IMG/VR virus record: IMGVR_UViG_2609459844_000007 | Span: 1 to 15,367 of that record | Origin: a virus | Taxonomy: Duplodnaviria; Heunggongvirae; Uroviricota; Caudoviricetes | Direction: 5' to 3' (one strand) | Length of the DNA stretch: 15,367 nucleotides | Part shown: in pieces, positions 1-15,367 of the stretch | Layout of the letters: each line of letters begins with the position of its first letter | How positions within the stretch are numbered: the stretch's first letter is position 1 | The notes under the pieces: generated by a model | Database searches by the model: none | What the model was told of the DNA's origin: nothing | The model's input: the letters and a program-made list of their open reading frames with translations, nothing else | Position numbers and translations under genes: made by a program

Positions 1-84
1 ATGGCGGGTTATTTGTCCTGGTTATTCCCCCGTTGTAAAATCTCTCCTAAACTTAACGGTACGGCACCACACTTCGGGGATGAA

Positions 85-276
85 ATGTTCGCGCTGGTAC
101 TTTTTGTTTGCTACCTGGATGGCGGTTGTGAAGATATTGTTGTGGATGTCTACAACACGGAACAGCAGTGTCTTTATTCTATGAGCGATCAACGGATCCG
201 CCATGGCGGTTGTTTTCCGATTGAGGATTTTATAGATGGTTTCTGGCGACCAGCACAGGAGTATGGTGATTTTTAA
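85..276 (+). CDS. yebW: Small conserved protein, 63 aa (MFALVLFVCYLDGG...), matching my recollection of E. coli YebW; the frame is open from position 1 but ATG at 85 gives the 63-aa product
   Basis: ORF track frame 1..276; internal ATG at 85; convergent with and abutting pphA stop; identity from recalled sequence, not searched. Confidence 0.6.
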   Translation: MFALVLFVCYLDGGCEDIVVDVYNTEQQCLYSMSDQRIRHGGCFPIEDFIDGFWRPAQEYGDF

Positions 277-933
277 TTATTGCAATTGCACAAGAGTCAG
301 TTCGCCCCCAAAGACAGCACCGGTATCAATATAATGCAGGTTGCCAATATCCACGCGATGTCGCAACGGTGTATGACCAAACCAGAAATGATCAGCACCT
401 GTAATTCCCTGCCCTTTTTGGCGTTCACCTAATCGCGAGCGGCTCCACAAGACCTGATGCAAATCAACGTCCTTTTGCCATTCATAAACATCATCTGGAT
501 AATCGGCATGAGCAATAACATGTTTGCCGGTACGACTGTGTACTTCAAGAATAAAGGGCAAATGCTGACATTTTTCCAGCGCCGTTTTCGCTTGTTTCTG
601 TTGATTATCTGCCAGCGCAATAAACCAGTCGCCGCCATTCATCAACCACAAAGACATCTGCTGGGATGCCAGCGCATCCATCGCCATCTGTTCATGATTG
701 CCTCTTACCGCACAAACCCAATGTTGTTCCAGTAACTGCAGACAACGTAAACTTTGCGGCCCACGATCGATAACGTCTCCTACTGAGATAAGTAAATCTC
801 GCCACGGATCAAAACGACAATGCCATAATTTGCGGCGCAACTGCTCAAGACAACCGTGTATATCGCCAGAAAGCCAGATATGTCGCCATTGATGACCCGC
901 AATTCTCTGATAAACGGGCGCAGGCTGTTTCAT
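277..933 (-). CDS. pphA: Serine/threonine protein phosphatase 1 (PrpA), calcineurin-like metallophosphatase, 218 aa
   Basis: Translation contains metallophosphatase motifs GDIHG, GDVIDRG, GNHE; sequence matches recalled E. coli PrpA; track ORF 277..936 begins MMKQ, second Met taken as start. Confidence 0.9.
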   Translation of the reverse strand: MKQPAPVYQRIAGHQWRHIWLSGDIHGCLEQLRRKLWHCRFDPWRDLLISVGDVIDRGPQSLRCLQLLEQHWVCAVRGNHEQMAMDALASQQMSLWLMNGGDWFIALADNQQKQAKTALEKCQHLPFILEVHSRTGKHVIAHADYPDDVYEWQKDVDLHQVLWSRSRLGERQKGQGITGADHFWFGHTPLRHRVDIGNLHYIDTGAVFGGELTLVQLQ

Positions 934-1065
934 CAATATTTTCCTCCCGCGCTAAAGATCACATAATCTTAACAAGAATGTTAAAAAACGCTGGACTCAG
1001 ACAGTAGAGTGTGTGTTATGGTTGACTATAAAGTCAGCGAAGGAAATGCTTCTGGCTTTTAACAG

Positions 1066-1098
1066 ATAAAAAGAGACCGAACACGATTCCTGTTTTCG
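1066..1098. repeat. Left prophage-chromosome junction: imperfect direct repeat of the sdsR 3'-end sequence (ataaaaagagaccgaacacgattcctgttttcgtc), about 29/33 identical to the copy at 14764..14795
   Basis: Direct sequence comparison of the two copies; 8-bp identical block agaccgaa (1073..1080) bounded by mismatches is the likely crossover region. Confidence 0.65.
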
Positions 1099-1397
1099 TC
1101 AACAAACAACAAAATCTTTTAGAATTAATGTGTTAAATAAATTTATGCTCATCTTTTAATCCCTAACACATACCATTACATATTAATACATTCAATTAGT
1201 TACCATTTTTTTCGAGTTTTTTAGAGAAATTTTCGGGAATATTTCAGATCAATCCATGCATACACAAGCAATTCCTGTATTGAATAATTCCGTAGCAATT
1301 ATGTAAAATCACCTCCGGCTGATTTTCATTCAAACTCGCGCTATCGAACGTCCATCAGCCAGCCGTGACACGTTCTTGCATACGACGTGCTACGGTT

Positions 1398-1535
1398 TCA
1401 TTTATCTCCGACCGGAAACTTCTTATACAAAGTCGATACGCCAACATCATAGATGATCGCCACCTTCTGGCGAGAAACTCCTGATGCAATTAGTCGTCCA
1501 GCCTGCGCCCATTGCTCCGGCGTGAGAGTAAGACA
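1398..1535 (-). pseudogene. 3' remnant of a Pin/Gin/Hin-family serine DNA invertase gene (C-terminal HTH only, about 45 codons, no start codon, catalytic domain absent)
   Basis: Minus-strand translation ...LTLTPEQWAQAGRLIASGVSRQKVAIIYDVGVSTLYKKFPVGDK* resembles the recalled C-terminal DNA-binding end of PinE-type invertases; in-frame stop immediately upstream. Confidence 0.7.
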
Positions 1536-1610
1536 TTAAACTGTAGAAAAATCTCATTAAACTTAATATAATAATAAGTTACAGAATTATCTTTACTGAA
1601 TAATAGATAT

Positions 1611-2156
1611 ATGAACATTAGTGAACTTAAAAACTGTATACACTATGAAGTAATAGGTTATAAACGCCCTTTCTCCTGGCGAAAAGCAATTGTTCGCGCA
1701 ATAAAACACAGAAGATTACGTTATTTATTTTGGTGGCGCATAGCAAAATATCTTTTTGATAAAGGCGGATACCGGCGAAAGGTTGCAGGAAAAATAGAAC
1801 GCTTCATTCTTGATAAATACAATGTAACCGTTCCCTTAACTGTAAATATTGGTAAAGGGTTCGACATATCTTATCTCAATGGCGTTGTTATCGGTCACAA
1901 AGTTACAATAGGTGAAAATTGTTCAATTAAGCCTGGAGTAACTATTGGACTTCGCGGTGAATTTAATGATATGGATATTGTCATAGGAAATAATGTAACC
2001 ATCGGCTGTAACGCCACCATCCTTGGTGGCAAAGTGCATATAGGGAATAATGTAAAAATAGGAGCTCATGCATTGGTACTGCATGACATTCCTGATGACT
2101 CCACATTCATTACTAAATTTCACTCTGAAATTATTTATAACTCATCTCACACATAA
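1611..2156 (+). CDS. Hexapeptide-repeat (left-handed beta-helix) acyl/acetyltransferase, 181 aa, CysE/LacA/WbbJ/NeuO-like superfamily
   Basis: Visible [LIV]-G-x4 hexapeptide repeats (VIGHKVTIGENCSIKPGVTIG, IVIGNNVTIGCNATILGGKVHIGNNVKIGAHALV); markedly AT-rich relative to neighbours; convergent with tfa. Confidence 0.8.
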   Translation: MNISELKNCIHYEVIGYKRPFSWRKAIVRAIKHRRLRYLFWWRIAKYLFDKGGYRRKVAGKIERFILDKYNVTVPLTVNIGKGFDISYLNGVVIGHKVTIGENCSIKPGVTIGLRGEFNDMDIVIGNNVTIGCNATILGGKVHIGNNVKIGAHALVLHDIPDDSTFITKFHSEIIYNSSHT

Positions 2157-2166
2157 TTCCGTTTAA

Positions 2167-2739
2167 TCACAGCTCTGGCCATACGATATCCGGGGCTGTA
2201 TTTATATCAATCCGACTCACTAATACCCGGTATTTTTTCCAGGAAGATAGCATCGAGACTTCCTCATCAGTTGCCATTTCAAAATTAACAGCATCCTGCA
2301 GAATTGTTATGTTATCAGTCGCTTCCTGGATTAATCTTGCCTTTTTCTCTTCCGCCTCCCGGATCCGGAACAGTTTTTCTGCTTCTGCATCTTTCACCCA
2401 AGCTGTGCCGTTCCACTTCTGAAACTCCCCATCCGGCGACAACCAGGTGACATTTTTCGGTAATGGGCCAAGTTCAGAAATAAATAACGCGTCGCCGGAA
2501 GCCACGTCATAGACGGTTTTACCCCGATGGTCTTCAATGAGATGCCACGATACCTCATCACTGTTGAAAACAGCCACAAAGCCAGCCGGAATATCTGGCG
2601 GTGCAATATCGGTACTGTTTGCTGGCAGACCTGTATGAGGCGGAATATATGCGTCACCGTCACCAATAAATTCATTAGTTCCGGTCAGCAGATTATAAAT
2701 TTTGATGGTTCGTGATTGTTCACTCATTCTGAATGCCAT
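2167..2739 (-). CDS. Tail fibre assembly protein (Tfa family, P2 gpG-like), 190 aa
   Basis: C-terminal region ([18 protein letters not shown]...[25 protein letters not shown]) matches the recalled conserved Tfa C-terminus; start overlaps tail fibre stop. Confidence 0.85.
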
Positions 2740-3854
2740 TATGCAAGCCTCACAATATAGTTAAATGCGATGTTTTTGACGGTGTTTTCCGCGTTACCAG
2801 CAGCGTTAACGGTGATGGTGTGTCCATGTGAGCCAATTGCAACGGAGTGCGTATGTGCACCAATACCGACAGTATGTGTATGCGCCCCAGCACTTGCTGC
2901 AGTACCTGATACTGAGTGGGTATGCGCGCCAGCAGAATTCGTTGCACCTAAGTGAGTTTGAGCAGAGTTCGACGAAGCTACTCTACCGGAGCTAACGTTA
3001 GCATTATCCCCCTGAGATATCGGATGCGTATGTGCACCTGCTGAAGCTGCTGTTCCGCTAACGCTATGGGTATGCGCACCAGTGTTATTCGTAGATTTAG
3101 TTCCATAATCAAACGATGATGTGTTTTTTGTCCCTAAATCTGTATTTGAAGCACTGGCGCTGTGGGTGTGCGATTTAATGCCGTCCTGTTCCTGGCTAAG
3201 AACATCACGTCCACTTGCAGGCTTACCTTTGATTGTCCAGCCACGCATATCAGGGATCACGCCTGACGGATAAGCGGCTGCAAGTTTCGGGTATGCAGAC
3301 TTGTCAAAAGTCTGTCCCTGCATCAGAGCATAACCAGATGGAACTGTATCTGATGGCCACGGGATCGGGGCACCTACAGGAAAGGTCGAATTATTTTCCA
3401 AACCAAGATATTTAAGGACATCAGCAACAGAGCTTTTTGCCAAAATATCTCGCCCAACCTGTGTCAGGTCAGCCAAATTAGCGGTATCTTGATTGGTAAA
3501 ATACGGTAATTTGTTTTCGGATGCTGAAAGATTAGCAAGTGCGGTAAGTATGGCATTAATTCTCTGATAGTTCTTATCTAATGCAGACGACATTTTTGCG
3601 ATAAAGCCTGCCTGATCGCCATCGTCCTGTACATCCAGTCCACTTTCATTTGCTGTATATTGTGCCATTGCAGATGCAATAAAGCTGGCCTGCCGAATAA
3701 CCTTATTGACTTGCGCACTGGATGCTTTCCCTGCTGTAAATCCGGATAAAAGCGCAGGCAACGCTTCCCATTCCTCCTGCGGCATAACATTGGCATTTTT
3801 ACCCGTTGCAAACGCTTTAAAGTCATTTTTCGCCATCAGAGTAATACTCCCCAT
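2739..3854 (-). CDS. Phage tail fibre protein (P2 gpH-like N-terminal region, collar-type C-terminal domain with GAHTHS repeats), 371 aa
   Basis: Segment [37 protein letters not shown] resembles recalled P2 gpH; repeated [19 protein letters not shown] motifs; position upstream of tfa. Confidence 0.8.
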
Positions 3855-4516
3855 GCTCCTATATCAAAACCACTGATGAATTCGTTATCCATATCAAAAC
3901 CAAAAAATTTTGAGCTTTCCGATGGGGTTTCCACCGAAGGTGTTTCAATGCCACCCGCCCATACCCCGGCGGCTTTTACTGTGAGATACCCCTGTTTAAT
4001 TGCCGCAATTAACTCACGCGATACATCTGAAATATCAGTATCAGGAAAGACCCAGACCGATATCGTCATGTCCTGGTTATCGACTATCTGCATTCGCAGC
4101 CCGGCTCCTGCTGTTACAGCGTCAAGAATTGCCGGAAGCGAATCATTCCGTCCGTCCCAGTTATTAATCGCAATCTTCGCTTTAAGAATGACACGATAGG
4201 TTTCATCGCTGAGGTACATGTATCCGGAATCAGGATCGTATGGTCCCTGCCATACCCCCTGATCATATCCAAGCCCGTCGGTATCCCAGCTGAAATAGAC
4301 ACCTGAGATAGGCTGGCTGACAATACGGCTACGTCCGATCCACAATCCCAGAATGTCAAGTTGCACACCAACCGCAGAGTCAATATCAAATGCAGTAATC
4401 AGCCCTCTGGTGGCAGCCGCAACATCAATAAGCGGCCGGGTCATCAGATCAACATGTGCAAGAAATTTAGGTTTGGTGGCGTGATAGTTTGTGATTAGTT
4501 CGGTGTATTTGCCCAT
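3836..4516 (-). CDS. Putative phage baseplate/tail protein (P2 gpI / e14 YmfQ position), 226 aa
   Basis: Long ORF between baseplate-J fragment and tail fibre in J-I-H-G order; overlapping start/stop coupling with both neighbours; family assignment by position only. Confidence 0.5.
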
Positions 4517-5094
4517 GACTCCACCGTTATAACGATATTTTCCGGGGTACAGGACGCAGATTCGTTATATCTGATATCAATGTTTGATGACGACAAAGCC
4601 CCCGGGGATTTCCCAATCGTCAGTTCCTGAATATCGTAATAGCGTGCATTCCCGCCACTCGCCACGCCAAGATTCGCCGGTGAGTAAATGCGACTTAAAA
4701 GGACTGAATCACCAATCGTCAGACTATTGATATAGTCGGAAATAGCCTGCTGGATCTGCTGCCCTATCTGTGAGGTATAACCCGTAAAAACTTTTAATTT
4801 AATCCGGGCATAAACAGGCACATCACTGGAACGCGAGAATTTGATTACATGGGGATTGCCGTATTTATCCGGAACCGTAACGGATGTTGTACCGTGAGTG
4901 GCTGTCCCCTGGCCTTTATTCCCTCTGATAGCCTGAGCAATATCCGTCACATCACCGCCATCCACAATTACAGCAACAGAGTGTGGCGGTAACCCGTTAC
5001 CGTCCTCCGAACCAGTATCGTTTTCATAGAGTTTGTGGCGGGTTACACCGGTAACATTAGAAACAGCACCATCCAGTGCTTCAAATGGGGTTAA
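4495..5094 (-). pseudogene. Baseplate J-like protein, C-terminal fragment (5' end deleted)
   Basis: ORF has no plausible native start (track begins at a TTG inside the junction); reading frame runs directly out of the truncated dnaC-like gene; position upstream of gpI-like gene. Confidence 0.6.
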
Positions 5095-5497
5095 CCACAA
5101 TCACTGTCTGACCGTCTTTCAGCAGGCGATTCCCGATAGCTGCCGCTAAGTGATTCTTCCCGGTACCAGGTTTTCCGCTGAACGCAAAATTTGTACACCC
5201 GGTCATCAGTTCATCGGCGATGGATTTCGCCTGGCTTAACGCGTGTCGCTGGCCGTCGTTCTGCACCTGGTAATTCGCAAACGAGCATTTACGGTGCAAC
5301 GGCTGGATGCCTGAGCGATTCAGAATTTTTTCCACCCGCAACTGGCGATTCAGGCGGTTGATCTCCTCGCTACGTTTCTGGCCTTCAGCAAGTTGCCACT
5401 CGCGCCACTCCGCTACCGTTCTGAATGGTGCGGTTACATGTGGCGGAGTCAGTCGGCGGATGCGTTCCAGAACGCCGCCTGTCGCAATATTTTTCAT
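5081..5497 (-). pseudogene. DnaC-like phage replication protein (helicase loader, YdaV-like), N-terminal 135 aa only; reading frame leaves DnaC homology after ...GQTVIVV and stops
   Basis: Strong resemblance to recalled E. coli DnaC N-terminal half including Walker A GKPGTGKNHLAAAI; DnaC homology ends at about 5093 then NPI-stop. Confidence 0.8.
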
Positions 5498-5503
5498 GGT
5501 CCG

Positions 5504-6298
5504 TTACCCCCTGAAGCCTGGCGGGATCGCACTGTCCGGCAACGAGACGGTGTTAACCTGTCGGAGCAACGTCTCAGGCCGAACACCTTTCGGCGCGAAC
5601 AGGCCCTGGTATTCATTGGCGATACTGTGTCGAATCACCTGCTCGGGTGTAAAACCCTGCTGGCGGAATTTTTCCAGCTCCCGTATCGCCCCGTTAGCGC
5701 CCTGCTCCGTTCGAATCGGTTTTCGCAATGCCTGCCTGAACCGGACCCACTCATGCCAGAGTGTTTCCGGCAACCAGTCAGGCAGCTCAATAGCCTCCGG
5801 CTCAAATTTTTTAGACGCTCGTTTTTGGCGAGGGGGATTTAGGGGGAGATCAGTATTTATATCTTCCTCTTCCTCTTCCTCTTCCTCTGGTAACGCTTTT
5901 TGATCCATTTGTGTAACGCTGCCAGCGTTACCTTTTCGTTTCAGTTCGCGTATTTTTGTAACTCGCTCGTTTGTAACCGCCCGTTTTTTAGAGCTTTTTC
6001 CGTTATGACGTTCAAAGTTAGGTAGAGAAAGCCCAACGTCATTTTCGACCAGCCATCCAACCTGAATTAACGCATCAGCAAAACCAGCCATAAAAGTGAT
6101 GCGATCTATTGCACTTTTTGTAACGCCGCGAGCGTTACAATCTGCATTACCGTCTATCATTTGTTGATCCGCCCATGCCCAGAAGCGAATAACCTTCCCT
6201 AATGCGGCATCTGGATCAATATTCAGAATCTCAGCAAGCCTGAATATTTCCGGCTTATCCGGCGTAATAACCTCGAGCTTTATCCAGTTTGAAGCCAT
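5504..6298 (-). CDS. Phage replication initiation protein (YdaU-like), 264 aa, with internal poly-Glu tract
   Basis: Position between CII-like gene and dnaC-like gene as in Rac (ydaT-ydaU-ydaV); family assignment by position and recollection. Confidence 0.65.
   Translation of the reverse strand: MASNWIKLEVITPDKPEIFRLAEILNIDPDAALGKVIRFWAWADQQMIDGNADCNARGVTKSAIDRITFMAGFADALIQVGWLVENDVGLSLPNFERHNGKSSKKRAVTNERVTKIRELKRKGNAGSVTQMDQKALPEEEEEEEEDINTDLPLNPPRQKRASKKFEPEAIELPDWLPETLWHEWVRFRQALRKPIRTEQGANGAIRELEKFRQQGFTPEQVIRHSIANEYQGLFAPKGVRPETLLRQVNTVSLPDSAIPPGFRG
5863..5888. repeat. Simple sequence repeat (cttcct)x4, encoding the EEEEEEEE tract of the replication protein on the minus strand
   Basis: Direct reading of sequence. 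Confidence 0.9.
5913..5931. promoter_or_regulatory. 19-bp palindrome gtaacgc-tgcca-gcgttac (copy 1 of 3), candidate protein-binding site/iteron
   Basis: Perfect 7-bp inverted arms with 5-bp spacer; same arms recur at 6120 and 6312. Confidence 0.45.
6120..6138. promoter_or_regulatory. 19-bp palindrome gtaacgc-cgcga-gcgttac (copy 2 of 3)
   Basis: Direct reading; 207 bp from copy 1. Confidence 0.45.
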
Positions 6299-6311
6299 TT
6301 GTTTTCACCTT

Positions 6312-6330
6312 GTAACGCTCGCAGCGTTAC
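6312..6330. promoter_or_regulatory. 19-bp palindrome gtaacgc-tcgca-gcgttac (copy 3 of 3), just upstream of the replication gene start
   Basis: Direct reading; 192 bp from copy 2. Confidence 0.45.
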
Positions 6331-6375
6331 ATTTAACTGATACCGAACAAAACAATCCGGCACGATTAATTTCAA

Positions 6376-6798
6376 TCAATGCACTACGACAGAATCGCCG
6401 GGCGACCCACCACCGCTGAAATGTGCTTTCCGGTAAACGGCCTGGACTGCATCATCATGCGCATCAATTGCCGTACTCAACGCTTCCTGCGCCGCCAGTA
6501 ATGCACGGCGTTCCAGGGTATCGAAGATGCAGAGTCGGTGACGCAGCTCGCGCGGAAGAATTGCCAGAACCGCAGGGATCAGTTTCTGAATTTTTTCCCT
6601 TTGCGCTTTCGTTTCACCTTTCAACCAACGGTGATAGATATTCTGCTGATTGTTCCAGTCCTTGCCTGGTACAAGGGGCAATTCGCCGCCCCCCTGGCGC
6701 AGATATTCTTCAGTAATTGCGTTAGCGACCCACGCCTGCCCTTTTTCGGCTGCCAGGGCTAACAACACTGATTCGATGTGCTCATGCCTGATTTTCAT
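6376..6798 (-). CDS. ydaT: YdaT-like (CII-like) prophage regulatory protein, 140 aa
   Basis: Sequence resembles recalled Rac YdaT; overlaps upstream Cro-like gene by 4 nt; position downstream of cro. Confidence 0.7.
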   Translation of the reverse strand: MKIRHEHIESVLLALAAEKGQAWVANAITEEYLRQGGGELPLVPGKDWNNQQNIYHRWLKGETKAQREKIQKLIPAVLAILPRELRHRLCIFDTLERRALLAAQEALSTAIDAHDDAVQAVYRKAHFSGGGSPGDSVVVH

Positions 6799-7037
6799 GA
6801 ATCAACCGCTCCTATGCTGTTTTCGCTATGCTTACCGTCTGGGGGGAATACATCGTCAAGTCCACAATGAGCGCCAAGCCGATTAAGGGTAGAAACAATT
6901 TTTCTGCACTCCTCTAGTCCAGGGGTACGAAAATTTGCTTCGTAATTTGCCAGTCGGCTTTGTATCCACCCTAACTGAACAGCAAGTTGTCTTTGAGACA
7001 GCCCAAGCTGTTTTCGATATGTTGAAATTTTGTTCAT
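6795..7037 (-). CDS. Cro-like HTH DNA-binding protein (YdaS-like), 80 aa
   Basis: HTH LGLSQRQLAVQLGWIQSRLANYEA; divergent from repressor gene; GGAGG Shine-Dalgarno 6 nt upstream of ATG. Confidence 0.75.
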   Translation of the reverse strand: MNKISTYRKQLGLSQRQLAVQLGWIQSRLANYEANFRTPGLEECRKIVSTLNRLGAHCGLDDVFPPDGKHSENSIGAVDS

Positions 7038-7061
7038 TGAAAACCTCCGATGACAATTTTA

Positions 7062-7122
7062 AACACACCTTGTGTTATATGGTCAAGCTGTTTTGTGTTT
7101 TATGTAAATCACGATTCGTGAT
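7062..7122. promoter_or_regulatory. Right operator region: inverted repeats aacac-N5-gtgtt (7062..7076), degenerate copy (7085..7099), atcac-N5-gtgat (7108..7122) at 23-bp spacing, between divergent cro-like and repressor genes
   Basis: Direct reading; candidate -35 TTGACC on minus strand (complement of 7081..7086) for the cro-like gene. Confidence 0.6.
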
Positions 7123-7133
7123 ACAAGGATGCA

Positions 7134-7553
7134 ATGGAAAAAGAAAACGAAAAAATTGCCGCCAGTAGGCTCAATGACAAAATTGCAATGCGTCTTAAAG
7201 AGCGCAGGCAGAAGCTTGGTTTATCTCAAGGAAAACTTGCTGAAATCTGCGGATGGACGCAATCGCGTATAGGTAACTATGAGGCGGGCAGCAGAAATGT
7301 TGGAGTGCATGACGCTGTCGTATTGGGAAAGGCACTTGGCATATCTCCTCCTGAGCTCCTCTTTGGAGAACAGGAATCTTCTGAATTGTGGTTAAATGAA
7401 TCCCAACGAAAACTTCTTGAGTTGTTTAACCAGCTACCGGGCTCAGAACAACAACGAATGATTGAGCTATTTGAAGTCCGGCTAAAAGAAATCGATGAGT
7501 ATGTAGAAAAATATTTGAGAGGCAGGCTTAAAGATAATCCCCCACCGGAGTAA
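7134..7553 (+). CDS. CI-like prophage repressor, XRE-family HTH, 139 aa, no LexA/S24-like peptidase domain
   Basis: HTH LGLSQGKLAEICGWTQSRIGNYEA nearly identical in the recognition region to the Cro-like protein; divergent arrangement across operators. Confidence 0.8.
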   Translation: MEKENEKIAASRLNDKIAMRLKERRQKLGLSQGKLAEICGWTQSRIGNYEAGSRNVGVHDAVVLGKALGISPPELLFGEQESSELWLNESQRKLLELFNQLPGSEQQRMIELFEVRLKEIDEYVEKYLRGRLKDNPPPE

Positions 7554-7583
7554 TGATCTTGCTATCACAGTAATATGCCAATC

Positions 7584-7608
7584 AGCCCGCTATCAGCGGG
7601 CTTTTTTG
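7584..7608 (+). terminator. Rho-independent terminator after repressor gene (agcccgct-atc-agcgggct + TTTTTTG)
   Basis: Perfect 8-bp stem, 3-nt loop, U-tract. Confidence 0.75.
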
Positions 7609-7637
7609 TACCATCATCATATGACACTCACCGAAAA

Positions 7638-7679
7638 AACACATTTCGTGTTGACATAAGAAAACGCATTGTGTTTAAT
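7638..7679 (+). promoter_or_regulatory. PL-like promoter (TTGACA 7651..7656, 17-bp spacer, TTTAAT 7674..7679) with overlapping operator aacac-N5-gtgtt (7638..7652) and a second degenerate operator (7661..7675)
   Basis: Direct reading; same operator motif and 23-bp phasing as in the right operator region. Confidence 0.6.
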
Positions 7680-7853
7680 AAGCATATCCAAACAACGCCC
7701 CATCAGAGAACGGCAGGACAATACCTCGAGTTATCCAGTCACTGAACAGGGCTAAGTAGCCAGCCTGAGGCATACGAACATGACGGCAGTTGTTGATTGA
7801 TACAAAGCGCAGTAGATAAAACGTTCCGCCACCCGGCGTTAAGGGGAAAAAAG

Positions 7854-8072
7854 ATGGTTGGTGAAGATCTGGTTGTTATTAACGGTCAATTGTGCAGCAA
7901 AGATGTGGCAGCCATGCTTATTAGCAAGGTTCTTCCAACTGTGCTGGAGGTCATTGCAGAAAAAGTAAAGGCTGGTCGTCCAGACAAGGAAGTTGAAGAG
8001 GCGGCAAAAACAGTTGTTCATGCCGCTACAGAAGCAATTATTTTGAAGAGCCTAGTTTCGCCCAAGCCTTAA
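7854..8072 (+). CDS. Hypothetical small protein, 72 aa (MVGEDLVVINGQ...), first ORF downstream of PL-like promoter
   Basis: Strong SD AAGGGG 7 nt upstream of ATG at 7854; T7 tract 8085..8091 downstream; no recognisable family. Confidence 0.5.
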   Translation: MVGEDLVVINGQLCSKDVAAMLISKVLPTVLEVIAEKVKAGRPDKEVEEAAKTVVHAATEAIILKSLVSPKP

Positions 8073-8232
8073 GTGAATCGGCGCTTTTTTTAGCATCACG
8101 TTCATTGAGTAGTGACAAAAACTCATTCTCAGCATTCTCGATTTCCGAGAAAAATTCTTGATGAGTTGTTTCTCGCTGCGATCTGATGCTGAAAACTAAA
8201 GCAAGTAGCCAGGCTTTGTCTTTATTATCCAT
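8038..8232 (-). CDS. Hypothetical small protein, 64 aa (MDNKDKAWLLALVFSIRSQRE...), convergent with and overlapping the 3' end of the 72-aa ORF
   Basis: SD AAGG 7 nt upstream of ATG; candidate sigma70 promoter on minus strand (-10 TATACT = complement of 8267..8272, -35 TTTACC); no family recognised. Confidence 0.35.
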   Translation of the reverse strand: MDNKDKAWLLALVFSIRSQRETTHQEFFSEIENAENEFLSLLNERDAKKSADSLKAWAKLGSSK

Positions 8233-8418
8233 AGGAATACCTTATTACTGGTTGTGTGAGAACTCCAGTATACCACCGAGCCTGAAGTGGTAAAAAGACA
8301 GGCGCACAACACGAAGGCGCATTTCCGGTATTCATAAAGAGTCGGACTTGTCTGTTAAATTTAAATGGTGGGAGTGCGCCTCCGGTTGTAAATAACGACA
8401 TTGCTATGTGTAGTCTTT

Positions 8419-8462
8419 GGCGGCATCAGTTCTACTCCGTGGCTGCCCTGCCGCCCCTTTTT
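8419..8462 (+). terminator. Terminator-like GC stem (ggcggca ... tgccgcc) followed by TTTTT, inside noncoding region upstream of kilR
   Basis: Direct reading; large loop, so strength uncertain. Confidence 0.35.
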
Positions 8463-8627
8463 AAAGTGAATTTTGTGATGCGGTGAATGCGGCTAAGCGC
8501 ACGCGGCACAGTTAAAAGCATCAGTGTTATGGGTGGATTATCCGGCGTTAATTGTTAACTGGTTAACGTCACCTGGAGGCACCAGGCACCGCATCGACAA
8601 AATTCATTTGTAAAAATGGTGATAATT

Positions 8628-8849
8628 ATGATTGCTCATCACTTCGGAACTGATGAAATACCACGTCAGTGTGTGACCCCTGGCGATTATGTTCTTCATG
8701 AAGGTCGGACATATATCGCCTCGGCAAACAATATTAAAAAGCGAAAACTTTATATTCGAAGCCTGACAACAAAAACATGCATTTCTGACTGCATGATTAA
8801 AGTCTTCCTCGGTCGTGATGGTTTACCTGTAAAGGCGGAGTCATGGTAA
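8628..8849 (+). CDS. kilR: KilR-like cell-division inhibitor (Rac kil), 73 aa
   Basis: Sequence [35 protein letters not shown]... matches recalled Rac KilR; gene order kilR-ydaE-racC-recE; track ORF starts 12 nt upstream at 8616 without an SD. Confidence 0.8.
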
Positions 8850-9019
8850 TGACTAAGAAAATAAAATGTGCTTATCACCTTTGCAATAAAGAAATTGAAG
8901 AAAGCAAAATCATTACAAGACCACTTCATTTCATGCGTGAAGTTATACCAACGACGGAAATGAAAAAATATTGTAGTGAAATCTGTGCCGAAAAAGACCA
9001 GATGGCACACGAACTTTAA
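8849..9019 (+). CDS. ydaE: YdaE-like small Cys-rich metal-binding protein, 56 aa (not in ORF track because under 60 aa)
   Basis: Manual translation [56 protein letters not shown]; start overlaps kilR stop (TAATG); position as in Rac. Confidence 0.7.
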   Translation: MTKKIKCAYHLCNKEIEESKIITRPLHFMREVIPTTEMKKYCSEICAEKDQMAHEL

Positions 9020-9093
9020 TTAACTGACTATCCGAAACTGAATTTATGCCAGCAATGGCAGGGATTCGCTCAACCTTAATTAAGGAGAAAAAC

Positions 9094-9369
9094 ATGATTA
9101 CCAGTTATGAAGCCACTGTTGTTACTACTGATGACATTGTTCACGAAGTCAGCCTGGAAGGAAAGCGTATTGGCTACGTGATTAAAACAGAAAATAAAGA
9201 AACCCCTTTCACTGTGGTTGATATCGACGGTCCATCAGGCAACGTTAAAACGCTTAACGAAGGCGTCAAAAAAATGTGCCTGGTGCATATCGGAAAGAAT
9301 CTGCCCGCAGAAAAAAAAGCCGAATTTCTGGCAACTCTGATTGCAATGAAATTAAAAGGTGAAATCTGA
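9094..9369 (+). CDS. racC: RacC-like protein, 91 aa
   Basis: AAGGAG SD 6 nt upstream of ATG at 9094; sequence matches recalled Rac RacC; track ORF starts further upstream at 9046. Confidence 0.8.
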   Translation: MITSYEATVVTTDDIVHEVSLEGKRIGYVIKTENKETPFTVVDIDGPSGNVKTLNEGVKKMCLVHIGKNLPAEKKAEFLATLIAMKLKGEI

Positions 9370-9374
9370 AAGAA

Positions 9375-9399
9375 ATAGCCTGCGTATGGCGCAGGCTAT
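9375..9399 (+). other. Perfect 10-bp inverted repeat hairpin (atagcctgcg-tatgg-cgcaggctat) without U-tract, between racC and recE
   Basis: Direct reading. Confidence 0.6.
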
Positions 9400-9469
9400 G
9401 AACAGTGTGTATCCGGCAAGATTATTCACTGAACAAACGAATTTTAATCTGAGTTGAGGTTAAAAAACA

Positions 9470-12400
9470 ATGAGCACCGATAAACAAGTTTACCCACTGT
9501 ATTACGAAGCAAAAAATGACAAAGTAAGAAAACGTCTCGGTATTAAAGGCGGTTTTTACTGGGCTGAAGCGAAAAAATTATCCATTGCCATCTCCCGTGG
9601 TGCTGTTGCGATTGACGATGCTGGCTACGATGAAGATGACTTCAAAAAACCTGTTCGCGTCAATTTGCCCGTTGTTGATGACCTCCCGCCAGAAGGCGTA
9701 TTTGATACGGAATTCTGCAACCGTTACGAAAAAGGCGGGGAAGATGGCATCACAATGGTATTTATCGCGCCCTCACCCTCTGCGCAGGGCAAACCAGCCG
9801 GCACTGACAACACCAATGTTAATGGCGAAGACATGACGGAGATTGAGGAGAATATGCTACTCCCGATTTCTGGCCAGGAGCTGCCCATTCGCTGGCTTGC
9901 TCAACACGGCAGCGAAAAACCGGTAACGCACGTTTCACGCGACGAACTCCAGGCATTACACATTGCACGGGCTGAGGAACTACCAGCTGTTACTGCCCTA
10001 GCTGTTTCCCACAAAACCAGCCTGCTCGATCCGCTGGAAATTCGCGATCTCCACAAACTGGTGCGTGATACTGACAGAGTTTTCCCTAATCCAGGCAATT
10101 CAAGCCTGGGACTGATGACTGCTTTTTTCGAAGCATACATGAACGCAGACTACACCGATCGCGGTCTGCTGACAAAAGAGTGGATGAAAGGAAATCGTGT
10201 TTCACGCATCACGCGCACGGCTTCCGGCGCTAATGCTGGCGGCGGGAACCTCACCGATCGCGGCGAAGGTTTCGTTCACGATCTGACGTCACTGGCGCGC
10301 GACGTAGCCACTGGCGTACTGGCTCGTTCAATGGACGTGGACATTTATAACCTTCATCCGGCACACGCTAAACGTGTCGAGGAAATTATCGCTGAAAATA
10401 AACCGCCCTTTTCTGTTTTCCGCGACAAATTCATCACCATGCCTGGCGGGCTGGATTATTCCCGCGCCATCGTGGTTGCCTCCGTAAAAGAAGCACCAAT
10501 TGGGATCGAGGTTATCCCCGCACACGTCACTGAATATCTGAACAAAGTACTGACTGAAACTGATCATGCCAACCCTGATCCGGAAATCGTGGATATTGCC
10601 TGCGGTCGCTCCTCTGCCCCGATGCCGCAGCGTGTAACAGAAGAAGAAAAACAGGATGATGAAGAAAAACCGCAACCATCTTGCGCAATGGCAGATGAAC
10701 AGGCAACGGCTGAAACAGTGGAACCGGATGCAACTGAACATCATCAGGACACGCAGCCGCTGGATGCTCAGTCACAGGTAAATTCTGTTGATGCGAAATA
10801 TCAGAAACTGCGGGCAGAACTCCATGAAGCCCGGAAAAACATTCCGCCCAAAAATCCTGTCGATGCAGACAAATTACTGGCTGCCTCTCGCGGAGAATTT
10901 GTTGAAGGGATTAGCGACCCGAATGATCCGAAATGGGTTAAGGGGATCCAGACCCGCGATTCTGTGTACCAGAATCAGCCAGAAACGGAACAGAACGACC
11001 AGAAAGCGGAACAGAACAGCCCAAATACGCAACAAAACGAGCCAGAAACGAAACAGCCTGAGCCAGTAGTGCAACAACTGGAAACGGAGAAAGTTTGCAC
11101 CGCCTGCGGTCAGGCTGGCGGCGGCAACTGTCCTGACTGCGGCGCGGTGATGGGCGACGCAACGTATCAGAAAACCTTTAATGAAGAAAATCAGAATGAA
11201 TATCAGGAAAAAGGTCTGGAGGAAATGGAAGGTGCTGAACATCCGCACAAGGAGAACGCTGGCAGCAATCCGCATTGCGATTGCAGTGATGAAGCTGGTG
11301 AAGCGACAGCACCTGTAGTAACTGAAATCATGTGGCCGTCATATTTCGAGCCTGGCCGCTATGAAAACCTCCCGAACGAGGTTTATCACTCCGCCAACGG
11401 AATAAGCAGCACAATGCTGAAGGATGCCCGCATCAGCCTGATGTATTACCACGGACGGCACATTGCCGGAACTATTCCGGGCGAGGAAAGTGATGCATTG
11501 CTGCGTGGGCGAATTATTCACAGCTATGTTCTGGAAACGGATAAATTCGCTGATGAGTATGCCATTCCGGTACCGGTTCCTGAATATGTGGTTACTACTT
11601 CTAACGAACTGATCGCCATCATTAAAAAACACAATGCCAGTCTGCCAGCACCGATGACACCAGAGCAGATGAAAGAGTGGATCGAAAGCTACAACAGCAC
11701 TCTTATACAGCCACTGTCGGTAAGTGCCGGGGCCGAAGAAACAGGCATCCTTTACGGTTCGCTTCCGGAGGAATTCCGGCGTATTCCTGAGGGGGAAAAA
11801 CACACAGCATCAGCAATGAAAGCCTGTATTAAAGAATACAACGCAAACCTCCCTCCTCTGTTGAAAACCAGTGGATCACGGGAGCAACTTCTGGAGCAAA
11901 TTGAAACTGTAGATCCAGAACTGGCAAAAAAAGAACGTGCTAAATCTTTGCCTTACAACATCAGTGGCACAAAAGAGCAATTAACCGAAATCGCACGGAA
12001 AATTCGCCCGGAACTGGTGACACTGGAAGACTGGCAAAAACGCCAGCAAGAAGAAAACGCCGGGAAAACGTTTATCAGTCCGGATATGTATGAACAGGCA
12101 AAAAATATTCACGCTGCACTGCAAAACAATACCGATGCAGCAAGGCTACTCAACCACCCGGATCGCAAATCTGAAATCAGCTATTTCGGGTTTGATGAAG
12201 AAACCGGGCTGGAAATCAGGGTCCGTCCTGATATCGAAATCCGGCTGCCATACGAAAGCATTTGCGCCGACGTGAAGTCAGTCAGCCTCGGTTATGTGCG
12301 ACAGGAACGACTGAAAGATCGCCTGCACCGTGAAATTATTGAGCGTGATTATCACCTCAGCGCAGCAATGTATTGCGATGTGGCAAACCTGGACAAATTT

Positions 12401-12766
12401 TTCTGGATCTTCGTCAACAAAGATGCTGGCTATCACTGGGTGGCCGTCGTGGAAGCCTCGCAGGAACTCCTGGAACTTGGTCGACAGGAATATCGCCGGA
12501 CGCTACGACAGATAAATGAAGCTCTGGAGACAAACAACTGGCCAGCACCGATTACCGAAAGTTATACCGACGAATTAAACGACTTTGATCTTCGTCGTCT
12601 TGAGAAGATGATAAATAACCTGCCTTCATCAGGTGATCCAGAAGCAGAACAAAAATTTATTGCTCTGGAAAATACGCTGAATGCTGCACGACCACATCTG
12701 GGAGAATTATATGAGGCGTATAAAACGACACTGACAGATATGAAACCAGAATATATCGGCTCCTGA
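9470..12766 (+). CDS. recE: RecE-family exonuclease VIII homologue, 1098 aa, with divergent C-terminal PD-(D/E)XK nuclease domain carrying a ~150-aa insertion and a C-terminal extension
   Basis: N-terminal/central ~600 aa closely resemble recalled K-12 RecE (e.g. [43 protein letters not shown]); Cys4 cluster [16 protein letters not shown]; PD...DVK motif at 12227..12276. Confidence 0.85.
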
Positions 12767-12774
12767 TATTTACT

Positions 12775-12798
12775 ATGGCGGTGTAGCCTCACCGCCAT
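12775..12798 (+). other. Perfect 9-bp inverted repeat hairpin (atggcggtg-tagcct-caccgccat) between recE and ralR
   Basis: Direct reading. Confidence 0.6.
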
Positions 12799-12829
12799 AA
12801 CAAAACTTTATTTTATGAGAGAAAAGACA

Positions 12830-13024
12830 ATGCGGTATGAAAAAGTCAAACCATGTCCGTTTTGTGGTTGTCCATCAGTAACGGTGAAAGCCATTTCAGG
12901 ATATTACCGCGCAAAGTGTAACGGATGCGAATCCCGAACTGGCTATAGTGGAAGTGAAAAAGAAGCACTCGAAAGATGGAATAAACGAACTACTGGAAAT
13001 AATAATGGAGGTGTTCATGTATAA
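12830..13024 (+). CDS. ralR: RalR/Lar-like restriction alleviation protein, 64 aa
   Basis: MRYEKVKPCPFCGCPSVTVKAISGYYRAKCNGCESRTGY... matches recalled Rac RalR (Lar); Cys4 motif; track ORF begins at upstream ATG 12815. Confidence 0.8.
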   Translation: MRYEKVKPCPFCGCPSVTVKAISGYYRAKCNGCESRTGYSGSEKEALERWNKRTTGNNNGGVHV

Positions 13025-13205
13025 AATTACTGCCACTATTGAAAAGGAAGGTGGCACTCCTACTAACTGGACAAGGTACTCAAAAACAAAATTAACCAAA
13101 TCAGAATGCGAAAAAATGCTCTCAGGTAAAAAAGAAGCAGGCGTTTCCAGAGAGCAGAAAGTAAAGCTGATAAATTTTAATTGCGAGAAGCTTCTGTCCT
13201 CGTGA
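13017..13205 (+). CDS. ydaC: YdaC-like small protein, 62 aa
   Basis: GGAGG SD 5 nt upstream of ATG 13017; overlaps ralR stop; resembles recalled Rac YdaC; track ORF starts at 12948 inside ralR. Confidence 0.65.
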   Translation: MYKITATIEKEGGTPTNWTRYSKTKLTKSECEKMLSGKKEAGVSREQKVKLINFNCEKLLSS

Positions 13206-13260
13206 GTTGCATTATATACAAATTAGAACTTCATAGCTGATTATTAAAAATCAACCACCC

Positions 13261-13289
13261 CCGCCAGTATTCTGTATATTTACTGGCGG
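13261..13289 (+). other. 9-bp inverted repeat hairpin (ccgccagta ... tactggcgg, 11-nt loop) between ydaC and xis
   Basis: Direct reading. Confidence 0.55.
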
Positions 13290-13305
13290 TCATATCGTAA
13301 GAGGT

Positions 13306-13592
13306 ATGGCAATGAATCTTGTGACACTAAAAACGTGGGGAAACTCAGATATCCAGATAACCCACCATCAATATCAACGCTGAGACGATGGGCAAGGAAT
13401 GGAAACATTTATCCTGCACCTGAACTACACGGGAGGAGTTACAGGGTGGTTCCGGAGGCTTTCTATATCAACCCAAATAAGGTTGATACCGATATAACAC
13501 ACCATCAGCCTAATGGGCGACAAGGGAGAGACAGTCCGTTACTGGAGAAGTTAAAACATGCAGCGGAAAAAATACGATCCCAATTTGCCTAA
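13306..13592 (+). pseudogene. Excisionase (lambda Xis-like winged helix) with apparent -1 frameshift in a G4 run (13337..13340); downstream frame opens with GTG at 13335
   Basis: Frame 1 from ATG 13306 encodes MAMNLVTLKTWG then stops; frame 3 continues KLRYPDNPPSISTLRRWARNGNIYP...; together they align with the recalled lambda Xis N-terminus (LTLQEWNARQRRPRSLETVRRWVRE). Confidence 0.55.
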
Positions 13593-14634
13593 AAACTTAA
13601 CATATCGAAGGAGGGACAAAGCATATTACTGGCGCAACCCTATGACGAAAGAAGAATTTACACTAGGTAAAATTTCAAGAAGAGATGCAGTAGCGCAGGC
13701 AATTGAAGCAAATCATTATATATACAAAAACTACTCTCCTGCTGCCTTAATTGAAAAGCTTAAAGGGTTCGACTCATTTACTATGGCAGACTGGATTGAA
13801 CGTTACAAAACGATTCTTATAAGGAGAAAAGTGTCCAGAAATACTTATAAAATTCGGGTAAATCAACTGGAGACAATAAAAGAAAAATTGGGAGGGATTT
13901 TACTGACAGAAATAACCACTCGCCATATTGCCGAGTTTCTTGATTTGTGGATTGAAGGAGGGAAAAACACGATGGCAGGATCAATGCGTTCTGTGTTATC
14001 TGATATGTTCCGCGAGGCCATTGTTGAAGGACGTATATCTCAAAATCCAGTAACGCCAACAAGAGCACCGAAAATAGTAGTTACAAGAGAACGGCTGAAA
14101 CTAAAGACATACAACTGCATCAGGGAGGCAGCAGATCAACTTCCGACATGGTTCCCATTAGCTATGGACTTAGCCCTTGTAACAGGACAACGTCGCGAAG
14201 ACATAACGAATATGCGGTTCAGTGAGATTTATGATGATCGTCTCCACATCAGGCAAATTAAGACAGGAATGATGATTGCTATCCCCCTGTCACTCAGCCT
14301 TCCTGTCGCTGGTTTACGACTTGGTGCAGTAGTTGAACAGTGCCGCATGGTAAGTAGGGGGGATTATCTAATCAGTGCCGGGATTAGAAAAAACAGCCCT
14401 GACGGTAGCATTCACCCGGACGGCCTGACAAAGAAATTTGTCGCAGCCAGAAAATTAACAGGTATCCAGTTCAGTGAAAACCCACCAACTTTTCACGAGA
14501 TCAGAAGCCTGGCTGGACGATTGTACAAAGAAACATGTGGAGAAGAATTTGCTCAGCGTCTACTTGGCCACACATCGGAGAAGACAACAAAAATGTATCT
14601 TGATGAGAGAGAAAAAACGTACTTACTGCTCTGA
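13558..14634 (+). CDS. int: Tyrosine integrase, lambda Int family, 358 aa
   Basis: N-terminus aligns with recalled lambda Int (PPNLYIRNNGYYCYRDPRTGKEFGLG versus [27 protein letters not shown]); catalytic-region motifs [21 protein letters not shown]-terminal Tyr in TTKMYLDE. Confidence 0.9.
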
Positions 14635-14710
14635 TTTTAACGTAAATGGATTGTTAAATGTATTTTGGTTGTGATATAACCAAAAAGACCGGAATACAGA
14701 AATTCGAGTA

Positions 14711-14730
14711 AATTTCGGGGAATTTCGGGG
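14711..14730. repeat. Tandem direct repeat aatttcgggg x2 in the int-proximal att arm; candidate arm-type integrase binding sites
   Basis: Direct reading; related motif aaattttcgggaat at 1227..1240 in the opposite arm. Confidence 0.4.
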
Positions 14731-14763
14731 AGACGTTTGCAACTAATTGATTTTAAATACAAT

Positions 14764-14795
14764 TAAAAAAAGACCGAATACGATTCCTGTATTCG
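14764..14795. repeat. Right prophage-chromosome junction: att-core copy that is also the terminator hairpin of sdsR
   Basis: Imperfect direct repeat of 1066..1098; perfect hairpin gaccgaatac-gattcct-gtattcggtc. Confidence 0.65.
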
Positions 14796-14868
14796 GTCCA
14801 GGGAAATGGCTCTTGGGAGAGAGCCGTGCGCTAAAAGTTGGCATTAATGCAGGCTTAGTTGCCTTGCC
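14764..14868 (-). ncRNA. sdsR: SdsR (RyeB) RpoS-dependent small RNA, about 105 nt
   Basis: Minus-strand sequence GGCAAGGCAACUAAGCCUGCAUUAAUGCC...GGACCGAAUACAGGAAUCGUAUUCGGUC(U)n matches recalled SdsR; sigmaS-type -10 CTATTCT (complement of 14874..14880) upstream; terminator hairpin plus U-tract. Confidence 0.85.
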
Positions 14869-14955
14869 CTTTAAGAATAGATGACGACGCCAGGTTTTCC
14901 AGTTTGCGTGCAAAATGGTCAATAAAAAGCGTGGTGGTCATCAGCTGAAATGTTA

Positions 14956-14996
14956 AAAACCGCCCGTTCTGGTGAAAGAACTGAGGCGGTTTTTTT
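14956..14996. terminator. Bidirectional rho-independent terminator (accgcccgttct ... agaactgaggcggt flanked by A5 and T7) serving ryeA (+) and yebY (-)
   Basis: Direct reading of stem and flanking U-tracts on both strands. Confidence 0.65.
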
Positions 14997-15025
14997 ATTG
15001 GAAATCAAAAGGCTATTTTAGGTAA

Positions 15026-15367
15026 TTAACAGAGTTTTTCAGCTCGTTCTATAAACGGTGCCAGACTCATTTTTTCGCCGGGATTGTTAGGATCATCAAT
15101 CTGAATCACCGAAATGGGTTGGGCTTTAGTCTTCCCACTGGCAACTTCCTTTTGTGCGATATCGTTTAAAGGATACTGCACGAGGGTACTTGGGTTAATG
15201 ACATACAAAGCATTACCCGGTCTGCAAGTCAGCATCACCTCTTCGCGATTAAACGCCCATTTGTCTTTACCCACTTCAAAACGACTGACGGTAATCACCT
15301 GCGGTGCAGCCAGCGCCGCTGCAGAACTGGTGAGTAACAGAAACGTCAGAATACTTTTTTTCATCAT
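15026..15367 (-). CDS. yebY: YebY, DUF2511-family secreted protein with signal peptide, 113 aa
   Basis: [23 protein letters not shown] signal peptide; matches recalled E. coli YebY; start codon is the last triplet of the window. Confidence 0.85.

Follow-up and report, generated by a model that had tools for sequence, protein, structure and literature searches.

A decayed lambda-like prophage at the sdsR terminator and the origin of partial core copies associated with its attachment site

The 13.7-kb insert found in the stretch of DNA analyzed here (15,367 nt in full length, further referred to as the window) is a decayed remnant of a lambda-like prophage that occupies the terminal part of the small-RNA gene sdsR, and it is one element, not a composite. 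Very probably, one temperate phage entered the sdsR terminator hairpin in a single integration event and decayed in place, while of the two partial copies of the attachment core one is a conserved component of the phage P arm and the other an 11-mer matching by chance. The phage combines a Rac-like early region with myovirus-type late genes and comprises about 42-47 kb when intact. The attachment site at the 3′ end of sdsR has already been described, and the finding as such is ordinary.

The limits of the insert were defined by comparison with the empty site of E. coli K-12. The window from 1 to 1098, containing a yebW fragment (1-276) and pphA (277..936, minus strand, K-12 annotation), is 99.4% identical to positions 2538-3635 of the K-12 locus L001, where pphA is annotated, and the right flank with yebY (15026..15367, minus strand, K-12 annotation) is 98.5% identical to L001 3604-4207. 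In K-12, segments 1-1098 and 14764-15367 abut with an overlap of 32 bp corresponding to the sdsR terminator hairpin, and the att repeats collapse there to one copy, as they do for a prophage. The repeat search gave direct repeats at 1062-1098 and 14759-14795 (37 nt, 86% identity, spacing 13697), and a 31-nt pattern with at most 3 mismatches matched only 1068-1098 and 14765-14795, with 0 matches expected from 200 shuffles. The earlier note on this DNA had considered the main repeats as bracketing a prophage and the right copy as the sdsR terminator; the former is confirmed by the repeat search, the 31-nt pattern and the K-12 alignment, and the latter by the Rfam model SdsR_RyeB matching 14864-14765 on the minus strand (118 bits), the alignment and Rfam together placing the att-flanked prophage in the 3′ end of sdsR, internally to ryeA. 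The K-12 alignment also put the junctions where they had been proposed, and only the start of the right-hand repeat, given as 14764, has to be shifted by one since 1066 corresponds to 14763. Three polymorphic pairs (G1073/A14770, C1082/T14779 and T1094/A14791) confine the crossover to ACGATTCCTGT, which includes the 7-nt hairpin loop. The resulting 11-bp interval (1083-1093 / 14780-14790), defined by these three positions only and presuming a K-12-like attB before insertion, lies at a distance of 16-26 nt from position 14765, the 3′ end of sdsR, consistent with the site of Balbontin 2008, which occupies the terminal ~23 bp of sdsR and is inside ryeA.

Both junctions are mosaics of native and phage-derived half-sites on the plus strand. 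attL (1066..1101) is K-12-like up to 1093 and of the phage type from T1094 on. Its native half-site GACCGAACAC (1075-1084) is followed by the 7-nt overlap GATTCCT (1085-1091) and then by the phage C′ half-site GTTTTCGTCA (1092-1101), the same as in attP of the free phage pPE4 considered below. The hairpin predicted for attL is as weak as -7.3 kcal/mol vs -15.8 kcal/mol for the native one. In attR (14763..14798), which is K-12-identical from 14780 onward, the overlap GATTCCT (14782-14788) separates the phage-derived A-tract with the C half-site GACCGAATAC (14772-14781) from the native B′ half-site GTATTCGGTC (14789-14798); A14770 and T14779 match pPE4 attP, and K-12 has G and C in these positions. 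The predicted fold of attR is unchanged at -15.8 kcal/mol with the 3′ tail converted from CUCUUUUU to CUUUUUUU, and judging by this fold attR should act as a working sdsR terminator.

The most probable sequence of events starts with lambda-type site-specific recombination putting the phage into the sdsR terminator hairpin, two 10-bp arms of which may represent core-type integrase sites in inverted orientation, with the 7-nt loop GATTCCT between them as the likely strand-exchange (overlap) region. Since the phage attP carries an imperfect 32-bp copy of the terminator sequence, integration restores intact sdsR at attR with the descending stem and U-tract donated by the phage, leaving a degenerate copy at attL. 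Insertion interrupts ryeA ~65 nt from its start and separates sdsR from pphA by 13.7 kb, and subsequent decay included a 27.4-kb deletion, a 957-bp deletion, frameshift in xis and truncation of pin. The assignment of particular sites to particular proteins in this scheme is putative.

For the two overlapping small RNA genes the outcome is different. sdsR remains intact (14864-14765, minus strand), while ryeA, the product of which is 272 nt long (PMC6610125), is divided: its 5′ end of ~65 nt (1030..1098, plus strand; L001 3567, the K-12 ryeA start, corresponds to window 1030) keeps contact with the promoter and is severed from the rest of the gene, and the ryeA body (14761-14905, plus strand; Rfam SraC_RyeA, 179 bits, and K-12 annotation) is devoid of its own promoter. 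Expression of SdsR, RyeA and pphA may be affected by this rearrangement. According to later summaries of the Salmonella enterica system, the 3′ end of ryeB/sdsR has been known as an integration site since 2008 (Balbontin et al., J Bacteriol 190:4075; via PMC7380047, PMC3333887), the att site of phage W104 is the last 23 bp of ryeB, and W104 lysogeny brings ryeA down and ryeB up (PMC7380047). The view of the locus as a reported insertion hot spot agrees with the published phage att site in the same accounts (PMC7380047, PMC3333887). As far as can be judged from them, the W104/ryeA-ryeB hot spot exploits the same target, the last ~23-32 bp of ryeB/sdsR (Balbontin 2008; PMC7380047, PMC3333887, PMC3603311), with the 5′ part of ryeA replaced, as in the window, and Salmonella-type relatives of our integrase were recovered with the same core and P-arm blocks. 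Unlike W104, the element described here resides in E. coli, possesses a Rac-like early region and is defective.

Both ends of the insert belong to one phage, as their contiguity in free-phage DNA shows. In record PP818812.1 (‘vB_Apl-pPE4’, here pPE4), the right arm, core and left arm follow each other with 91% identity over 431 nt, and its attP core is exactly that predicted from the window; several further IMG/VR contigs are also in the attP form. A 42-kb full-length prophage of RM8082 (NZ_CP043825.1 2022-2064 kb) occupies the same site and has ends identical to those of the window. The P arm (14655..14771, plus strand), contiguous in pPE4 with the P′ arm, contains a copy of the core half-site AAAAAGACCGGAATACAG (14682-14699), the arm-type candidates AAATTCGAG (14700-14708) and AATTTCGGGG in two copies (14711-14730), and CAACTAATTGATT (14740-14752), the sole IHF-consensus match found by the motif scan in the window. 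The P′ arm (1092..1246, plus strand), conserved in pPE4 attP and partly in Salmonella-type attP, carries the IHF-like sequence ATTCAATTAGTTA (1191-1203) and the arm-type candidates TTTTTCGAG (about 1208-1216) and ATTTTCGGG (1229-1237); beyond ~1246 the pPE4, Salmonella-type and window lineages diverge completely. TTTCGRG repeats detected by the motif scan in both arms are candidate arm-type Int sites.

BLAST alignment of the window with RM8082 gave three collinear blocks, which define two deletions. Beyond the P′ arm there are the C-terminal remnant of a pin/Gin-type DNA invertase (1398..1526, minus strand; an HTH protein missing its N-terminus in RM8082 annotation, with intact pinE in this position in other strains) and a moron-like cargo gene for hexapeptide-repeat acetyltransferase (1611..2156, plus strand; Pfam Hexapep 1e-13, serine acetyltransferase in RM8082). 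The late-region remnant (2167..5092, minus strand), collinear with RM8082 L003 313-5405 at 98.5% identity and identified with Pfam Caudo_TAP, Collar/Phage_fiber and DUF2612, retains genes for tail-fibre assembly (2167-2739), tail fibre (2739-3854) and a DUF2612 protein (3836-4516), and a C-terminal stub of baseplate J (to 5092), all on the minus strand. At 5092..5093 baseplate J is joined to ydaV with a 2-nt microhomology, and RM8082 L003 5406-32771 is missing from the window, this 27.4-kb deletion having removed all head, tail, lysis and late-regulation genes. The Rac-like replication, immunity and early region (5093..9369; RM8082 annotation via alignment and Pfam on the source contig) comprises a ydaV stub (to 5497), a replication gene with three iteron-like palindromes (5504-6298; repeat families D2/I2/I5), ydaT (6376-6798), a cro-like HTH gene (6795-7037), a repressor-like HTH gene (7134-7553), the DicF sRNA (8405-8456; Rfam, 60.9 bits), kilR (8616-8849) and ydaE (8843-9019). 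It is followed by an in-frame fusion of recE with the tail of recT (9470..12766, plus strand; Pfam Exonuc_VIII and DUF3799, BLAST vs RM8082), produced by a 957-bp deletion with the junction at 12602/12603 and thereby with the loss of recT; in translation, RecE without its last 5 aa continues into the C-terminal 53 aa of RecT. Further on, the ralR toxin gene (12815-13024, plus strand) and a DUF1187 gene (within 12815..13205), both from RM8082 and source-contig annotation, are accompanied by the RalA antitoxin sRNA (13201-13023, minus strand; Rfam, 212 bits).

The recombination genes adjoin the right end. The xis gene of the lambda Exc family (13312..13592, plus strand; Pfam Exc 2e-12 on the downstream frame) has lost one A at ~13341, as revealed by translations and by comparison with RM8082 and Z1323CEC0002 in alignment; the frame from ATG stops after 23 codons, and no gene is called in this stretch on the source contig. 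Since this frameshift leaves no functional excisionase gene, the element represents a defective member of its group, and the remnant is probably locked in place, having presumably lost the ability to excise. The lambda-type tyrosine integrase of 358 aa (13558..14634, plus strand), adjacent to the att site, has arm-binding, core-binding and catalytic domains (Arm-DNA-bind_1, PF09003; Phage_int_M, PF22022; Phage_integrase, PF00589), is 100% identical to Int of two IMG/VR prophages and is apparently intact.

A naturally small satellite or island exploiting the same integrase and att site might be supposed instead of a decayed phage, taking into account the size in the satellite range and the retention of int, the immunity region, the replication gene with iteron-like repeats and toxin-antitoxin modules. 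Such an origin is extremely improbable, as both deletion junctions cut genes (baseplate J/ydaV and recE/recT), xis is frameshifted, and only one contig on record encodes the exact recE-recT′ fusion protein. The deletion junction sequence has no match in IMG/VR, no complete E. coli genome covers at least 80% of the window, and its deleted configuration was not found in any complete RefSeq E. coli genome. The small size is explained by internal deletions, not by composite insertion. The earlier note had interpreted partial core copies as scars suggesting more than one integration or excision. Both strings do exist at 1271-1281 and 14682-14699, and the Salmonella locus is reported to receive exogenous DNA repeatedly (PMC3333887, PMC7380047). 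Nevertheless, successive insertion of two or more elements leaving their junctions behind is very improbable here: a single phage attP contains both insert ends side by side, one prophage is collinear with the whole interior save two simple deletions, and the copy at 14682-14699 lies within free-phage attP and in E. coli and Salmonella relatives. No third full att copy was found in the interior, where the longest exact core match is 11 nt, and the window has one int only, without a second integrase module. Seven genomes scored two int places, and the one of them examined, Z1323CEC0002, proved to have one int split by IS3 rather than a tandem array. Ancient serial events may have happened in the history of the phage lineage.

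The 11-mer ATTCCTGTATT (1271..1281, plus strand) is a coincidence. Its match had been regarded as improbable by chance, and for one pre-specified 11-mer 0.01 occurrences are expected indeed; nevertheless, an exact match of at least 11 nt between some part of the 42-nt core region and either strand of the 13.6-kb interior appeared in 26% (order-1 Markov) to 34% (order-3) of simulations, i.e., with P of about 0.26-0.34. The string sits outside the conserved attP, past the P′ arm, in lineage-specific DNA between this arm and the pin remnant; it is also present in the single full-length RM8082 prophage and was not found in pPE4, which has ATCTATGAGTT in its place, or in Salmonella-type arms.

The copy at 14682-14699 is a gapped match without significance in the window alone (local score 25, P = 0.13), and only comparative data show that it is real and conserved. 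It occupies the same position in free phage pPE4 and Salmonella phage ZC-S1_prp, the 45-nt block containing it being 100% identical between the E. coli phage and ZC-S1_prp, while the queried stretch from the int 3′ end to attP is only 77% identical overall. It was also found in 89 IMG/VR contigs, although much of this evidence was retrieved with the motif itself as a query and is circular. Unbiased evidence comes from ZC-S1_prp and from loci chosen by integrase homology alone, 57 of 64 of which contain the copy, most of this set having Int 95-100% identical; relatives with 74%-identical Int carry AAAAAGACCGAATACG, a 16/16 match to the core. Since the copy is always about 82 nt left of the core in attP and attR forms alike, it is phage-borne attP sequence that travels with the phage, a conserved part of its P arm. 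It could be supposed that this copy is a neutral, functionless relic of an old duplication or att capture in an ancestor of the phage family, for instance, in a tandem-prophage hybrid. Its similarity is confined to the left core half and the A-tract, an extra G interrupts the match in most E. coli-type phages, and sequenced prophages tolerate variation: contig L118 is without the extra G, contig L111 has a point change and contig L117 lost 85 bp between the copy and the core. This possibility is rather unlikely though, given the fixed spacing, the perfect 16-mer persisting in relatives with 74%-identical Int and the complete identity of the 45-nt block in ZC-S1_prp against the background of 77%.

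Among known elements, the closest are full-length prophages at pphA/yebY in E. coli, such as those of RM8082 and FDAARGOS_1289, and the phage record PP818812.1. Their integrase is 95-100% identical to that of the window, and attL/attR or attP, the early region and the tail-fibre end are also shared, DNA identity being 91-98%, whereas the window, in comparison with full-length prophages of the RM8082 type, has lost 27.4 kb of late genes as well as recT, its xis being frameshifted. The Rac prophage of E. coli K-12 has in common with the lineage of this element recE, recT, ralR/RalA, kilR, ydaE, ydaT, ydaV and the repressor pair; Rfam RalA, Pfam and annotation transfer confirm a Rac-like early region in the window, with recT deleted. 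Both elements are defective and have tail fibre, tfa and pin at the far end. Rac encodes a different integrase and sits in ttcA, while the element studied here occupies the sdsR terminator, flanked by pphA and yebY. Lambda similarly possesses heterobivalent Int with an arm-binding domain and Exc-type Xis, and its attP has inverted half-sites around a 7-bp core spacer, direct repeats in both arms and an IHF-consensus site adjoining the core, all of which have equivalents in our element, the protein-binding sites being candidates. Unlike in lambda, the core here is the Rho-independent terminator hairpin of an sRNA gene, and the additional left core half-site copied in the P arm has no lambda counterpart known to us. 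In 5426 complete E. coli genomes the sdsR site is unsplit in 5191 and split in 235 (~4%), and 228 of the latter contain this int together with the P arm.

The left part of the window (1-1098) is 99.4% identical to E. coli K-12 MG1655 and covers yebW, pphA and the beginning of ryeA/sdsR, and the right part (14764-15367, 98.5% identity to K-12) extends from sdsR/ryeA to yebY. In the 13.7 kb of phage DNA between these flanks, the right end is occupied by the genes of a tyrosine integrase and an excisionase, and the remainder is composed of RalR/RalA, recE, kilR, a DicF-like sRNA, a repressor pair, ydaT, a replication gene, tail-fibre genes, an acetyltransferase and a pin remnant. Comparison with the empty K-12 site (L001) placed the junctions where the two flank alignments overlap, and since this overlap spans 32 bp, the segment 3604-3635 of L001 is duplicated at both of them. 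Repeat search extends the att pair to 37 nt with 86% identity (1062-1098 and 14759-14795), and a 31-nt pattern allowing at most 3 mismatches has two matches only, both in the att repeats, while none is expected. Thus the direct repeats described in the earlier note as bracketing the prophage are real, and the coordinates proposed there hold for the main pair, apart from the right-hand start, which is one base off. Flank alignments and the Rfam placement of SdsR (14864-14765, minus strand) and SraC/RyeA (14761-14905, plus strand) also confirm its assignment of the prophage to the 3′ end of sdsR.

In comparison with the K-12 attB sequence, AAAAAGAGACCGAACACGATTCCTGTATTCGGTC, the left copy retains K-12 bases at G1073 and C1082 and has T1094 instead of A, and the right copy possesses non-K-12 A14770 and T14779, being K-12-like onward of 14780. 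Non-K-12 bases of both copies are exactly the attP bases of the free-phage record PP818812.1 (pPE4). Because K-12-type and attP-type bases bracket it, the crossover appears to have taken place inside ACGATTCCTGT (1083-1093 / 14780-14790), an 11-bp interval including GATTCCT, the 7-nt loop of the sdsR terminator hairpin. Stem arms of this hairpin are inverted repeats of 10 bp, and the standard core of tyrosine recombinases consists of two inverted half-sites flanking a 6-8-bp overlap; we infer that the hairpin arms correspond to core half-sites and the loop GATTCCT to the overlap region. The right copy, recognized as the sdsR terminator hairpin in the earlier note and confirmed as such by Rfam, is a working terminator with the descending stem strand and U-tract donated by the phage. 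Its predicted energy (-15.8 kcal/mol) is the same as for the native hairpin because a G·U pair is replaced by A-U, and the sdsR 3′ tail reads CUUUUUUU instead of CUCUUUUU; the attL hairpin is less stable, with predicted energy of only -7.3 kcal/mol. The K-12-type attB allele (GAGACCGAACAC) represents the majority, 5118 of 5426 complete E. coli genomes matching the probe with at least 99% identity. The phage-type allele (window 14765-14781 versus 3605-3621 in L001) agrees with the SdsR consensus in Rfam, having a perfect stem and longer U-tract.

The attP reconstructed by joining the right arm of the window to the left one (958 nt) was used as a query against the phage collection. In PP818812.1 the int 3′ end, P arm (14655-14771 in the window), core and P′ arm (1092-1246) are all contiguous, matching query positions 1-788 with 92.5% identity; for the attP segment, identity amounts to 91% over 431 nt, and the core is exactly as predicted. 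This record is labelled Actinobacillus phage vB_Apl-pPE4 and demonstrates 92-94% identity to E. coli prophage DNA; given this resemblance and an attP fitting the E. coli/Salmonella sdsR terminator, Actinobacillus looks doubtful as its host. The left end of the element (pphA, attL, P′ arm, and pin) is present in 51 complete E. coli genomes at coverage of at least 80%, and in RM8082 a 42-kb prophage lies between pphA and yebY with the arrangement of both ends identical to that of the window. Alignment to the RM8082 prophage region (L003) gives three collinear blocks (window 1-5093, 5092-12603, and 12602-15367 against L003 313-5405, 32772-40265, and 41223-43990, respectively), which makes the element a prophage of RM8082 type that has suffered two deletions. 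One of them took away 27,366 bp spanning baseplate J to ydaV and shows 2-nt microhomology where the ends meet; the other (957 bp, junction 12602-12603) removed recT, and the ORF 9470-12766 (1098 aa) joins RecE, short of its last 5 aa, in-frame to the 53 C-terminal aa of RecT. In xis (13312-13592), one A is missing from a short A-run (~13341) compared with RM8082 and Z1323CEC0002, and the frame from ATG meets a stop after 23 codons; reinitiation at GTG 13335 could return translation to the original frame. Of pin, just the C-terminal HTH portion is left, and a hexapeptide-repeat acetyltransferase (plus strand, within 1398-2156) occupies the place that N-terminal pinE has in other strains, an arrangement predating the big deletion since RM8082 shares it. 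Int, apparently intact, shares 100% identity with Int of other prophages. None of the complete RefSeq E. coli genomes covers at least 80% of the window, and the 27-kb deletion junction has no match in the IMG/VR scan; the exact RecE-RecT fusion protein is on record in one draft contig (GCA_000703525.1 JNPF01000035.1), with the same gene order as in the window.

Two partial core copies within the element, at 1271-1281 and 14682-14699, were interpreted in the earlier note as scars of serial insertion. The 11-mer at 1271-1281 is present as described there, and one pre-chosen 11-mer is expected 0.01 times; the relevant null, however, is the recurrence of any stretch of at least 11 nt from the core region, and such matches to the ~40-nt core region on either strand of 13.6 kb arise in 26% of simulated interiors under an order-1 Markov model and in 34% under an order-3 one, so the argument that chance is improbable does not stand. 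The conserved P′ arm stops near 1246, past which phage lineages are wholly divergent, and the 11-mer is confined to the lineage of the window and RM8082, being present in the full-length single RM8082 prophage too; pPE4 has ATCTATGAGTT at this position and Salmonella-type arms have unrelated sequence. The 11-mer is a coincidence within lineage-specific DNA, and its candidacy as a P′-arm site was rejected on the same grounds. As for the copy at 14682-14699, the gapped match of AAAAAGACC-GAATAC to AAAAAGACCGGAATAC is not significant in local alignment confined to the window (P = 0.13), so the case for it rests on comparative data. The copy takes the same position in the pPE4 attP and in RM8082, and Salmonella phage ZC-S1_prp, found by BLAST, carries a 45-nt block GTGATATAACCAAAAAGACCGGAATACAGAAATTCGAG identical to that of the window within an int 3′-end-to-attP stretch of just 77% identity. 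A scan for the exact motif retrieved 89 IMG/VR contigs, attR and attP forms among them, and in every one the copy is placed ~82 nt to the left of the core; this set is biased by construction because the motif itself was the query. In the set collected by integrase homology, the copy is found in 57 of 64 loci with readable P arm, and relatives at 74% Int identity have AAAAAGACCGAATACG or its one-base variant, a closer copy of the core's left half. Judged by these comparisons, the P-arm copy is a real conserved element and, being kept in pPE4, ZC-S1_prp and integrase-selected relatives, represents phage-borne attP sequence rather than a scar of this chromosome.

Site occupancy was assessed in 5426 complete E. 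coli genomes with a 151-nt probe centred on K-12 attB. The sdsR attB is unsplit in 5191 of them and split in 235 (4.3%), and since 228 genomes carry the window's int (13558-14634, plus strand) with the P arm at identity of at least 95%, nearly all occupancy in E. coli is due to this integrase family. Two int places were scored in 7 complete genomes, and the one inspected, Z1323CEC0002, contains a single prophage with int interrupted by IS3; no tandem array was found with a megablast probe blind to a bare middle att copy and with this 1 of 7 two-int genomes inspected. With the 14682 copy residing in free-phage attP and the 11-mer at chance level, the interpretation of partial copies as scars is abandoned, and what stands is a prophage inserted at the 3′ end of sdsR, without scars of serial insertion.

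The P-arm copy adjoins three direct repeats (AAATTCGAG once and AATTTCGGGG twice), which recur in the P′ arm as TTTTTCGAG and ATTTTCGGG; the single IHF-consensus match of the window is located nearby (14740-14752), and Int has the lambda arm-binding domain. This combination looks like a complete lambda-style attP. An extra core half-site copy in the P arm is not known to us from the classical lambda plan. Conservation of the half-site copy favours a function, and the block could provide Int with one more core-type binding site or act as a directionality control point. Variants exist, however, among them L118, a related contig without the extra G, and L111 with a point change. In L117 (IMGVR_UViG_2728369554_000022), just downstream of int, 85 bp between the half-site copy and the core are deleted together with the arm repeats and IHF-like site; the endpoints fall within the shared AAAAAGACCG...AATAC sequence, meaning that the half-site copy and core can recombine or slip. 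The number of AATTTCGRGG arm repeats also varies, with one or two copies of this 10-bp unit (contigs L032, L059, L066, and L078 versus window 14711-14730). Matches to the P-arm motif in genome contigs are limited to Shigella flexneri SFBU1023 and E. coli ECMA0423, having the int-attR end alone in common with the window. An RNA role for the copy, in which it would form one arm of a backup terminator or pair alternatively with the sdsR stem, was dropped for the lack of a partner arm and of covariation in diverged relatives.

In K-12, RyeA is a 272-nt RNA starting 37 nt left of the core and antisense to entire SdsR, and pphA is transcribed via read-through from the sdsR promoter, with which ryeA transcription interferes (PMC6610125). 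In the window, the ryeA promoter and ~65 nt of RyeA remain at attL (1066-1101) and read into the prophage, the remaining ryeA body follows the prophage int gene and shares its strand, and sdsR and pphA are separated by 13.7 kb. The insertion would thereby deprive ryeA of its promoter, leave the body of this gene downstream of the int operon, and uncouple pphA from sdsR read-through. By analogy with the Salmonella precedent, normal RyeA and sigma-S-dependent pphA expression would be expected to be lost and SdsR to rise. Carriers may differ in SdsR, RyeA and PphA levels because they possess a phage-donated sdsR 3′ end with longer U-tract, ryeA without its promoter and pphA without the sdsR promoter. 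That the P-arm block is a functional extra site and, jointly, that insertion of this phage family rewires the SdsR toxin/RyeA antitoxin/pphA circuit seems to us a rather doubtful combination. As related in papers citing Balbontin et al. (2008), where these facts originate, the integration target of Salmonella phage W104 is the final 23 bp of ryeB (sdsR), internal to ryeA, and the ryeA/ryeB locus acquired foreign DNA repeatedly, with altered ryeA/ryeB expression (PMC7380047, PMC3333887, PMC3603311). The element is the E. coli instance of this already known kind of insertion, in decayed state. The feature is real and ordinary, being a textbook integration into an sRNA terminator (hairpin arms as core sites, loop as overlap) followed by typical prophage decay, and its significance goes little beyond correct annotation; the phage family occupies the sdsR site in ~4% of complete E. 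coli genomes, and both the altered sdsR/ryeA/pphA arrangement of the lysogen and the conserved extra core half-site copy in the attP of this integrase family are of modest follow-up interest.

The early region of the element is like that of K-12 Rac, but its integrase and att site are different. Two prophage sRNAs pass Rfam gathering scores, namely DicF-like RNA (8405-8456, 60.9 bits) and RalA (13023-13201, 212 bits), an antitoxin sRNA adjoining ralR. A ~20-bp palindrome (TGTAACGCTGCCAGCGTTAC-like) occurs in three copies (5908-5931, 6115-6138, and 6307-6330) with ~200 bp spacing, inside the ydaU/O-like replication gene and immediately upstream of it; these palindromes resemble origin iterons or operator-like sites of a Rac-type replication module.

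Follow-up and report, generated by a model that had tools for sequence, protein, structure and literature searches.

In bacteriophage lambda, the N-terminal domains of the integrase (Int) bind arm sites, IHF bends the arms, and the C-terminal domains act at the core (PMC4880445). Passages in two papers (PMC7380047, PMC3333887) describe ryeA/ryeB (sdsR) as an insertion hot spot at which att lies at the 3' end of ryeB and inside ryeA, and, in summarising Balbontin et al. 2008, give the att of the Salmonella phage PhiW104 as the last 23 bp of ryeB. Within the literature searched, outside which the original of Balbontin et al. 2008 fell, we found no description of arm sites for the integrase family that uses sdsR.

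Here we analysed a window of 15,367 nucleotides (the whole stretch of DNA under consideration), in which short motifs shared by both sides of an att core had been proposed to be arm-type sites of a lambda-family integrase. We conclude that the attP of the element in this window is probably built on the lambda plan, in which TTCG-cored units in both arms would be the arm-type sites for the N-terminal domain of a lambda-like Int. The proposal is supported by the domain content of the integrase, by the fixed spacing of the units and by their co-variation with the integrase, from which we infer binding. The feature is of an ordinary kind, and it leaves the accepted mechanism unchanged; the less ordinary aspect is that the N-domain segment and the arm repeats diversify together among integrases that share one attB.

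The integrase encoded here is homologous to lambda Int over its full length, including the arm-binding domain (~39% protein identity), and xis is adjacent to int in both systems, whereas attB is the sdsR terminator hairpin here and the gal-bio site for lambda. Members of the PhiW104 hot-spot group have the same att location, and the Salmonella relatives ZC-S1_prp, L061-L063 and L133 share the core and the arm plan. The Rac prophage of E. coli K-12, whose integrase IntR targets ttcA, shares RalR/RalA, the RecE-type exonuclease, YdaT and the HTH repressor with this element but differs in integrase and att; the kinship lies in cargo and early genes, not in the att system.

The element and its crossover in the sdsR terminator

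The element spans window positions 1099-14763 (13.7 kb) and is inserted in the sdsR (ryeB)/ryeA terminator hairpin of E. coli. The DNA on either side of it (window 1000-1098 and 14764-14950) is matched in 5426 of 5426 complete E. coli genomes; window 1099-1420 is present in only 228 of them and absent from 5198, and the int end of the element is also carried by 228. In strain T7Express the site is empty and reads GACCGAACAC GATTCCT GTATTCGGTC, with flanking pphA and yebY genes that the annotation of this empty-site genome places at window 277-936 in the left flank and from 15026 in the right flank, respectively. Full-length Rfam matches (RF00111 and RF00101, 118 and 179 bits, respectively) locate the SdsR (RyeB) sRNA gene at 14765-14864 on the minus strand and RyeA/SraC at 14761-14905 on the opposite, plus strand. 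The crossover is within the 3' terminal part of sdsR/ryeB and internal to ryeA, and it leaves SdsR intact.

The att core is the sdsR terminator hairpin (14772-14798), in which 10-bp inverted repeats (I6) flank the 7-nt loop GATTCCT. At the left junction, all on the plus strand, the bacterial core half-site GACCGAACAC (1075-1084), which is the left hairpin stem and is identical to the empty site, is followed by the predicted 7-bp overlap GATTCCT, the hairpin loop (1085-1091; centre 1088), and by the phage-derived core half-site GTTTTCGTCA (1092-1101), an imperfect copy of GTATTCGGTC that also follows the overlap in the attP of PP818812 and of L049. At the right junction, likewise on the plus strand, the phage-derived core half-site GACCGAATAC (14772-14781) differs from the empty-site GACCGAACAC at 14779 and precedes the predicted overlap GATTCCT (14782-14788; centre 14785) and the bacterial core half-site GTATTCGGTC (14789-14798); empty-site genomes match the window from 14764 on. 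The crossover is bounded by a C/T difference (1082 vs 14779) and a T/A difference (1094 vs 14791), and these differences between attB and attP give an interval of 1083-1093 at the left junction, equivalent to 14780-14790 at the right. This interval fits strand exchange in the 7-bp overlap that forms the hairpin loop, the exact cut positions being putative. Among the 36 distinct distal arms that we collected, 27 of E. coli type and 9 of Salmonella type, positions 1083-1101 have no polymorphic column within either type, and the two consensus sequences are 89% identical over this stretch.

Lysogeny swaps GACCGAACAC for GACCGAATAC in the sdsR terminator stem, which changes a G·U pair of SdsR to A-U (14779, compared with position 493 of the empty site L282). 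The A-run is altered as well, from AAAAGAG to AAAAAAAG, and phage DNA takes the place of the 5' flank of ryeA.

The phage origin of the left arm is evident from relatives in which the two ends of the element meet. In PP818812, whose int and adjoining arm DNA are 97.6% identical to ours over a 1.2-kb match, window 14795 is joined directly to window 1099, and the same join occurs in eight IMG/VR loci; this direct join identifies a contiguous, intact attP. Both motifs are kept in the attP of this phage, which has a near-identical integrase, even though its distal arm is only 85% identical. None of the empty-site chromosomes carries the left-arm motif, as only the 228 genomes noted above extend past 1098 and the T7Express site was read directly. 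The original prediction that 1099-1300 is phage attP arm and not chromosome is therefore borne out, both by the absence of this DNA from 5198 of 5426 E. coli genomes and by the contiguous attP of PP818812. The record PP818812.1 (L001) is entitled 'Actinobacillus phage vB_Apl-pPE4' and labelled as a phage of Actinobacillus pleuropneumoniae; its attP has the enterobacterial sdsR terminator core, and the host label looks doubtful.

The gene content of the element (Int, Xis, RalR, the RecE-type exonuclease, YdaT, the repressor and the remnants) identifies it as a Rac-like lambdoid prophage remnant. The excisionase (Xis) gene (13335-13592, plus strand; Pfam PF07825 Exc, E 2e-12) overlaps the start of int. 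The RalA antitoxin sRNA (13023-13201, minus strand; Rfam) is paired with the protein-coding RalR (Lar; 12815-13024, plus strand), and the plus strand also carries the DicF sRNA (8405-8456; Rfam) and a RecE-type exonuclease of 1098 aa (9470-12766). Other genes of the element encode YdaT, an HTH repressor, tail-fibre remnants, an acetyltransferase and a pin-invertase fragment. The last of these, a Pin/Hin-type DNA invertase C-terminal fragment of 45 codons (1398-1535, minus strand) that ends in ...LTPEQWAQAGRLIASGVSRQKVAIIYDVGVSTLYKKFPVGDK and a stop codon, adjoins the distal att arm, and the hexapeptide acetyltransferase gene (1611-2156) lies beyond it together with tail-fibre remnants. The late region is mostly deleted, and a Rac-like early region is here coupled to another integration module.

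TTCG-cored units and their fixed geometry

Distances in the arms were counted from the overlap centres, 1088 for the distal arm (positive) and 14785 for the int-proximal arm (negative). In the int-proximal arm, ttcgagt at 14703-14709 and two copies of aatttcgggg at 14711-14730 occupy exactly the positions originally given for them. This ttcgagt belongs to a tandem array of three units on the plus strand, in which it is the third: AAATTCGAGT (14700-14709; arm site 3, outermost, CG at -79.5), AAATTTCGGGG (14710-14720; arm site 2, CG at -68.5, which some E. coli relatives have as CGAGT or CGAGG) and AATTTCGGGG (14721-14730; arm site 1, innermost, CG at -58.5). Across 70 related loci, this arm reads AAATTCGAGT / AAATTTCGGGG / AATTTCGGGG with natural variants, and in Salmonella types the proximal array is CGAGG three times or CGGAA three times. 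Judged by these variants, ttcgagt and tttcgggg can stand in for one another and represent a single TTCG-cored unit. Thus, the presence of motifs in both arms stands, but the division into two separate motifs does not, as both are variants of a single unit of ~10 bp. The refined picture is of a three-register array in each arm, with 10/11-bp spacing and beside an IHF-type site, of which the distal middle register is degenerate here.

Between the proximal array and the core lies a predicted IHF site, AATCAATTAGTTG (14740-14752, minus strand; -45 to -33), which is a perfect WATCAANNNNTTR, reads away from the core and keeps its TTGAT in Salmonella-type arms. Just outside the third arm site is a pseudo-core, AAAAAGACCGGAATACAG (14682-14699, plus strand). 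It copies part of the phage-side core half-site together with its A-run, forms a direct repeat (D2) with 14767-14776 and is kept in relatives from E. coli to Serratia. This pseudo-core, which is extra relative to lambda, may serve Int as a fourth contact, may be a relic, or may act as a hot spot for deletion. In the IMG/VR contig L023, a deletion between two copies of AAAAAGACCG has taken away the whole proximal arm array. An intrinsic terminator at 14661-14690 (TTGGTT...AACCAA) was considered and rejected by eye, as no T-run follows it on either strand.

In the distal arm, ttcgagt (1211-1217) and aaattttcgggaat (1227-1240) were also found at precisely the positions predicted. They belong to three registers on the plus strand, spaced 10 and 11 bp: site a, TTTTTCGAGT (1208-1217; CG at +125.5), holds ttcgagt; register b, TTTTTAGAGA (1218-1227), is degenerate, with AG where relatives have CG at +135.5; and site c, AATTTTCGGGA (1228-1238; CG at +146.5), lies inside aaattttcgggaat. 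The sole change in site a among the 27 E. coli-type arm variants is A-to-G, and the Salmonella-type site a reads TTACGTT and is therefore a weaker match. In relatives, register b is AATTCGGAC, TATTCGGGA or TATTCGTGG, and we propose from this comparison that it may have decayed in the E. coli lineage. Site c is a conserved block in the 36 arm variants.

Directly core-side of the distal array is an IHF-like site with one mismatch, ATTCAATTAGTTA (1190-1202, plus strand; +102 to +114). Among 13 attP-type junctions, a regular-expression search matched this element at offset 102 in 11, and (G)ATCATATAGTTA and (G)ATCATATAATTA stand there in the remaining two. The variants of the site (TT to CC) are confined to N positions. 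A consensus scan gave a further, tentative and weak IHF-like site, AATTAATGTGTTA (1123-1135, plus strand; +35 to +47), with one mismatch to WATCAANNNNTTR. These candidate IHF sites are consensus matches, of which those at 14740-14752 and 1190-1202 are conserved in position across lineages. Within the 27 E. coli-type arms, 7 of 48 columns are polymorphic in the block 1191-1238 versus 51 of 151 in the arm outside this block (Fisher p = 0.011), and the E. coli-type and Salmonella-type consensus sequences are 92% identical over the IHF-like site, 55% over the array and 35-49% elsewhere.

The layout can be compared with that of lambda, whose sites we located in its sequence (L128, NC_001416 27500-27900) with distances again taken from the overlap centre. 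The proximal IHF site of lambda, H' (TATCAATTTGTTG), is at +31 to +43, compared with -45 to -33 here, and in the same orientation; its three tandem proximal sites P'1-3 are at +53 to +83 (10 and 11 bp apart), compared with -85 to -55 here (11 and 10 bp); and its distal site P1, on the strand of the proximal array, is at -143 to -134, compared with +141 to +150 for site c. The distal arms differ in plan, as a three-register tandem array lies outside the IHF-like site here, whereas lambda has P1-H1-P2 with P2 inverted. The recognition sequences are unrelated, A-W-T-T-T-C-G-R-G-K here versus the lambda arm-site consensus C/A-AGTCACTAT. In the lambda RefSeq record, the features 'int 1' and 'int 2' match P1 and P2 in position, and 'int 4' (27814-27854) misses P'1-P'3, which we located at 27785-27815; this looks like an annotation offset.

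The positions of the units hold across lineages. The proximal array and the distal anchor are always 194 bp apart (9 attP loci). We compared 13 attP-type junctions that represent E. coli-, Salmonella- and Serratia-like lineages: their proximal CGs occupy -79.5/-68.5/-58.5 (or 1 bp less) and their distal CGs +125.5, +135.5 and +146.5. The outer two distal positions are occupied in 13 of 13 junctions, the last as TTCG, and the middle CG is missing only in the E. coli type and in the Salmonella variant L002. This spacing is kept though the surrounding arm sequence is just 35-49% identical between lineages. Positions so constant in DNA that has diverged elsewhere point to a structural function for the units, within a nucleoprotein complex that has the crossover as its anchor.

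An alternative that we consider unlikely is that only the proximal triple is an Int array and that the distal segment 1211-1240 is conserved for another reason, as an IHF, Fis or Xis region or as a regulatory element of the neighbouring gene. Such a reading would accommodate the degenerate register b of this element, the TTACGTT of the Salmonella-type register a, the IHF-like site that the distal block abuts, and the start of an ORF about 10-20 bp past site c in some Serratia-like contigs. It would also accommodate the distal triplets, which do not strictly track the proximal type: CGAAC as well as CGGGC occurs in Salmonella-type distal arms, and a model of simple G-to-A co-variation linking the two arms, E. 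coli type versus Salmonella type, was tried and held in part only. However, the CG registers are fixed in the 13 junctions despite differing neighbours (in this element the pin fragment, in pPE4 a tail-fibre gene and in ZC-S1 a sopE cassette), the proximal array shares the TTCG core, the strand and the 10/11-bp spacing, and lambda has the Int site P1 at the same distance. Moreover, register b of Salmonella-type attP takes the form AATTCGGAC in precisely those loci that have a CGGAC proximal array (L102, L187). We therefore favor the reading in which Int docks on both arms.

Among Salmonella-type loci (L002, L076, L083, L093, L094 and L104), several have a frameshifted or truncated int, and both arrays and the exact 194-bp spacing are kept. 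These include ZC-S1_prp, the Salmonella-type relative with the sopE cassette beside its distal arm.

Co-variation of the arm repeats with the integrase N-terminal domain

The integrase gene (13558-14634, plus strand), whose stop codon is 150 bp from the crossover centre, encodes a lambda Int homologue with an N-terminal arm-binding domain at residues about 3-61. The protein matches PF00589 (E 5e-16), PF22022 and, over residues 3-61, PF09003 Arm-DNA-bind_1 (28.6 bits against a cut-off of 22). It matches the lambda Int chains 5j0n/1z1b over residues 8-353 (E 1e-71) and the lambda N-domain 1kjk over residues 8-59 (E 2.7e-4).

A scan of one genome per species gave 30 informative relatives, 47-95% identical and from ~15 enterobacterial genera, nearly all of them located at sdsR. 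A triple tandem (A)WTTTCGNNN adjoins int in 29 of the 30, and the Mixta locus L150 shows two units. While TTCG is kept in nearly every unit of these arrays, the triplet that follows it is lineage-specific (GGG, AGT, AGG, GAA, GAG, GAC, TGG or ATA), and all copies change together. This triplet varies along with a segment of the Int N-terminal domain, residues 18-24. Of 14 distinct segment variants of the GAC type, a set retrieved by its motif, 12 have R at position 20, and none of 14 other variants has it (Fisher p = 6e-6, with no correction for phylogeny). The two GAC-type variants that have no R20 read KASKSFF and RYYKSYY. Residue 20 aligns with N21 of lambda Int, which in the structure of the lambda N-domain falls at the turn joining beta strands 1 and 2. 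In a single genus, the Serratia integrases of L137 and L139 have C-terminal domains that are 92% identical, yet their segments read RNRNAFY and RKGKSFY, and their repeats, CGGAC versus CGAGT/CGAGT/CGATT, differ in all three units. Several Salmonella-type int genes are frameshifted and were left out of the protein comparisons; for the frameshifted int of L155 and L158, the C-terminal identities are unreliable.

This co-variation, the strongest computational proxy for binding in our data, also bears on which protein reads the units. That another protein of the element, an excisionase or a repressor, binds them in both arms in place of the Int N-domain would agree with the presence of an xis gene beside int, and the excisionase sites of lambda are also typically tandem direct repeats (PMC4880445). 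We nevertheless regard this as very unlikely. The repeat triplet follows the Int N-domain segment even where C-terminal domains are 92% identical, which points to the N-domain as the reader of the units and disfavors another protein; the units stand in both arms at the distances of lambda Int sites; and the int-proximal P' arm of lambda has only Int and IHF sites (PMC4880445).

Considered within the window alone, the motifs have moderate to thin support, and it is the comparative data that lift them well above chance. TTCGAGT occurs 3 times in the window versus 1.8 expected, and TTTCGRG 8 times versus 4.6 expected, with 4 of the 8 falling, always in plus-strand orientation, within the two short att arms; neither these two forms nor ATTTCGGGG (with one mismatch) are enriched window-wide. 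When the 199-bp distal arm was shuffled 20,000 times with its dinucleotides preserved, at least two TTTCGRG, a degenerate form picked post hoc, were seen at a frequency of 5e-5, and the same shuffles gave 0.010 for TTCGAGT alone and 0.007 for TTTCGGG alone. The best 30-nt gapless alignment between the arms (19 of 30 matches) is not significant, as it was equalled in 236 of 300 shuffles, and the similarity of the arms is therefore limited to the short units. That the shared motifs are functionless chance matches in AT-rich DNA, kept by recent ancestry, is extremely improbable: they are short, one shared 7-mer is expected between two 200-bp segments, and neither the inter-arm alignment nor the window-wide counts speak for them, but the shuffled distal arm rarely reproduces them, their position and spacing are conserved across integrases 47-95% identical with arms that are largely unalignable, and the three proximal copies evolve in concert.

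A probable lambda-plan attP and a possible diversification of arm sites

We propose that the element would recombine as follows. A heterobivalent Int would place its C-terminal domains on the two 10-bp halves of the hairpin stem, and strands would be exchanged in the 7-bp loop GATTCCT. Its N-terminal domain would dock on the ~10-bp TTCG units of both arms, with the consensus A-W-T-T-(T)-C-G-R-G-K in this lineage. In the proximal arm, an IHF bend at 14740-14752 would return the units to the core; in the distal arm, the IHF-type site at 1190-1202 would be followed by the array at 1208-1238, in which a and c, ttcgagt and tttcggga, would be the units used. The TTCG units, at -85 to -55 and +120 to +150, are unlike the core half-sites, and the arms are absent from empty sites.

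With the core, both arms and an intact int and xis identified, the 13.7-kb remnant would have every cis and trans part for excision. Our analysis also defines an arm-site consensus and a fixed attP geometry for a widespread family of enterobacterial integrases at sdsR/ryeA, which can be used in the precise delimitation of prophages and in the construction of integration vectors. The coupled variation of arm repeat and N-domain provides a natural data set on how arm-binding domains of the lambda type read DNA.

It is possible, and we suggest it only tentatively as a view that we find somewhat doubtful, that arm-site specificity in this single-attB family has diversified repeatedly, through coupled change of the N-domain beta-hairpin segment (residues 18-24, mainly position 20) and of all arm repeats. 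If true, such diversification would create mutually orthogonal intasomes, allow several prophages to reside in tandem at one site without cross-excision, and offer a readable residue-to-base code for arm-binding domains.

Further relatives were seen at sdsR and beyond. Serratia montpellierensis (NZ_VOSN01000022.1) has two tandem prophages of the sdsR integrase family at sdsR (L136 and L140), whose integrases have C-terminal domains that are 86% identical, repeats of CGAGT versus CGGAC and different N-domain segments. Integrase relatives of 35-39% identity occur in Azospirillum and Halothiobacillus. In IMG/VR metagenome data, GC-rich viral contigs that have no sdsR core (L167, L169, L172, L173, L176 and L178) carry tandem TTCGGAC-type repeats of two or three units, the outermost being degenerate in L172, L173 and L178, and the CGGAC-type arm repeat may thus be used well outside Enterobacterales.

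Follow-up and report, generated by a model that had tools for sequence, protein, structure and literature searches.

The Pin-driven tail-fibre switch of the E. coli prophage described here has been replaced by recombination, with crossovers in the pin 3' end and in stf, by a ready-made "fixed host-range" cassette. This cassette carries an acetyltransferase-like gene, a tail fibre assembly gene (tfa), and the tip of a tail fibre. We regard the anatomy and evolutionary history of the locus as close to certain.

Prophage setting and loss of the inversion switch

The window (the whole stretch of DNA analysed, 15,367 nucleotides) contains a 13.7-kb prophage remnant integrated in sdsR/ryeA beside pphA. 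BLAST against MG1655 matched window positions 1-1098 to positions 2038-3135 of the K-12 locus and 14764-15367 to 3104-3707. The 32-bp overlap of the two matches falls inside sdsR/ryeA, and Rfam places SraC/SdsR at 14761-14905. It was the MG1655 comparison that revealed this attachment-site duplication, which a direct-repeat search across the window did not pick up. About 27 kb of structural genes have been lost from the prophage. Its left end is laid out as follows.

1067-1098, no strand: attachment-core copy, the left limit of the K-12-like backbone; the same 32 bp occur again at 14764-14795
1099-1397, no strand: noncoding AT-rich distal prophage end, collinear with the sister prophages L013 and L014
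1398-1535, minus strand: Pin/Gin-family DNA invertase remnant, the C-terminal helix-turn-helix part (45 codons plus stop)

The segment from 1326 to 1397 is common to the ends of many lambdoid prophages and also has matches in HK97, phi80, and Stx phages; homology to a prophage of enterotoxigenic Escherichia coli (ETEC) H10407 begins at 1326. Strains LWY24 and Z1323CEC0018 carry prophages at the same sdsR/ryeA site next to pphA. In both, the gene order is pinE (184 aa), then an alternative stf' and tfa', then tfa and stf, and the prophages carry a 20-nt inverted pair of pix sites. In L013 this pair lies at 7689-7708 and 9512-9531, within the stretch that is replaced in the window.

As initially annotated, only the last 45 or so codons of pin remain. 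The minus-strand frame at 1398-1535 reads CLTLTPEQWAQAGRLIASGVSRQKVAIIYDVGVSTLYKKFPVGDK followed by a stop; another stop codon precedes the frame, which has neither a start codon nor the catalytic domain. When intact PinE was used as a tblastn query, the remnant was 97.6% identical to PinE residues 143-184, and no further match indicative of a second invertase was obtained in the 15.4-kb window. In RefSeq this stretch is entered as a pseudogene that lacks its N terminus. No Gin/Pin-type crossover site was found anywhere in the window with the patterns AAACCNNGGTTT and a 26-nt Gin/Hin-like consensus, and an inverted-repeat scan of the window returned nothing relevant to an invertible segment. 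Compared with the e14 Pin, Mu Gin, and P1 Cin switches, the window keeps only this stump: the catalytic domain, the crossover sites, and the alternative fibre genes are gone, and the window does not hold the recombinase, inverted crossover-site pair, and alternative fibre genes of a Din-family invertible segment. Because the window is collinear with its switch-bearing sisters only at 1-1526 and 3676-5094, we conclude that the inversion system is dead here. Neither observation that would count against the initial annotation was made: reexamination of the window found no intact pin or crossover sites, and the closest homologues were not housekeeping enzymes devoid of a polysaccharide link.

Import of a ready-made cassette

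The interval between the two collinear stretches was delimited by blastn against L013 and L014 and by alignment of the junctions. Its features are as follows.

1527-3675, no strand: replacement block, 2.15 kb
1537-3380, no strand: mobile cassette, made up of the putative promoter, the acetyltransferase-like gene, tfa, and the fibre's C-terminal 213 residues
1544-1572, plus strand: putative sigma-70-like promoter, TAGAAA-17-TATAAT, 39 nt upstream of the ATG
1611-2156, plus strand: 181-aa LbH (hexapeptide-repeat) acyltransferase-fold protein, intact open reading frame (Pfam Hexapep, E = 1e-13)
2167-2739, minus strand: tail fibre assembly protein Tfa, 190 aa (Pfam Caudo_TAP, E = 8e-38; PHROG 105)
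2739-3854, minus strand: hybrid side tail fibre Stf, 371 aa (Pfam Collar and Phage_fiber)

In place of the block, the sister prophages have pin codons 1 to ~142, the two pix sites, alternative stf' and tfa' genes, and their own tfa and fibre tip, so that ~2.5 kb of sister-type sequence has been swapped for 2.15 kb bearing a different tfa and a different fibre tip. The proposal that the acetyltransferase gene sits where the invertible segment and the 5' end of pin would otherwise be is borne out by the sister prophages, in which that position has an intact switch. stf itself is a mosaic, in which the resident prophage accounts for the N-terminal ~60 residues (3676-3854) and the cassette for the C-terminal 213 residues (2739-3380).

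A search in other prophage contexts, which the initial annotation had suggested, found homologues in lambdoid prophages, in P1-like plasmids, and in phage vB_EcoM-613R2, which has P2-type baseplate genes. The cassette is 83% identical in the P1-like plasmids, starting from 1537, and 81.5% identical in vB_EcoM-613R2, starting from 1543; the H10407 lambdoid prophage matches window positions 1326-3380 at 96%. We found the identical junction between the pin stump and the acetyltransferase gene in 59 complete E. coli genomes, where it lies in lambdoid prophages that occupy different attachment sites, and the cassette was therefore imported ready-made by recombination. The gene had been read as a later moron insertion that destroyed the inversion system. 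It is indeed moron-like and the inversion system is dead, but the replacement of 2.15 kb and the junction shared by 59 genomes contradict a local insertion.

A predicted intermediate, with an intact invertase and an alternative tfa' followed by this acetyltransferase gene, is absent from all complete E. coli genomes, in which two "DNA-invertase" annotations proved to be the same pin stump. It is also absent from 80 IMG/VR loci, one of which has an 82-aa invertase fragment. The arrangement with an intact switch was seen only in the P1-like JL22, where a distant homologue (37% identity) lies inside an intact cin-invertible segment. The acetyltransferase gene and inversion thus are not mutually exclusive.

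Composition, putative promoter, and selection of the acetyltransferase-like gene

The gene has a GC content of 36.1% (GC3, 28.6%), and its 75-nt leader is 17% GC, compared with a window mean of 45.4% and with 46 to 49% for tfa, stf, and the pin stump. Only 1.6% of 546-nt segments are equally AT-rich, and the minimum begins at 1529. This GC profile, which the initial annotation had called for, confirms the AT-rich character of the gene, and its placement at 1611-2156, opposite to the pin remnant, holds in all coordinates. Two marks of a moron were found: absence from the sister prophages L013 and L014 and deviant base composition.

The putative promoter is the best promoter-like site in 1300-2800 (10 of 12 matches), and both hexamers are kept in all four genomic contexts, with TACAAT in 613R2. 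The gene start has no clear Shine-Dalgarno sequence, and no terminator-like site was found 3' of the stop codon on the plus strand. The 17%-GC leader may be open to silencing by H-NS. No phase-variable repeat like that of neuO was found in 1300-2800, where the sole tandem repeat, 19 nt long and within tfa, is attributable to chance.

Copies in plasmids, phages, and chromosomes gave dN/dS values of 0.08 to 0.12 at dS of 0.43 to 0.64; the gene is under strong purifying selection.

Fold and catalytic residues

The protein scored 50.6 bits against Pfam PF00132 (cut-off, 27), which places it in the LbH superfamily. An AF2 model based on a 68-sequence alignment reached a pLDDT of 91.7 and has short strands spaced as for LbH coils; its best Foldseek matches were serine acetyltransferases, also LbH proteins (TM, 0.75 to 0.77). 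A first AF2 model from 24 sequences (pLDDT, 72.8; poor LbH part; best Foldseek E, 0.44) was dropped in favor of it. The predicted structure shows the fold and domain order of the short CysE/EpsC/WcaB-type acetyltransferases. The protein has a basic four-helix N-terminal domain, a pI of 9.8, and no transmembrane segment; the domain is Trp-rich as well as very basic, with 19 Lys/Arg among the first 70 residues.

A residue census revealed Tyr88 and Thr73 in place of the canonical His and Asp/Glu throughout the clade, whereas the catalytic His is kept in 59 of the 68 aligned relatives. In the alignment, Tyr88 falls at the His position of D-H-A-T-G, and Thr73 stands where the motif (I/V)-(D/E)-I-H-P has its acidic residue (Asp/Glu). 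Residue equivalence to CysE was aligned through PDB entries 4n69 and 6wye, and the equivalents of CysE Asp143, Asp157, and His158 are Thr, Ser, and Tyr; we take His158 and Asp143 (E. coli numbering) to be the catalytic residues of CysE. We know of no precedent among characterized LbH O-acetyltransferases for the loss of both dyad residues. In the C-terminal coils, the part that binds CoA in CysE-type enzymes, residues G140, G145, N147, V148, G151, and A152 are invariant or nearly so. The likeness to CysE, EpsC, and WcaB thus extends to domain order (a helical N-domain, then LbH), predicted fold, and conserved C-terminal coils, whereas the present gene differs in lacking the serine loop, in lying outside a polysaccharide cluster, and in having Tyr/Thr for His/Asp.

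Linkage to tail fibre assembly genes

In the window, tfa is convergent with the acetyltransferase gene and is separated from the stop codon of that gene by a 10-nt gap. Among IMG/VR contigs, a convergent tfa no more than 60 nt away, or overlapping by 30 nt, was found for 40 of 41 close copies, for all three copies at 48 to 53% identity, and for 18 of the 33 copies at 36 to 45% identity with enough room. This tight convergence persists down to ~38% identity across very different phage backbones. It also was seen in Hafnia phage yong2, Citrobacter phiNP, JL22, and a P2-like contig. A linkage of the gene to one fibre type was ruled out by the P2-like homologue, whose fibre is unrelated and whose Tfa shares only the last ~60 residues. 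More distant homologues adjoin unrelated fibre tips or, in some cases, have no fibre gene nearby, and the linkage therefore may reflect a favored cargo slot and not a matched receptor. Relatives with an intact His/Asp dyad that are linked to tail-fibre genes occupy the same slot.

The fibre tip of the cassette is 68.7% identical to the C terminus of T4 gp37 and 67.6% identical to lambda Stf. The receptor of T4 gp37 and lambda Stf is OmpC and/or the LPS core.

Comparison with known prophage cargo

NeuO, the K1-capsule O-acetyltransferase of prophage CUS-3, is prophage cargo encoded beside a receptor-binding tail gene. Both it and the present protein are LbH-superfamily prophage cargo next to a tail gene, with the same logic of lysogenic conversion. 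Unlike NeuO, the present protein belongs to another LbH branch, has a CysE-like N-terminal domain, and is missing the catalytic His, and its gene has no 5' heptanucleotide phase-variation tract. The analogy is positional only.

NeaT, from a P2-like prophage of E. coli CFT073, is encoded by an AT-rich acyltransferase moron that follows P2 gene G in opposite orientation to the tail genes, has its own promoter, is rare and scattered among phage types, and alters surface behavior and virulence (PMC3573123). Both genes are AT-rich (about 30% GC), un-ameliorated, and situated directly after the tail fibre assembly gene on the opposite strand. NeaT, however, is an integral-membrane Acyl_transf_3 protein (PF01757), whereas the present protein is a soluble LbH protein unrelated to it in sequence and fold.

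Two members of the same protein family have been listed as cargo with no assigned role: sacF of the P1-like phage-plasmid JL22 (PMC9603915) and sat of Citrobacter rodentium phage phiNP (PMC6456863). Both (37 and 42% identity, respectively) are in the same convergent position beside tfa, but both keep the His and acidic residues of the dyad, and JL22 retains cin. The only PHROGs match is phrog_2154, labelled "unknown function." In the literature, we found no mention of phrog_2154 and no function assignment for the gene, only listings as unexplained cargo.

Proposed function

We propose acyl transfer to an envelope glycan as lysogenic-conversion cargo; this proposal is tentative, and we consider it rather likelier to be wrong than right. 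The explanation as a whole, function included, we place a little below an even chance. The gene would be a moron expressed in the lysogen from its own predicted promoter. The protein would be cytoplasmic, and its basic, Trp-rich N-terminal domain probably holds it at the inner membrane face. The most likely step would be acylation of a lipid-linked envelope glycan (such as LPS core, O-unit, ECA, or colanic acid) with acyl-CoA as the donor, altering the surface as met by phages with the co-travelling fibre type. The outcome could be superinfection exclusion, protection of progeny from debris, or a serotype change. Lacking the general base, the protein would need noncanonical chemistry: Tyr might act as the base, an amine acceptor might need no base, or the substrate might assist. 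A fibre tip like T4 gp37 and lambda Stf points to OmpC and/or the LPS core as receptor, so glycan modification may not be the relevant barrier. Surface-glycan (receptor) modification is our best guess and is unproven. In its favor, the best NCBIfam matches include the exopolysaccharide enzymes EpsC and WcaB, and NeaT provides a precedent. Against it count the replacement of both dyad residues and the lack of any acceptor substrate, partner gene, or polysaccharide cluster with a link to the gene. In a more specific form, which we think unlikely, the Tyr88/Thr73 clade would be an LbH transferase with new catalysis, using Tyr as the base or an amine acceptor, or a noncatalytic derivative, that masks the receptor of the co-packaged T4-gp37/lambda-Stf-type tip. 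Fibre tip, chaperone, and receptor modifier would in that case travel among lambdoid, P1-like, P2-like, and other phages as a self-contained host-range/exclusion module.

If surface modification is its role, the gene would provide an uncharacterized lysogenic-conversion function to ~1.7% of complete E. coli genomes. ETEC H10407 is among the carriers, as are P1-like phage-plasmids, which spread resistance genes as well; relatives occur in Citrobacter, Hafnia, and Providencia. Packaging of the gene with a fibre tip and chaperone would show how host range and self-exclusion are exchanged as one unit, with consequences for predicting phage susceptibility in phage therapy and typing. The clade is also a test case for LbH enzymology, its His/Asp dyad having been replaced while purifying selection is strong.

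Alternative explanations

The Tyr88/Thr73 clade might instead be an inactive pseudoenzyme kept as a binding protein for acyl-CoA, a glycan precursor, or a host or phage protein, possibly one linked to fibre assembly. Replacement of both dyad residues throughout the clade, against the 59 of 68 relatives with His, fits this reading, as does purifying selection, which implies that some function is retained; adjacency to tfa in 40 of 41 close copies agrees with it too. However, the CoA-binding type of C-terminal coils is still conserved, the intact-dyad relatives in the same tail-fibre slot suggest a continuous enzymatic role, and transcription opposite to the late genes is ill suited to a virion assembly factor. 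We consider it an unlikely explanation, although one to be taken seriously.

Somewhat less probable is that the gene is defence or counter-defence cargo, or modifies another cytoplasmic target (a small molecule, nucleotide sugar, or protein), with the site after tfa acting as a general cargo hotspot. The slot after P2 gene G is a recognized moron site (PMC3573123), and neighboring fibre tips are not always related. His-clade homologues also occur at prophage edges, beside a P2-like integrase and an HNH gene, or between copA and cueR as an orphan. But no family in the PADLOC defence models matched the protein even at E ≤ 1, the gene is single and has no partner, and adjacency to tfa within 10 to 60 nt down to ~38% identity exceeds what a loose hotspot would be expected to give. 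Acyl transfer to an envelope glycan remains the reading we prefer to either of these.

Family assignments bear on the remaining readings. The closest NCBIfam families were CysE, EpsC, and WcaB, each scoring far below its own cut-off. The exopolysaccharide acetyltransferases EpsC (85.5 bits versus 150) and WcaB (60.3 versus 196) thus do not include this protein, and the gene is not part of a polysaccharide biosynthesis cluster, its neighbors being phage tail genes. The polysialic-acid O-acetyltransferase 2wlc matched with 21.7 bits over residues 119-167 (49 residues), which are generic LbH turns. Weak NCBIfam matches to Vat, CatB, LacA, and Maa (24 to 34 bits) might suggest a resistance gene whose product acetylates xenobiotics or antibiotics in the manner of CatB, Vat, or the maltose/galactoside enzymes; this is very improbable, as these scores are 10-fold or more under the family cut-offs and reflect only generic LbH turns, the protein resembles CysE in its N-terminal domain and fold, and it has no catalytic His.

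We give next to no weight to a decaying, functionless passenger of a dead prophage: the prophage is heavily deleted and IS1 has truncated the gene in the E. coli B lineage, but the gene is still intact in this prophage lacking ~27 kb of structural genes, it is present in the sequenced phage vB_EcoM-613R2 and in P1-like plasmids, and a dN/dS of ~0.1 over plasmid, phage, and chromosome copies means that this reading is already contradicted by the selection analysis.

Equally slight is the case for a genuine serine O-acetyltransferase boosting cysteine synthesis in the lysogen, as might be supposed from the PGAP/RefSeq product name "serine acetyltransferase" and from CysE enzymes being the closest solved structures. 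The scores for TIGR01172 (77.9 bits versus a cut-off of 210.65) and PRK11132 (52.8 versus 397) place the protein outside CysE, and the three CysE active-site positions hold Thr, Ser, and Tyr. The G-(D/K)-R-H-P loop, which binds the serine carboxylate in CysE, is absent; E-F-N-D-M-D-I stands there, and the motif occurs only in the EpsC/CysE-like rows of the alignment. The protein is not a serine acetyltransferase. The RefSeq name is an over-annotation and could mislead metabolic reconstructions.

Structure of the locus

The tail fibre end of the window contains the following features.

1398..1535, minus strand: pin remnant, whose reading frame encodes CLTLTPEQWAQAGRLIASGVSRQKVAIIYDVGVSTLYKKFPVGDK up to its stop; a stop codon precedes it and a start codon is absent
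1544-1572: predicted sigma-70-like promoter (TAGAAA-17-TATAAT), the top-scoring such site within 1300-2800
1611..2156, plus strand: acetyltransferase-like gene, an intact 181-aa ORF with Pfam hexapeptide repeats (E = 1e-13)
2167..2739, minus strand: tail fibre assembly gene (tfa; Caudo_TAP), convergent with the acetyltransferase-like gene across a gap of 10 nt
2739..3854, minus strand: side tail fibre gene (stf; 371 aa), followed by tfa

The initial annotation described a pin stump of about 45 codons and an AT-rich hexapeptide-repeat gene, and translation, Pfam analysis and the GC profile confirmed both as written. By tblastn, the stump was 97.6% identical to residues 143-184 of intact 184-aa PinE, and the same search revealed no second invertase-like sequence in the 15.4-kb window. 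The GC content of the acetyltransferase-like ORF is 36.1% (GC3, 28.6%), against 45.4% for the window as a whole and 46-49% for the flanking genes. GC falls to 17% in the leader (1536-1610), and the AT-richest 546-nt stretch in the whole window starts at 1529. Both hexamers of the putative promoter are kept in four of four genomic contexts despite divergence of the surrounding DNA. The gene has no clear Shine-Dalgarno sequence, and no terminator-like site was found on the plus strand after its stop codon. In many RefSeq genomes (e.g., 2976-3077 of locus L022, equivalent to window 1326-1400), PGAP places a pseudogene of about 100 nt, named "nucleocapsid protein" or "capsid protein," just past the stump; the name looks spurious.

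Replacement of a Pin switch by an imported cassette

The same-site prophages of strains LWY24 and Z1323CEC0018 carry a complete switch, comprising pinE (184 aa, minus strand), an alternative fibre tip and tfa' (plus strand), and tfa with the fibre gene (minus strand). They also contain a 20-nt inverted pair, AAACGTTGGTTTGGGAGAAG / CTTCTCCCAAACCAAGGTTT, which resembles Din-family crossover sites. Collinearity between the window and these prophages (96-97% identity) is confined to 1-1526 and 3676-5094, and a 2.15-kb block (1527-3675) occupies the place of about 2.5 kb. The replaced DNA comprised the first 142 or so codons of pin, the two crossover sites, the alternative fibre genes, and the resident tfa and fibre tip. 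No crossover-like site was found anywhere in the window. This comparison bears out the proposal that the gene occupies the place of the invertible segment and the pin 5' end; no intact pin with crossover sites came to light, and the closest homologues did not prove to be housekeeping enzymes without a polysaccharide link.

The gene is present in 91 of 5,426 complete E. coli genomes, in 65 chromosomal places (95-99.5% identity) and 27 plasmid places (about 89%). The full-length stump/gene junction was found in 59 complete genomes, including lambdoid prophages at prfC/dinI (ETEC H10407) and at att-lambda beside ybhB. The stump recurs in the E. coli B lineage, together with a gene truncated by IS1, at the end of a cryptic lambdoid prophage at att-lambda; in B-3008 (L028, 3575-3718) and KCTC 2571, only the first 48 or so codons follow the stump.

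Homology to the window extends over 1326-3380 in the H10407 prophage (96%), 1537-3380 in P1-like plasmids (83%), and 1543-3383 in vB_EcoM-613R2 (81.5%), a phage whose baseplate genes are of P2 type. These limits define a mobile unit made up of the putative promoter, the acetyltransferase-like gene, tfa and the C-terminal 213 fibre residues; its left edge falls at the pin truncation point. The fibre tip of the cassette (2739-3380, minus strand) shares 68.7% identity with the T4 gp37 C terminus and 67.6% with lambda Stf, a likeness that suggests OmpC and/or the LPS core as its receptor. The cassette was imported ready-formed rather than inserted locally or made in this prophage. The initial annotation's "later moron insertion" was sound in its structural reading; local insertion was not upheld, since the gene lies in an imported 2.15-kb replacement block. 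In the simplest history, a single truncation would have given rise to the stump/gene junction, and the unit would then have spread through recombination, the arms being the 3' end of pin and conserved sequence within the fibre.

In the P1-like plasmids, the stretch of about 1 kb that separates the holin gene from the acetyltransferase-like gene, at the position of cin in P1, is GC-rich and carries no annotated gene. Rfam detected group II intron D1-D4 fragments (97 and 47 bits) in one of them (NZ_CP062860.1; L003, 6236-6505).

A conserved protein with a replaced catalytic dyad

The top NCBIfam matches were, in order, EpsC (85.5 bits; cutoff, 150), CysE (77.9 bits; cutoff, 210.65) and WcaB (60.3 bits; cutoff, 196), each scoring far under its family threshold. 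Among proteins of solved structure, the nearest in sequence are serine acetyltransferases (E = 2e-13). The initial AF2 model was of low quality; the model used, from 68 sequences (pLDDT, 91.7), places four N-terminal helices ahead of the LbH coils and matches serine acetyltransferase structures with TM scores of 0.75-0.77. The protein is basic (pI 9.8, with 19 Lys/Arg among the first 70 residues) and has no transmembrane segment.

Alignment through PDB 4n69 and 6wye places Tyr88 where CysE has the catalytic His158, and Thr73 stands in the place of its partner, Asp143. Among the 68 aligned sequences, the first position is His in 59 and the second is Asp or Glu in 47; Tyr combined with Thr, Lys or Val occurs only in the 9 sequences of the window's clade. 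The serine-binding loop, G(D/K)RHP, is absent. A serine acetyltransferase identity was rejected on account of the missing loop, the dyad replacement and the low CysE score, and a canonical His-base O-acetyltransferase was rejected because of Tyr88.

Despite the replacement, the clade is under strong purifying selection: dN/dS was 0.08-0.12 in comparisons with the P1-like and 613R2 copies (dS, 0.43-0.64), and a pair of more distant clade members gave 0.05. Also conserved are the C-terminal coils, the part that binds CoA in enzymes of the CysE type. Selection and conserved coils together mark the protein as functional.

Association with tail fibre genes

Across 80 IMG/VR loci, a convergent tfa was counted when it lay within 60 nt of the gene's stop codon or overlapped the stop by 30 nt. 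It was present at 40 of 41 loci with at least 85% identity to the window protein, at all 3 with 48-53%, and, at 36-45%, at 18 of the 33 with room downstream. All distant loci in this set keep the His and Asp/Glu. The arrangement also occurs in Hafnia phage yong2, Citrobacter phage phiNP and one P2-like contig. No single fibre type was found behind the association; the fibre of the P2-like neighbour is unrelated, and its Tfa has only the last 60 or so residues in common. Some homologues from the His clade are found at the edges of prophages or as orphans. One (45% identity; Citrobacter metagenome scaffold L010, 6001-6552) is isolated between copA and cueR, away from any phage genes, so the family also occurs as single-gene chromosomal islets.

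In the P1-like phage JL22, a 37%-identical homologue, sacF, sits between U' and tfa, enclosed by the inverted repeats of an intact cin-invertible segment. The gene is therefore not at odds with inversion, which corrects the initial annotation. The JL22 repeats (ON018986.2; 1827-2428 and 6689-7290; 602 nt, 99%) flank 5.5 kb containing S', U', sacF, tfa and the stf tip, and inversion would put sacF downstream of the expressed fibre genes in the same orientation.

Possible functions

The gene would belong to a known kind, the tail-gene-linked lysogenic-conversion acyltransferases; what is new is the organisation of the cassette, the deep conservation of synteny with tfa, and a catalytic dyad replaced under purifying selection. 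Our leading, still tentative, proposal is that the protein acylates a lipid-linked envelope glycan on the cytoplasmic side of the membrane, altering the surface shown to phages or the host. The chemistry is uncertain because the general base is missing; among LbH N-acetyltransferases, QdtC and WlbB work with no catalytic base. That the dyad replacement marks a non-catalytic derivative is unlikely, at roughly half the weight we give to glycan acylation. A role in defence, or in modifying some other cytoplasmic target, is somewhat less likely again, and PADLOC returned no match to the protein. Xenobiotic resistance is very improbable, and a true serine acetyltransferase or junk slightly more so.

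The PHROG family is annotated "unknown function," and we found no functional assignment for the gene or its homologues in the literature; in two studies it, or a homologue, appears as cargo left without an explanation (PMC9603915 and PMC6456863). By position, the closest functional precedent is NeaT, an AT-rich acyltransferase moron after P2 gene G, opposite to the tail genes, which alters surface behaviour and virulence; NeaT differs in belonging to the unrelated membrane Acyl_transf_3 family (PMC3573123). For the analogy with NeuO drawn initially, tests of NeuO-type membership failed, and functional likeness is unproven.

The prophage remnant

BLAST against MG1655 assigned window 1-1098, which takes in yebW, pphA and part of ryeA/sdsR, and window 14764-15367 to K-12-type backbone. 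The two stretches overlap by 32 bp (1067-1098 and 14764-14795), which represent the attachment core, and Rfam placed a complete SraC/RyeA-SdsR copy at 14761-14905. The intervening element is a 13.7-kb prophage remnant integrated in the sdsR/ryeA small-RNA locus. Window 1-5093 aligns with the prophage tail end of strain RM8082 and 5092-15367 with the Rac-like early region of that prophage (recE, recT, ydaT and integrase); in RM8082 about 27 kb separates these parts, hence a deletion of structural genes from the window's copy. At about 5092-5094, a truncated baseplate J gene is fused directly to the Rac-like region by this deletion, so the tail genes adjoining the acetyltransferase-like gene cannot build a particle. 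The Rac-like part also encodes the RalA antitoxin small RNA (13023-13201, minus strand; 212 bits) and DicF (8405-8456, plus strand; 61 bits), both detected with Rfam. IMG/VR contig UViG_2778261502_000002, whose acetyltransferase-like gene is 100% identical and has the same coordinates, and the window are probably one and the same sequence.

Follow-up and report, generated by a model that had tools for sequence, protein, structure and literature searches.

Organization of the element

The window, by which the whole analysed stretch of 15,367 nucleotides is meant, contains a 13.7-kb prophage remnant that occupies a single attachment site between the yebY and pphA genes of Escherichia coli. In K-12 the site is empty, and yebY and pphA are neighbours separated by a 395-bp spacer. 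Window positions 1-1098 and 14764-15367 both align to this spacer, overlapping by 32 bp, and this alignment to the empty site locates two imperfect copies of an att core of about 32 bp, one at the tail-fibre end (1067-1098) and one at the integrase end (14764-14795), neither with an assigned strand. The copies differ by three mismatches, and a repeat search with a 12-nt seed missed them because they are imperfect. The att core overlaps a hairpin-forming sequence, GACCGAAcACGATTCCTGTaTTCGGTC, which lies downstream of yebY in the empty K-12 site. The locus has the hallmarks of a cryptic prophage, in that phage DNA with an integrase gene lies between att repeats and the site is unoccupied in K-12.

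The right part of the window (5092-15367) is a Rac-like early arm that ends in chromosomal yebY. Beyond the truncated ydaV gene described below, it carries a gene in the ydaU position, ydaT, two helix-turn-helix (HTH) regulators, kilR, ydaE, recE, ralR and the excisionase and integrase genes. The gene in the ydaU position, which belongs to the replication region upstream of ydaV, is intact (5504-6298, minus strand, 264 aa) and is annotated as hypothetical or YdaU-family in relatives; its product gave no match in Pfam. It is followed by a ydaT-family gene (6376-6798, minus strand, 140 aa) matching Pfam YdaT_toxin. The tyrosine integrase gene (13558-14634, plus strand, 358 aa) is also intact, with matches to Pfam Phage_integrase, Phage_int_M and Arm-DNA-bind_1 and the same length as in the prophages of E. 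coli strains PEC148 and RM8082. Between the kilR side and the repressor side, window positions 7850-8244 have no blastn-level alignment to the PEC148 prophage and form a small variable early-left cassette.

On the other side of the joint, the left part (1-5093) extends from the 3' half of a baseplate J gene through a tail block to chromosomal pphA and yebW. Next to the baseplate J fragment lies an intact DUF2612 baseplate wedge gene (3836-4516, minus strand, 226 aa; Pfam PF11041, E = 4.7e-48), which is collinear with that of RM8082. This is followed by a tail fibre gene (2739-3854, minus strand, 371 aa), which matches Pfam Collar and Phage_fiber and is named tail fiber protein in relatives, and by a tail fibre assembly gene (2167-2739, minus strand, 190 aa; Pfam Caudo_TAP, E = 8e-38). 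At the tail end of the prophage there is a cargo gene for a hexapeptide-repeat acetyltransferase (1611-2156, plus strand; Pfam Hexapep, 'serine acetyltransferase' in relatives), and beyond it the 3' remnant of a pin-type invertase gene (1397-1526, minus strand), which is 84% identical to the last 129 nt of e14 pinE. In other relatives the place of the acetyltransferase gene is taken by an invertible fibre segment and pin. The same arrangement of the acetyltransferase gene and the 130-bp invertase remnant is found in the full-size RM8082 prophage, where the remnant is annotated as a partial HTH pseudogene, and the arrangement therefore predates the large deletion described below.

The joint between baseplate J and ydaV

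An earlier sequence-only reading had proposed that, within 5081-5100, a truncated dnaC-like replication gene is fused to the 3' part of a baseplate J gene. The switch is real and sharp, and it falls inside that interval, at window positions 5092/5093. When window positions 4400-5600 were compared with 5,426 complete E. coli genomes by megablast, the matching pieces ended and began at query positions 694 and 693, which correspond to window positions 5093 and 5092. The piece from 4400 to 5093 matches baseplate J/gp47 and DUF2612 genes at up to 99.1% identity, and the piece from 5092 to 5600 matches ydaV, annotated as an ATP-binding protein, together with its upstream neighbour gene at up to 97.6%. 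No single place in the 5,426 complete genomes covered both halves in this search. Overall, the baseplate J side is 98-99% identical to intact E. coli prophages and the ydaV side 97-99%. Since two stretches of 98-99% identity lead to genes that are 27 kb apart in intact relatives, the joint is not a product of chance similarity.

In a three-way alignment the window tracks the baseplate gene up to ...GGGGTTA and follows ydaV from TAACCACA... onwards. The joint is therefore assigned to 5092-5093 (no strand), with baseplate J DNA to the left, ydaV DNA to the right and a 2-bp overlap (TA) that could come from either parent. Alignment in register with RM8082 and PEC148 gave two identical bases to the left of the cut and none to the right. 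A check for microhomology at 5086-5095, which the sequence-only reading had recommended, thus yields the 2-bp TA at 5092-5093, but this is no more than is expected by chance. No extra DNA, insertion sequence (IS) or att-like sequence was found at the joint. The proposal of a replication-tail chimera holds at the level of DNA but does not extend to protein: the two open reading frames are in different frames (5497 - 5100 = 397, not a multiple of 3), so that there is no fusion protein, only a three-residue NPI tail on the ydaV product.

The two truncated genes

The truncated ydaV gene (5081-5497, minus strand), which encodes a DnaC-like helicase loader, consists of 135 native codons, including the Walker A box, followed by three foreign codons (NPI) and a stop codon. 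Translation of the 138-residue open reading frame gives the Walker A motif GKPGTGKN, then ...GQTVIVV and NPI-stop, as had been read from the sequence alone; the NPI-stop tail is baseplate J DNA read in the wrong frame. Of the native residues, 132 of 135 (98%) are identical to residues 1-135 of the 248-aa YdaV of PEC148, and the P-loop, at residues 108-115, aligns identically to that of the intact protein. Against the full-length model of the YdaV subfamily (NCBIfam NF009043) the 138-aa product scores 270.8 bits, below the curated cut-off of 389, and spans positions 1-135 of 248, whereas intact PEC148 YdaV scores 510.4 bits. Similarly, the match to Pfam IstB_IS21 (PF01695) covers profile positions 41-124 of 238 in the fragment and extends to 215 in the intact protein. 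Residues 136-248 of the intact protein are gone, and with them the part of the AAA+ module past Walker A, namely Walker B, the sensor and the arginine finger.

A terminator-like hairpin lies just 3' of the stop codon of the ydaV fragment (5080-5065, minus strand). Five such sites occur in the region, against a shuffle expectation of 3.8 +/- 2.2, and the hairpin is treated as a chance occurrence.

The other half of the joint is a 3' fragment of a baseplate J/gp47 gene (4513-5093, minus strand) that retains codons 207-399 of 399. Its minus-strand frame reads ...LTPFEALDGAVSN... and ...LTPFEALDGAVSNVTG... to a stop codon at 4495, and 190 of 193 residues (98%) are identical to residues 207-399 of the 399-aa PEC148 protein. 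Descent from the Baseplate J family is further supported by 99.1% DNA identity to the gene of strain A15. The 201-aa open reading frame called here (4495-5100, minus strand) matches no Pfam or NCBIfam family, Baseplate_J included. In intact 399-aa relatives, Baseplate_J (Pfam PF04865) spans residues 85-342 with 56.5-61.2 bits, so that the break at residue 206/207 falls inside this domain and cuts it in two.

The statement that the baseplate frame lacks a start codon of its own is correct for the native gene, as the fragment has no native start and no internal ATG, but an open reading frame does begin here, at a fortuitous TTG (5100-5098) that derives from ydaV DNA and was created by the joint. 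The 3' end has also changed. The native stop codon TGA has become TGG (4515-4513, minus strand), and the frame runs six codons further. TGG is found in every joint-bearing locus that covers 4513-4515 (seven of eight loci); the intact genes of A15 and PEC148 have TGA. The J stop codon overlaps the ATG of the DUF2612 gene, and the change from TGA to TGG also replaces Ser by Gly at the second codon of the wedge gene.

Neither product is a natural full-length protein, an outcome on which the fusion proposal depended. Full-length relatives have 246-248 aa for YdaV and 399 aa for baseplate J, and these lengths dominate the respective protein clusters. The 90%-identity cluster that holds the 138-aa protein (size 1,716) was rejected as a measure of truncation frequency, being heterogeneous and containing 262-266-aa members unrelated to YdaV. 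A different truncation of YdaV, of 113 aa, occurs in Shigella flexneri (P0004); it is 97% identical and ends inside the Walker A box, where GKPDTG replaces GKPGTG. This form is present on 330 contigs and is independent of the truncation in the window, which indicates that ydaV has been lost repeatedly. Compared with PEC148, the ydaV fragment has six synonymous and three non-synonymous codon differences and the J fragment three of each (one of the latter being the stop loss), numbers that are too small, in a lineage that is too clonal, for an inference of selection.

Intact relatives and the missing interval

Full-size prophages at the yebY-pphA site in RM8082 and PEC148 contain both halves of the joint in the same order and orientation. 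Relative to RM8082, 27,366 bp are missing: window 1-5093 aligns to 813-5905 of the RM8082 locus (L014), gapless and collinear at 98.5% identity, and window 5092-12603 aligns to 33272-40765 at 96.9%. Relative to PEC148, 27,587 bp are missing, as window 3676-5093 aligns to 43003-41586 and window 5092-7849 to 13998-11242 of the PEC148 locus (L003). RM8082 is the better match, sharing the tail fibre gene, the acetyltransferase gene and the invertase remnant; the RM8082 prophage itself has several frameshifted genes. The sequence-only reading had recommended Rac and e14 for this alignment, and both proved to be poorer comparators: Rac matches the ydaV side only (93%), and the baseplate J protein of e14 has no similarity to the J fragment that BLASTP could detect.

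In PEC148 the missing interval comprises the 3' 113 codons of ydaV, the 5' 206 codons of baseplate J and about 41 whole genes between them. The early and regulatory genes lost are those for DUF1627, DUF977, hokD, the Nin region and a DUF1133 protein; the lysis genes are those for holin, endolysin and Rz/Rz1; the packaging and head genes are those for terminase, portal, head morphogenesis, scaffold and capsid; and the tail genes are those for neck, sheath (DUF3383), tube (DUF3277), chaperone, tape measure, baseplate hub and plug, spike and sheath initiator. The absence of everything that normally lies between dnaC and the baseplate (late regulator, lysis, terminase, head and most tail genes) had been predicted from the sequence, and the interval of 27.4-27.6 kb in RM8082 and PEC148 bears this out. 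With the lysis, terminase, portal, capsid, sheath, tube, tape-measure and hub genes absent, the element has lost genes essential to lytic growth, as is typical of a cryptic prophage. The missing structural part is 97.3% identical to phages vB_EcoM-689R2, -611R5 and -606R2, and this resemblance to deposited vB_EcoM phages indicates that the ancestor was of a type that is recovered as a phage as such.

The two flanks might instead have been brought together by recombination between two prophages, either tandem lysogens at one att site or a Rac-like and an e14-like element. Lambdoid prophages are mosaic, and the identities of the two flanks to RM8082 differ slightly (98.5% against 96.9%), as such an origin would allow. 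However, RM8082 and PEC148 each have a single intact prophage at this att site in which both modules occur with matching order and orientation, the chromosomal sequences on the two sides of the element adjoin one empty site in K-12, and the joint has no homology that would support such an exchange. Recombination between two prophages is therefore very unlikely. The difference in flank identity is compatible with ordinary mosaicism, and also with a more complex history.

Occurrence of the joint

An exact-protein look-up placed the 138-aa product on 16 contigs, and eight joint-bearing loci were retrieved from ENA and JGI human-gut metagenomes, Logan assemblies and the NCBI genome GCA_000703525.1. 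The window is 100% identical over its full length to an NCBI contig of this genome. The proteins carry the source names Escherichia coli 2-156-04_S3_C1 and, for a metagenome-derived record, 'Podoviridae sp. ct3k57'. An assembly chimera would be the most trivial explanation of the joint, and the match of the window to a draft assembly might seem to invite it. However, all eight independently assembled loci, which stem from different projects and assemblers, have an identical 60-mer across the joint, and their contigs reach 108 kb in length and include normal flanking DNA of the chromosome; such an artefact is hardly credible.

The joint-bearing loci are identical to the window except for two. 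In one (L008), the 52 differences are all confined to window 2659-3234, at the end of the assembly gene and in the tail fibre gene, which suggests a recombination patch in host-range sequence, the rest of the defective element being identical. The other (L010) has seven mismatches and one gap over 5.1 kb. The joint thus arose once and has been inherited in a small, nearly clonal lineage. Scans for an exact 24-mer across the joint gave no match in a one-genome-per-species collection or in a JGI metagenome collection, results that reflect the content of these collections and not absence of the joint. Although the scan of the JGI collection was empty, the joint is present on one JGI metagenome contig (3300056349, Ga0250208_00052; L005).

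Second deletion in recET

A further deletion was found in the early arm. By blastn gaps against PEC148 and RM8082, translation and alignment in register, recE is fused in frame to the last 54 codons of recT, giving an open reading frame of 1098 aa (9470-12766, plus strand). The recET joint lies near 12596-12603 (about 12600), with TTGA common to both sides. About 0.9 kb has been lost (909 bp relative to PEC148 and 957 bp relative to RM8082), comprising the last six recE codons, the spacer and most of recT. Three of the loci (L004, L005 and L007) have the main joint and an intact recT, which makes the recET deletion younger than the 27-kb deletion.

Origin of the deletion

Taken together, these observations are best explained by a history in which the 13.7-kb remnant was produced by an internal deletion of about 27.4 kb, sealed by non-homologous joining, that left a defective element with a joint of single origin and was followed by the smaller deletion in recET; a probability of roughly 93% is assigned to this reading. 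The ancestral element would have been a temperate prophage of myovirus type that lay between yebY and pphA and had a Rac-like early region. The internal deletion would have removed the DNA from ydaV codon 136 through baseplate J codon 206, most simply in one event, and the ends would have met at two coincidentally matching base pairs (TA), in the absence of real homology. From this scar we infer illegitimate, homology-independent joining, for example by replication slippage or by end joining after a break. The joint would then have been inherited from this one origin, with the second small deletion, in recET, occurring in a sub-lineage that includes the window.

Extended homology or inverted repeats at the breakpoints were considered as the cause of the deletion and rejected, because neither exceeds chance: the longest direct and inverted matches between 80-bp windows around the two breakpoints are 6 nt, which is the mean for random pairs from the same prophage. 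By calculation, junctional identity of at least 2 bp is expected in about 16% of random joints, so that the 2-bp match says little about the joining pathway. The end points, with 2 bp in common and with no IS, att-like sequence or long repeat, have the features of an illegitimate deletion, and the scar argues against recombination mediated by RecA, RecET or the integrase.

The proposal of one deletion of tens of kilobases was right about the size (27.4-27.6 kb), but as to the number of events a single deletion is only the simplest account, since several successive nested deletions could have left the same final joint. Later deletions of this kind erase earlier joints, and the element did undergo at least one further, independent deletion, that in recET. 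Against a nested series, no intermediate was seen, the joint is identical in eight of eight loci, no partial version across these genes was present in the 5,426 complete genomes, and a single event is more parsimonious. A stepwise origin is thus considered unlikely, and the estimates of deletion size and step number derive from relatives that are 97-98.5% identical and not from the direct ancestor.

Consequences of the deletion

The helicase loader has lost the half of its AAA+ domain that contains Walker B, the sensor and the arginine finger, and, judging from gene content, the element should be unable to replicate autonomously, to form particles or to lyse its host. Of the virion genes, only those for the wedge and the fibre are left. 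Still present are the integrase and excisionase genes, the immunity region, kilR, ralR, ydaT, the tail fibre genes and the acetyltransferase cargo gene. The integrase and excisionase genes and the two att copies look intact, so that the element may still be able to excise, as has been reported for Rac (PMC4632033). The large deletion had been offered as the explanation of the cryptic state; it is enough to make the element defective but is not the sole lesion, as the 0.9-kb recE-recT deletion is also present. Prophages that undergo 'grounding' and decay usually lose their killing functions and retain some genes (PMC6379469; PMC3105296).

No convincing terminator was found between the ydaV fragment and the tail genes, and read-through from the early operon into the tail genes is possible on these grounds. 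The truncated products might be kept because they are useful, for example through binding of the N-terminal YdaV fragment to host DnaB or through expression of the tail-fibre block from the early operon. The fragment's open reading frame is intact, lies in the early operon and has no convincing terminator before the tail genes, and the cryptic prophages of K-12 contribute to host fitness (PMC3105296). On the other hand, conservation is uninformative because the lineage is nearly clonal, the J fragment has neither its stop codon nor a native start, and the independent ydaV truncation elsewhere (113 aa, S. flexneri) suggests plain decay. Retention for a useful function accordingly appears very improbable. 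A more specific and slightly more doubtful version would be that the 138-aa fragment, in which the N-terminal helicase-interacting region and Walker A remain but the rest of the ATPase is missing, acts from the early operon as a DnaB-binding decoy against superinfecting phages or as a modulator of host replication, with the tail-fibre/acetyltransferase block perhaps under the early promoter.

Decay by deletion, the favoured reading, has direct implications for annotation. A single scar accounts for two entries in public records, the 138-aa 'istB-like ATP binding protein' and the 201-aa product listed as 'hypothetical protein' or 'Baseplate J like protein'; each is one half of it and should be labelled a pseudogene. 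The 'Podoviridae sp. ct3k57' records name the two products 'Replicative helicase' and 'Baseplate J like protein'. A remnant of a defective myovirus-type prophage has apparently been catalogued as a podovirus genome. In addition, the full-size prophage, the 27-kb deletion and the recET deletion form a datable decay series that could serve studies of prophage domestication. The value of the finding lies in this series and in the annotation, and no new biological question is opened by it.

Comparison with known prophages

The closest known systems are the RM8082 and PEC148 prophages, which are 97-98.5% identical to both flanks, share the att site and gene order and contain the 27.4-27.6 kb that is absent here. 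The Rac prophage of K-12 has a homologous early region (int, ralR, recET, kilR and ydaS/T/U/V), and its ydaV gene is 93.3% identical in DNA sequence to the fragment in the window. Rac lost its late genes and kept its tail fibre genes. It differs from the present element in that it lies at ttcA, its ydaV is full length and its deletion has other end points. K-12 Rac has been described as incomplete (PMC6379469).

The e14 prophage of K-12 provides the nearest parallel in form. It also has an internal deletion in which a 5'-truncated baseplate J gene is butted against a gene from far upstream, and it also keeps the integrase-proximal early region together with a distal block of wedge, tail fibre and tail fibre assembly genes. 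Its joints, annotated as pseudogenes, connect the 5' part of an HTH gene to the 3' part of a terminase gene and the 5' part of the portal gene to the 3' part of the baseplate J gene (beeE/jayE), after which the wedge, fibre, assembly and invertase genes are intact. The two elements are of similar size, 15.2 kb for e14 (PMC6379469) and 13.7 kb here. They differ in the attachment site, which is icd for e14, in the partner genes of the joint and in the wedge protein, which is of the YmfQ type in e14 and of the DUF2612 type here. The BLASTP match of the J fragment to that of e14 is not significant (E = 0.049), and e14, recommended as a comparator in the sequence-only reading, serves as an analogue only. 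The deletions in e14 and in the window element are independent events in different phage lineages, a case of convergent decay and not of shared ancestry. The element described here is thus an instance of ordinary, well-understood prophage decay, analogous to that of e14.

Follow-up and report, generated by a model that had tools for sequence, protein, structure and literature searches.

In the G38P/oriL system of Bacillus phage SPP1, the replisome organiser binds repeats within its own gene, and a second set of sites is located at a distance. In iteron plasmids of the pSC101, F, P1, and R6K type, the Rep protein recognizes a half-site that is inverted near the start of the rep gene and directly repeated at the origin. 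The origin of lambda and Stx phages is situated in the middle of gene O and is composed of O-binding iterons, each an inverted repeat, and an AT-rich tract (PMC7466680). [quoted passage not shown] The Rac prophage has been reported with an active origin, oriJ (PMC3945230).

The locus described here is in a Rac-type Escherichia coli prophage and was analyzed within a window of 15,367 bp, the whole stretch of DNA under study. Two copies of the palindrome GTAACGC-N5-GCGTTAC, hereafter sites 1 and 2, are inside a replication-initiator gene and a third is just upstream of it (table 1). Half-sites surround site 2 and are followed by a polypurine tract. The dyads are probably the binding sites of the initiator itself and, together with the half-sites and the polypurine tract, make up a lambda-style origin inside the initiator gene.

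Similarities to the lambda origin are in placement, symmetry, and context. In both, repeats are inside the initiator gene, in the region between domains, and are dyad-symmetric over ∼19 bp (here 7 + 5 + 7, extending to 9-bp arms). Likewise, a strand-asymmetric tract, here a candidate for easy melting, lies past the repeats, extra repeats add residues to the protein, and the gene for the helicase loader is next. Conversely, the four iterons of lambda are in tandem, whereas the full dyads here are 192–207 bp apart and only half-sites are closely spaced. An isolated dyad in the sequence coding for the putative DNA-binding domain is paired with an inverted half-site array ∼200 bp away, and this departure from tandem iterons counts against reading the locus as an origin. 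So does the adjacent tract, which is polypurine and not simply AT-rich. The putative DNA-binding part of the protein has no sequence relationship to that of lambda O (Pfam family Phage_rep_O has no match in the initiator), and the C terminus is DnaT-like. Iterons of lambdoid phages differ between close relatives, whereas the half-site here is conserved across phyla. The element appears to work like a lambda-type origin but is not a sequence member of the lambda family.

The other systems are less similar in organization. Relative to iteron plasmids, the sites here are inside coding sequence and the half-sites have a period of 11–12 bp, not about 22 bp. Compared to a rep operator of these plasmids, the upstream dyad abuts a Shine-Dalgarno sequence and no predicted promoter overlaps it. 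SPP1 G38P and oriL resemble the locus in having repeats internal to the initiator gene and sites at a distance but differ in protein family and type of repeat.

Table 1. Features of the replication region and their coordinates in the window.
Feature	Coordinates	Strand	Description
ydaV	5081..5497	-	Truncated DnaC/IstB-like helicase loader, cut at 5092; presumed partner of the initiator
Replication-initiator gene	5504..6298	-	264 aa; ORF and translation; PHROG and PDB 2ru8 matches
Polypurine tract	5862..5888	-	27 nt, (GAGGAA)n in gene sense; encodes Glu8
Terminal half-site	5890..5896		Exact GTAACGC; GCGTTACC in gene sense, Ala-Leu-Pro; directly before the polypurine tract
Site 2 dyad	5913..5931		GTAACGC-TGCCA-GCGTTAC; linker-coding region, codons 123-129, GNAGSVT; center of half-site array
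Imperfect half-site GTAACTC	5958-5964		Other side of site 2; 14 nt from the next
Imperfect half-site GTAACCG	5972-5978		Other side of site 2
Site 1 dyad	6120..6138		GTAACGC-CGCGA-GCGTTAC; N-domain coding sequence, codons 54-60, CNARGVT
Degenerate extra left half-site	6144..6150	-	GTAATGC; 12 nt before site 1 in gene sense
Upstream dyad	6312..6330		GTAACGC-TCGCA-GCGTTAC; non-coding ydaT-initiator spacer, adjoins Shine-Dalgarno sequence
ydaT	6376-6798	-	77-bp spacer from its stop (6376) to start of initiator gene
YdaT box	6788..6805	-	TTGATT-CATGAA-AATCAG in gene sense, over ydaT start codon; real YdaT operator
Cro-like HTH gene	6795-7037	-	Same strand as ydaT
Divergent repressor gene	7134-7553	+	Opposite strand to replication genes

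Prophage Setting, Initiator, and Dyads

The initiator gene occupies the slot of ydaU in the K-12 Rac order racR-ydaS-ydaT-ydaU-ydaV. When K-12 Rac and two other strains are aligned to this region, identity is about 90–95% in ydaV, in the final ∼85 codons of the initiator gene, and in ydaT, whereas the segment at ∼5735–6390 is a swapped cassette that cannot be aligned to K-12 ydaU. The unalignable part includes the N-terminal two-thirds of the initiator gene, the upstream junction, and all of the repeats, and the boundaries of the cassette are mosaic junctions. At the equivalent position in the linker, K-12 ydaU has internal repeats of its own, five copies of TTGAACAYCTG. The sequence-only reading had called the gene ydaU-like, which is correct for its position and last ∼85 codons but not for the remainder; Pfam family DUF1376 has no match in the initiator. 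Among 5,426 complete E. coli genomes, about 690 (about 13%) carry the cassette, O157:H7 strains among them, and there its gene is annotated only as "hypothetical protein." The same cassette occurs with different repressor alleles. Homology to an intact relative stops at 5092, which truncates ydaV; the prophage here is a remnant. Because its helicase loader is truncated, the element is probably inactive in this window, its sites intact.

The initiator has an N-terminal domain (aa ∼1–97), a basic/acidic disordered linker (∼98–165), and a domain similar to the C-terminal domain of DnaT (∼171–264). It matches PHROG 2509, "replication initiation protein" (E 1.9e-90), and an "O-like" PHROG match is confined to aa 99–238. 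The C terminus resembles the C-domain of DnaT (PDB 2ru8; E 9e-5). Pfam has no family for the initiator and yielded nothing meaningful for its N-domain or for the N-domains of eight divergent members. The NCBIfam search of the initiator returned only a sub-threshold match to the tail of DnaT. Fold searches with a full-length model of the initiator yielded no significant match, and the disordered linker and second domain probably weakened these searches. Structural evidence is only suggestive of a winged-helix DNA binder in the N-domain. In the AlphaFold model, site 1 codes for the sole low-confidence loop (pLDDT 58) of an otherwise confident N-domain, and site 2 falls in the disordered linker.

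Three perfect palindromes and a cluster of half-sites, in and just upstream of the replication gene, had been noted from sequence alone, and all of them hold up. A pattern search of the window recovered the three dyads, two inside the gene and one in the 77-bp spacer, and no others even when two mismatches were allowed. Dinucleotide-preserving shuffles had on average 0.04 matches and in none of 200 were three copies reached. The repeat finder placed the dyads 207 and 192 bp apart, start to start. Their arms are longer than first noted (9 + 9, with spacers of 1, 5, and 3 nt). The two dyads in the gene are read in a common frame, xGT AAC GCx xxx xGC GTT ACA. In the lineage of the window, a 12-nt (4-codon) insertion at site 1 left the degenerate half-site next to it. 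The listed half-sites are likewise present, one exact and two imperfect.

Conservation of the Sites Across Homologs

The dyads are conserved in position and sequence across divergent homologs. With the N-terminal 138 aa as the query, we recovered 59 phage records (down to 33% identity), about 590 viral contigs, and 65 genome loci that span several phyla. In a scan that allowed two or fewer mismatches, site 1 is at nt ∼149 in 52 and site 2 at nt ∼347–385 in 50 of the 56 divergent homologous genes counted; because the compared sequences are phylogenetically related, these counts are of non-independent events. Conservation persists at 41–54% protein identity and at genomic GC of 0.43 to 0.68, and synonymous sites are expected to be saturated at these divergences. 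Hosts include enterics such as Klebsiella, as well as Xanthomonas, Pseudomonas, beta-proteobacteria, Ralstonia, Achromobacter, Verrucomicrobia, Planctomycetes, and a Thermoanaerobaculia MAG. Information content in the positional matrix is about 2 bits at GTAACG and CGTTA and low across the spacer. Exceptions are a pseudogene that retains site 2 only (L114) and two loci without a recognizable pair (L141 and L146). Loss of the dyads in relatives that keep the protein had been named at the outset as grounds for refutation; the comparison gave the opposite outcome, as the dyads were kept. We found no description of these sites in the literature, either by sequence or by topic. The DNA signal persists among related phages of several bacterial phyla and has apparently gone undescribed.

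Patterns of codon use and variation separate the DNA from the peptide it encodes. At site 1, Gly is encoded by GGT in 50 of 52 genes (versus 22% for Gly codons in the rest of these genes), Val by GTT in 50 of 52 (versus 27%), and Asn by AAC in all 52 (versus 69%). Two reading frames are used at site 2 (42 and 11 sites), and the resulting peptides are unrelated (GNAASVT, SNAANVS, VTPQALE, and VTLAALP). Among 59 distinct close relatives, 5 of 42 columns vary in the arms and 10 of 15 in the spacers, with the non-coding upstream copy included, versus 95 of 421 columns in other coding and 13 of 83 in other intergenic sequence. Fixed arms and free spacers are observed across phyla as well as among close relatives. 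On these patterns, and on the placement of site 1 in a low-confidence loop and of site 2 in the disordered linker, selection at the dyads is acting on DNA and not on protein.

Half-sites around site 2 are periodic and end at a purine run. Nearly all homologs have site 2 at the center of an array of one to four copies of GTAACG-N6 followed by two to three copies of CGTTAC-N6. Successive half-sites of the same orientation are 11–12 nt apart in 87 of 106 pairs. Among single half-sites, the terminal one is the most widely retained in the family, and CGTTACC precedes the purine run in nearly all of 54 loci. At the position of the two imperfect half-sites of the window, other lineages have one to four periodic half-sites. 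Together, site 2 and the half-sites at 5890–5978 lie within codons ∼107–136, in the disordered linker, and the same is true of 50 of 56 homologs. The purine run starts 2–3 nt past the last half-site across the family (2 nt in the window) and has a median length of 20 nt in the 54 loci; background runs in these genes have a median of 5 nt and reach 13 nt at most. The run persists despite differences in the peptide, which is EEKRREE in most lineages and EEEEEEEE here. Its GC content is about 48% here and about 35% in most other lineages, and regional GC is 0.38–0.45 with a strong AT skew. The tract is purine-rich and not clearly AT-rich, with strong strand asymmetry. The tract is a candidate unwinding or single-stranded DNA (ssDNA)-binding region.

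Lineages without GTAACGC have a different dyad that is identical at both sites. The alternatives are GTTGCGC-N5-GCGCAAC in Planctomycetales (L116; nt 140 and 329), GTCACG-N7-CGTGAC in L144 (nt 149 and 360), GTCACGC-N5-GCGTGAC at both sites in Caballeronia (L148), GTCAC...GTGAC in Vibrio phage 1.211.A (nt 151 and 358), and GTCCGC-N7-GCGGAC in nine loci, epsilon15 and eight enterobacterial prophages (nt 66 and ∼345–354). All variants retain GT..CGC, and the central dinucleotide differs (AA, CA, TG, or CC). Across the loci compared, sites co-vary with the lineage of the initiator. Linkage between sites and alleles of the N-domain in mosaic prophages is partly automatic because sites 1 and 2 are inside the gene. 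Epsilon15-type and GTAACG-type sites are present in the same host genera; therefore, the sites are read by a factor that moves with the phage gene, not by a host protein. The N-terminal domain is the sole component common to all loci, since C-terminal domains and neighboring genes differ.

The upstream dyad has a narrower distribution. It is present in all close relatives in E. coli and Shigella, with conserved arms and freely variable spacers, and none of the more distant homologs scanned has it upstream of the gene. Judged by this distribution, the upstream dyad is a lineage-specific addition. Spacing between sites 1 and 2 ranges from 198 to 231 bp across homologs. Looping, which had been suggested from the regular spacing of ∼200 bp, was not borne out, as there is no helical phasing when distinct spacings are counted once each (R = 0.24, p ∼ 0.5). 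Pooled spacings appear phased (R = 0.66), a result that we rejected because it stems from two related groups. The spacing of ∼200 bp reflects instead the architecture of the protein, with site 1 falling in an N-domain loop and site 2 in the linker between domains.

The Origin Reading and Its Alternatives

As read from its sequence, the arrangement of sites has the anatomy of a lambda-type origin, and we infer that the N-domain would be the binder of the dyads and the region would fire as an origin. In the proposed mechanism, dimers of the N-terminal domain would bind the 19-bp dyads, in which the GTAACG half-sites have centers 12 bp apart. Further subunits would occupy the half-site array around site 2 in the linker-coding region, where the period is 11–12 bp. 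The distal dyad, about 200 bp away, would join the same nucleoprotein complex, as would, in the E. coli lineage, the third dyad ∼190 bp further upstream, which could thus be a third initiator site in the origin complex. The neighboring polypurine tract would be destabilized, the DnaT-like C-terminal domain would engage ssDNA, and DnaB would be brought in via the DnaC-like loader YdaV. An invariant basic motif, PNFERHNGxSAKxR, and helix 61–80 are candidate readers of the half-site. The context of the module favors an origin, with PHROG families annotated as "replication initiation protein," a DnaT-like C-domain, and a DnaC/IstB-like gene next to it. The separate repeats of the K-12 ydaU cassette at the matching position, and the confinement of the motif to these three places in the window, point the same way. 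Of the two roles initially offered for the palindromes, the origin with its initiator-binding sites has strong comparative support; the other, an operator of YdaT, did not stand.

Alternatively, the dyads could be operators or roadblocks through which the initiator or another phage protein only controls transcription or translation of the initiator–loader operon, with the true origin elsewhere, but we consider this unlikely. The upstream copy is between ydaT and the Shine-Dalgarno sequence, where a bound protein would hinder read-through, and the operators of plasmid Rep proteins are inverted repeats, with direct repeats serving as origin iterons. Nevertheless, both family-wide sites are in coding sequence, at +149 and about +358 rather than at a promoter. 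Promoter prediction found nothing sigma-70-like in the 77-bp spacer, and the upstream copy is missing from distant homologs. Periodic half-sites and a polypurine tract are also the anatomy of an origin and not of an operator. The upstream dyad may be a roadblock that allows the initiator to limit read-through from ydaT into its own gene, and an autoregulatory role for this copy could coexist with an origin role.

It is very unlikely that the dyads function as hairpins in RNA or ssDNA, whether in mRNA stability or processing, as an antisense terminator, or as a site of the primosome-assembly type. Each copy is predicted to fold as ssDNA (8–9 bp, −7.6 to −9.4 kcal/mol, z about −4.4), the spacers that would form the loops are hypervariable, and the C-domain resembles the ssDNA-binding domain of DnaT. 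Hairpins would require pairing, but the arm sequence itself hardly varies from phylum to phylum (about 2 bits per position). Moreover, the two copies in a genome always share their arm sequence and change together, and mismatched variants are not wobble-compatible. Single half-sites repeated every 11–12 nt in one orientation are left unexplained by hairpins. Rfam has no match for the dyads. Site 2 followed by CTTTTCGTTT scores as terminator-like on the + strand. Intrinsic terminators were rejected as an explanation, as only this one copy has a T-rich tail, it is on the antisense strand, and the number of predicted terminators does not exceed that of shuffles.

Another cis function, such as hot spots of conversion or recombination that homogenize the copies, or a packaging or partition site, is also very unlikely in our assessment. 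The heptapeptide encoded at site 1 often recurs at site 2 in an identical frame (GNAxSVT or, in the epsilon15 clade, ASAxxAD), a pattern that fits duplication or conversion between them, and mosaic junctions bound the cassette. However, conversion alone would not fix the arms across phyla while spacers drift. No partition genes are adjacent, and a packaging site (pac or cos) would normally be expected within or close to a terminase gene.

That the dyads are operators of the CII-like protein YdaT or of immunity repressors is scarcely credible. They are close to ydaT, and the YdaT tetramer can bridge two dyad sites (PMC11879457). However, YdaT of Rac and of CP-933P was footprinted on (A/T)TGATT-N6-AATCAA over the ydaT start codon (PMC11879457, PMC9986795). 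This motif is unrelated to GTAACGC and is present separately in the window (table 1). Homologs of YdaT in the phage collection are confined to records from Escherichia, Klebsiella, Stenotrophomonas, Pectobacterium, and Actinobacillus. None were found there in records from Xanthomonas, Pseudomonas, Ralstonia, Vibrio, or Salmonella phages, all of which keep the dyads. A role as YdaT operators was thus rejected on motif and phylogenetic distribution, since most phages that keep the dyads are without ydaT. The occurrence of the cassette beside different repressor alleles argues against operators as well, and the repressor–cro intergenic region has no GTAACGC-like site. Lastly, chance or a by-product of coding has a negligible probability: site 1 does code for a conserved G-N-A-x-x-V-T/S motif, but three copies were not reached in shuffles, synonymous positions are held constant in spite of the local codon preference, site 2 does not depend on frame, and one copy is non-coding.

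Implications for Phage Replication

We suggest that the locus is a new instance of an origin embedded in its initiator gene, an interpretation that is well supported by the comparisons and in which the unusually deep conservation and bipartite layout stand out. Phages and prophages of many phyla have members of this initiator family, epsilon15-like, CP2-like, and TL-2011b-like phages among them. More tentatively, the family could represent an unrecognized and very widespread class of phage origin and initiator, with a bipartite origin in which the dyad and the linker array would be bridged in a ∼200-bp loop. In such a class, GTAACG would have remained nearly unchanged from Enterobacteria to Verrucomicrobia and Planctomycetes, and the variants would constitute a readable protein–DNA recognition code.

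The sites are a clear natural case of a regulatory DNA code overprinted on coding sequence, fixed synonymous codons included. Two matching dyads ∼200 bp apart, periodic half-sites, and a polypurine tract provide a signature for the annotation of origins, and the concerted variants of the sites would lend themselves to specificity swaps. The dyads offer a testable, sequence-level prediction of where replication would start and of what the uncharacterized N-terminal domain would target.

Deletion breakpoint and flanking features

Homology to an intact Rac-type prophage ends at window 5092 (breakpoint region 5081-5100), and ydaV, which encodes a DnaC/IstB-like helicase loader of 248 aa when intact, is shortened to 138 aa and directly abuts tail genes. 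Because homology ends here and ydaV is both cut and joined to tail genes, the prophage is what remains after a deletion, and it probably cannot replicate.

In Rac, a YdaT box over the ydaT start codon has already been published (PMC11879457, PMC9986795), and a box is present at this position in the window. Taken alone, the weaker second match carries no significance, as 1.7 matches with two mismatches are expected per window.

An apparently full-length open frame of 1098 aa spans window 9470-12766; the annotation of a near-identical relative lists its counterpart as a pseudogene (partial, RecE-family exonuclease).

Coordinates of features in the window and in compared loci
Feature	Coordinates	Location or match
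DUF2612 tail gene	3836-4516	beyond ydaV breakpoint
Tail collar gene	2739-3854	beyond ydaV breakpoint
Tail-fibre assembly gene	2167-2739	beyond ydaV breakpoint
YdaT box	6788-6805	overlaps ydaT start codon; 1 mismatch to TTGATT-N6-AATCAA
Weaker YdaT-box match	6362-6379	across ydaT stop codon and start of ydaT-initiator spacer; 2 mismatches
Epsilon15 (L011) dyads	gene nt 66-84 and 345-363	
K-12 ydaU repeats	L001 (K-12-type Rac) 2004-2075, 2223-2234, 2308-2319	

Variation in the dyads within and between clades

The 5-nt centres of the dyads (5920-5924, 6127-6131, 6319-6323) are hypervariable across close relatives; variation is seen in 10 of 15 columns here compared with 23% of other coding columns, and exceeds that of neutral-looking neighbours. 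One possibility is that the centres are a mutational hot spot in the loops of extruded hairpins.

Members of the epsilon15 clade (L011, epsilon15 itself, and loci L149-L156) have two copies of an alternative dyad, GTCCGC-N7-GCGGAC; read in a common frame, both code for A-S-A-x-x-A-D. The first dyad is within the N-domain, at nt 66 of the gene in this clade versus nt 149 in the main clade, so that the distal site has shifted position within the gene during evolution.

C-run motif and K-12 ydaU repeats

Window 5832-5846 reads CCCCC-TAAAT-CCCCC in the gene sense and codes for PLNPP. In this island the cassettes of the window and of K-12 ydaU, which are elsewhere unalignable, share identity. Seven of 72 loci, including those of a Klebsiella phage, Pseudomonas phage PAN70, Pseudohongiella, and Ralstonia, have a similar C5-6 N2-5 C5-6 motif at gene nt 423-453. 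The sequence could be a module junction, a proline motif, or a part of the origin.

K-12 ydaU has a repeat family of its own, with five copies of TTGAACAYCTG that are partly in inverted pairs (TGTTCAAACA / TGTTTGAACA). These repeats are in the linker-coding region, in a position equivalent to that of the site 2 array of the window, and their region is a candidate for the sequence-level location of oriJ, the reported active origin of the K-12 Rac prophage.

Follow-up and report, generated by a model that had tools for sequence, protein, structure and literature searches.

The segment between positions 6376 and 7700 of the window, that is, of the whole 15.4-kb stretch of DNA analysed here, raises the question of whether its divergent repressor and cro-like genes form a working genetic switch, and of how such a switch might be thrown when the repressor has no self-cleavage domain. 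The element concerned is a truncated, defective Rac-like lambdoid prophage of E. coli, located between pphA and yebY; to the left of 5092, tail genes have taken its place. The gene order is lambda-like, with ydaT and ydaU-/ydaV-like genes on one side of the segment and kil, recE, ralR, xis and int on the other. Our reading, which we hold with high confidence, is that 6376-7700 constitutes the lysis/lysogeny immunity switch of this prophage.

The divergent repressor and cro-like genes are separated by a gap of 96 bp, in which three phased sites lie over the promoters PR and PRM. The motif AWCAC-N5-GTGWT has three exact matches in the whole window, compared with a shuffle mean of 0.06, and none of 200 shuffles gave three matches. 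All three exact copies fall inside the two regulatory gaps, and all are perfect palindromes: the OR1-like site O1 (AACACACCTTGTGTT, 7062-7076; half-sites AACAC and GTGTT around ACCTT), the OR3-like site O3 (ATCACGATTCGTGAT, 7108-7122; ATCAC and GTGAT around GATTC) and OL1 (AACACATTTCGTGTT, 7638-7652; AACAC and GTGTT around ATTTC), whose 15-mer is also found, identical, in the related locus L015. Between O1 and O3 lies O2 (AAGCTGTTTTGTGTT, 7085-7099; AAGCT and GTGTT around GTTTT), which retains the right half-site alone, while OL1 is followed by OL2 (AAAACGCATTGTGTT, 7661-7675; AAAAC and GTGTT around GCATT), which carries one mismatch. The spacing is exactly 23 bp in both groups (7062/7085/7108 and 7638/7661). 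When up to one mismatch is allowed, there are five matches compared with 1.86 expected, the additional ones being OL2 and a site at 1080, outside the region; at two mismatches, the count (33, compared with 22.5 expected) shows the motif at chance level in the window, so that the degenerate sites rest on their 23-bp phasing and conservation and not on window statistics. O2 and OL2 are half-sites, and their occupation probably depends on cooperativity. No third in-phase OL site was seen by inspection of the sequence at 7615 or 7684. The preliminary description had listed these three exact and two degenerate sites and no comparable density of the motif elsewhere; the sites are as it described them, both degenerate ones lying in phase at 23 bp from exact ones, and the rest of the window adds no exact copy and only the single-mismatch copy at 1080.

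The sites are arranged in the same register at both early promoters, and each hexamer is overlapped by 2 bp. On the minus strand, PR comprises a -35 element TTGACC (7081..7086), the plus-strand GTCAA of which is invariant in the intergenic regions of a comparison set of 11 related loci, and, 17 nt further on, a -10-like TTTAAA (7058..7063) read from the sequence; TAAAAT at 7061..7056, 19 nt past the -35, is an alternative. The -10 register is shared by the relatives, the exact hexamer being ambiguous. Relative to the inferred start of PR, O1, situated between the PR -35 and -10, is centred at about -18 and O2 at about -41; relative to the inferred start of PRM, the centre of O2 lies at about -42. 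On the plus strand, PL comprises a -35 TTGACA (7651..7656), of which TTGAC is invariant in the 11 loci, and, 17 nt past it, a -10-like TTTAAT (7674..7679), likewise read from the sequence, with TAATAA (7676-7681) as an alternative that, like that of PR, needs a 19-nt spacer. Both sites near PL had been described as overlapping its -35; this holds for OL1, by 2 bp, while OL2 sits between the two hexamers and overlaps the -10 by 2 bp. PL had also been called strong. Its hexamers and 17-nt spacer are present as described, but the epithet is unproven: in the 17-nt-spaced -10s of both PL and PR, position 2 is not the near-invariant A, and a sigma-70 scanner called neither promoter, in the case of PL because TTTAAT lacks that A.

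For the repressor gene, we infer a PRM -10 element TACAAG (7122..7127, plus strand), which adjoins O3 and lies 6 nt 5' of the repressor ATG; T-A-n-n-A is invariant 6-7 nt 5' of this ATG in the 11 loci. Such a position implies a leaderless or near-leaderless mRNA, and judging from the sequence, the transcript is probably leaderless. However, the window's hexamer does not end in T, and 4 nt 5' of the ATG there is an AAGGA, which makes a leadered mRNA from another promoter possible. Downstream, the gene ends at an intrinsic terminator (7584..7608, plus strand) with an 8-bp stem, six GC pairs and a T run; a hairpin and T run occupy the same position in the relatives. The terminator hairpin at 7584-7602 is confirmed, and the PL-like promoter and its OL sites lie beyond it, as described earlier. 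The only Rfam match over 6900-8300 was a sub-threshold Trp-leader on this hairpin, which we dismissed as chance.

The repressor (7134..7553, plus strand) comprises 139 amino acids and, from Pfam, BLASTP and AlphaFold, an HTH_3 domain followed by a DicA-type C-terminal helical hairpin. Pfam reports HTH_3/HTH_31 alone, with no Peptidase_S24 domain of the kind that has a Ser/Lys dyad and an Ala-Gly site of cleavage, and the C-terminus is modelled by AlphaFold as a helical hairpin at residues 89-133 (pLDDT 88). BLASTP aligns the repressor with K-12 DicA at 29% identity (E 2e-15) over residues 14-135, including LLELFNxLPxSEQ. By sequence it is a full-length DicA homologue of the short, non-cleavable class, in agreement with the earlier remark that it has no S24/LexA-like autocleavage domain. 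Its HTH fold matches the DNA-binding domains of 434 and P22 c2; Foldseek against the PDB matched the HTH part only and gave nothing for the C-terminal domain.

The Cro-like protein (6795..7037, minus strand; 80 amino acids; Pfam HTH_3, E 7e-10) is encoded by the first gene of the PR operon and shares 55% identity with the protein annotated as Cro in phage mEp213; no homology was found to DicC or K-12 YdaS. It aligns with the HTH of its own repressor at 45% identity over 42 residues (E 2e-10), and the recognition helices, TQSRIGNYE in the repressor and IQSRLANYE in the Cro-like protein, are near-identical, as the preliminary description had stated and with the peptides correctly quoted. From sequence, the Cro-like protein is a paralogue of the repressor HTH, as in phage 434, and the two proteins are predicted to compete for the same sites, an idea that fits the GWxQSRxxNYE helix common to both. 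Gene conversion between the cro and repressor HTH DNA was considered, a 30-nt stretch showing 83% complementarity, but was rejected, since the within-locus identity of the 75-nt HTH segment (48-65%) is no higher than that between orthologues.

The third gene of the rightward operon, ydaT (6376..6798, minus strand), encodes a cII-like regulator of 140 amino acids (Pfam YdaT_toxin, E 5e-11) that matches PHROG 163, the CII-like activators (E 1.5e-36), and is 95% identical to YdaT of K-12 Rac. A YdaT-box (TTGATTCATGAAAATCA, 6789..6805, minus strand), an exact match to TTGATT-N6-AATCA, overlaps both the start codon of ydaT and the stop codon of cro; in K-12 Rac, a footprinted YdaT-box occupies the same position (PMC11879457). 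On the other side, the PL operon contains DicF (8405-8456; Rfam 60.9 bits, gathering score 48) and Kil (8616-8849). Its leader (7694..7850, plus strand) is marked by the blocks AAGTAGC, GGCATACGAA, GCGCAG and GTTCCGCC..GGCG..AAGG and is kept behind repressors of unrelated specificity, as well as in K-12 Rac. The leader consensus folds into stems that are mostly invariant, with three compensatory pairs; searched for as an HK022 put RNA, a 15-sequence nhmmer profile found no match in the HK022 immunity region.

We postulate that repressor dimers bind the 15-bp A(A/T)CAC-N5-GTG(A/T)T sites through their 434/P22-type HTH and that the C-terminal helical hairpin holds dimers or higher oligomers together. 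Occupation of O1 (strong) and O2 would cover PR and keep the cro-like gene, the cII-like ydaT and the replication genes off, and a dimer at O2, about -42 from the weak PRM start, could activate repressor synthesis; O3, over the PRM core, would provide negative autoregulation. OL1 (strong, -41) and OL2 (weak, -18) would shut off PL, which presumably drives a dicBF-like operon of DicF, kilR, ydaE, recE, ralR, xis and int. The Cro-like protein would fill the same sites, O3 first, thereby turning PRM off and locking the derepressed state, and its order of site preference is predicted to differ from that of the repressor. A layout of this kind has experimental precedent in DicA/DicC (PMC3441716, PMC10448788), PaaR2/YdaS (PMC8630535) and RacR (PMC5700373).

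How the repressor would be removed is the second part of the question. RecA-stimulated self-cleavage is not available as a means of removing a repressor that lacks an S24 domain. Repressors of the DicA class are not cleaved and are controlled by antirepressors (PMC3121763, PMC10448788), and the parallels with DicA/Rem and the Gifsy repressors make an antirepressor the most likely route of derepression here. The window contains no antirepressor gene, and a LexA box is found neither in the window nor in the intact relative L001. Since the truncated prophage encodes no antirepressor, only a trans-acting factor or instability of the repressor could flip the switch.

This leaves room for a reading in which the operators are real but the module has become a one-way silencer like RacR, no longer a two-state switch: a constitutive, non-inducible repressor would keep the toxic prophage genes (DicF, kilR, ydaT) silent, with the Cro-like protein normally never made. 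Intact relatives hold candidate antirepressors in a region that this prophage does not have, the tail genes left of 5092 standing in its place, and no LexA box is present. Furthermore, RacR of K-12 is essential, as it silences ydaS/ydaT (PMC5700373), the window's YdaT is 95% identical to a toxic K-12 protein (PMC11879457), and DicF and Kil sit in the PL operon. However, cro and ydaT are intact, as is every operator half-site, and all of these are under purifying selection; DicA/DicC of Qin flips spontaneously in ~1% of cells with neither antirepressor nor RecA (PMC10448788), and antirepressors acting in trans from other prophages are documented (PMC3121763). We regard a silencer as possible but distinctly the less likely outcome.

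No more probable is derepression with no antirepressor involved, in which the repressor would be lost through intrinsic instability or through proteolysis (heat, denaturants, Lon/ClpXP) and Cro would then lock in the new state. The absence of an antirepressor gene from the window speaks for it. Against it, an intact relative with an identical immunity region retains a 70-aa phrog_1813 ORF adjoining hokD, and in a Yersinia relative, a LexA box, dinI and a phrog_1813 ORF follow one another in the Gifsy arrangement, the Yersinia ORF giving a weak profile match to the Rem family, phrog_340. Homology of these small ORFs to Rem was itself considered and set aside: BLASTP gave no alignment, and the weak phrog_340 profile match is the sole link.

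A further reading, to which we give little credence, takes the repressor for a domesticated immunity gene that confers SOS-proof superinfection immunity against the mEp213 group and is derepressible only by antirepressors in trans. It derives from the fact that the DNA-binding module, comprising the repressor HTH, Cro and the AWCAC-N5-GTGWT operators, is shared with the SOS-cleavable cI of mEp213, whereas the C-terminal domain has given way to a DicA-type hairpin that is not cleavable; if true, the locus would be a domesticated immunity gene rather than a decaying switch.

Returning to the two-state immunity switch, its layout is preserved well beyond this prophage. In the comparison with 11 related loci, three sites in the divergent gap and two past the repressor terminator are found again in Salmonella, Citrobacter, Serratia, Enterobacter, Pectobacterium and Kosakonia, as well as in the phages Chris1 and mEp213; among 5426 complete E. 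coli genomes, 21 carry this immunity type. A weak central OR site is present at the O2 position in relatives, and the OL side has two (or three) sites, ~85-95 nt past the repressor stop, flanking the invariant TTGAC. The conserved geometry and this invariant hexamer core support the OR/OL layout proposed in the preliminary description. Compared with the Salmonella homologue, none of 30 half-site bases differ, as against 17 of 66 other intergenic bases (Fisher p 0.0008). O1 is identical at 10 of 10 half-site bases, with a different spacer; O2 is fully conserved, and OL2 is conserved in its right half-site alone. Between these two loci, synonymous sites of the flanking genes are saturated, and dN/dS of cro is 0.07.

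The GWxQSRxxNYE helix co-varies across loci between repressor and Cro and with the outer operator bases: QSR helices occur with AACAC sites, ATASR in the repressor plus GRSR in Cro with GACAC/GCCAC, and SGAPR plus NQPR with TTCAC. Where the N-terminal HTH has been swapped, the locus is devoid of CAC-N5-GTG sites. The correspondence between helix and operator is not a strict one, as a Yersinia relative has the same QSR helix with partly different half-sites (AATTC). In most relatives, O3 is unlike O1 at the second/fourteenth base. That the palindromes merely reflect chance or base composition, the HTH proteins regulating something else, is very improbable: the unenriched two-mismatch motif and the copy at 1080 would fit such a view, but the three exact copies are confined to two regulatory gaps in exact phase, and sites are kept across genera while spacers and flanks diverge. 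Least probable of all is that the 139-aa protein belongs to a restriction-modification system as its controller (C) protein and that the sites are C-boxes. In favour of this, its HTH lies near C.AhdI among solved structures by sequence (E 1.2e-6, second to Stl), C.AhdI is the top fold match of that HTH, and cross-talk is known between C proteins and the region of the Rac repressor (PMC9638921). However, the neighbours are cro-cII-O-P and kil-recE-xis-int with no adjoining restriction or methylase genes, and the DicA-type C-terminal domain is not found in C proteins, which consist of an HTH only, in about 70-100 amino acids.

Taken as an immunity switch, the locus offers a concrete map, open to test, of the operators and promoters of one Rac-like prophage immunity type with relatives across the Enterobacterales. 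DicF, KilR and YdaT each arrest cell division and are probably kept in check by the repressor, which may for this reason be conditionally essential, like RacR in K-12. The design of the switch is a known one, in the lambda/434 style, although not studied previously for this operator type, and the general picture of lambdoid switches is unchanged.

Among known systems, the Qin locus of E. coli K-12 (DicA/DicC/dicBp) resembles the window in its non-cleavable repressor of 135 amino acids, of which the window repressor is a full-length homologue, in its divergent small regulator, in operators that are both intergenic and at a PL-like promoter past the repressor gene, and in a downstream operon with DicF and a cell-division inhibitor. 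Qin has the Rem antirepressor and shows bistable switch behaviour (PMC10448788). It differs in its DicA site Oc, TTGTTAGTCATAACTAACAA (PMC3441716); of three predicted DicA sites, only one was bound in vivo. DicC is unrelated to the window's Cro-like protein, and the window has no Rem homologue. PaaR2/YdaS/YdaT of CP-933P (O157:H7) likewise has a small non-S24 repressor and a gap of 97 bp, compared with 96 bp here, with equally spaced palindromes, a leaderless paaR2 mRNA and a PL-like promoter with OL sites, and its YdaT is a cII analogue, all of this having been shown experimentally (PMC8630535, PMC9986795). In contrast to the window, CP-933P has the operator consensus GTTTAGTAA, four sites and a toxin-antitoxin pair after paaR2, and the two YdaT proteins are no more than remote relatives (E 1.7e-6 to 8bt1). 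The Gifsy repressors GfoR, GtgR and GfhR of Salmonella are, by their description, similar non-cleaved lambdoid repressors of ~136-150 amino acids, and DicA and many E. coli prophage repressors have been placed in this class (PMC3121763); Gifsy has LexA-controlled antirepressors, whereas the window has no LexA box, dinI or antirepressor gene.

The backbone is that of K-12 Rac (ydaT, 95% identical, ydaU/V, kilR, ydaE, recE and ralR), which also has a divergent layout with three or four operators (PMC5700373). However, the K-12 operators are GCCTAA/TTAGGC, the window's intergenic sequence has no GCCTAA, and RacR and K-12 YdaS give no significant alignment with the window proteins; the two elements differ by an immunity-region swap. 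The viable lambdoid coliphage mEp213, whose operators we found no description of in the literature searched, is close in its Cro and in the DNA-binding domain of its repressor (58% identical), and it shares AWCAC-N5-GTGWT-type sites, 22-24 bp phasing at OR and OL and the -10-then-ATG geometry. It differs from the window in a cI with a Peptidase_S24 domain, in three OL sites (3+3) and in nutL and an N gene past PL. One Cro/operator/HTH set is thus paired with either an S24 domain, in mEp213, or a DicA-type domain, which represents modular exchange. Operator spacing of 23/24 bp is that of lambda OR. In phage 434, Cro is an all-helical paralogue of the repressor HTH; its recognition helix is almost that of the repressor, with which it competes for shared palindromic operators; the repressors of 434 and P22 have an S24 autocleavage domain, unlike that of the window, and the operator sequence differs. 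As a whole, the design is ordinary, and the near-identical recognition helices of repressor and Cro-like protein are the classical 434 situation.

The window contains a lambdoid prophage, Rac-like and truncated, that is flanked by the host genes pphA (277-936) and yebY (15026-15367), and its gene order around the immunity region matches that of lambda. The minus strand carries the gene of a Cro-like HTH protein (6795-7037), the cII-like ydaT (6376-6798) and, on the same side, ydaU- and ydaV-like replication genes. The 139-aa HTH repressor gene (7134-7553, plus strand) is followed by the intrinsic terminator placed there by the preliminary description (7584-7602, plus strand), and then by a plus-strand operon with DicF, kil, ydaE, a RecE-like gene, ralR, xis and int. 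The YdaT protein shares 95% identity with its K-12 Rac counterpart, but neither the repressor nor the Cro-like protein shows detectable similarity to RacR or K-12 YdaS; a Rac backbone therefore carries an immunity cassette of another kind. At least 80% of the length of the 2-kb immunity region is found in 21 of 5426 complete E. coli genomes, while ydaT-like DNA matches in about 1500 of them. The truncation point lies inside the ydaV-like gene (5081-5100 and leftward), where similarity to an intact E. coli relative stops at 5092. Baseplate and tail-fibre genes occupy the left side instead, and the nin/Q region, which houses a candidate antirepressor in relatives, is lost. The prophage sits at the SraC/RyeA-SdsR/RyeB small-RNA locus beside yebY, with both RNAs complete directly past int (14761-14905).

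The predicted operator motif A(A/T)CAC-N5-GTG(A/T)T has three exact matches in the 15,367 bp, at 7062 (O1), 7108 (O3) and 7638 (OL1), as previously described; shuffled sequences average 0.06, and none of 200 contained three. The two degenerate sites are likewise present, 7085 (O2) as a copy of the right half-site and 7661 (OL2) as a one-mismatch copy, each spaced exactly 23 bp from one of the perfect sites. Since the motif statistic loses power in the window once mismatches are allowed, these weak sites rest on phasing and conservation. The repressor family is large and well conserved in Enterobacterales (155 database clusters), and we compared loci from Salmonella, Citrobacter, Dryocola, Serratia, Enterobacter, Pectobacterium, Kosakonia and Yersinia and from phages Chris1 and mEp213. 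All of these loci possess three sites, 23-24 bp apart, between the divergent genes, and an invariant TTGAC past the repressor terminator with two sites around it (three in mEp213). Against the 84%-identical Salmonella homologue, the 96-nt gap aligns ungapped with 17 differences: 0 of 30 half-site bases differ, compared with 4 of 15 spacer and 13 of 51 other bases (Fisher p 0.0008). Synonymous sites of the flanking genes are saturated in this comparison, and cro has a dN/dS of 0.07.

Across loci, the repressor and Cro helices co-vary. The CAC/GTG core accompanies invariant SR..NYE residues, and the outer bases vary with the residues preceding them: QSR is paired with AACAC, ATASR (repressor) and GRSR (Cro) with GACAC/GCCAC, and SGAPR and NQPR with TTCAC. 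Loci sharing the C-terminal domain but with a different N-terminal HTH contain no CAC-N5-GTG sites. A strict helix-operator code is weakened by a Yersinia locus with QSR helices, which has AATTC as well as AACAC half-sites. In most loci O3 differs from O1 in the base beside the CAC core, a plausible basis for a Cro preference for O3. An identical copy of the OL1 15-mer, AACACATTTCGTGTT, follows the C-terminal end of a repressor family member at 246-260 of a contig labelled Sphingomonas sp. (L015), probably enterobacterial contamination of that assembly. PP818812.1 (Actinobacillus phage vB_Apl-pPE4), with a DicA-family repressor and 96% DNA identity to the window ydaT and PL regions, looks like an E. 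coli-type lambdoid phage.

The promoters share one geometry. The PL-like TTGACA-17-TTTAAT lies past the repressor terminator as claimed, but may not be "strong": its -10 hexamer TTTAAT is missing the position-2 A that is near-universal in sigma-70 promoters, and the promoter was not called by the scanner. Of the two PL sites, both proposed to overlap the -35, 7638 does so by 2 bp, and 7661 reaches into the -10 instead. The minus-strand PR is designed alike, with TTGACC (7086-7081), 17 nt and TTTAAA (7063-7058). At both promoters one site overlaps the -35 and its neighbour the -10, each by 2 bp, and PR and PL are thus in the same register, with the strong site on the -10 side at PR versus the -35 side at PL. 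Directly after O3, 6-7 nt before the repressor ATG, a T-A-n-n-A element in 11 of 11 loci points to a -10 for a leaderless repressor mRNA. The lambda cI mRNA is leaderless, and so is that of paaR2 (PMC8630535). A leadered transcript is possible in the window, as its PRM hexamer, TACAAG, is poor and AAGGA stands 4 nt before the ATG. Relative to a start near 7134, O3 lies at about -19, over the PRM core, O2 at about -42 and O1 at about -65; relative to a PR start near 7051, the positions are -64, -41 and -18. Lambda OR has centre-to-centre spacings of 24 and 23 bp and OR2 at -42 of PRM, an arrangement repeated here in operator spacing and O2 position. From geometry and precedent, PR would be repressed via O1 and O2, PRM possibly activated from O2, the repressor gene autorepressed at O3, and PL repressed via OL1 and OL2.

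Pfam finds HTH_3 alone in the repressor, bearing out the reported lack of an S24 domain. Residues 14-135 align with K-12 DicA (29% identity, E 2e-15), including the C-terminal LLELFNxLPxSEQ. The AlphaFold model (60-sequence alignment, pLDDT 88) shows five helices in the HTH domain and, after it, a hairpin formed by helices 89-99 and 103-133; structure searches returned C.AhdI, P22 c2, 434 and Stl, for the HTH part only. The repressor N-terminus contains a 27-nt tandem duplication (7146-7186; AACGAAAAAATTGC / AATGACAAAATTGC, peptides NEKIAASRL / NDKIAMRLK) that lengthens the first helix, is common to the Salmonella homologue and is missing in other family members. The Cro-like protein and the repressor HTH are paralogous (45% over 42 residues), and the former is 55% identical to the annotated mEp213 Cro. 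The mEp213 cI shares 58% identity in its DNA-binding domain, there fused to Peptidase_S24, and mEp213 OR and OL have sites of the AACAC-N5-GTGAT type. The Cro/operator/HTH module is therefore common to both, and the C-terminal domain of the repressor has been exchanged.

Repressors of the DicA and Gifsy GfoR/GtgR class are not cleaved but displaced by small antirepressors, LexA-controlled in Gifsy and Rem in Qin (PMC3121763, PMC10448788). One Yersinia relative carries, directly past the replication genes, a LexA box, a dinI homologue and an ORF of 76 aa; this ORF belongs to phrog_1813, as does a 70-aa ORF beside hokD in the intact E. coli relative. The 76-aa protein weakly matches phrog_340, the family of Rem; BLASTP of the phrog_1813 ORF proteins against Rem found nothing. 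The window is collinear with the intact relative from 5092 on, the part with the candidate antirepressor is lost, and the window contains no LexA box. Flipping its switch would probably take a trans-acting factor or instability of the repressor; DicA instability is reported with heat and urea (PMC10448788).

The PL-like promoter is followed by a conserved leader, about 130-170 nt long (7694-7850, plus strand), with the blocks AAGTAGC, GGCATACGAA, GCGCAG(C/T)AG and GTTCCGCC..GGCG..AAGG. It recurs in other loci (L018, about 2890-3060, minus strand; L002-L016, L019, L026), behind repressors of unrelated specificity, and between racR and ydaG in K-12 Rac. In one form the outer stem is GUCAUC/GAUGAC, with a few compensatory changes. 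No N-like gene follows the leader, which has no Rfam match and does not resemble the HK022 immunity region; it may act as an antiterminator in cis or be some other leader RNA. The PL operon combines the DicF sRNA (8405-8456, Rfam 60.9 bits), a Kil-type septation inhibitor (8616-8849) and a YdaE-like protein (8843-9019), all plus-strand, which makes it a cross between the Qin dicBF operon and the Rac kilR region. Antisense within it, at the position of sieB in K-12 Rac, lies a 64-aa ORF (8038-8232, minus strand, phrog_22868) that has a promoter-like site of its own, TTTACC-16-TATACT with TG (8294..8267). The 1098-aa RecE-like protein (9470-12766, plus strand) has an Exonuc_VIII N-terminal and a DUF3799 PD-(D/E)XK C-terminal part, resembling 1070-aa proteins of Serratia relatives. 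Directly 3' is ralR, without recT, opposite the RalA antitoxin sRNA (13023-13201, minus strand); the intact relative has an 877-aa recE and recT, and its collinearity with the window breaks between 10990 and 12830. Searching the window for YdaT boxes gave 5 strand-matches, 0.8 being expected. One such inverted repeat, TTGATTGAAATTAATCG (6363-6379, one mismatch), lies directly past ydaT, and another, TTGATTTTTAATAATCA (13238-13254, exact), upstream of xis/int, recalling the lambda cII-dependent PI promoter.

As a whole, three plus two phased sites conserved across related loci support the OR/OL reading with minor corrections; its notable points are the exchange of modules with mEp213, the PRM, which is probably leaderless, and the conserved leader behind PL. 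Our literature search found no paper on this operator type or on the mEp213 operators. In layout the switch follows lambda and 434; its repressor belongs to the DicA/Gifsy class. Among systems studied by experiment, the closest analogues are DicA/DicC (PMC3441716), PaaR2/YdaS/YdaT (PMC8630535) and RacR/YdaS (PMC5700373), all with different operators.

Follow-up and report, generated by a model that had tools for sequence, protein, structure and literature searches.

In phage P22, sieB expressed from the prophage aborts superinfecting P22-like phages, Esc protects P22 itself, and the antisense RNA sas switches translation from SieB to Esc (PMC10883804, PMC12197685, PMC7067206). Esc is an internal product, and the sequence of the P22 sas RNA is given in Table 2 of PMC13397905. 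In lambda and the P22-like phage SPN9CC, sieB is antisense to the PL transcript and convergent with N; in lambda the two genes meet end to end, with sieB ending at 35036 and N at 35037. In the Rac prophage of E. coli K-12, sieB converges with ydaF and overlaps it by 4 nt. The Qin prophage carries ydfABC-dicF-dicB, in which small ORFs after a repressor-controlled promoter are followed by DicF and a cell-division inhibitor.

Herein, we analyzed a DNA stretch of 15,367 nt, the whole of which is called the window below. It contains two small convergent ORFs of 72 and 64 aa, ORF72 and ORF64, in a region that resembles the Qin layout; an antisense gene is, however, missing from the corresponding place in Qin. 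We have high confidence that ORF72 and ORF64 are real genes and that they constitute a conserved cassette occupying the sieB slot. The cassette is probably a new, uncharacterised one of the exclusion type.

Results

Layout of the locus

The window is a Rac-like lambdoid prophage integrated beside yebY, and its closest match is E. coli O55:H7 DEC5E with 99% identity. The features around the pair are collected in Table 1. For ORF72 and ORF64, the coordinates, starts, ribosome-binding sites, and 35-nt 3' overlap were as described in an earlier note on this DNA. The ribosome-binding site of ORF72, AAGGGG (7841-7846), lies 7 nt before the ATG, and in the RefSeq PGAP annotation the two ORFs appear as hypothetical proteins (WP_000232637.1 and WP_001419881.1). 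The PL-like promoter is placed downstream of the repressor gene and its terminator, and would transcribe ORF72 and then continue towards DicF and kilR. A TTGACn -35 element occurs at the equivalent spot in related loci.

The leader element ahead of ORF72 is 88-96% identical to that of the Klebsiella cassettes and 65% identical to that of locus L020, compared with approximately 66% for the ORF72 coding DNA. It contains a hairpin formed by CGCC (7827-7830), the loop ACCC, and GGCG (7835-7838). With the C-to-T change seen in Klebsiella, the base pair survives only on the plus strand, where it becomes G-U.

Table 1. Features of the early-left region of the window and its surroundings
Feature	Position	Strand	Details
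ydaT-like gene and cro-like HTH gene		-	Upstream end of the layout in the PL direction
HTH repressor, 139 aa	7134-7553	+	
Terminator of the repressor gene	7584-7602		Terminator scan
PL-like promoter, predicted	7642-7670	+	TTGACA-17 nt-TTTAAT, read from sequence
Leader element before the ORF72 ribosome-binding site	7820-7845	+	Conserved
ORF72, 72 aa	7854-8072	+	First gene of the PL transcript; ATG at 7854, stop ends 8072
ORF64, 64 aa	8038-8232	-	ATG at 8232, stop ends 8038
Shared 3' ends, 35 nt	8038-8072	both	Both strands coding
Conserved non-coding block, 56 nt	8248-8303	+	Just upstream of ORF64; core 8272-8303 = ACCACCGAGCCTGAAGTGGTAAAAAGACAGGC
ORF64 promoter, predicted sigma-70 with extended -10	8267-8294	-	TTTACC (8294-8289), 16-nt spacer, TGg TATACT (8275-8267)
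Right-hand cassette junction	8304		Pairwise alignment with the K-12 sieB start region
DicF sRNA homologue	8405-8456	+	60.9 bits, gathering score 48
kilR, ydaE, racC-like, recE, recT, ralR/RalA, xis, int			Past DicF, in this order

Both ORFs are conserved genes

Of 5426 complete E. coli genomes, only 29 had a 401-nt region of the locus at no less than 99% identity. Copies of ~70% identity were found in the E. coli genome ECONIH4 and the Klebsiella phage ST405-OXA48phi1.2, and both kept the exact lengths (72 and 64 aa) together with the 35-nt overlap. A scan of IMG/VR supplied 35 extra loci, and about 40 E. coli and Klebsiella prophage loci share a module of 379 nt; a GTDB scan with one genome per species returned a single locus, which was spurious. 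ORF72 and ORF64 are nearly always found together with their 3' ends overlapping: at all 39 loci that encode a homologue of ORF72, one of ORF64 was present as well, in convergent orientation. A module length of 379 nt and the 35-nt overlap were seen at 36 of these loci, and the other three carried an indel/frameshift or a nonsense mutation.

Diverged pairs extend beyond this group. Prophages of Edwardsiella and Citrobacter carry pairs of 72 and 62 aa with a 29-nt overlap. In metagenomic phages the ORF72 domain bears an N-terminal extension, giving proteins of 126, 114, and 105 aa, and remote pairs of 96-98 and 64 aa overlap by 83 nt (L050/L051). Other overlaps were 29 nt (L047 type), 35 nt (L058), and 14 nt (L055). 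In a different phage type, remote pairs of an ORF72-like and a YdiH-like gene (see below for YdiH) are inserted between the genes for the tail tube and the tail-assembly chaperone; here the ORF72-like member has the orientation of the operon and the YdiH-like member the opposite one. The same orientation at this second place shows that the pair is a portable unit, which keeps its direction with respect to the host operon. Natural single-gene knockouts were also found: L008 has a nonsense mutation in ORF64, L039 has a frameshift in ORF72, and in L049 the partner of the YdiH-like gene has decayed. L056 and L057 have an ORF72-like gene and no YdiH-like partner.

In the cross-genus comparison, the frames of ORF72 and ORF64 were the only ones free of stop codons. 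Over the non-overlapping parts of the two ORFs (184 and 160 nt), dN/dS of the ORF72 frame was 0.05-0.18, and dN of the ORF64 frame was 0.14-0.55 with synonymous sites saturated. The nucleotide identity of the overlap was 80-86%, against 51-67% in the flanking coding DNA. ORF72 and ORF64 are genuine genes under purifying selection. The earlier note had allowed that one ORF could be spurious and had proposed a comparison of conservation and synonymous substitution among homologues; that comparison showed two frames kept rather than one. Purifying selection, stop-free frames, and conserved lengths and start codons lead us to reject a spurious ORF, a view that the co-occurrence of the genes also overturns.

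A plus-strand T7 tract (8086-8092) does lie within the coding sequence of ORF64, as had been noticed before, and codes for Lys-Lys. We considered it as a terminator and rejected it: the tract is missing from the Klebsiella versions and the terminator scan did not detect it, indicating that it is coding sequence. The terminator scan of the window gave no terminator-like site between ORF72 and ORF64.

ORF64 resembles YdiH distantly, and ORF72 has no known relatives

ORF64 is a member of phrog_22868, and its family ranges over Escherichia, Klebsiella, Raoultella, Superficieibacter, Citrobacter, and Edwardsiella. The protein is mildly acidic with a GRAVY of -0.69. AF2 predicted an all-helical structure with helices at 3-17 and 24-62 (pLDDT 79, pTM 0.40), and the protein is predicted to consist of two amphipathic helices.

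As judged by profile comparison, ORF64 is a distant relative of YdiH (PF15930; b1685 of E. coli K-12), and it is not a member by the Pfam criterion. Alignment of the ORF64 family with YdiH plus bridging sequences by hhalign gave a probability of 95.8% and E = 7.8e-9 over 62 columns; with K-12 YdiH alone, the probability was 80%. A search with hmmsearch in a small local database linked the family to YdiH at E = 1.9e-6. ORF64 itself had no match to the PF15930 model at E <= 1, and the bridging remote cassette members scored 22.6 and 14 bits, under the gathering cutoff of 27. The proteins share their length (62-64 aa) and positions that include L-A near residue 10, F/Y27, E35, F38, LL41-42, and W57. 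Unlike ORF64, the chromosomal ydiH of K-12 has no convergent partner, and the YdiH family is itself uncharacterised.

The ORF72 family is tiny, with 16 proteins among 1.84 billion representatives, and has no known relatives. Its predicted fold begins with a beta-hairpin, after which two long helices form a second hairpin; the protein has a near-neutral pI of 5.7 with an acidic N-terminus and no Pfam match. Qin YdfC, which is likewise 72 aa and upstream of DicF, was considered as a relative and rejected, having zero sequence similarity, and similarity was also absent for YdaF, YdaG, YdfA, YdfB, DicB, KilR, YdaE, and RacC. The earlier statement that neither protein resembles a known family therefore holds for ORF72 and fails for ORF64, given its distant, uncharacterised kin. 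Neither protein matched a Rac protein of established function, which the note had named as a possible outcome. The PADLOC, Pfam, and NCBIfam models yielded no defence or toxin-antitoxin match for ORF72 or ORF64.

A conserved block and a predicted promoter precede ORF64

Over the 56-nt block just upstream of ORF64, the cassettes of E. coli and Klebsiella are 91-96% identical, compared with only 51-67% over their coding DNA, and the core of the block persists in Edwardsiella and Citrobacter. The block is far more widespread than the cassette: copies were found in 1740 of 5426 E. coli genomes, as well as in 134 phage records, lambda and P22-like phages among them. The block contains two interleaved inverted repeats, ACCAC..GTGGT and GCCTG..CAGGC, which never vary, so that covariation is not assessable. 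RNA folding of the block was not significant against shuffled sequence (z = -0.5 to -1.4). A put-like or pseudoknot RNA was considered and rejected, as the block is single-copy in the window, folds about as well as shuffled sequence, and has no Rfam match. A 58-aa ORF on the minus strand (8225-8401) was also dismissed as a gene; its conserved peptide is a mere translation of the block.

The earlier note had credited ORF64 with a plausible promoter of its own, and a promoter-like site was indeed found in this strongly conserved region, with a predicted transcript start near 8260. The -35 element, the TG, and positions T1, A2, and T6 of the -10 element are kept from E. coli to Edwardsiella, and position 4 of the -10 element can be A, G, or C. 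Such a pattern is expected of a functional -10 element. The site matches the consensus at 9 of 12 positions, and such matches are no commoner here than in shuffled sequence. In a third subtype of the cassette (L047-L049), the upstream region is a different one, and it too has a -10 element of the TGn type. On the plus strand, reading of the sequence gave no convincing promoter within the 5' end of ORF64.

Comparison with the sieB loci

From position 8304 on, the window is collinear with Rac of K-12, in which the adjoining gene is sieB. Alignments with lambda, SPN9CC, and P22 revealed that the core of the block is homologous to the sequence that immediately precedes the sieB promoter of P22 and lambda; in lambda and SPN9CC the block lies upstream of sieB. 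In P22, 6 nt separate the end of the block from the mapped sieB promoter, and the sieB RNA starts 43 nt further on (positions from the BK000583 annotation). Comparison with the P22 sas RNA sequence published in PMC13397905 showed that the block also makes up its 3' part. The homology to sas covers only this 3' portion of ~34 nt (window 8272-8305), which is nearly identical, and the 5' part of sas is not homologous. Collinearity with Rac K-12 together with the homology to the sieB/sas region places ORF64 in the sieB slot, with the block kept and the protein cargo exchanged.

This position differs from the rex/N position to which the pair had been assigned. The slot is that of sieB instead of rex, and ORF72 is no equivalent of N: as a candidate lambda N analogue it was rejected, having neither an arginine-rich motif nor an N_peptide match, and the related phage L048 has a separate N_peptide gene upstream of its pair.

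The likeness to P22 sieB/esc/sas lies in the layout. ORF64 occupies the same early-left slot, is antisense to PL, converges with the preceding PL gene, and has the homologous block in front. The lambda and Rac K-12 loci share this convergence, although the overlap of 35 nt is longer than the 4 nt in Rac and the cargo and partner proteins there are unrelated to ORF64 and ORF72. The sequence between block and start codon differs from that of P22, and it is there that the P22 promoter lies. The mapped sieB promoter of P22 and lambda is downstream of the block, in a segment missing from the window, whereas the promoter in the window is a different and predicted one. No sas-type promoter was identifiable in the window.

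The proteins differ as well. Comparison with the SieB proteins of Rac, P22, and lambda by BLASTP and HMM gave nothing better than E = 8 for ORF64, and no SieB match was found in PHROG, Pfam, or NCBIfam. SieB has ~160-190 aa and a membrane-spanning N-terminal region, whereas ORF64 is a third of that size and has no membrane segment. ORF64 also lacks an internal Esc-like start and has no room for an internal product; a candidate escape function in the window would be encoded by a separate convergent gene. The suggestion of antisense control at a position used by exclusion or other moron genes is backed by the homology to the sieB-upstream/sas region, and the pair may function in exclusion or defence.

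The same control region precedes unrelated convergent pairs

A near-identical block, promoter, and 5'UTR were found in front of other antisense genes, each in a convergent, 3'-overlapping pair beside the repressor. In e14 of K-12, ymfI is convergent with ymfJ (overlap 63 nt); in Rac-SA53, rac10 with rac11 (39 nt); in phiES15, an unannotated 95-aa ORF with gp10 (30 nt); and in SfII, SfII_36 with an unannotated 68-aa ORF (39 nt). The functions of these pairs are uncharacterised and their proteins are unrelated to ORF64 and ORF72, with no match by HMM or BLAST.

In a published SOS time course, the PL-sense gene ymfJ of e14 rose late, by log2 4.05 and then 4.83, and the antisense cargo ymfI by only log2 1.0 and then 2.0 (PMC11002266). 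This difference is in keeping with different control of the two strands. No promoter information was found in the literature mentioning ymfI, and the literature searched held no description of interlocked convergent pairs on a shared chassis.

It is conceivable, if somewhat unlikely, that the sieB slot is a general hot spot. One conserved promoter/antisense-RNA chassis would then drive many small, unrelated cargo genes expressed by the prophage (SieB, ORF64, YmfI, rac10, SfII_36, and the phiES15 95-aa ORF), each 3'-interlocked with its cognate gene of the PL transcript, and the pairs would be exclusion modules in which the SieB/Esc functions of effector and self-immunity are split. ORF64/ORF72 would in that case be among the most widespread and portable members, given the diverged pairs between tail genes.

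Discussion

P22 already provides an example of a gene in the sieB slot that is expressed by the prophage and is under antisense control; the cargo described here is new. We tentatively propose, as a quite possible reading, that ORF72 and ORF64 constitute a portable accessory cassette of two genes, sitting in the sieB slot of a Rac-like lambdoid prophage and using a sieB-type control region, with ORF64 as the effector of the lysogen and ORF72 as its lytic-phase partner. In the lysogen, PL would be repressed and ORF64 transcribed from its own predicted extended -10 promoter. Because no convincing terminator follows ORF64, the transcript probably continues antisense through ORF72. Upon induction or infection, transcription from PL would yield ORF72 first and then run head-on over ORF64 and its promoter; the PL RNA would be complementary to the whole ORF64 message, the sas-like segment included, and would shut off ORF64. 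By analogy with SieB/Esc, ORF64 would be a prophage-expressed effector of exclusion, abortive infection, or host modulation, and ORF72 a lytic-phase neutraliser that spares the growth of the phage itself.

This effector/partner model is favoured by the linkage in all 39 loci, the selection on both frames, the portability of the pair, the published expression of sieB in lysogens and workings of SieB/Esc/sas, the sieB slot with its homologous block, the conservation of that block, the differential control in e14, and the lack of an intervening terminator. Several results weigh against it. The promoter matches the consensus at only 9 of 12 positions, which is no commoner than in shuffled sequence; the P22 promoter lies beyond the block, and the window has no sas-type promoter and no significant folding of the block. 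ORF64 also lacks the features of SieB, and PADLOC matched neither protein. A strictly obligate effector-antidote pair is further disfavoured by the lone ydiH, the decayed partner in L049, and the lone ORF72-like genes of L056 and L057.

Alternatively, the two proteins may form a hetero-oligomer during lytic growth or establishment, and the layout may reflect mere compaction or shared inheritance with no regulatory meaning. Such an explanation would account for the strict co-occurrence and co-divergence of the genes; both proteins are small and helical, a kind that often oligomerises, and the dual-coding overlap forces joint inheritance. We consider it improbable, however, as head-on transcription with no terminator in between makes simultaneous high expression unlikely, and ORF64 has a conserved promoter of its own that is common to other cargo genes. 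In addition, ORF72 always has the orientation of the surrounding phage operon and ORF64 always the opposite one, and this holds for two genomic contexts that are unrelated to each other.

Equally improbable, in our estimate, is a role at the level of RNA or transcription, in which the convergent ORF64 promoter brakes leaky read-through from PL into the toxic DicF and kilR in the lysogen and the proteins matter less. DicF (8405-8456) and kilR do lie directly downstream, the promoter block is much more conserved than the coding DNA, and the same block and promoter stand in front of many unrelated cargo genes. But clear purifying selection acts on both proteins and their exact lengths are retained from genus to genus, pairs situated between tail genes have no kil or DicF to protect, and the Klebsiella versions have no DicF.

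It is very improbable that the pair serves as a toxin-antitoxin or addiction-type module and stabilises the prophage in this way. The genes are two, small, and tightly linked, and ralR with RalA is another antisense-controlled toxin in the same prophage. Against this, there were zero matches to toxin or antitoxin families, the genes are convergent rather than co-transcribed, and the natural knockouts L008, L039, and L049 gave no sign that either loss is lethal. Finally, a chance open frame opposite a real gene can be dismissed almost entirely: short antisense ORFs are common, and in the closest Klebsiella pair dN/dS of the ORF64 frame is 0.48 with one antisense frame lower still, but the long non-overlapping parts remain the only stop-free frames across genera, length and start codon are conserved, and relatives of ORF64, including chromosomal YdiH, exist as independent genes.

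If the effector/partner model is true, the pair would be new cargo for one of the oldest and least understood prophage exclusion loci. It would also offer a design rule, in which an effector gene lies antisense to the lytic operon and interlocks with a partner made in the lytic phase, with head-on transcription plus antisense RNA as the switch. The block (GCCTGTCTTTTnACCACnTCAGGCTnnGTGGT), which roughly one in three complete E. coli genomes contains, could anchor searches for further prophage-expressed cargo genes. Under the same model, the pair would give a first functional handle on the YdiH family of enterobacterial chromosomes, as well as a handle on ymfI/ymfJ in e14 of E. coli K-12, which has the same control region and is readily testable.

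Shared control region and apparently mosaic partners

The promoter, the 5′UTR and the conserved non-coding block that lie upstream of ORF64 also precede unrelated antisense genes in four other prophage or phage loci, namely K-12 e14, Rac-SA53, phiES15 and SfII. In all four, every antisense gene overlaps the 3′ end of the PL-sense gene, the gene that is read in the direction of the PL-like promoter. The phiES15 ORF at 999-1286 (-) and the SfII ORF at 927-1133 (+) are unannotated in their records.

The N-terminal domain of YmfJ, the e14 protein (LKHVIALLLEDA...EPNAGTEARI), is fused to an ORF72 domain in P0073 (L058 974-1318) and is also found in phiES15 gp10 (L066 741-1028), where it carries a different C-terminus. 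The joining of this one domain to different C-termini makes the PL-sense partners look mosaic, and judged from these sequences the C-terminal part appears to travel with the overlapping cargo gene.

An ORF72 homologue was also found with another partner. At two loci, L056 (3001-3631) and L057, it is 143 aa long and convergent with a different, unrelated ORF rather than a YdiH-like gene, and downstream of it is the gene for a 124-aa protein in which KilR and YdaE are fused. Remote pairs of an ORF72-like and a YdiH-like gene occur in another phage type (L050 286-688 and L051 2974-3381), inserted between the genes for the tail tube (KPP10_Orf10) and the tail-assembly chaperone, and the end of the tube gene abuts the ORF72-like start codon.

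Leader and RNA elements around the cassette

In the ORF72 leader, about 100 nt of the window (7713-7818, +) are missing from the Klebsiella, Edwardsiella and Citrobacter versions. On one side of this extra stretch lies ATCCAAACAACGC (7687-7700), a conserved transcript start motif, and on the other a conserved hairpin element (7820-7845).

A DicF sRNA homologue lies between the cassette and kilR, and a terminator-like hairpin at 8439-8454 is part of it; the homologue is absent from the Klebsiella cassette versions. The conserved kilR leader, which contains the invariant motif TCACCnGGAGGCACCnGGCAC, is common to the KilS/kilR region of K-12 Rac, the spacer between dicF and dicB in Qin, and the kil leader of Klebsiella. 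At the chromosomal edge of the prophage, adjoining yebY, the SraC/RyeA-SdsR/RyeB pair serves as a marker of that edge.

A 58-aa ORF (8225-8401, -) overlapping the ORF64 start was rejected as a gene; its seemingly conserved peptide, PLQARWYxGVLTQP, is nothing more than the conserved non-coding block read as codons.

RNA features of the window and gene pairs that share the promoter, 5′UTR and block
Feature	Location	Strand	Remark
DicF sRNA homologue	window 8405-8456	+	Rfam RF00039, 60.9 bits (gathering score 48)
kilR leader	window 8446-8635	+	STnc100-like, 44.4 bits, slightly under gathering score 47
RalA antitoxin sRNA	window 13023-13201	-	212 bits; opposite ralR
SraC/RyeA-SdsR/RyeB pair	window 14761-14905	both	directly past integrase
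K-12 e14 pair	L064 1698-2285		
Rac-SA53 pair	L065 1290-1790		
phiES15 pair	L066 741-1286		
SfII pair	L067 927-1286		

Natural knockouts

Five chicken E. coli genomes (H42-H46; L004 1515-1894) carry a 1-nt insertion within the ORF72/ORF64 overlap, which frameshifts both cassette genes simultaneously and yields products of 102 and 71 aa. Elsewhere, ORF64 has a nonsense mutation (L008) and ORF72 a frameshift (L039). These three loci are natural knockouts of the cassette and could serve for phenotype comparison.

Follow-up and report, generated by a model that had tools for sequence, protein, structure and literature searches.

Layout of the region upstream of kilR

The window (the whole stretch of 15,367 nt analysed here) carries a repressor gene at 7134-7553, an ORF at 7854-8072 and, at 8628-8849, the gene kilR, with a small RNA and a structured RNA domain lying between the ORF and kilR. 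This order matches dicA...dicF-dicB and places the small RNA at a DicF-type position. The genes upstream of the interval 8233-8627 differ from those of Rac, with a 64-aa ORF (phrog_22868) replacing sieB and a 72-aa ORF (phrog_23495) replacing ydaF/ydaG. From the start of the interval to the end of kilR the following features were assigned:

8267-8294, minus strand: sigma-70-type promoter, TTTACC-16 nt-TATACT with a TG extended -10 (promoter scan; predicted function)
8306-8389, plus strand: leader helix H1, about 20 bp, 8306-8327 with 8369-8389 (MFE fold and Qin homology)
8353-8361, plus strand: candidate extended -10 promoter TGTTAAATT, with a start at about 8368 (read from sequence)
8368-8462, plus strand: KilS/DicF hybrid sRNA, putative 95-nt primary transcript (homology to K-12 kilS b4833)
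8389-8418, plus strand: RprA-like arm (local alignment to K-12 RprA nt 51-79)
8405-8456, plus strand: DicF RNA, Rfam RF00039 (60.9 bits, gathering score 48, E = 1.7e-11)
8419-8462, plus strand: DicF terminator hairpin GGCGGCA...UGCCGCC plus U5 (Rfam structure line, terminator scan)
8455-8619, plus strand: extended closing helix, about 30 bp with one bulge, 8455-8485 with 8587-8619 (MFE and conservation)
8472-8600, plus strand: STnc100/PasD-type structured RNA domain (Rfam match, own covariance model and covariation)
8478-8485 with 8587-8594, plus strand: domain helix P1
about 8489-8504, plus strand: domain helix P2
8546-8551 with 8563-8568, plus strand: domain helix P4
8572-8576 with 8582-8586, plus strand: domain helix P5, loop AGGCA
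8509-8561, plus strand: pseudoknot, CAGUUAA at 8509-8515 with UUAACUG at 8555-8561 in the P4 loop (register-free test)
8628-8849, plus strand: kilR, FtsZ inhibitor, the gene served by the leader (phrog_294 Kil protein, E = 3.5e-36; RefSeq annotation in a 99%-identical prophage)

The initial annotation, made from the sequence alone, had described the interval as filled by no ORF with a convincing start, and no credible coding sequence was found across it: RefSeq and GenBank are blank here in near-identical prophages, and the sole sizeable ORF (58 aa from an ATG, 8225-8401, minus strand) gave no PHROG match. That ORF, together with a position near the Rac sieB site, would be the remnant expected if the interval were a decayed protein-coding gene, sieB or another, which had been one of the options raised. 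However, the ORF is frameshifted in both Rac-SA53 and K-12 Rac, nothing is annotated in the interval in RefSeq or GenBank relatives, no protein family, sieB included, was seen to match the greater part of the interval, and the conservation of the interval is explained by covariation at the RNA level. The interval also aligned to the intergenic region of Rac and not to sieB, with 8271-8657 giving a local alignment score of 563 against the K-12 Rac sieB-kilR spacer in which kilS is annotated. The statement that Rac holds sieB, ydaF and ydaG at this position was mistaken, as the Rac sieB-kilR spacer is itself the homologous sequence. With no PHROG match and a frameshifted ORF in relatives, gene decay was rejected and is barely credible as an account of the interval.

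The interval had also been called GC-rich, which was not the case (46.3% GC against 45.4% for the window), and structured, which it was. Folding of 8400-8640 gave -86.1 kcal/mol compared to -67.5 ± 4.3 kcal/mol for shuffled sequences (z = -4.35), and the helices covary across relatives, so that the structure is beyond chance. All but one of the structural features noted at the outset could be assigned to known RNA elements. The direct repeat AGGCGCA is indeed present in two copies (8300-8306 and 8315-8321), with none elsewhere in the window, but it does not behave as a unit: only the second copy belongs to a conserved helix, and the first is not conserved in K-12 Rac.

The minus-strand promoter is predicted to serve the divergent 64-aa ORF (8232-8038), and SfII, SfV, Klebsiella and Cronobacter phages carry the module 8245-8334 as well. 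On the plus strand, H1 contains the second AGGCGCA, paired with UGCGCCU (8375-8381). Its homology to the ydfC-dicF spacer of K-12 Qin scored 74, where shuffled sequences reached at most 46, and compensatory differences are present; the Qin dicF leader is longer than that of the window by about 115 nt. The 190-nt DicF of Qin has its 5' end, made by RNase III, within the 3' strand of the helix homologous to H1, and H1 may likewise be where RNase III enters longer upstream transcripts, in line with the DicF mapping in Qin.

The small RNA at 8368-8462

KilS (b4833) is an sRNA from the kilR 5' UTR of K-12 Rac, verified by northern blotting, with a reported transcription start of its own and RIL-seq data (Bar et al. 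2021, PMC8175672). The RNA in the window shares with KilS its place directly upstream of kilR and a near-identical first 50 nt or so, with the AUUGCUGUGUGUAGUC arm and the putative promoter conserved as well. In the alignment the mapped 5' end of K-12 KilS falls at position 8368, and the sequence upstream of it is nearly identical; the candidate promoter fails a simple consensus scan and is proposed from this K-12 homology. The promoter-like sequence is conserved, and an own start and Hfq association, as known for K-12 KilS, may extend to the RNA of the window.

In the window this KilS 5' part is joined to a DicF-type hairpin which keeps the ftsZ-antisense loop UACUCCGUG (8433-8441), whereas the KilS hairpin carries the loop UUUUUUUCUUGAAGUUCGG and lacks the CUCCG ftsZ-antisense loop of DicF. 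The DicF model was matched at full length (positions 1-52 of 52), while KilS reached 39.1 bits on the same model, below the cut-off of 48. The full-length hybrid is rare: among 5,426 complete E. coli genomes, 86 carry it and 1,493 carry the KilS-type 5' part. The option that the interval encodes an sRNA was therefore borne out, both by a DicF match above the Rfam gathering score and by homology of the locus to the annotated K-12 sRNA gene kilS, and the GC stem plus T5 reported at 8419-8462, found exactly there, is the terminator of a DicF-family sRNA.

DicF targets ftsZ through its 3' part. As whole-molecule DicF-ftsZ duplex energies overlapped with, and were no better than, those of shuffled sequences, the comparison was restricted to this 3' part, whose duplex with ftsZ -32 to +6 was -27.6 kcal/mol in the window compared to -27.9 kcal/mol for K-12 DicF; KilS, without the DicF loop, still reached -25.7 kcal/mol, and such energies alone discriminate poorly. 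The 5' arm of DicF is used for pairing with xylR and pykA (PMC5069750). Its canonical sequence UUUCUGGUGAC is absent from the window, which has UAUGUGUAGUC instead; 106 of the 113 sampled loci carried the canonical arm and 7 carried the window-type variant.

A second resemblance of the 5' arm is to RprA, a core-genome gene under Rcs control. Nucleotides 51-79 of K-12 RprA and the arm of the window were identical at 27 of 29 positions with one gap (score 43, where shuffles reached no more than 32), and 19 of the 20 bases of 8399-8418 (AUUGCUAUGUGUAGUCUUUG) are those with which processed RprA begins. In RprAproc, the processed 47-nt form made up of the last 47 nt of RprA (PMC9262595), the unpaired 5' arm (AUUGCUGUGUGUAGUCUUUG) is like 8399-8418, and both arms lie directly 5' of a terminator hairpin. 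The likeness is limited to this arm of about 30 nt, as the window scored 31.7 bits on the RprA model RF00034 against a cut-off of 70 and is not a member, and the RprA hairpin and 5' half are unrelated to the sRNA of the window. The 5' half of RprA resembled the 5' part of the downstream domain only marginally (p ~0.03), and for this reason the resemblance was not relied on. No described DicF copy with an RprA-like arm was found in the literature searched, and three sRNAs that are usually treated apart, DicF, KilS and RprA, are now linked.

The DicF hairpin places an intrinsic terminator between the immunity region and kilR, and to this extent a further suggestion of the initial annotation held, that of a tL1-like terminator with antitermination signals. 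With signals of the nut or put type, transcription from the early-left promoter would extend to kil, recE and int. A structured RNA does follow the terminator, and long lambdoid operons usually require antitermination. The antitermination signals themselves, however, were not found: neither a boxA (within one mismatch) nor a boxB-like hairpin is present in 7551-8650, and no arginine-rich N-like ORF lies between the repressor gene and kilR, R+K making up 8% of the first 25 residues of the 72-aa ORF. In the window it is the terminator that comes first and the structured domain that follows. The put RNA of HK022, by contrast, is situated just downstream of an early promoter and upstream of terminators, and as a molecule of about 70 nt with two stem-loops it is unlike the 125-nt four-helix pseudoknot of the window. 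Moreover, the HK022 immunity region (putL, putR) gave no match to Rfam STnc100 or to our own covariance model. With no boxA, boxB or N, a different architecture and no family match in HK022, nut site and put RNA identities were both rejected, and antitermination of this kind is very improbable here.

The STnc100/PasD-type domain and its closing helix

The long-range complementarity and the palindrome noted at the outset proved to be helices P1 and P4 of an STnc100/PasD-type domain. The palindrome CGTTAATTGTTAACTGGTTAACG was confirmed at 8546-8568, as was CACCGCAT at 8587-8594, but the partner ATGCGGTG lies at 8478-8485 and not at 8477-8484, an offset of one. Rfam STnc100 (RF02076), a model which also covers a promoter-proximal part and a terminator, both absent in the window, matched 8446-8635 with 44.4 bits (E = 5.6e-8), just below its cut-off of 47, and relatives likewise scored below it (K-12 dicF-dicB 34.4, P7 43, a free-standing copy 44.2). 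Our own covariance model gave 104 bits for the window, and this one model picked up P7, free-standing copies and both K-12 spacers (dicF-dicB and kilS-kilR) besides the window, with scores of 61-107 bits, two weak hits excepted.

Helices P1, P2, P4 and P5 each had 91-100% of cells paired, with compensatory changes. Across the domain 87.5% of cells were paired and 24 of 32 pairs showed compensatory changes, with controls far lower; the covariation score was 0.487, compared to 0.169 for shuffles (0 of 500 reaching the native value) and 0.04-0.13 for slid controls. Alignment by MAFFT followed by RNAalifold recovered P1, P2 and P5 only. For the pseudoknot, counting pairs in fixed columns of the model-derived alignment gave a weak result (58.8% against 51.2%, with a slide of -1 similar), and as loop registers differ between classes it was replaced by a register-free permutation test. 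Among 47 representatives with 28 different sequence pairs, the mean longest complementarity was 7.04 for native loops; permuted loops averaged 5.06 ± 0.16 and never exceeded 5.72 in 20,000 permutations.

The domain followed DicF after 25-27 nt in 110 of the 113 sampled loci, with dicB, kilR or another small ORF 25-40 nt 3' of it; in the window, the domain comes after the DicF terminator, and kilR starts 33 nt after P1. The word "DicF" does not occur in the PasD/STnc100 preprint, in which the link is not mentioned. These poorly understood RNAs gain a defined and testable genetic context.

Enclosing the domain, the closing helix stretches from the U-tract of DicF as far as the kilR Shine-Dalgarno sequence, whose first bases it includes. 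Its duplex energy was -33.8 kcal/mol in the window and ranged from -26 to -37 kcal/mol in all 29 distinct DicF-linked variants, and the helix is kept whether dicB, kilR or another ORF follows, with different 3' strands (UUGUUGAGGAC for dicB, UUUGUAAAAAUGG for kilR). Processing of DicF by RNase III was reported in 1990, and the 3' end that RNase III is published to produce in the 72-nt form of K-12 DicF (53 + 19 nt) maps to about 8476, inside the closing helix. A 30-bp helix around a pseudoknotted domain would offer a structural explanation for this processing; RNase III transcriptome papers contained no data on the DicF-kilR spacer.

The same observations bear on whether the domain is an inert relic, that is, a late-promoter leader module which recombined in front of dicB or kil genes and persisted by hitch-hiking. 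Upstream of P1 the sequence AAAGTGAATTTTGTGATGCGGTGAAT is similar to the -10 region, TAAATT, that free-standing copies have, which suggests descent from a promoter-bearing copy, and phage mosaic boundaries lie at the domain edges. Such a history would sit poorly with a domain kept in 110 of 113 DicF loci with all helices intact, and with a context-specific 30-bp extension that stays complementary despite its different 3' strands, where drift would erode complementarity; we consider an inert relic improbable.

A less distant alternative, tentative and short of even odds, is that the domain is a functional RNA module and not merely a processing spacer, serving as a scaffold for a common protein, ligand or RNA polymerase and released by RNase III. 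Invariant unpaired motifs (GGUGAAU, the P2 loop CUNNGCG and GGAGGCA) stand beside strongly covarying helices and the pseudoknot. The domain forms the 5' part of free-standing sRNA genes in a late-leader position between the Q antiterminator gene (PF03589) and the holin gene, occurs in tandem arrays whose unit is domain, variable single strand and terminator, and is found in the P7 ban operon and downstream of stx2, and PasD has Hfq RIL-seq targets. Against this, the STnc100/PasD domain has no known partner or phenotype, the literature calling STnc100 function unclear, and the copy in the window is without the 3' single-stranded seed and terminator of the free-standing genes. A functional module is compatible with the kilR leader set out here and would add a layer to it.

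Two linked readings go further and, taken jointly, appear rather unlikely: that the domain is a general phage scaffold with a conserved partner, and that the sRNA of the window is a two-headed regulator. Were the first true, lambdoid and P1-like phages would use the domain as a module, together with its conserved molecular partner, in late-promoter leaders, in tandem sRNA arrays with different seeds and, excised by RNase III, in DicF/KilS-kil/dicB cassettes. Were the second true, the anti-ftsZ hairpin of DicF would be combined with a near-exact RprAproc arm, through which the prophage would tap the RprA regulon, and RprA, KilS and DicF would be of common ancestry.

Proposed pathway and relation to known systems

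K-12 experiments in the literature supply the cleavage sites of RNase III and RNase E, the transcription start and northern blot of KilS, and the pairing of DicF with ftsZ. The same processing, attenuation and any translational gating may occur in the prophage of the window, and a role of the domain itself is likewise putative. The sRNA would be transcribed probably from its own extended -10 promoter, with read-through from the repressor-controlled early-left promoter in addition. Its 5' arm is the KilS/RprA-like AUUGCUAUGUGUAGUC and its 3' hairpin that of DicF, the loop being antisense to the ftsZ ribosome-binding site. This hairpin doubles as an intrinsic terminator at which most transcripts should end, and in this way the terminator would attenuate expression of the toxic kilR. 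Transcripts reading through would form the pseudoknotted four-helix domain of about 125 nt, with the closing stem growing to about 30 bp as the terminator U-tract and the following bases pair just upstream of the kilR start. An RNase III cut in the closing helix would then separate the sRNA (compare the 72-nt DicF), free the domain and leave a short-leader kilR mRNA. Helices homologous to the cleavage sites of K-12 DicF are present in the window, where maturation may follow the DicF pattern, with RNase E producing the 5' end and RNase III the long 5' and the 3' forms. The leader may also gate translation of kilR; in partition-function accessibility calculations the kilR Shine-Dalgarno sequence was 0.06-0.45 unpaired and the AUG was paired in every construct, cleaved or not.

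The element identities, homologies, covariation and helix conservation were established in the present analysis. The region before kilR is a DicF/KilS-hybrid sRNA followed by a knotted phage domain of the STnc100/PasD family, and not a decayed gene. We consider it likely, at a probability of about 0.72, that the interval 8233-8627 as a whole forms the leader of kilR in a Rac-like prophage, conserved and non-coding, with four elements: the promoter of the divergent 64-aa gene, the sRNA gene, H1 and the structured domain. A "gap" unannotated in RefSeq prophages holds two RNA elements that would control toxic cell-division inhibitors. The locus is a variant of known elements with nothing new in kind, and an ordinary member of known prophage modules.

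In lambda, a structured, RNase III-sensitive N leader and the tL1 terminator separate a dosage-sensitive early gene from the early-left promoter. The arrangement in the window may be compared to this in outline only, having no sequence or structural homology to it and neither nutL nor an N protein. With STnc100/PasD sRNAs, the domain of the window has helices P1, P2, P4 and P5 and the invariant motifs in common; the free-standing genes have a TTGACA-17-TAAATT promoter, a 3' single-stranded seed and a terminator, all three of which are missing here, and the domain of the window, unlike them, is embedded in the 30-bp helix of an mRNA leader. KilS, too, is followed by an STnc100/PasD-type domain (90 bits on our own covariance model). 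DicF of the Qin dicBF operon shares with the RNA of the window the hairpin-terminator and its ftsZ-antisense loop, and the operon order of immunity repressor, small ORFs, sRNA, structured spacer and division-inhibitor gene, and the downstream domain with its closing helix is common to the K-12 dicF-dicB spacer and the window. The two differ in the arm, which is UUUCUGGUGACGU in K-12 DicF and UAUGUGUAGUCUU in the window, and in the gene that is served, dicB for DicF of Qin and kilR in the window.

The kilR leader in a Rac-like prophage

The window covers the early-left arm of a Rac-like lambdoid prophage, oriented along kilR, and the interval 5' of kilR (8233-8627) is a non-coding leader of that gene, made up of an upstream helix of the RNase III type, a hybrid sRNA together with its terminator, and a pseudoknotted domain enclosed in a 30-bp helix. 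The identities and structures of these elements were established in this analysis. After kilR follow, in order, a ydaE-like gene, a racC-like gene and recE, with no ORF of recT size between recE and a ralR-like ORF.

Features of the window
6795-7037, minus strand: cro-like gene
7134-7553, plus strand: repressor gene
7584-7602, plus strand: strong intrinsic terminator (AGCCCGCTATCAGCGGGCT plus T5), directly 3' of the repressor gene
7854-8072, plus strand: 72-aa ORF
8232..8038, minus strand: divergent 64-aa ORF
8267-8294, minus strand: promoter match of the 64-aa ORF (TTTACC-16-TATACT with TG; graded good)
8628-8849: kilR, 3' of the interval
13023-13201, minus strand: Rfam RalA (RalR antitoxin sRNA)
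13558-14634, plus strand: 358-aa ORF region
14761-14905, both strands: Rfam SraC/RyeA and SdsR/RyeB

The position of this terminator necessarily places the early-left promoter between ~7603 and 7853, where a simple promoter scan detected none. The 60-90 bp module around the divergent promoter (8245-8334) recurs at 84-91% identity in unrelated phages (Shigella phages SfII and SfV, Klebsiella prophages, Cronobacter phiES15 and a Salmonella phage), none of which matched the remainder of the interval. Toward the far end of the window, the SraC/RyeA and SdsR/RyeB matches lie ~130 nt past the 358-aa ORF; if this ORF is an integrase, the prophage end adjoins the ryeA/sdsR locus and not the K-12 Rac site. 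A prophage 99% identical to 7700-9100 was found in 29 complete E. coli genomes, and portions of this region in 4,634 of 5,426 genomes.

The initial annotation rightly saw no convincing ORF filling the interval: the sole sizeable one (8225-8401, minus strand) had no PHROG match and its frame is lost in Rac-SA53 and K-12 Rac. Its placing of sieB/ydaF/ydaG at this position in Rac was inaccurate, because 8271-8657 aligns end to end to the K-12 Rac spacer between sieB and kilR, which carries the annotated sRNA gene kilS (b4833). On both grounds the proposal that the interval is a decayed gene was rejected. The interval had also been called GC-rich, which it is not (46.3% GC, against 45.4% for the window), and a possible site of antitermination signals, of which boxA, boxB and an N-like protein were all not found. 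All four sequence features that had been listed (repeat, hairpin plus T5, long-range complementarity and palindrome) are present, with ATGCGGTG at 8478-8485, one base rightward of its earlier placement, and the fold of the 8400-8640 RNA is more stable than those of dinucleotide shuffles by 4.35 standard deviations.

A hybrid of KilS and DicF

The hairpin with T5 is identified by its sequence as DicF, as the suggested Rfam search gave a full-length match (RF00039, 8405-8456) of 60.9 bits, the gathering score being 48. No feature is annotated between the 64-aa ORF and kilR in RefSeq/GenBank records, and ncRNA is absent from the RefSeq annotation at this locus (records H1-H20 and H61-H90) despite this score, so that this DicF variant is left unannotated. 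DicF is a Qin-prophage sRNA whose 3' part blocks ftsZ translation and whose 5' end pairs with xylR and pykA (PMC5069750). The hairpin and its loop UACUCCGUG are retained in the window, with a predicted pairing of the 3' part to the ftsZ leader of -27.6 kcal/mol (-27.9 for K-12 DicF), whereas the 5' arm differs from that of the majority: among 113 DicF loci collected from IMG/VR and other records, it has UUUCUGGUGAC in 106 and CU[A/G/U]UGUGUAGUC in only 7, the window included.

KilS was predicted by RIL-seq and confirmed by northern blot, with its own transcription start reported (PMC8175672). Its K-12 5' end aligns with 8368, where by analogy the window sRNA would start, and TGTTAAATT (8353-8361), just 5' of this, is a candidate extended -10 motif at the right distance. 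Over its first ~50 nt the window sRNA is almost the same as KilS. Its hairpin loop differs, and with the DicF covariance model KilS reaches only 39.1 bits; the putative window sRNA (~8368-8462) is thus, on sequence comparison, a hybrid of a KilS 5' part and a DicF hairpin. The option of an sRNA, here with its own terminator, was therefore borne out.

The single-stranded arm of this sRNA resembles RprA. The Rfam RprA match to the window was weak (31.7 bits, cut-off 70), and direct alignment of RprA nucleotides 51-79 to 8389-8418 gave 27/29 identities plus one gap, with a score of 43 against a maximum of 32 among 2,000 shuffles. Processed RprA, the last 47 nt, is active on some targets (PMC9262595); it starts AUUGCUGUGUGUAGUCUUUG, an unpaired arm almost identical to those of the window sRNA (AUUGCUAUGUGUAGUCUUUG) and K-12 KilS.

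Compared sequences
Window, 8399-8418
K-12 kilS, L237 1906-2003, minus strand
K-12 rprA, L235 73-178

K-12 DicF showed no RprA similarity of this kind on alignment, the KilS paper (PMC8175672) mentions neither RprA nor DicF, and no description of a link between RprA and the DicF/KilS arm was found in the literature searched. From this likeness, a core-genome sRNA and prophage sRNAs may have a common ancestor, or there may be seed mimicry between them.

Of the AGGCGCA direct repeat, the second copy (8315-8321) is structural, pairing with UGCGCCU (8375-8381) within a helix of ~20 bp (8306-8327 with 8369-8389), while the first lacks conservation in Rac and probably arose by chance. The leader shares homology with a portion of the Qin ydfC-dicF spacer (score 74, shuffle maximum 46), which forms an equivalent helix with compensatory differences (AAAGCGCA/UGCGCUU versus AAGGCGCA/UGCGCCU). 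The RNase III-dependent 5' end of the K-12 190-nt DicF precursor (bioRxiv 10.1101/2023.04.14.536235) falls, by coordinate count, in the 3' strand of the Qin helix.

A pseudoknotted domain in varied contexts

Rfam in E-value mode matched 8446-8635 to STnc100 (RF02076), an sRNA found, like its relative PasD, in prophages; at 44.4 bits the score falls just short of the 47-bit cut-off (E = 5.6e-8). The long-range pairing ATGCGGTG/CACCGCAT and the palindrome were correctly singled out, forming the outer stem and inner hairpin of this match. Scanning viral contigs by pattern turned up numerous diverse relatives, and 26 of these served to build a covariance model. It detected 72 copies in 55 sequences, with a single copy in the window (8472-8600, 104 bits) and others in the K-12 dicF-dicB and kilS-kilR spacers and phage P7. 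A put-like element was rejected, the model having no match in the HK022 immunity region.

On the model alignment, 93.7% (P1), 99.7% (P2), 90.6% (P4) and 99.7% (P5) of helix cells are paired, with compensatory changes in 24 of the 32 counted pairs (25 nested, 7 pseudoknot) and a covariation score of 0.487, against 0.169 when shuffled (0/500 reached 0.487) and 0.04-0.13 with slid partners. Among 47 representatives (less than about 92% identical), P4 has at least 6 bp in 45 (6.9 expected by shuffling), and in 41 its loop shows 6-11 nt of complementarity to the stretch immediately 3' of P2, with 28 different sequence pairs observed (in the window, CAGUUAA 8509-8515 with UUAACUG 8555-8561). Native pairs average 7.04 nt, against 5.06 +/- 0.16 with loops permuted among sequences (highest of 20,000 permutations, 5.72); the fixed-column count is weak because loop registers vary between classes. 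The pseudoknot is considered well supported but not proven.

Domain copies in other contexts
L013, L086, L089, L027 and others (IMG/VR prophage contigs): free-standing, Q-holin position
L026 367-994; L087 4374-5465 and 8374-8521; L014 2320-3356; L024; L025: tandem arrays
L005 3445-3667, minus strand; relatives L007, L017, L019, L044, L061, L112; L045: reversed order
L002 (phage P7) 2501-2616: ban operon

Free-standing copies have TTGACA-17-TAAATT a few nt 5' of P1 and an intrinsic terminator 40-70 nt 3' of it. Those examined sit between the Q antiterminator gene (PF03589) and the holin gene, a late-promoter leader position consistent with the reported PasD-PF03589 linkage, and appear to be a short late-promoter leader RNA of their phages. 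In some phages, units are arrayed in tandem, three to five together at ~250 nt spacing; each unit combines the domain, a different ~25-nt single-stranded stretch and an intrinsic terminator, and the arrays look like sRNA families with one common scaffold. In the reversed-order class, downstream of a cI-like repressor gene, the domain precedes UGCUGUGUGUAGUCUU and a DicF-like terminator hairpin. In P7, and likewise in D6, its place is the C1-controlled ban operon, with tRNA genes on one side and terB on the other; in P7 a sub-threshold tRNA-Sec-like match (2304-2388) stands just upstream. These contexts suggest that the domain is a reusable scaffold.

The closing helix and proposed processing of the leader

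The domain follows DicF after 25-27 nt in 110 of the 113 loci, and dicB (about 100 loci), kilR (9) or another small ORF starts 25-40 nt after it. In all 29 distinct variants, a strand of 29-30 nt running from the terminator U-tract to GGUG forms a duplex of -26 to -37 kcal/mol with the 30-34 nt that follow CACC; the closing helix of the window joins 8455-8485 to 8587-8619 (-33.8 kcal/mol). Its 3' strand varies with the gene downstream, complementarity being kept in all variants, and its base covers GAGG of the dicB Shine-Dalgarno sequence or, in the window, the first bases of that of kilR.

DicF 3' ends at 53 nt by termination and at 72 nt by RNase III are reported in PMC5069750, citing Faubladier 1990. 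The 53-nt end plus 19 nt falls inside the closing helix (~8476 in the window), which fits cleavage of read-through transcripts there. By analogy with K-12, RNase III would cut such transcripts within the helix, freeing the sRNA, the domain and a kilR mRNA with a short leader. We infer that kilR is attenuated and that the domain has a role.

Of 5,426 genomes, 86 carry the full hybrid and 1,493 the KilS-type 5' part, and the locus is a rare variant of already known kinds.

What the first reader, a model, noticed from the sequence alone, without database searches (positions are those of the whole stretch)
9375..13289. Perfect GC-rich intergenic hairpins without U-tracts punctuating the early-left operon
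Three intergenic inverted repeats with 9-10 bp perfect stems (9375..9399 after racC, 12775..12798 after recE, 13261..13289 after ydaC) lack the U-run of intrinsic terminators. They could be RNase III processing or retroregulation sites (as lambda sib is for int), mRNA stabilisers, or protein-binding sites. Their recurrence at gene boundaries suggests function rather than chance.
Basis: seen in the sequence. Interest (0 to 1): 0.35.

Follow-up and report, generated by a model that had tools for sequence, protein, structure and literature searches.

The report
Three hairpins, three different jobs
The three hairpins in this Rac-like E. coli prophage are real and conserved, but they are three different elements: the terminator of an abundant unannotated small RNA on the opposite strand, a U-less stem-loop in front of the toxin gene ralR, and an inverted repeat around the -10 box of a predicted xis-int promoter.

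Summary
All three perfect hairpins exist at the stated coordinates. Shuffles predict 0.15 such hairpins in this stretch, and none of 500 shuffles reaches 3.

HP1 (9375-9399) has no U-run only on the + strand. On the - strand it is a canonical intrinsic terminator. In E. coli K-12, public Term-seq puts a strong 3' end in its T-tract. A public transcription-start table puts a start about 64 nt upstream, behind a conserved TTGTTT-18-TAAAAT promoter that overlaps the recE start codon. HP1 therefore ends an unannotated, roughly 64-nt RNA antisense to the racC-recE spacer.

HP2 (12774-12799) natively follows recT; the window carries a recE::recT' deletion fusion. Its stem stays conserved although the upstream recT allele is replaced. 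It has no U-tract on either strand, so it is probably a protective or processing stem-loop. This is not proven.

HP3 (13261-13289) lies 6 nt downstream of a YdaT box (CTGATT-N6-AATCAA; YdaT is the lambda CII analogue). Its loop carries a TAnnnT -10 element exactly 20-21 nt from the box in eight unrelated sequence variants. It probably marks a lambda pI-like xis-int promoter. The role of the GC-rich arms is unresolved.

The RNase III/sib-like reading is not supported.

The parts
9375..9399 (-). HP1: terminator stem-loop of a minus-strand small RNA (10-bp stem, 5-nt loop)
   Evidence: Exact inverted repeat. Top minus-strand terminator-like site. K-12 Term-seq 3' end lies 4 nt after the stem on this strand. 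RNAalifold on 15 alleles gives 9 pairs, 3 with compensatory changes and 2 rows with C->U making U.G on this strand.
9368..9374 (-). T-tract of the HP1 terminator (TTCTTTC on the - strand); predicted RNA 3' end at about 9371
   Evidence: Sequence. The homologous K-12 position 1417486(+) is a Term-seq 3' end with 185,664 and 146,140 average reads in the two rows shown. The other allele has TTTCTTTTTTT.
9371..9434 (-). Predicted ~64-nt small RNA, antisense to the racC-recE spacer: a 5' stem-loop plus the HP1 terminator
   Evidence: K-12 class I TSS 'FWD_(I)-1415447' (U00096.2 coordinates; about 1417424 in NC_000913.3) lies 7-9 nt after the -10, and the 3' end comes. Folding gives -22.6 kcal/mol, z = -4.6. 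No Rfam family, no RefSeq ncRNA, no name found in the literature.
9441..9470 (-). Promoter of the small RNA: -35 TTGTTT (9470->9465), 18-nt spacer, -10 TAAAAT (9446->9441). It overlaps the recE RBS and ATG (9470).
   Evidence: Read from the sequence. The block is invariant across both sRNA alleles and Citrobacter. The K-12 TSS agrees. Loci with a different gene upstream of recE lack the TAAAAT and the hairpin.
12774..12799 (+). HP2: U-less GC-rich stem-loop in the (recT)-ralR spacer, 7 nt after the stop codon and 15-30 nt before the ralR start
   Evidence: The core GGCGGTG/CACCGCC is kept behind two unrelated recT 3' ends, with loops TAGCCT, TAATG, TAGTCC and TAATA. No T-run is adjacent on either strand. 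It is not the RalA pairing site.
13237..13254 (.). YdaT box (CTGATT-ATTAAA-AATCAA), binding motif of the CII analogue YdaT
   Evidence: Published motif is 5'-TTGATT-N6-AATCAA-3'. The window has 2 matches with at most 1 mismatch against 0.12 expected (0 of 200 shuffles reach 2). The other match is the known site at the ydaT start, 6788-6805. K-12 shows the same pair.
13261..13289 (+). HP3: GC-rich inverted repeat (9-bp arms) whose 11-nt 'loop' holds the -10 element. It ends 10 nt before the xis Shine-Dalgarno sequence.
   Evidence: Equivalent repeats with unrelated arm sequences occur at the same place in 8 types.
13275..13280 (+). Predicted -10 hexamer TATATT of a YdaT-dependent xis-int promoter. 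The predicted TSS is at about 13287, with the box centred at -41.5.
   Evidence: TAnnnT lies 20-21 nt after the box in all 8 types, whatever the loop length. Per-type chance is 1-4%, with a product of 5.5e-14.
13023..13201 (-). RalA antitoxin sRNA. Its -10 TATAAT (13216->13211) lies exactly 20 nt from the other edge of the YdaT box.
   Evidence: Rfam RF02694, 212 bits. The spacing is read from the sequence and is the same in K-12 with TACAAT.
9470..12766 (+). Context: recE::recT' fusion ORF, deletion junction at about 12596-12604
   Evidence: Alignment with E. coli LWY24, which has intact recE and recT.
12830..13024 (+). Context: ralR (type I toxin)
13312..13593 (+). Context: xis, frameshifted in this window

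Best explanation
The three hairpins are three different functional elements.

HP1 is the Rho-independent terminator of a ~64-nt RNA made from the minus strand. Its promoter (TTGTTT-18-TAAAAT) overlaps the recE ribosome-binding site and start codon. The RNA runs antisense through the racC-recE spacer and stops in the T-tract after HP1. On the sense strand the same palindrome is only a passive U-less hairpin. Inferred: by convergent transcription and by pairing with the polycistronic early-left mRNA, the RNA dampens recE expression.

HP2 is an RNA stem-loop without a U-tract that travels with ralR. Most likely it is a 3'-exonuclease barrier or processing boundary that defines the end of the recET message just before the toxin gene. 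This would place it with the U-less stem-loops that cap Rho-terminated transcripts in E. coli.

HP3 is not a simple hairpin. A YdaT (CII-like) box lies 6 nt upstream of it. A -10 hexamer sits in its loop at a fixed 20-21 nt from the box, and its arms span about -28 to +2 of the predicted promoter. It most likely marks the lambda-pI analogue of Rac-like prophages, a YdaT-activated xis-int promoter. The GC-rich arms form an RNA stem-loop only on transcripts that read in from upstream.
For: HP1, shown:
- K-12 Term-seq 3' end at 1417486(+) lies inside the T-tract, with 185,664 and 146,140 reads. It is the only 3' end listed between 1411575 and 1419679.
- A class I TSS lies 7-9 nt after the -10.
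- The promoter block is invariant while the transcribed body exists as two alleles plus a longer Citrobacter form, each ending in a stem followed by a T-run.
- Three stem pairs show compensatory changes. The C->U changes give U.G on the minus strand, which would be C.A on the plus strand.
- The fold has z = -4.6.
- The V1 allele is present in 1752 of 5426 complete E. coli genomes.

HP2:
- The stem is conserved across two unrelated upstream recT alleles, with homology breaking at the 5' edge of the stem, and the loops vary.
- No U-tract lies on either strand.
- Dar & Sorek describe this class of structure.

HP3:
- The YdaT-box motif was established by footprinting and reporters.
- The window has exactly two near-perfect boxes, the known one at the ydaT start and this one, against 0.12 expected. 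K-12 shows the same pair.
- Eight sequence-unrelated versions upstream of homologous xis genes all have box, then 20-21 nt, then TAnnnT, with a flanking GC-rich inverted repeat and loop lengths of 7-18 nt.
- The imperfect stem positions I scored by eye on those sequences are almost all G.U on the sense strand. The sense-strand hairpin is more stable than the antisense one in 5 of the 8 types.
Against: HP1: no experiment addresses function. I could not find whether the RNA already has a name in supplementary tables that are not held. The U00096.2-to-.3 coordinate conversion is uncertain by 1-2 nt.

HP2: no 3' end is seen there in K-12 Term-seq, although the operon is repressed in K-12. Stem variants are few and do not favour a strand: A->G gives U.G on the sense strand in 3 loci, and T->C gives U.G on the antisense strand in 1 locus. 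No C-rich rut-like sequence is evident downstream by eye.

HP3:
- No sense-strand TSS appears near xisR in the K-12 TSS table.
- YdaT overexpression reportedly does not induce Rac excision.
- A transcript from the predicted TSS would lack the 5' arm, so the promoter reading and the RNA-hairpin reading explain different features.
- Folding gave no consistent effect of the 5' arm on accessibility of the xis translation start.
- MAFFT/RNAalifold could not align the unrelated stems, so the pairing was scored per sequence rather than on an alignment.
Confidence: 0.6

Rival explanations
1. All three are sense-strand RNA processing or retroregulation sites: RNase III targets like lambda sib, or hairpins that punctuate the early-left mRNA.
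For: All three fold stably on the + strand. HP2 and HP3 lack U-tracts on both strands. HP3 variants carry sense-strand G.U pairs.
Against: The stems are only 9-10 bp, and the one longer extension found (HP2, minus strand) is not conserved. RNase III substrates normally span about two helical turns (own knowledge). HP1's variants and mapped 3' end point to the other strand. None lies downstream of int, as sib does.
Confidence: 0.1
2. HP3, and possibly HP2, are DNA operators: palindromes bound by a dimeric, module-specific protein that represses the xis-int (or ralR) promoter.
For: The HP3 arms cover about -28 to +2 of the predicted promoter, a classic repressor position (and sequence). The arm sequence changes together with the xis-int module. 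The exact 9-mer TACTGGCGG recurs twice elsewhere in the window.
Against: Half-site spacing varies from 7 to 18 nt between types. Imperfect positions are G.T on one strand only, which is not expected for a protein-read palindrome. The K-12 att regions hold only one one-mismatch match to an arm 9-mer, inside ttcA, so Int or Xis arm-type binding is unlikely. The two extra 9-mers lie inside coding sequence.
Confidence: 0.2
3. HP2 and HP3 are neutral or recombination-related 'boundary' palindromes at mosaic junctions of lambdoid modules, with no regulatory role.
For: Homology between alleles breaks exactly at the 5' edge of HP2 and close to the 5' edge of HP3, just after the YdaT box. The HP1 loop is found in both orientations, which shows palindrome-driven rearrangement.
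Against: The HP3 geometry is recreated with unrelated sequences in 8 types, and its -10 is held at a fixed distance from the box. The HP2 stem is the best-conserved part of its spacer.
Confidence: 0.1

Closest known systems
Intrinsic (Rho-independent) terminators of cis-antisense or intergenic sRNAs in prophages (e.g. lambda OOP, RalA, DicF)
   Same: HP1 has a GC-rich stem followed by a T-tract, a 3' end mapped in the tract, its own sigma70-like promoter, a short structured RNA, and a position convergent with a phage operon.
   Different: The RNA is not in Rfam or the RefSeq annotation. Its promoter overlaps the recE start codon. Its function and any Hfq/ProQ dependence are unknown.
U-less protective stem-loops at 3' ends of Rho-terminated transcripts (Dar & Sorek 2018, PMC6061677)
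   Same: HP2 is an energetically stable stem-loop just after a stop codon with no uridine-rich tail.
   Different: No 3' end, Rho dependence or rut site has been shown here. The next gene, ralR, starts only 15-30 nt downstream.
Lambda pI: CII-activated int promoter
   Same: A box for the CII analogue YdaT lies just upstream of the recombination genes, with a weak -35 and a -10 at a fixed distance. The box centre at -41.5 overlaps the -35 region.
   Different: The box is an inverted repeat (TTGATT-N6-AATCAA), not TTGC-N6-TTGC. The promoter lies upstream of xis rather than inside it, so it would express xis as well. The -10 is embraced by a GC-rich inverted repeat. The same box may also serve the divergent RalA promoter.
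Lambda sib / RNase III retroregulation
   Same: Both are hairpins in the pL operon near int and xis.
   Different: sib lies downstream of int, is much longer, and depends on read-through of tI. HP1-3 are 9-10 bp and lie upstream of their genes.

Membership tests
Intrinsic terminator (HP1, minus strand) | GC-rich stem-loop directly followed by a U-tract | tested here: met
   The stem is followed by TTCTTTC in the window and K-12 allele, TTTCTTTTTTT in allele V2, and TTTTTCTTTTT in Citrobacter.
Intrinsic terminator (HP1, minus strand) | RNA 3' end mapped in vivo within the U-tract | tested here: met
   Public Term-seq places a 3' end at K-12 1417486(+), 4 nt after the stem. The window allele differs by 2 nt upstream of the stem.
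Intrinsic terminator (HP2 and HP3, either strand) | U-tract within about 2 nt of the stem | tested here: not met
   Neither strand has an adjacent T-run. The nearest T-run after HP2 starts 8-10 nt away.
Small regulatory RNA gene (HP1 transcript) | Own promoter and TSS, a defined 3' end, and conservation | tested here: met
   TSS, 3' end, conserved promoter, and 1752 genomes.
Small regulatory RNA gene (HP1 transcript) | Demonstrated target or regulatory effect | not testable with these tools
   Only complementarity to the racC-recE spacer mRNA can be stated.
Protective stem-loop of Rho-terminated transcripts (HP2) | Stable stem-loop without a U-rich tail, downstream of an ORF | tested here: met
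   Searches show a 10-bp stem beginning 7 nt after the stop codon.
Protective stem-loop of Rho-terminated transcripts (HP2) | Steady-state 3' end immediately after the stem, with Rho and exonuclease dependence | tested here: inconclusive
   No 3' end appears in K-12 Term-seq, but the operon is repressed there. The Dar & Sorek tables are not held.
RNase III site / sib-like retroregulator | Roughly 20 bp or more of (interrupted) double-stranded RNA | tested here: not met
   Stems are 9-10 bp. The HP2 15-bp extension exists only on the minus strand of one allele.
RNase III site / sib-like retroregulator | Located 3' of the regulated gene (int) | tested here: not met
   All three lie upstream of xis and int.
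YdaT (CII-like)-dependent promoter (HP3 region) | Match to TTGATT-N6-AATCAA | tested here: met
   11 of 12 positions match at 13237-13254. There are 2 near-perfect hits against 0.12 expected.
YdaT (CII-like)-dependent promoter (HP3 region) | -10 element at a fixed distance from the box, conserved among relatives | tested here: met
   TAnnnT lies at +20/21 in 8 of 8 types.
YdaT (CII-like)-dependent promoter (HP3 region) | YdaT binding and YdaT-dependent transcription start | not testable with these tools
   The YdaT papers do not mention xisR or intR. The K-12 TSS table has no sense-strand TSS there.

The most novel reading that the evidence does not exclude
In Rac/CP-933P-type prophages, one palindromic YdaT box may drive two divergent promoters placed symmetrically 20 nt from its edges. 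One makes the antitoxin/antisense RNA RalA, which would correspond to lambda paQ. The other is an xis-int promoter, which would correspond to lambda pI, and its -10 lies in the loop of a GC-rich hairpin. The hairpin forms only on transcripts that enter from the early-left operon, so it would mark read-through RNA as different from activator-driven RNA. This would be a new way to separate the integration and excision programmes. In addition, an abundant unannotated sRNA fired from the recE start codon may help keep recET silent.
Probability: 0.25. Interest if true: 0.7.

Novelty: new variant of a known kind. Interest (0 to 1): 0.5.

Why it matters
Rac is the source of the RecET recombineering system and is among the best-studied cryptic prophages. 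Even so, its left arm is annotated with only RalA and KilS as RNAs and with no promoter for xis-int.

This work points to two concrete and cheaply testable additions. The first is an abundant ~64-nt RNA whose promoter sits on the recE start codon. Its V1 allele is present in about a third of complete E. coli genomes. The second is a likely target of the CII analogue YdaT in front of xis-int and RalA, which would complete the lambda-like CII regulon (pRE, pI, paQ) for this phage group.

The -10 element enclosed by a covarying hairpin is an unusual promoter architecture that deserves a mutational test.

Tried and rejected
- LexA box in the HP3 loop: only one half-site matches, read by eye.
- HP2 as the RalA pairing site: the 16-nt repeat lies at 12952-12967 inside ralR, not at HP2.
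- HP3 arms as Int or Xis arm-type sites: no copies near attL in the window, and only one one-mismatch match in the K-12 attL/attR regions, inside ttcA.
- Alternative pairing, in which the 5' arm frees the xis start on read-through RNA only: no consistent difference in accessibility of the translation start across 8 types.
- RNAalifold on a MAFFT alignment of the HP3 types: the stems are too dissimilar to align, so the result is uninformative.
- e14 xisE of K-12 as a test case with Term-seq data: it is a different xis type without the element.
- Searches for 3' ends or TSSs at HP2 and HP3: nothing in Adams 2021 or Romero 2014. The Dar & Sorek and Rend-seq supplements and Thomason 2015 are not held. 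The Tjaden 2023 tables give only operon calls.
- Literature searches for a name for the HP1 RNA found none.
- Promoter guesses upstream of HP2 were inconsistent between alleles and were dropped.
Full report
**Context.** The window is the left arm of a Rac-like E. coli prophage inserted next to yebY and SdsR/RyeA.
- On the + strand it carries racC-like (9046-9369), a 1098-aa 'recE' (9470-12766), ralR (12830-13024), rcbA/ydaC (13017-13205), xis (from 13312) and int (13558-14634).
- Alignment with E. coli LWY24 shows that the long ORF is a recE::recT' fusion produced by a deletion of about 900 bp. The junction lies at about 12596-12604.
- xis carries a 1-nt frameshift.
- Rfam finds RalA on the minus strand (13201->13023, 212 bits), plus DicF-like, SdsR and RyeA RNAs. 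It finds nothing at the three hairpins.

**Observation.** The three perfect inverted repeats are at the stated coordinates.
- A scan for perfect stems of at least 9 bp with loops of 3-12 nt finds 3 in 9000-13600. Dinucleotide shuffles predict 0.15, and 0 of 500 reach 3.
- The whole window has 6 against 0.58 expected.

**HP1 (9375-9399).**
- In every allele the stem is preceded on the + strand by an A-rich run. On the - strand this becomes a stem followed by a T-tract: TTCTTTC, or TTTCTTTTTTT in the second allele, or TTTTTCTTTTT in Citrobacter.
- In K-12 the hairpin is identical.
- The Term-seq tables of Adams et al. 2021 list a 3' end at NC_000913.3 1417486(+), classed 'antisense racC', with 185,664 and 146,140 average reads in the two rows shown. 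Its sequence is HP1 read on the strand opposite to racC and recE, and the end falls 4 nt after the stem. It is the only 3' end listed between 1411575 and 1419679.
- The minus strand carries TTGTTT-18-TAAAAT (9470->9441), overlapping the recE RBS and ATG.
- The TSS table of Romero et al. 2014 lists a class I forward TSS at 1415447 in U00096.2 coordinates. This converts to about 1417424 in NC_000913.3, give or take 1-2 nt, which is 7-9 nt after that -10.
- Together these define an RNA of about 64 nt (window 9434->9371). It folds into a 5' stem-loop plus terminator at -22.6 kcal/mol, z = -4.6.
- Across the loci that retain the TAAAAT, 35 unique sequences in all, the promoter block is invariant. 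The transcribed body exists as two alleles, each with its own 5' hairpin and terminator. Loci with a different gene upstream of recE lack both the -10 and the hairpin.
- RNAalifold on 15 distinct alleles gives 9 terminator pairs. Three show compensatory changes (for example G-C to A-U at the loop-closing pair). Two rows have C->U giving U.G on the minus strand, which would be C.A on the plus strand.
- The V1 allele occurs in 1752 of 5426 complete E. coli genomes and is not annotated as an RNA in the rows shown. It is also absent from the K-12 RefSeq annotation and from Rfam. I found no name for it.
- Shown: HP1 is a working minus-strand terminator of an abundant small RNA.
- Inferred: the RNA interferes with recE expression, either through promoter overlap and convergent transcription or through a 64-bp duplex with the early-left mRNA. 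RNase III could cut such a duplex.

**HP2 (12774-12799).** This hairpin natively lies between recT and ralR.
- The core GGCGGTG/CACCGCC is retained behind two unrelated recT 3' ends. Homology breaks exactly at the 5' edge of the stem.
- The loop varies (TAGCCT, TAATG, TAGTCC, TAATA) and so does the downstream spacer.
- More distant ralR homologues (Citrobacter, L010) have no hairpin.
- Neither strand has an adjacent U-tract.
- A 15-bp minus-strand extension seen in the window allele is not conserved.
- Stem variants are few and split between strands, so the acting strand is undetermined.
- The hairpin is not the RalA-ralR pairing site, which lies at 12952-12967.
- K-12 shows no 3' end there, but the operon is repressed in K-12.
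- The closest described class is the U-less stem-loop that protects Rho-terminated transcripts from 3' exonucleases (Dar & Sorek 2018). I adopt this reading as the most likely, with low to moderate confidence.

**HP3 (13261-13289).** Behind the rcbA/RalA-promoter block only two types occur in 202 loci, one for each xis-int module.
- Type A, as in the window, is CCGCCAGTA-N11-TACTGGCGG.
- Type B, as in K-12, is GGGCGTCAAT-N11-ATTGGCGCCT.
- Stems are nearly invariant within each type.
- Homologous xis genes elsewhere carry an equivalent GC-rich inverted repeat at the same place but with unrelated arm sequences and loops of 7-18 nt. Examples are Salmonella phage ZC-S1, PPompW phages and five further viral-contig types.
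- Each type has an AT-rich dyad upstream: xTGATT-N6-AATCAA in five types, and degenerate in types C, D and F.
- This dyad is the YdaT box. YdaT, the CII analogue of Rac and CP-933P, binds 5'-TTGATT-N6-AATCAA-3' and activates the pRE-like promoter PracR4 (PMC11879457 and PMC9986795).
- The window has exactly two matches with at most 1 mismatch, against 0.12 expected (0 of 200 shuffles reach 2). One is the published site at the ydaT start (6788-6805) and the other is 13237-13254. K-12 has the same pair.
- In all eight types a TAnnnT hexamer (TATATT, TAACAT, TATAGT twice, TAAAAT, TACAGT, TATCCT, TATGAT) lies 20-21 nt after the box, whatever the loop length. The per-type chance is 1-4%, and the product is 5.5e-14 if the types are independent.
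- This places the box centre at -41.5 from the predicted TSS (about 13287), a class II activator position. The arms then span about -28 to +2.
- On the other side of the box, the RalA -10 (TATAAT, or TACAAT in K-12) is also exactly 20 nt away.
- None of the three YdaT papers searched mentions xisR, an excisionase or an integrase.
- I therefore read the HP3 region as a predicted YdaT-dependent xis-int promoter, the analogue of lambda pI.
- A CII-type box upstream of xis also appears in phage Tbat2_3. There TTGC-N6-TTGC is preceded by two canonical terminators.

**What the HP3 arms do remains open.**
- The imperfect positions I scored by eye on the per-type sequences are nearly all G.U on the sense strand: B1 has two, D two, E one, G two and H one, against one U.U in B2.
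- The sense-strand hairpin is more stable than the antisense one in 5 of the 8 types and about equal in the 3 perfect palindromes.
- This favours an RNA stem-loop on transcripts that enter from upstream. A transcript from the predicted TSS would lack the 5' arm.
- A test of alternative pairing with the xis translation start gave no consistent effect.
- A DNA-operator role is not excluded. Against it stand the variable half-site spacing, the strand-specific G.T pattern, and the near-absence of arm-like sequences in the att regions.
- Caveats: no TSS has been observed at xisR in K-12, and YdaT overexpression reportedly does not induce excision.

**Verdict.**
- The unifying interpretation is not supported. 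RNase III/sib-like sites are unlikely, because the stems are too short, they sit in the wrong position relative to int, and HP1 acts on the other strand.
- HP1 is an ordinary kind of element, a terminator, that exposes an unannotated and abundant sRNA.
- HP2 is probably a member of the known U-less protective stem-loop class.
- HP3 is the most interesting: a predicted CII-type (YdaT) promoter whose -10 is enclosed by a covarying hairpin.

Noticed in passing
window 9470-12766 (junction about 12596-12604): The 'recE' ORF is a recE::recT' fusion. A deletion of about 900 bp at a TTGA microhomology removes the recE 3' end and most of recT, compared with E. coli LWY24.
   Followed up: partly
window 13312-13593: xis is frameshifted (GGGGAAACTC here, GGGGAAAACTC in relatives). 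Together with the recET deletion, this suggests the prophage is decaying.
   Followed up: partly
window 9385-9389 and homologues (L036, L058, L060): The HP1 loop occurs in both orientations (TATGG or CCATA) between otherwise identical stems. This looks like palindrome-mediated loop inversion.
   Followed up: no
window 13211-13216 (-) with 13237-13254: The RalA -10 lies exactly 20 nt from the YdaT box, mirroring the xis-side -10. RalA may be YdaT-activated, which would make it a paQ-like antisense RNA.
   Followed up: partly
loci L095, L096, L104, L106, L125, L167 and others: Many Rac-like prophages carry a third exact TGATT-N6-AATCA box 2441 bp from another box that, by its distance from the xis box, is probably the ydaT-start site. 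The window has none at the corresponding place.
   Followed up: no
window 5889-6331: Four inverted repeats are built on GTAACGC/GCGTTAC (5889/5924, 5913/5923, 6118/6132, 6311/6323). Two of them are perfect 9-bp hairpins. They may be iterons or operator sites in the replication region.
   Followed up: no
window 6492-6500 (-) and 7159-7167 (-): Exact copies of the HP3 arm 9-mer TACTGGCGG lie inside the ydaT and racR-like ORFs. There are 10 hits with at most 1 mismatch against 2.1 expected. Both exact copies are in coding sequence, and their meaning is unclear.
   Followed up: partly
L210 1390-1490 (Flyfo siphovirus Tbat2_3): Upstream of a homologous xis there are two canonical intrinsic terminators followed by TTGC-N6-TTGC, the lambda CII-type box. 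The logic is the same but the parts differ.
   Followed up: no
window 8405-8635: A DicF-like RNA (61 bits) is followed by an STnc100-like match just below the gathering score. Both lie upstream of kilR.
   Followed up: no
window 14709-14730: The direct repeat AATTTCGGGG occurs twice just downstream of int, near the prophage end. These may be Int or Xis arm-type sites.
   Followed up: no

Follow-up and report, generated by a model that had tools for sequence, protein, structure and literature searches.

The 1098-residue open reading frame (ORF) described here is, with a probability of about 0.86, a strain-private, in-frame recE::recT' fusion produced by a 917-bp deletion in a Gifsy-type recET module. 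It was found in a 15,367-nt stretch of viral DNA (hereafter the window). The module would belong to a Rac-like prophage of E. coli 2-156-04_S3_C1, inserted between pphA and ryeA/ryeB-yebY, in which illegitimate recombination at a short microhomology (4 bp exact, 7 of 8 overall) would have led to the loss of 917 bp. Through this deletion recE would have been joined, in frame, to the final 54 codons of recT, while the RecT core was lost. The RecE part (residues 1–1044) belongs to a known RecE subfamily, of which it is an ordinary representative. Since a private deletion has fused an ordinary recE to the end of recT in a decaying prophage, the RecE-RecT' arrangement is a mutational remnant, the product of ordinary decay of genes in a known system, and no new architecture.

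Table 1. Features of the window, with positions in nucleotides from its first letter.
Feature	Position	Strand	Details
Second private deletion junction (at 5092/5093)	4495..5497	-	baseplate J/gp47 C-terminal remnant joined to ydaV N-terminal 135 codons
recE::recT' fusion ORF	9470-12766	+	1098 aa; real, uninterrupted, in frame
recE-derived part	9470..12603	+	RecE residues 1-1044/1045; 99% identity to L001 5971-9134
Exonuc_VIII (PF06630) N-terminal region	9623..10036	+	residues 52-189; Pfam E=1.1e-36
C-terminal PD-(D/E)XK nuclease domain, Gifsy type	11327..12601	+	residues 620-1044; DUF3799 PF12684
H684	11519-11521		catalytic residue
All-helical insert	11579..12067	+	163 aa, residues 704-866; putative SAP-like helix-extended-loop-helix repeats
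RPD motif	12224-12232		contains D921 (12230-12232)
DVK motif	12269-12277		D934 (12269-12271), V, K936 (12275-12277)
Deletion junction	12596..12603	+	CGTCTTGA (recE side) + CGTATTGA (recT side)
recT-derived tail	12604..12766	+	RecT 297/298-350 + recT stop codon, recT frame; 52/54 residues identical to L001 RecT C-terminus
Perfect 10-bp hairpin	12774..12799	+	TATGGCGGTG-TAGCCT-CACCGCCATA; normal recT-ralR intergenic hairpin, kept in intact prophages
ralR toxin gene	12830..13024	+	annotation transferred from L001
Antisense RalA sRNA	13023-13201	-	Rfam RF02694, 212 bits

Composition of the ORF and the deletion junction

The assignment of the ORF to RecE (exodeoxyribonuclease VIII), already proposed in an earlier note on this DNA, is supported by its family profile, its Pfam domains and the match of its structural model. 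The protein gives a full-model match to the NCBIfam equivalog NF007259 (1570.4 bits, for a cutoff of 1269), with residues 1–1049 aligned to model positions 1–875 of 877. A Pfam scan of the 1098 residues matched DUF3799 (PF12684) at residues 862–1026 (E=4.9e-13) in addition to the N-terminal Exonuc_VIII region. As the earlier note had recognized, the N-terminal and central regions resemble those of the K-12 protein, with an identity of about 90% or more over residues ∼110–617.

The C-terminus had been described as a ∼50-residue tail appended to RecE. A 54-residue tail is indeed present, but it corresponds to residues 297–350 of RecT, and its interpretation as a RecE extension was therefore rejected. 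The RecT Pfam core spans residues 30–209 of the intact 350-aa protein and is entirely deleted in the window. As the retained residues lie outside this domain, the tail does not include the annealing core, and the Pfam scan of the 1098-aa protein returned no match to the RecT domain (PF03837). The recE part falls short of an intact 1049-aa allele only by the last four codons (ALSI) and the stop codon.

In close relatives of this prophage, the gene order is recE (1042–1049 aa), recT (350 aa), ralR. I used as a reference the locus L001, from E. coli STEC367, in which recE spans 6001–9150 and recT 9162–10214, followed by ralR. The window is collinear with this locus on both sides of the junction, as positions 9440–12603 match 5971–9134 with 99% identity, and positions 12596–13255 match 10044–10703 with 98% identity. 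The 917 bp that are absent relative to intact relatives encompass the last 4 recE codons and stop, the spacer, and recT codons 1–296. The exact microhomology TTGA, at 12600–12603, is common to both sides of the junction. The same gap is seen against strain C25, and recurs against FDAARGOS_1289, which has the identical integration site, when a 21-bp allele difference is allowed for. In all comparable prophages examined both recE and recT are present.

These alignments also clarify what follows the ORF. The hairpin and ralR had been correctly placed directly after it. An intact recT is absent before ralR, as had been reported, but the last 163 nt of the gene are present as the tail of the ORF; the prophage thus does contain recT sequence, in the degenerate form of a remnant inside the ORF itself. 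The notion of an unusual natural exonuclease VIII without its annealase is not supported, as the 917-bp deletion removed the RecT core. A promoter and terminator scan of positions 8900–13400 gave nothing above chance and left the recT-ralR hairpin unflagged.

The exact protein is known from a single contig, in the draft assembly of E. coli 2-156-04_S3_C1, where it is annotated as "exodeoxyribonuclease 8" (KDW02153.1); a non-E. coli source for the window was rejected on this basis. Its 90% identity cluster has 1143 members, with usual lengths of 1028, 1042 or 1049 residues. The recE-recT' junction was found in 0 of 5,426 complete E. coli genomes; both halves of the query are present in 193 of these, and are joined in none. 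The window also includes a second private deletion, of 26,924 bp, in which replication, lysis, head and tail genes were lost. With these essential genes gone as well, the prophage is a cryptic remnant.

The nuclease domain and its helical insert

The C-terminal domain is divergent, as had been noted, with 29% identity to K-12 RecE over residues 901–1026, and its catalytic residues H684, D921, D934 and K936 align with H652, D748, D759 and K761 of the K-12 protein. The RPD and DVK motifs had been identified correctly, although their positions were off by 1–3 nt (see Table 1 for the correct ones). The K-12 nuclease domain structure (PDB 3H4R) aligns to the ORF in two blocks, residues 637–705 and 899–1030. 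The best PDB match identified by Foldseek for an AF2 model of residues 620–1098 (pLDDT 71.8) is also 3H4R (E=4.1e-8, TM-score normalized to the target 0.58). Confidence is low at the start of the modelled domain (its first 53 residues) and in the RecT-derived tail (pLDDT 34–59), so that only conservation speaks for the folding of the fusion; no docked tail was placed on the nuclease domain, but the tail values are too low to judge docking. The conserved ...FDLRRLE end is retained along with every catalytic residue, and the fusion protein is probably still able to fold into an active 5'-3' dsDNA exonuclease. The locus would be unable to perform RecET single-strand-annealing recombination unless another annealase were supplied, and it would normally be repressed, by analogy with the recET genes of Rac and Gifsy lysogens.

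An insertion of ∼150 residues had been described in this domain. It is real (about 140–160 residues relative to K-12 RecE, with repeats), and is the normal, conserved state of a widespread and known subfamily, the Gifsy-type RecE. In a MAFFT alignment with K-12 RecE and short DUF3799 nucleases, the insert amounts to 163 residues for ∼26 in K-12, a net gain of ∼137, and it replaces a disordered rim loop of K-12 RecE (residues 665–698, around 669–694). The whole 425-aa domain is collinear with that of Gifsy-1 RecE (52% identity, 100% coverage), and full-length homology extends to Citrobacter proteins. Across 14 diverse members the insert is found at the same site, with a length of 159–180 residues, and it is carried by at least 25 clusters at 50% identity, as well as by stand-alone nucleases of ∼430 residues. 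Among 50,697 phage records it occurs in 20, including Gifsy-1/2, HK225 and mEp237. Other members of the subfamily are SPN3UB, FSL SP-016, PHB10, Klebsiella prophages and phages, Aeromonas pAEv1818 and Rac-SA53. An insertion private to the strain was rejected on the basis of its presence in Gifsy-1 RecE, in many clusters and in these phage records.

Three segments of ∼17 residues within the insert had been described as related. Residues 711–726 and 780–795 are related (ungapped BLOSUM62 score 37), as are residues 730–745; however, the segments do not form one family, as residues 834–849 pair instead with 802–817 (score 35). These scores are above the mean of shuffled sequences (23.8, sd 3.5), yet 1 of 200 shuffles reached 41, making the signal modest in a single sequence; the repeats appear convincing only through their conservation in homologues. 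I scanned the window's own insert against Pfam and PHROGs, and the Pfam search returned no significant family, with only sub-threshold hints of SAP_new25 (E=0.087) and Ish1. The SAP signal (Pfam PF02037) emerged only on scanning diverse homologues, with matches in 8 of 10 homologous inserts, two of which (25.4 and 31.4 bits) exceed the gathering score of 23.9 bits.

The presence of the insert is linked to a feature of the partner protein, a C-terminal RecT extension of ∼105 residues (∼245–350), about half of which (297–350) is kept in the fusion. In the set of 50,697 phage records, co-occurrence of the insert (20 records) with the extension (21 records) is perfect, and the two stand together in 20 of 20 phage genomes. 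The pair is retained where the RecT core has diverged, and neither is found when a short nuclease is paired with, or fused to, a closely related RecT core. This co-occurrence suggests that the insert and the extension may interact. A probable role of the insert is to assist in capturing duplex DNA at the mouth of the channel; it may also, or instead, dock the RecT extension. A more specific and tentative model is that the SAP-like insert could be a docking platform for the ∼105-aa extension, perhaps doubling as a duplex-DNA clamp. In the literature outside subscription journals, no description was found of the insert, or of its link to the RecT extension.

Alternative explanations for the fusion

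An uninterrupted, in-frame ORF, the presence of the catalytic motif and the lack of an intact recT before ralR would all fit a natural long RecE variant, with a private repeat insertion and a C-terminal extension, working without a dedicated annealase. This is barely credible, as the supposed extension matches the C-terminus of RecT at 52 of 54 residues and terminates with the stop codon of recT, and relatives 97–99% identical on both flanks have recT in between. In addition, the insertion is common to hundreds of RecE homologues accompanied by recT, whereas the 1098-aa form is a singleton. That the junction is known from one public contig, and from 0 complete genomes, could also indicate an assembly or sequencing artefact of the draft genome, the strain having in reality intact recE and recT genes. 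I consider this improbable: assemblers collapse long repeats, not 4-bp matches, and only 4 bp of exact homology exist at the junction, within flanks of unique sequence. The deletion is also cleanly in frame, and the independent 26.9-kb private deletion in the same prophage is typical of real decay.

The fusion might instead have been selected or neofunctionalised, with a docking peptide in cis that auto-occupies the RecT-binding site, recruits SSB, or is dominant-negative against the RecT of incoming phages; alternatively, loss of recT might have been favoured, as annealases can be toxic or trigger defence. The deletion does keep the reading frame, each part retains its conserved end, what is left of RecT falls within the extension that accompanies the insert-type nuclease, and natural full RecE-RecT fusions such as phiV10 gp37 exist. 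Such selection is nevertheless highly improbable for a singleton allele that has not spread, in a decaying prophage, given that one third of deletions are in frame by chance, that only about half of the extension is retained, and that AF2 did not dock the low-confidence tail on the domain. The private deletion in recET is thus the reading retained here. In itself the fusion is of little importance, as a loss-of-function deletion private to one strain, in a prophage that is cryptic, but the annotation of KDW02153.1 conceals a RecE-RecT' chimera, a caution that recombinase genes of unusual length, or seemingly "orphan" ones, can turn out to be fusion pseudogenes when they come from draft genomes.

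Comparison with known recombination systems

The side result on the insert is of some value to recombineering and phage biology, as its coupling to the RecT extension nominates regions for the RecE-RecT interaction, and candidates for engineering partner specificity. If correct, the docking model would provide a concrete, testable account of how RecE recognises RecT, listed as unknown in a 2023 review (PMC11611040), and the fusion in the window would be a natural construct that combines the nuclease with half of a docking peptide in cis. A precedent is found in lambda, where the annealase Red-beta docks on the exonuclease via a separate C-terminal domain, as seen in the complex of lambda Exo with this domain (PDB 6M9K; PMC6393309). 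The RecT extension may behave comparatively as such a docking module, although the folds and families differ; whether RecT uses a C-terminal domain like that of Red-beta is given as unknown in the same review (PMC11611040).

The phiV10/epsilon15-type gp37, a natural RecE-RecT fusion of 586 residues, likewise consists of a DUF3799 nuclease followed by RecT-derived sequence in one polypeptide, and its RecT core has 60% identity with RecT from the Gifsy-type module. However, gp37 keeps a complete DUF3799 domain (21–254) and a complete RecT domain (310–490), whereas no RecT domain is left in the fusion described here; its nuclease is short and has no insert, and its RecT part has no C-terminal extension.

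Among the closest systems are the Gifsy-1 and Gifsy-2 RecET of Salmonella, with a nuclease domain collinear over its length, insert included, and a long RecT with the matching C-terminal extension as partner. The intact E. coli alleles (1042–1049 aa, with a RecT of 350 aa) belong to this group, and the Gifsy recET genes are functional once derepressed (PMC3121763). Gifsy-type loci possess separate, complete recE and recT genes, while the window has a single ORF from which RecT 1–296 and the last 4 RecE residues are gone. With the Rac prophage of E. coli K-12 (exonuclease VIII, 866 aa; RecT, 269 aa), the window shares the neighbourhood kilR-ydaE-racC-recE-recT-ralR-xis-int, an N-terminal part (∼617 residues) ∼90% identical from residue 110, and the PD-DXK catalytic residues and fold. 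It differs in its nuclease domain, only ∼29% identical and with the SAP-like module of 163 residues in place of loop 669–694, and in the deletion of the RecT core; the 350-aa RecT cognate to its allele group shows no BLASTP similarity to K-12 RecT, though both belong to the Pfam RecT family. Two coupled additions distinguish Gifsy-type RecET from the K-12 pair: the nuclease has a SAP-like module in its DNA-capture loop, and RecT has a C-terminal extension.

Origin of the 1098-codon reading frame

In the protein encoded by this frame, Pfam places Exonuc_VIII at residues 52–189 and DUF3799, a PD-(D/E)XK family, at residues 862–1026, and the NCBIfam exodeoxyribonuclease VIII equivalog matches at 1570 bits (cutoff 1269), with the match confined to residues 1–1049. 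Relative to K-12 RecE (866 aa, from NC_000913), residues ~110–617 are near-identical, and the nuclease domain is ~29% identical, with two aligned blocks flanking a long unmatched stretch. The description of a RecE-like protein in the earlier note was therefore substantially correct. Just 5′ of recE, at the racC position, lies a 107-aa ORF (9046–9369, + strand) with no Pfam family; in relatives this position holds 91–98-aa proteins annotated as hypothetical.

Features of the window
Feature	Position	Strand	Remark
pphA, metallophosphatase	277–936		one end of the window
Hexapeptide-repeat acetyltransferase ORF	1611–2156	+	within 1462–3675
Tail-fibre assembly gene	2167–2739	-	within 1462–3675
Tail-fibre gene, distal part			within 1462–3675
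Second private deletion junction	5092/5093 (region 4495–5497)		ydaV joined to baseplate J/gp47
recE-derived fusion ORF	9470–12766	+	single ORF, 1098 codons
Hairpin 3′ of the ORF	12774–12799		normal recT-ralR junction of intact prophages
ralR	12830–13024		part of the same normal junction
Antisense RalA sRNA	13023–13201
Integrase	13558–14634
SraC/RyeA and SdsR/RyeB sRNA genes	14761–14905	both	between integrase and yebY, adjoining the attachment site
yebY	15026–15367		other end of the window

The earlier note also saw a tail appended to RecE, and an unusual arrangement in which exonuclease VIII lacks its annealase; what it observed is largely right, but neither of these two readings is supported. 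On sequence comparison, a single 917-bp deletion accounts for both the tail and the absence of recT. In complete E. coli genomes, megablast recovered the whole query as two pieces over ~4.2 kb, annotated as recE and RecT family recombinase. In E. coli STEC367, recE (6001–9150, 1049 aa) is followed by a RecT-family gene (9162–10214, 350 aa) and then by ralR. Window 9440–12603 corresponds to STEC367 5971–9134 at 99% identity, and window 12596–13255 to 10044–10703 at 98%; STEC367 9135–10051 (917 bp) is therefore absent from the window. Lost with this stretch are the recE stop and the four codons before it (ALSI), an 11-nt spacer, and recT codons 1–296. The deletion edges read CGTcTTGA and CGTaTTGA, with an exact TTGA common to both at window 12600–12603. 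The fusion reads on in the recT frame and ends in ...EYIGS at the recT stop codon, so that the supposed RecE appendage is a remnant of RecT 297–350, identical at 52 of 54 residues. Relatives do possess recT, and because the RecT domain occupies residues 30–209 of the 350-aa protein (Pfam), the annealase core is wholly deleted in the window. The 917-bp gap is also present against strain C25, and an equivalent gap is found against FDAARGOS_1289, whose prophage is at the same chromosomal site, after allowing for a 21-bp allele difference.

The frame is thus very probably (about 0.86) a recE::recT′ fusion, private to the strain, that a deletion made out of a known recET module of the Gifsy type carried by a cryptic prophage, and as such it is ordinary and already explained. 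That the fusion is private is seen with a 327-nt query centred on the recE/recT junction: 193 of 5,426 complete E. coli genomes match it, each as two separate halves, and the joined junction occurs in none of the 5,426. In a collection of 15 billion proteins a single contig carries the exact 1098-aa sequence (KDW02153.1, 'exodeoxyribonuclease 8', E. coli 2-156-04_S3_C1), and its 90% cluster holds 1143 members, with usual lengths of 1028, 1042 and 1049.

The surrounding prophage and the state of the nuclease

The window covers an entire prophage remnant, from pphA to yebY. The equivalent prophage in C25 is ~42 kb; here the loss of 26,924 bp at 5092/5093, with genes for replication, lysis, head and tail, leaves ~13.5 kb. 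At this junction the DnaC-like replication gene ydaV, cut after its first ~135 codons, abuts the C-terminal part of baseplate J/gp47; none of the 5,426 complete E. coli genomes contains the junction. The 917-bp gap could in principle be an assembly artefact, but a second independent private deletion in the same element speaks against this. Two such deletions in one element are the signature of ordinary prophage decay. Elsewhere in the remnant, a DicF-family antisense sRNA (8405–8456, + strand, Rfam 60.9 bits) lies 5′ of kilR in the immunity-proximal region, and window 1462–3675, unmatched in the otherwise ~98%-identical C25 prophage, resembles an exchanged cassette for host range or cargo.

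RecE loses no more than four terminal residues to the deletion, all poorly conserved, and keeps its conserved end motif. Residues H684, D921, D934 and K936 align with K-12 H652, D748, D759 and K761, and the model of the domain has RecE 3H4R as its best PDB match (E=4e-8). The fusion would probably be an active exonuclease, and the locus would be expected to lack single-strand-annealing recombination unless a foreign annealase were supplied.

The insert in the nuclease domain

MAFFT was used to align the domain with K-12 RecE, with DUF3799 nucleases that stand alone and are short (~275 aa), and with a varied set of long homologues. The insertion reported earlier is real: 163 residues (704–866) stand in for ~26 in K-12 (P669–K694), and the short nucleases have 'xDRRTKAGKExxxxF' at this site. 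The insert is conserved and widespread, and not peculiar to the window gene. The 425-aa domain is 52% identical to Gifsy-1 RecE over 100% of its length, and Citrobacter proteins are similar. In a 50%-identity cluster library, alignments run through the insert for at least 25 clusters of 800–1100-aa proteins and for several ~430-aa nucleases that stand alone; in many nucleases of ~280 aa, only the blocks on either side match. Across the 14 diverse members that were extracted, the length of the insert stays within 159–180 aa, and tblastn found it in 20 phage records, including Rac-SA53, Gifsy-1, Gifsy-2, SPN3UB, FSL SP-016, HK225, mEp237, PHB10, Klebsiella prophages and Aeromonas pAEv1818. According to the statement in PMC3121763 that cites Lemire et al. 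(2008), derepressed Gifsy recET genes suppress recombination defects, so the insert-type nuclease is functional.

AlphaFold2 models the insert confidently as ten helices (mean pLDDT 89 alone, 85–95 inside the domain model). The three related segments noted earlier do reflect repeats, but mix two kinds: an 'h-x-x-I-K-E-Y-N-A-x-L-P' helix in three copies (711, 730, 780) and an 'S-G-[ST]-[KR]-E-Q-L-x-E-I...P-E-L' helix in two (802, 833). Repeat scores are 33–37, against a shuffle mean of 23.8 (sd 3.5, maximum 41). Of 10 diverse homologous inserts, 8 have a Pfam SAP (PF02037) match to the second kind of helix, two of these above the gathering score, and the insert reads as a putative tandem SAP-like module. 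Because its position coincides with K-12 RecE loops 665–698, it may have a role in duplex capture. A distant RecE-like protein (P0186) carries a different tandem repeat, 'GxPExxxxKPTDKxIE...W', and no SAP-like module at the same loop, a site that seems prone to gain repeat modules.

Coupling of the insert to a RecT extension

Among 50,697 phage records, the RecT core (residues 10–223) is found in 82 and the C-terminal extension (~105 aa; queried as 225–350, match spanning ~245–350) in 21. These are the 20 insert records, so that insert and extension co-occur in 20 of 20, and the partial record KF879864, in which the extension match lies at the sequence end. In Aeromonas pAEv1818, whose nuclease carries the insert, the extension is the only part of RecT recognisable by tblastn. 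Some RecT cores are nearer the window's type than that of HK225, yet lack the extension and pair with insert-less nucleases. The coupling may reflect linkage by common descent. By analogy to lambda Red-beta, which docks on lambda Exo via its C-terminal domain (PMC6393309), the extension may dock on the insert; RecT use of a docking C-terminal domain is listed as an open question in a review (PMC11611040). AlphaFold2 did not place the fused tail, which is the C-terminal half of the extension, on the nuclease domain (tail pLDDT 34–59). The putative link of insert to extension, drawn from comparison, is the sole element of wider interest here.

Two phages are examples of such nearer RecT cores that lack the extension. 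Yersinia phage vB_YenM_29.18 pairs a 311-aa RecT with a 272-aa DUF3799 nuclease lacking the insert. In the viable phage phiV10, gp37 (2116–3876 of the phiV10 locus) naturally joins an insert-less DUF3799 nuclease to RecT; this one polypeptide of 586 aa contains both domains complete and is a functional counterpart of the window's degenerate fusion.

Follow-up and report, generated by a model that had tools for sequence, protein, structure and literature searches.

A frameshifted lambda-type excisionase gene in a cryptic prophage remnant of Escherichia coli

A lambda-type excisionase gene (xis) whose coding sequence is split over two reading frames raises the question of whether it has been inactivated by mutation, has been misread in sequencing or still yields a functional product by some other route. 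The gene in question lies in a stretch of 15,367 nucleotides (here termed the window), in which a prophage remnant occupies the E. coli chromosome between pphA (277-936) and yebY (15026-15367). The analysis makes it very likely that a G4A4 tract at codons 10-11 of xis has lost one A, which has inactivated the gene, and that the resulting G4A3 tract is a real allele, fixed in one lineage of a gutted remnant, from which we infer a loss of Xis activity and of excision.

Reading frame and start codon of xis

The elements of the gene are the following.

13299-13304, plus strand: Shine-Dalgarno sequence of xis, AAGAGG (read from the sequence)
13312-13383, plus strand: 5' stub of xis, with 10 authentic codons (MNLVTLKTWG), 13 out-of-frame codons and a TGA (ORF list and alignment to intact alleles)
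13335-13592, plus strand: ORF of 85 aa in the -1 frame, started at GTG, which holds the 3' part of xis (residues 11-93 of the intact protein)
13341-13343, plus strand: site of the lesion, an A-run of 3 as against 4 in all intact alleles, GGGGAAAA becoming GGGGAAA (alignments and a pattern count over 14 sequences)

On direct reading, frame 1 from ATG 13306 gives MAMNLVTLKTWGNSDIQITHHQYQR, or MAMNLVTLKTWG-NSDIQITHHQYQR, up to a TGA at 13381-13383. The first 10 codons of xis are in this frame and the other 83 in the -1 frame, a GGGG run occupies positions 13337-13340, and the GTG-started ORF of 85 aa overlaps int by 35 nt. The two-frame layout that an earlier note on this DNA had described (ATG 13306, GGGG and the 85-aa GTG ORF) is therefore accurate. 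With the family gathering score of 23 bits as the threshold for membership in the Pfam Exc family (PF07825), the 85-aa ORF scores 47.3 bits (E=2.1e-12) over profile positions 15-56, positions 1-14 being missing from it, and the two frames joined score 52.1 bits (E=6.5e-14) over positions 3-56. The interpretation of the locus as a Xis-like protein split by a one-base frameshift is supported. The gene setting is also that of an excisionase, since the xis frame ends at 13592, overlapping the start of a tyrosine integrase at 13558, and an att repeat (14759-14795) is near; there is, however, no single uninterrupted ORF for the whole DNA-binding domain, the frame being broken after codon 10.

The earlier note had located the lesion in the G homopolymer and had proposed that one extra G would yield a continuous frame. 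An added G does restore the frame, with W-G-K-L across the junction, but the base actually lost is an A of 13341-13343. In each of the 14 sequences counted the G-run is 4, and the A-run alone differs, shortened from 4 in the relatives to 3 in the window, so that the missing-G reading is rejected.

The start codon must likewise be moved. ATG 13306 is in the same frame as ATG 13312 and two codons upstream of it, and the earlier note had taken it as the start; the AAGAGG sequence is 1 nt from the former and 7 nt from the latter. This spacing agrees with the start annotated by PGAP in the intact orthologues, which is the equivalent of ATG 13312; the latter rather than ATG 13306 is the true start of xis, and the intact protein comprises 93 aa.

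For the xis leader (13262-13310), folding gave a pair of neighbouring hairpins (-22.6 kcal/mol, z=-4.4; none of 200 shuffles did as well), and in the second hairpin ATG 13306 and part of the Shine-Dalgarno sequence are base-paired. Its sequence is identical in the relatives, so no covariation signal is possible. A scan for promoters and terminators over 12700-14800 returned fewer sites than were found in shuffles. Position 13259 is C in the window and in two of the other loci analyzed (L005 and L012), and A in all other sequences covering the site (the intact relatives, L004, L006-L011 and L013).

Ancestral tract and distribution of the shortened allele

A query of 435 bases around xis matched 234 of 5426 complete E. 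coli genomes, 228 of them with at least 80% coverage, and all the matches listed are one base longer than the query. With an 86-base query, the exact allele of the window was found in none of the 228 complete genomes holding xis; 87 bases are spanned in 60 of the 60 best rows and in 60 of 60 rows spread evenly over the 228, so that some 110 rows were examined for the extra base. GGGGAAAA is the reading in all three relatives that were fetched, in which the gene is annotated, from the equivalent of ATG 13312, as an excisionase of 93 aa (WP_001311878.1). This protein, present on at least 1000 contigs, is the excisionase of the prophage at the yebY/pphA site, as for instance in E. coli CFS3292, O55:H7 DEC5E and O26:H11 11368. 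Its loci share with the window 98.9-99.5% identity over the 435 bases around xis and the gene order recE-recT-ralR-DUF1187-xis-int-yebY, but their xis is one continuous ORF and that of the window is broken. Of the intact copies found, that of CFS3292 is the closest; over the 435-base query it differs by one substitution besides the indel.

In a Shigella variant of this Xis (86 aa, on 639 contigs) the N-terminus is intact but the C-terminal end is different (...SPLMGDAANLLI), a hint that the gene has been disrupted there independently, perhaps by an insertion. The search of a phage collection gave one match only, uninformative on the frameshift question, in the record of 'Actinobacillus phage vB_Apl-pPE4' (PP818812.1); an unannotated stretch near the start of this record (173-259) is 95% identical to this E. 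coli xis, an unexpected find in a phage with a host from the Pasteurellaceae.

Carriers of the shortened tract were located via contigs encoding the identical Int (17 contigs) or the identical truncated YdaV-like protein (16 contigs). The G4A3 tract is present in ten of the ten other loci covering the site (L004-L013), the sources of which are two GenBank assemblies (GCA_000703525.1 and GCA_021449925.1), four Logan SRA-run assemblies, two ENA metagenome assemblies (one of them labelled human gut) and one JGI metagenome. These represent at least eight other samples, including isolates and gut metagenomes, and positions 13259, 13549 and 14011 divide the carriers among four SNP haplotypes; the tract is the same in versions that have recT and in versions from which it is deleted. 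Over all its 15,367 bases, the window is 100% identical to contig JNPF01000035.1 of GCA_000703525.1, from which it presumably derives. The exact 85-aa product is present in public databases as WP_248699831.1 and DAE12480.1, and a look-up of contigs by this product returned none, the ORF having been left uncalled by the gene callers in those assemblies. Exact-pattern scans for the mutant tract in viral, genome and metagenome contig collections gave 0 matches, a result that reflects the coverage of the collections and not absence, given that JGI contig 3300056349 Ga0250208_00052 (L011) does contain the tract even though the metagenome scan gave none.

Two explanations would leave the gene intact, either in the organism or part of the time. 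According to one of them, which the earlier note had offered as an alternative, the missing base is a homopolymer sequencing or assembly error. It is true that only one base in two short adjoining homopolymers is at issue and that a draft assembly matches the window exactly, yet the same tract comes out of different assembly pipelines in all ten other loci and co-segregates perfectly with one Int/prophage haplotype, being absent from all other haplotypes examined. Tracts as short as 3-4 bases, moreover, are not known to cause errors on the sequencing platforms concerned. The five Gs that the earlier note had said would speak for an error were not seen, the independent assemblies showing the same tract as the window, and we find an error scarcely credible. 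The G4A3 tract is a real inherited mutation and not an artefact, because it co-segregates with one haplotype in independent samples and is absent from the other haplotypes examined. According to the other explanation, the tract is a phase-variable switch in which reversible changes of length turn excision on and off. The position of the lesion within adjacent homopolymers would suit such a switch, but the long tract and the length polymorphism among close relatives that define a contingency locus are both wanting: the tracts are only 4 and 3 bases long, all ten other carriers have A3, the other alleles examined have A4 and there are no mixed states within a haplotype. We consider the probability of such a switch to be practically nil.

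The remnant and the order of its decay

The inherited loss of one A has to be placed in the context of the element that carries it, for which the following features are relevant.

1062-1098, unstranded: distal att repeat, 37 nt, 86% identical to 14759-14795 (direct repeat)
9470-12766: RecE::RecT fusion ORF ('recE'), 1098 aa, with its junction at 12596-12603
13558-14634, plus strand: tyrosine integrase, intact, 358 aa, with arm-binding, central and catalytic domains (Pfam PF09003, PF22022 and PF00589)
14759-14795, unstranded: int-proximal att repeat, inside the SraC/RyeA-SdsR/RyeB sRNA locus at 14761-14905 (direct repeat; Rfam RF00101 and RF00111)

The element is a Rac-like/lambdoid cryptic prophage remnant at the ryeA/sdsR site, 13.7 kb long and bounded by the two att copies. 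The bidirectional SraC/RyeA-SdsR/RyeB sRNA genes are full at the int-proximal end, with a 37-nt partial copy at the far end, and the integrase has the same length as in the relatives, from which it differs by 3-7 substitutions. E. coli CFS3292 carries a full-length prophage of about 43.5 kb at the same site. With respect to this prophage, the window has undergone an internal deletion of 28.5 kb (junction at 5092/5093; positions 11177-39672 of L018), as a result of which the lysis, head and most tail genes are gone and the dnaC-like ydaV, truncated to 138 aa (5081-5497, minus strand), abuts the remaining 3' part of the baseplate J gene. Through another deletion, of 917 nt and with 8 nt of microhomology at its junction (12596-12603), RecE(1-1045) and RecT(298-350) have become one in-frame fusion, while a 1049-aa RecE and a 350-aa RecT are kept in L010, L011, L013 (gut metagenome, otherwise identical) and L004/L007. 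Metagenome contigs that are 100% identical to positions 1-12603 of the window keep recT and yet carry G4A3, so that the xis frameshift predates the recE-recT deletion; the large 28.5-kb deletion appears likewise to have occurred before it. The suggestion that the frameshift adds to the decay of an already defective prophage is supported by this history.

Several other genes are retained in the remnant. These include the RalA antitoxin sRNA (13023-13201, minus strand, 212 bits), the Lar/RalR toxin ORF (12815-13024, plus strand) and a copy of the DicF sRNA (8405-8456, plus strand). A tail-fibre ORF with His/Ala/Gly-rich repeats (2739-3854, minus strand) is called as 365, 371 and 380 aa in L010, L011 and L014, respectively; L010 and L011 are identical to the window in the DNA of this gene, and their calls differ only in the start chosen, so the L014 protein (about 99% identical, with gaps) alone may differ in sequence. 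A hexapeptide-repeat acetyltransferase-like ORF (1611-2156, plus strand, 181 aa), likely to be a cargo gene, is flanked by the distal att repeat on one side and the tail-fibre assembly gene on the other.

Products of the broken gene and probable consequences for excision

The segment of Xis that precedes the frame break is well conserved. A homologue search gave 31 clusters (from Escherichia/Shigella, Salmonella, Cronobacter, Serratia, Buttiauxella, Mangrovibacter and Citrobacter), and the N-terminal segment is kept in all 30 aligned homologues, down to 40% identity, as well as in lambda Xis, with L6 and W9 invariant throughout. The winged-helix fold was assessed on an intact orthologue of 94% identity, and not on the broken gene. 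The AlphaFold model of this orthologue (pLDDT 93-97 over residues 1-50) has a strand at residues 4-5, helices at 6-13 and 21-29, and wing strands, and Foldseek superposes it on the lambda Xis-DNA structures 2og0 (TM 0.87) and 1rh6 (TM 0.83) with an rmsd of about 2 Å; a sequence search likewise finds lambda Xis structures (E=2e-5 to 1e-4). The Xis of lambda and HK022 (PDB 1LX8, 1RH6, 2IEF, 2OG0 and 1PM6) also belongs to Pfam Exc, and its gene also lies just upstream of, and overlaps, that of an integrase with an arm-binding domain. On the other hand, identity to it is only about 30%, the C-terminal tail is longer here, with a predicted helix at residues 76-92, and the gene of the window is broken. 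In terms of the model, the break falls inside helix 1.

It may be argued that a shorter Xis, started at GTG 13335, is a natural functional product. The 85-aa ORF is present and above the Pfam Exc threshold, and RefSeq names its product an excisionase, a listing that also counts against the view of xis as a pseudogene. According to the model, strand 1 and the front half of helix 1 (residues 1-9, L6 and W9 among them) would be absent from this product, so that the earlier note was right about the missing first strand but the loss is larger than it stated. Orthologues that start at the equivalent of 13335 (residue 10) were sought, and none was found among the 30 homologues, nor does lambda Xis start there, so the claim of a frameshift stands. 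In addition, no Shine-Dalgarno sequence precedes GTG 13335, which sits within the translated stub ORF. A single-sequence AlphaFold prediction of the 85-aa fragment reached a pLDDT of 53, but it used no alignment and is hence a weak test of foldability. A functional product of this kind seems to us highly improbable.

A further route to a full-length product is offered by the lesion itself, which has created the following feature.

13338-13344, plus strand: -1 slippery heptamer G_GGA_AAC (X_XXY_YYZ) that the deletion has created, in frame with ATG 13312 (codon phasing)

A -1 slip on this heptamer re-enters the xis frame, the intact alleles reading G_GGA_AAA in frame. The allele might thus be leaky, with slippage producing full-length Xis in an amount that is small and yet matters biologically, the protein being wild-type if the P-site tRNA alone slips and K11N if both tRNAs slip. 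The heptamer is canonical, in the correct phase and exactly at the lesion, and GGGAAAC, a presumed frameshift site of some IS elements, shifts at about 3-fold over background in E. coli (PMC4066793). Its published efficiency is nevertheless 0.164% without a stimulator, over a background of about 0.055% (Sharma et al. 2014, PMC4066793 supplement), and it reaches 0.222% with IS911 stimulators and no more than 0.888% with the strong IS3 pseudoknot (PMC4066793). Of the features of a frameshift site, the heptamer in the zero frame is present here, but stimulatory elements and conservation are not. The fold of 13337-13440 gave no downstream structure (z=-0.76, with 45 of 200 shuffles folding at least as well), and no Shine-Dalgarno-like element was found upstream of the heptamer. 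Neither the heptamer nor the two-frame layout is conserved, all homologues being single-frame, with variable residues 10-11, and the ancestor reads straight through. Hence, the site has the sequence and phase of G_GGA_AAC in IS elements, but no stimulator, conservation or second functional product. The heptamer arises trivially when one A is deleted from G4A4, and it is a by-product of that deletion. By the published reporter values, at most trace full-length Xis, of about 0.1-0.2%, is to be expected from slippage, and a meaningfully leaky allele is accordingly very improbable. We consider it less probable still that xis has been turned into a gene with a full-length product only via -1 slippage on the new heptamer, throttled some 500-fold, with the remnant locked in and very rare excision left; if this were true, a useful remnant (RalR/RalA, Kil, DicF, RecE and YdaT) would be locked in the chromosome.

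Under the preferred interpretation, namely inactivation of xis by the loss of one A, translation from ATG 13312 yields a peptide of 23 residues and halts at 13383, and the other 83 codons are left in the -1 frame without a ribosome-binding site. With an incomplete winged-helix domain the protein would be unable to fold, and without folded Xis there would be no bending of the att arm and no recruitment of Int, so that Int-mediated excision would be strongly reduced. Following the lambda paradigm and Rac, Int without Xis would be unable to assemble an excisive intasome, and the remnant would therefore be effectively locked in. A likeness in gene setting is offered by XisR (YdaQ) of the K-12 Rac prophage, also an excisionase beside int in a Rac-type recET-ralR module, although K-12 XisR has 71 aa and Rac lies in ttcA, whereas the element of the window is at ryeA/sdsR. 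Deletion of xisR lowers the excision of Rac 9- to 14-fold (PMC4632033), and a comparable drop might be expected here. The intact int and the presence of both att repeats count against a full loss of excision; since they remain, Xis supplied in trans might still mobilise the remnant, and this, or a residual Xis-independent excision, is possible.

While its sequence family, its fold (by way of the orthologue) and its synteny are those of the lambda-type excisionases, the xis of the window is a pseudogene of this family and not a functional member, because it lacks an intact ORF. It is a case of ordinary prophage decay and nothing new in kind. The outcome is that the lesion is corrected to the A-run, the start codon is corrected, the error alternative is rejected and a partial order of decay events is gained, which has little import beyond annotation. 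With a broken directionality factor in addition to the 28.5-kb loss of late genes, the remnant has very probably become immobile at the ryeA/sdsR hotspot. RefSeq treats the 85-aa fragment (WP_248699831.1 / DAE12480.1) like any other excisionase, with the consequence that this lineage would be misclassified in automated counts of prophages able to excise. The fragment is also found in a third-party record, Podoviridae sp. ct3k57, and the frameshift-bearing sequence thus appears to have been catalogued as a virus.
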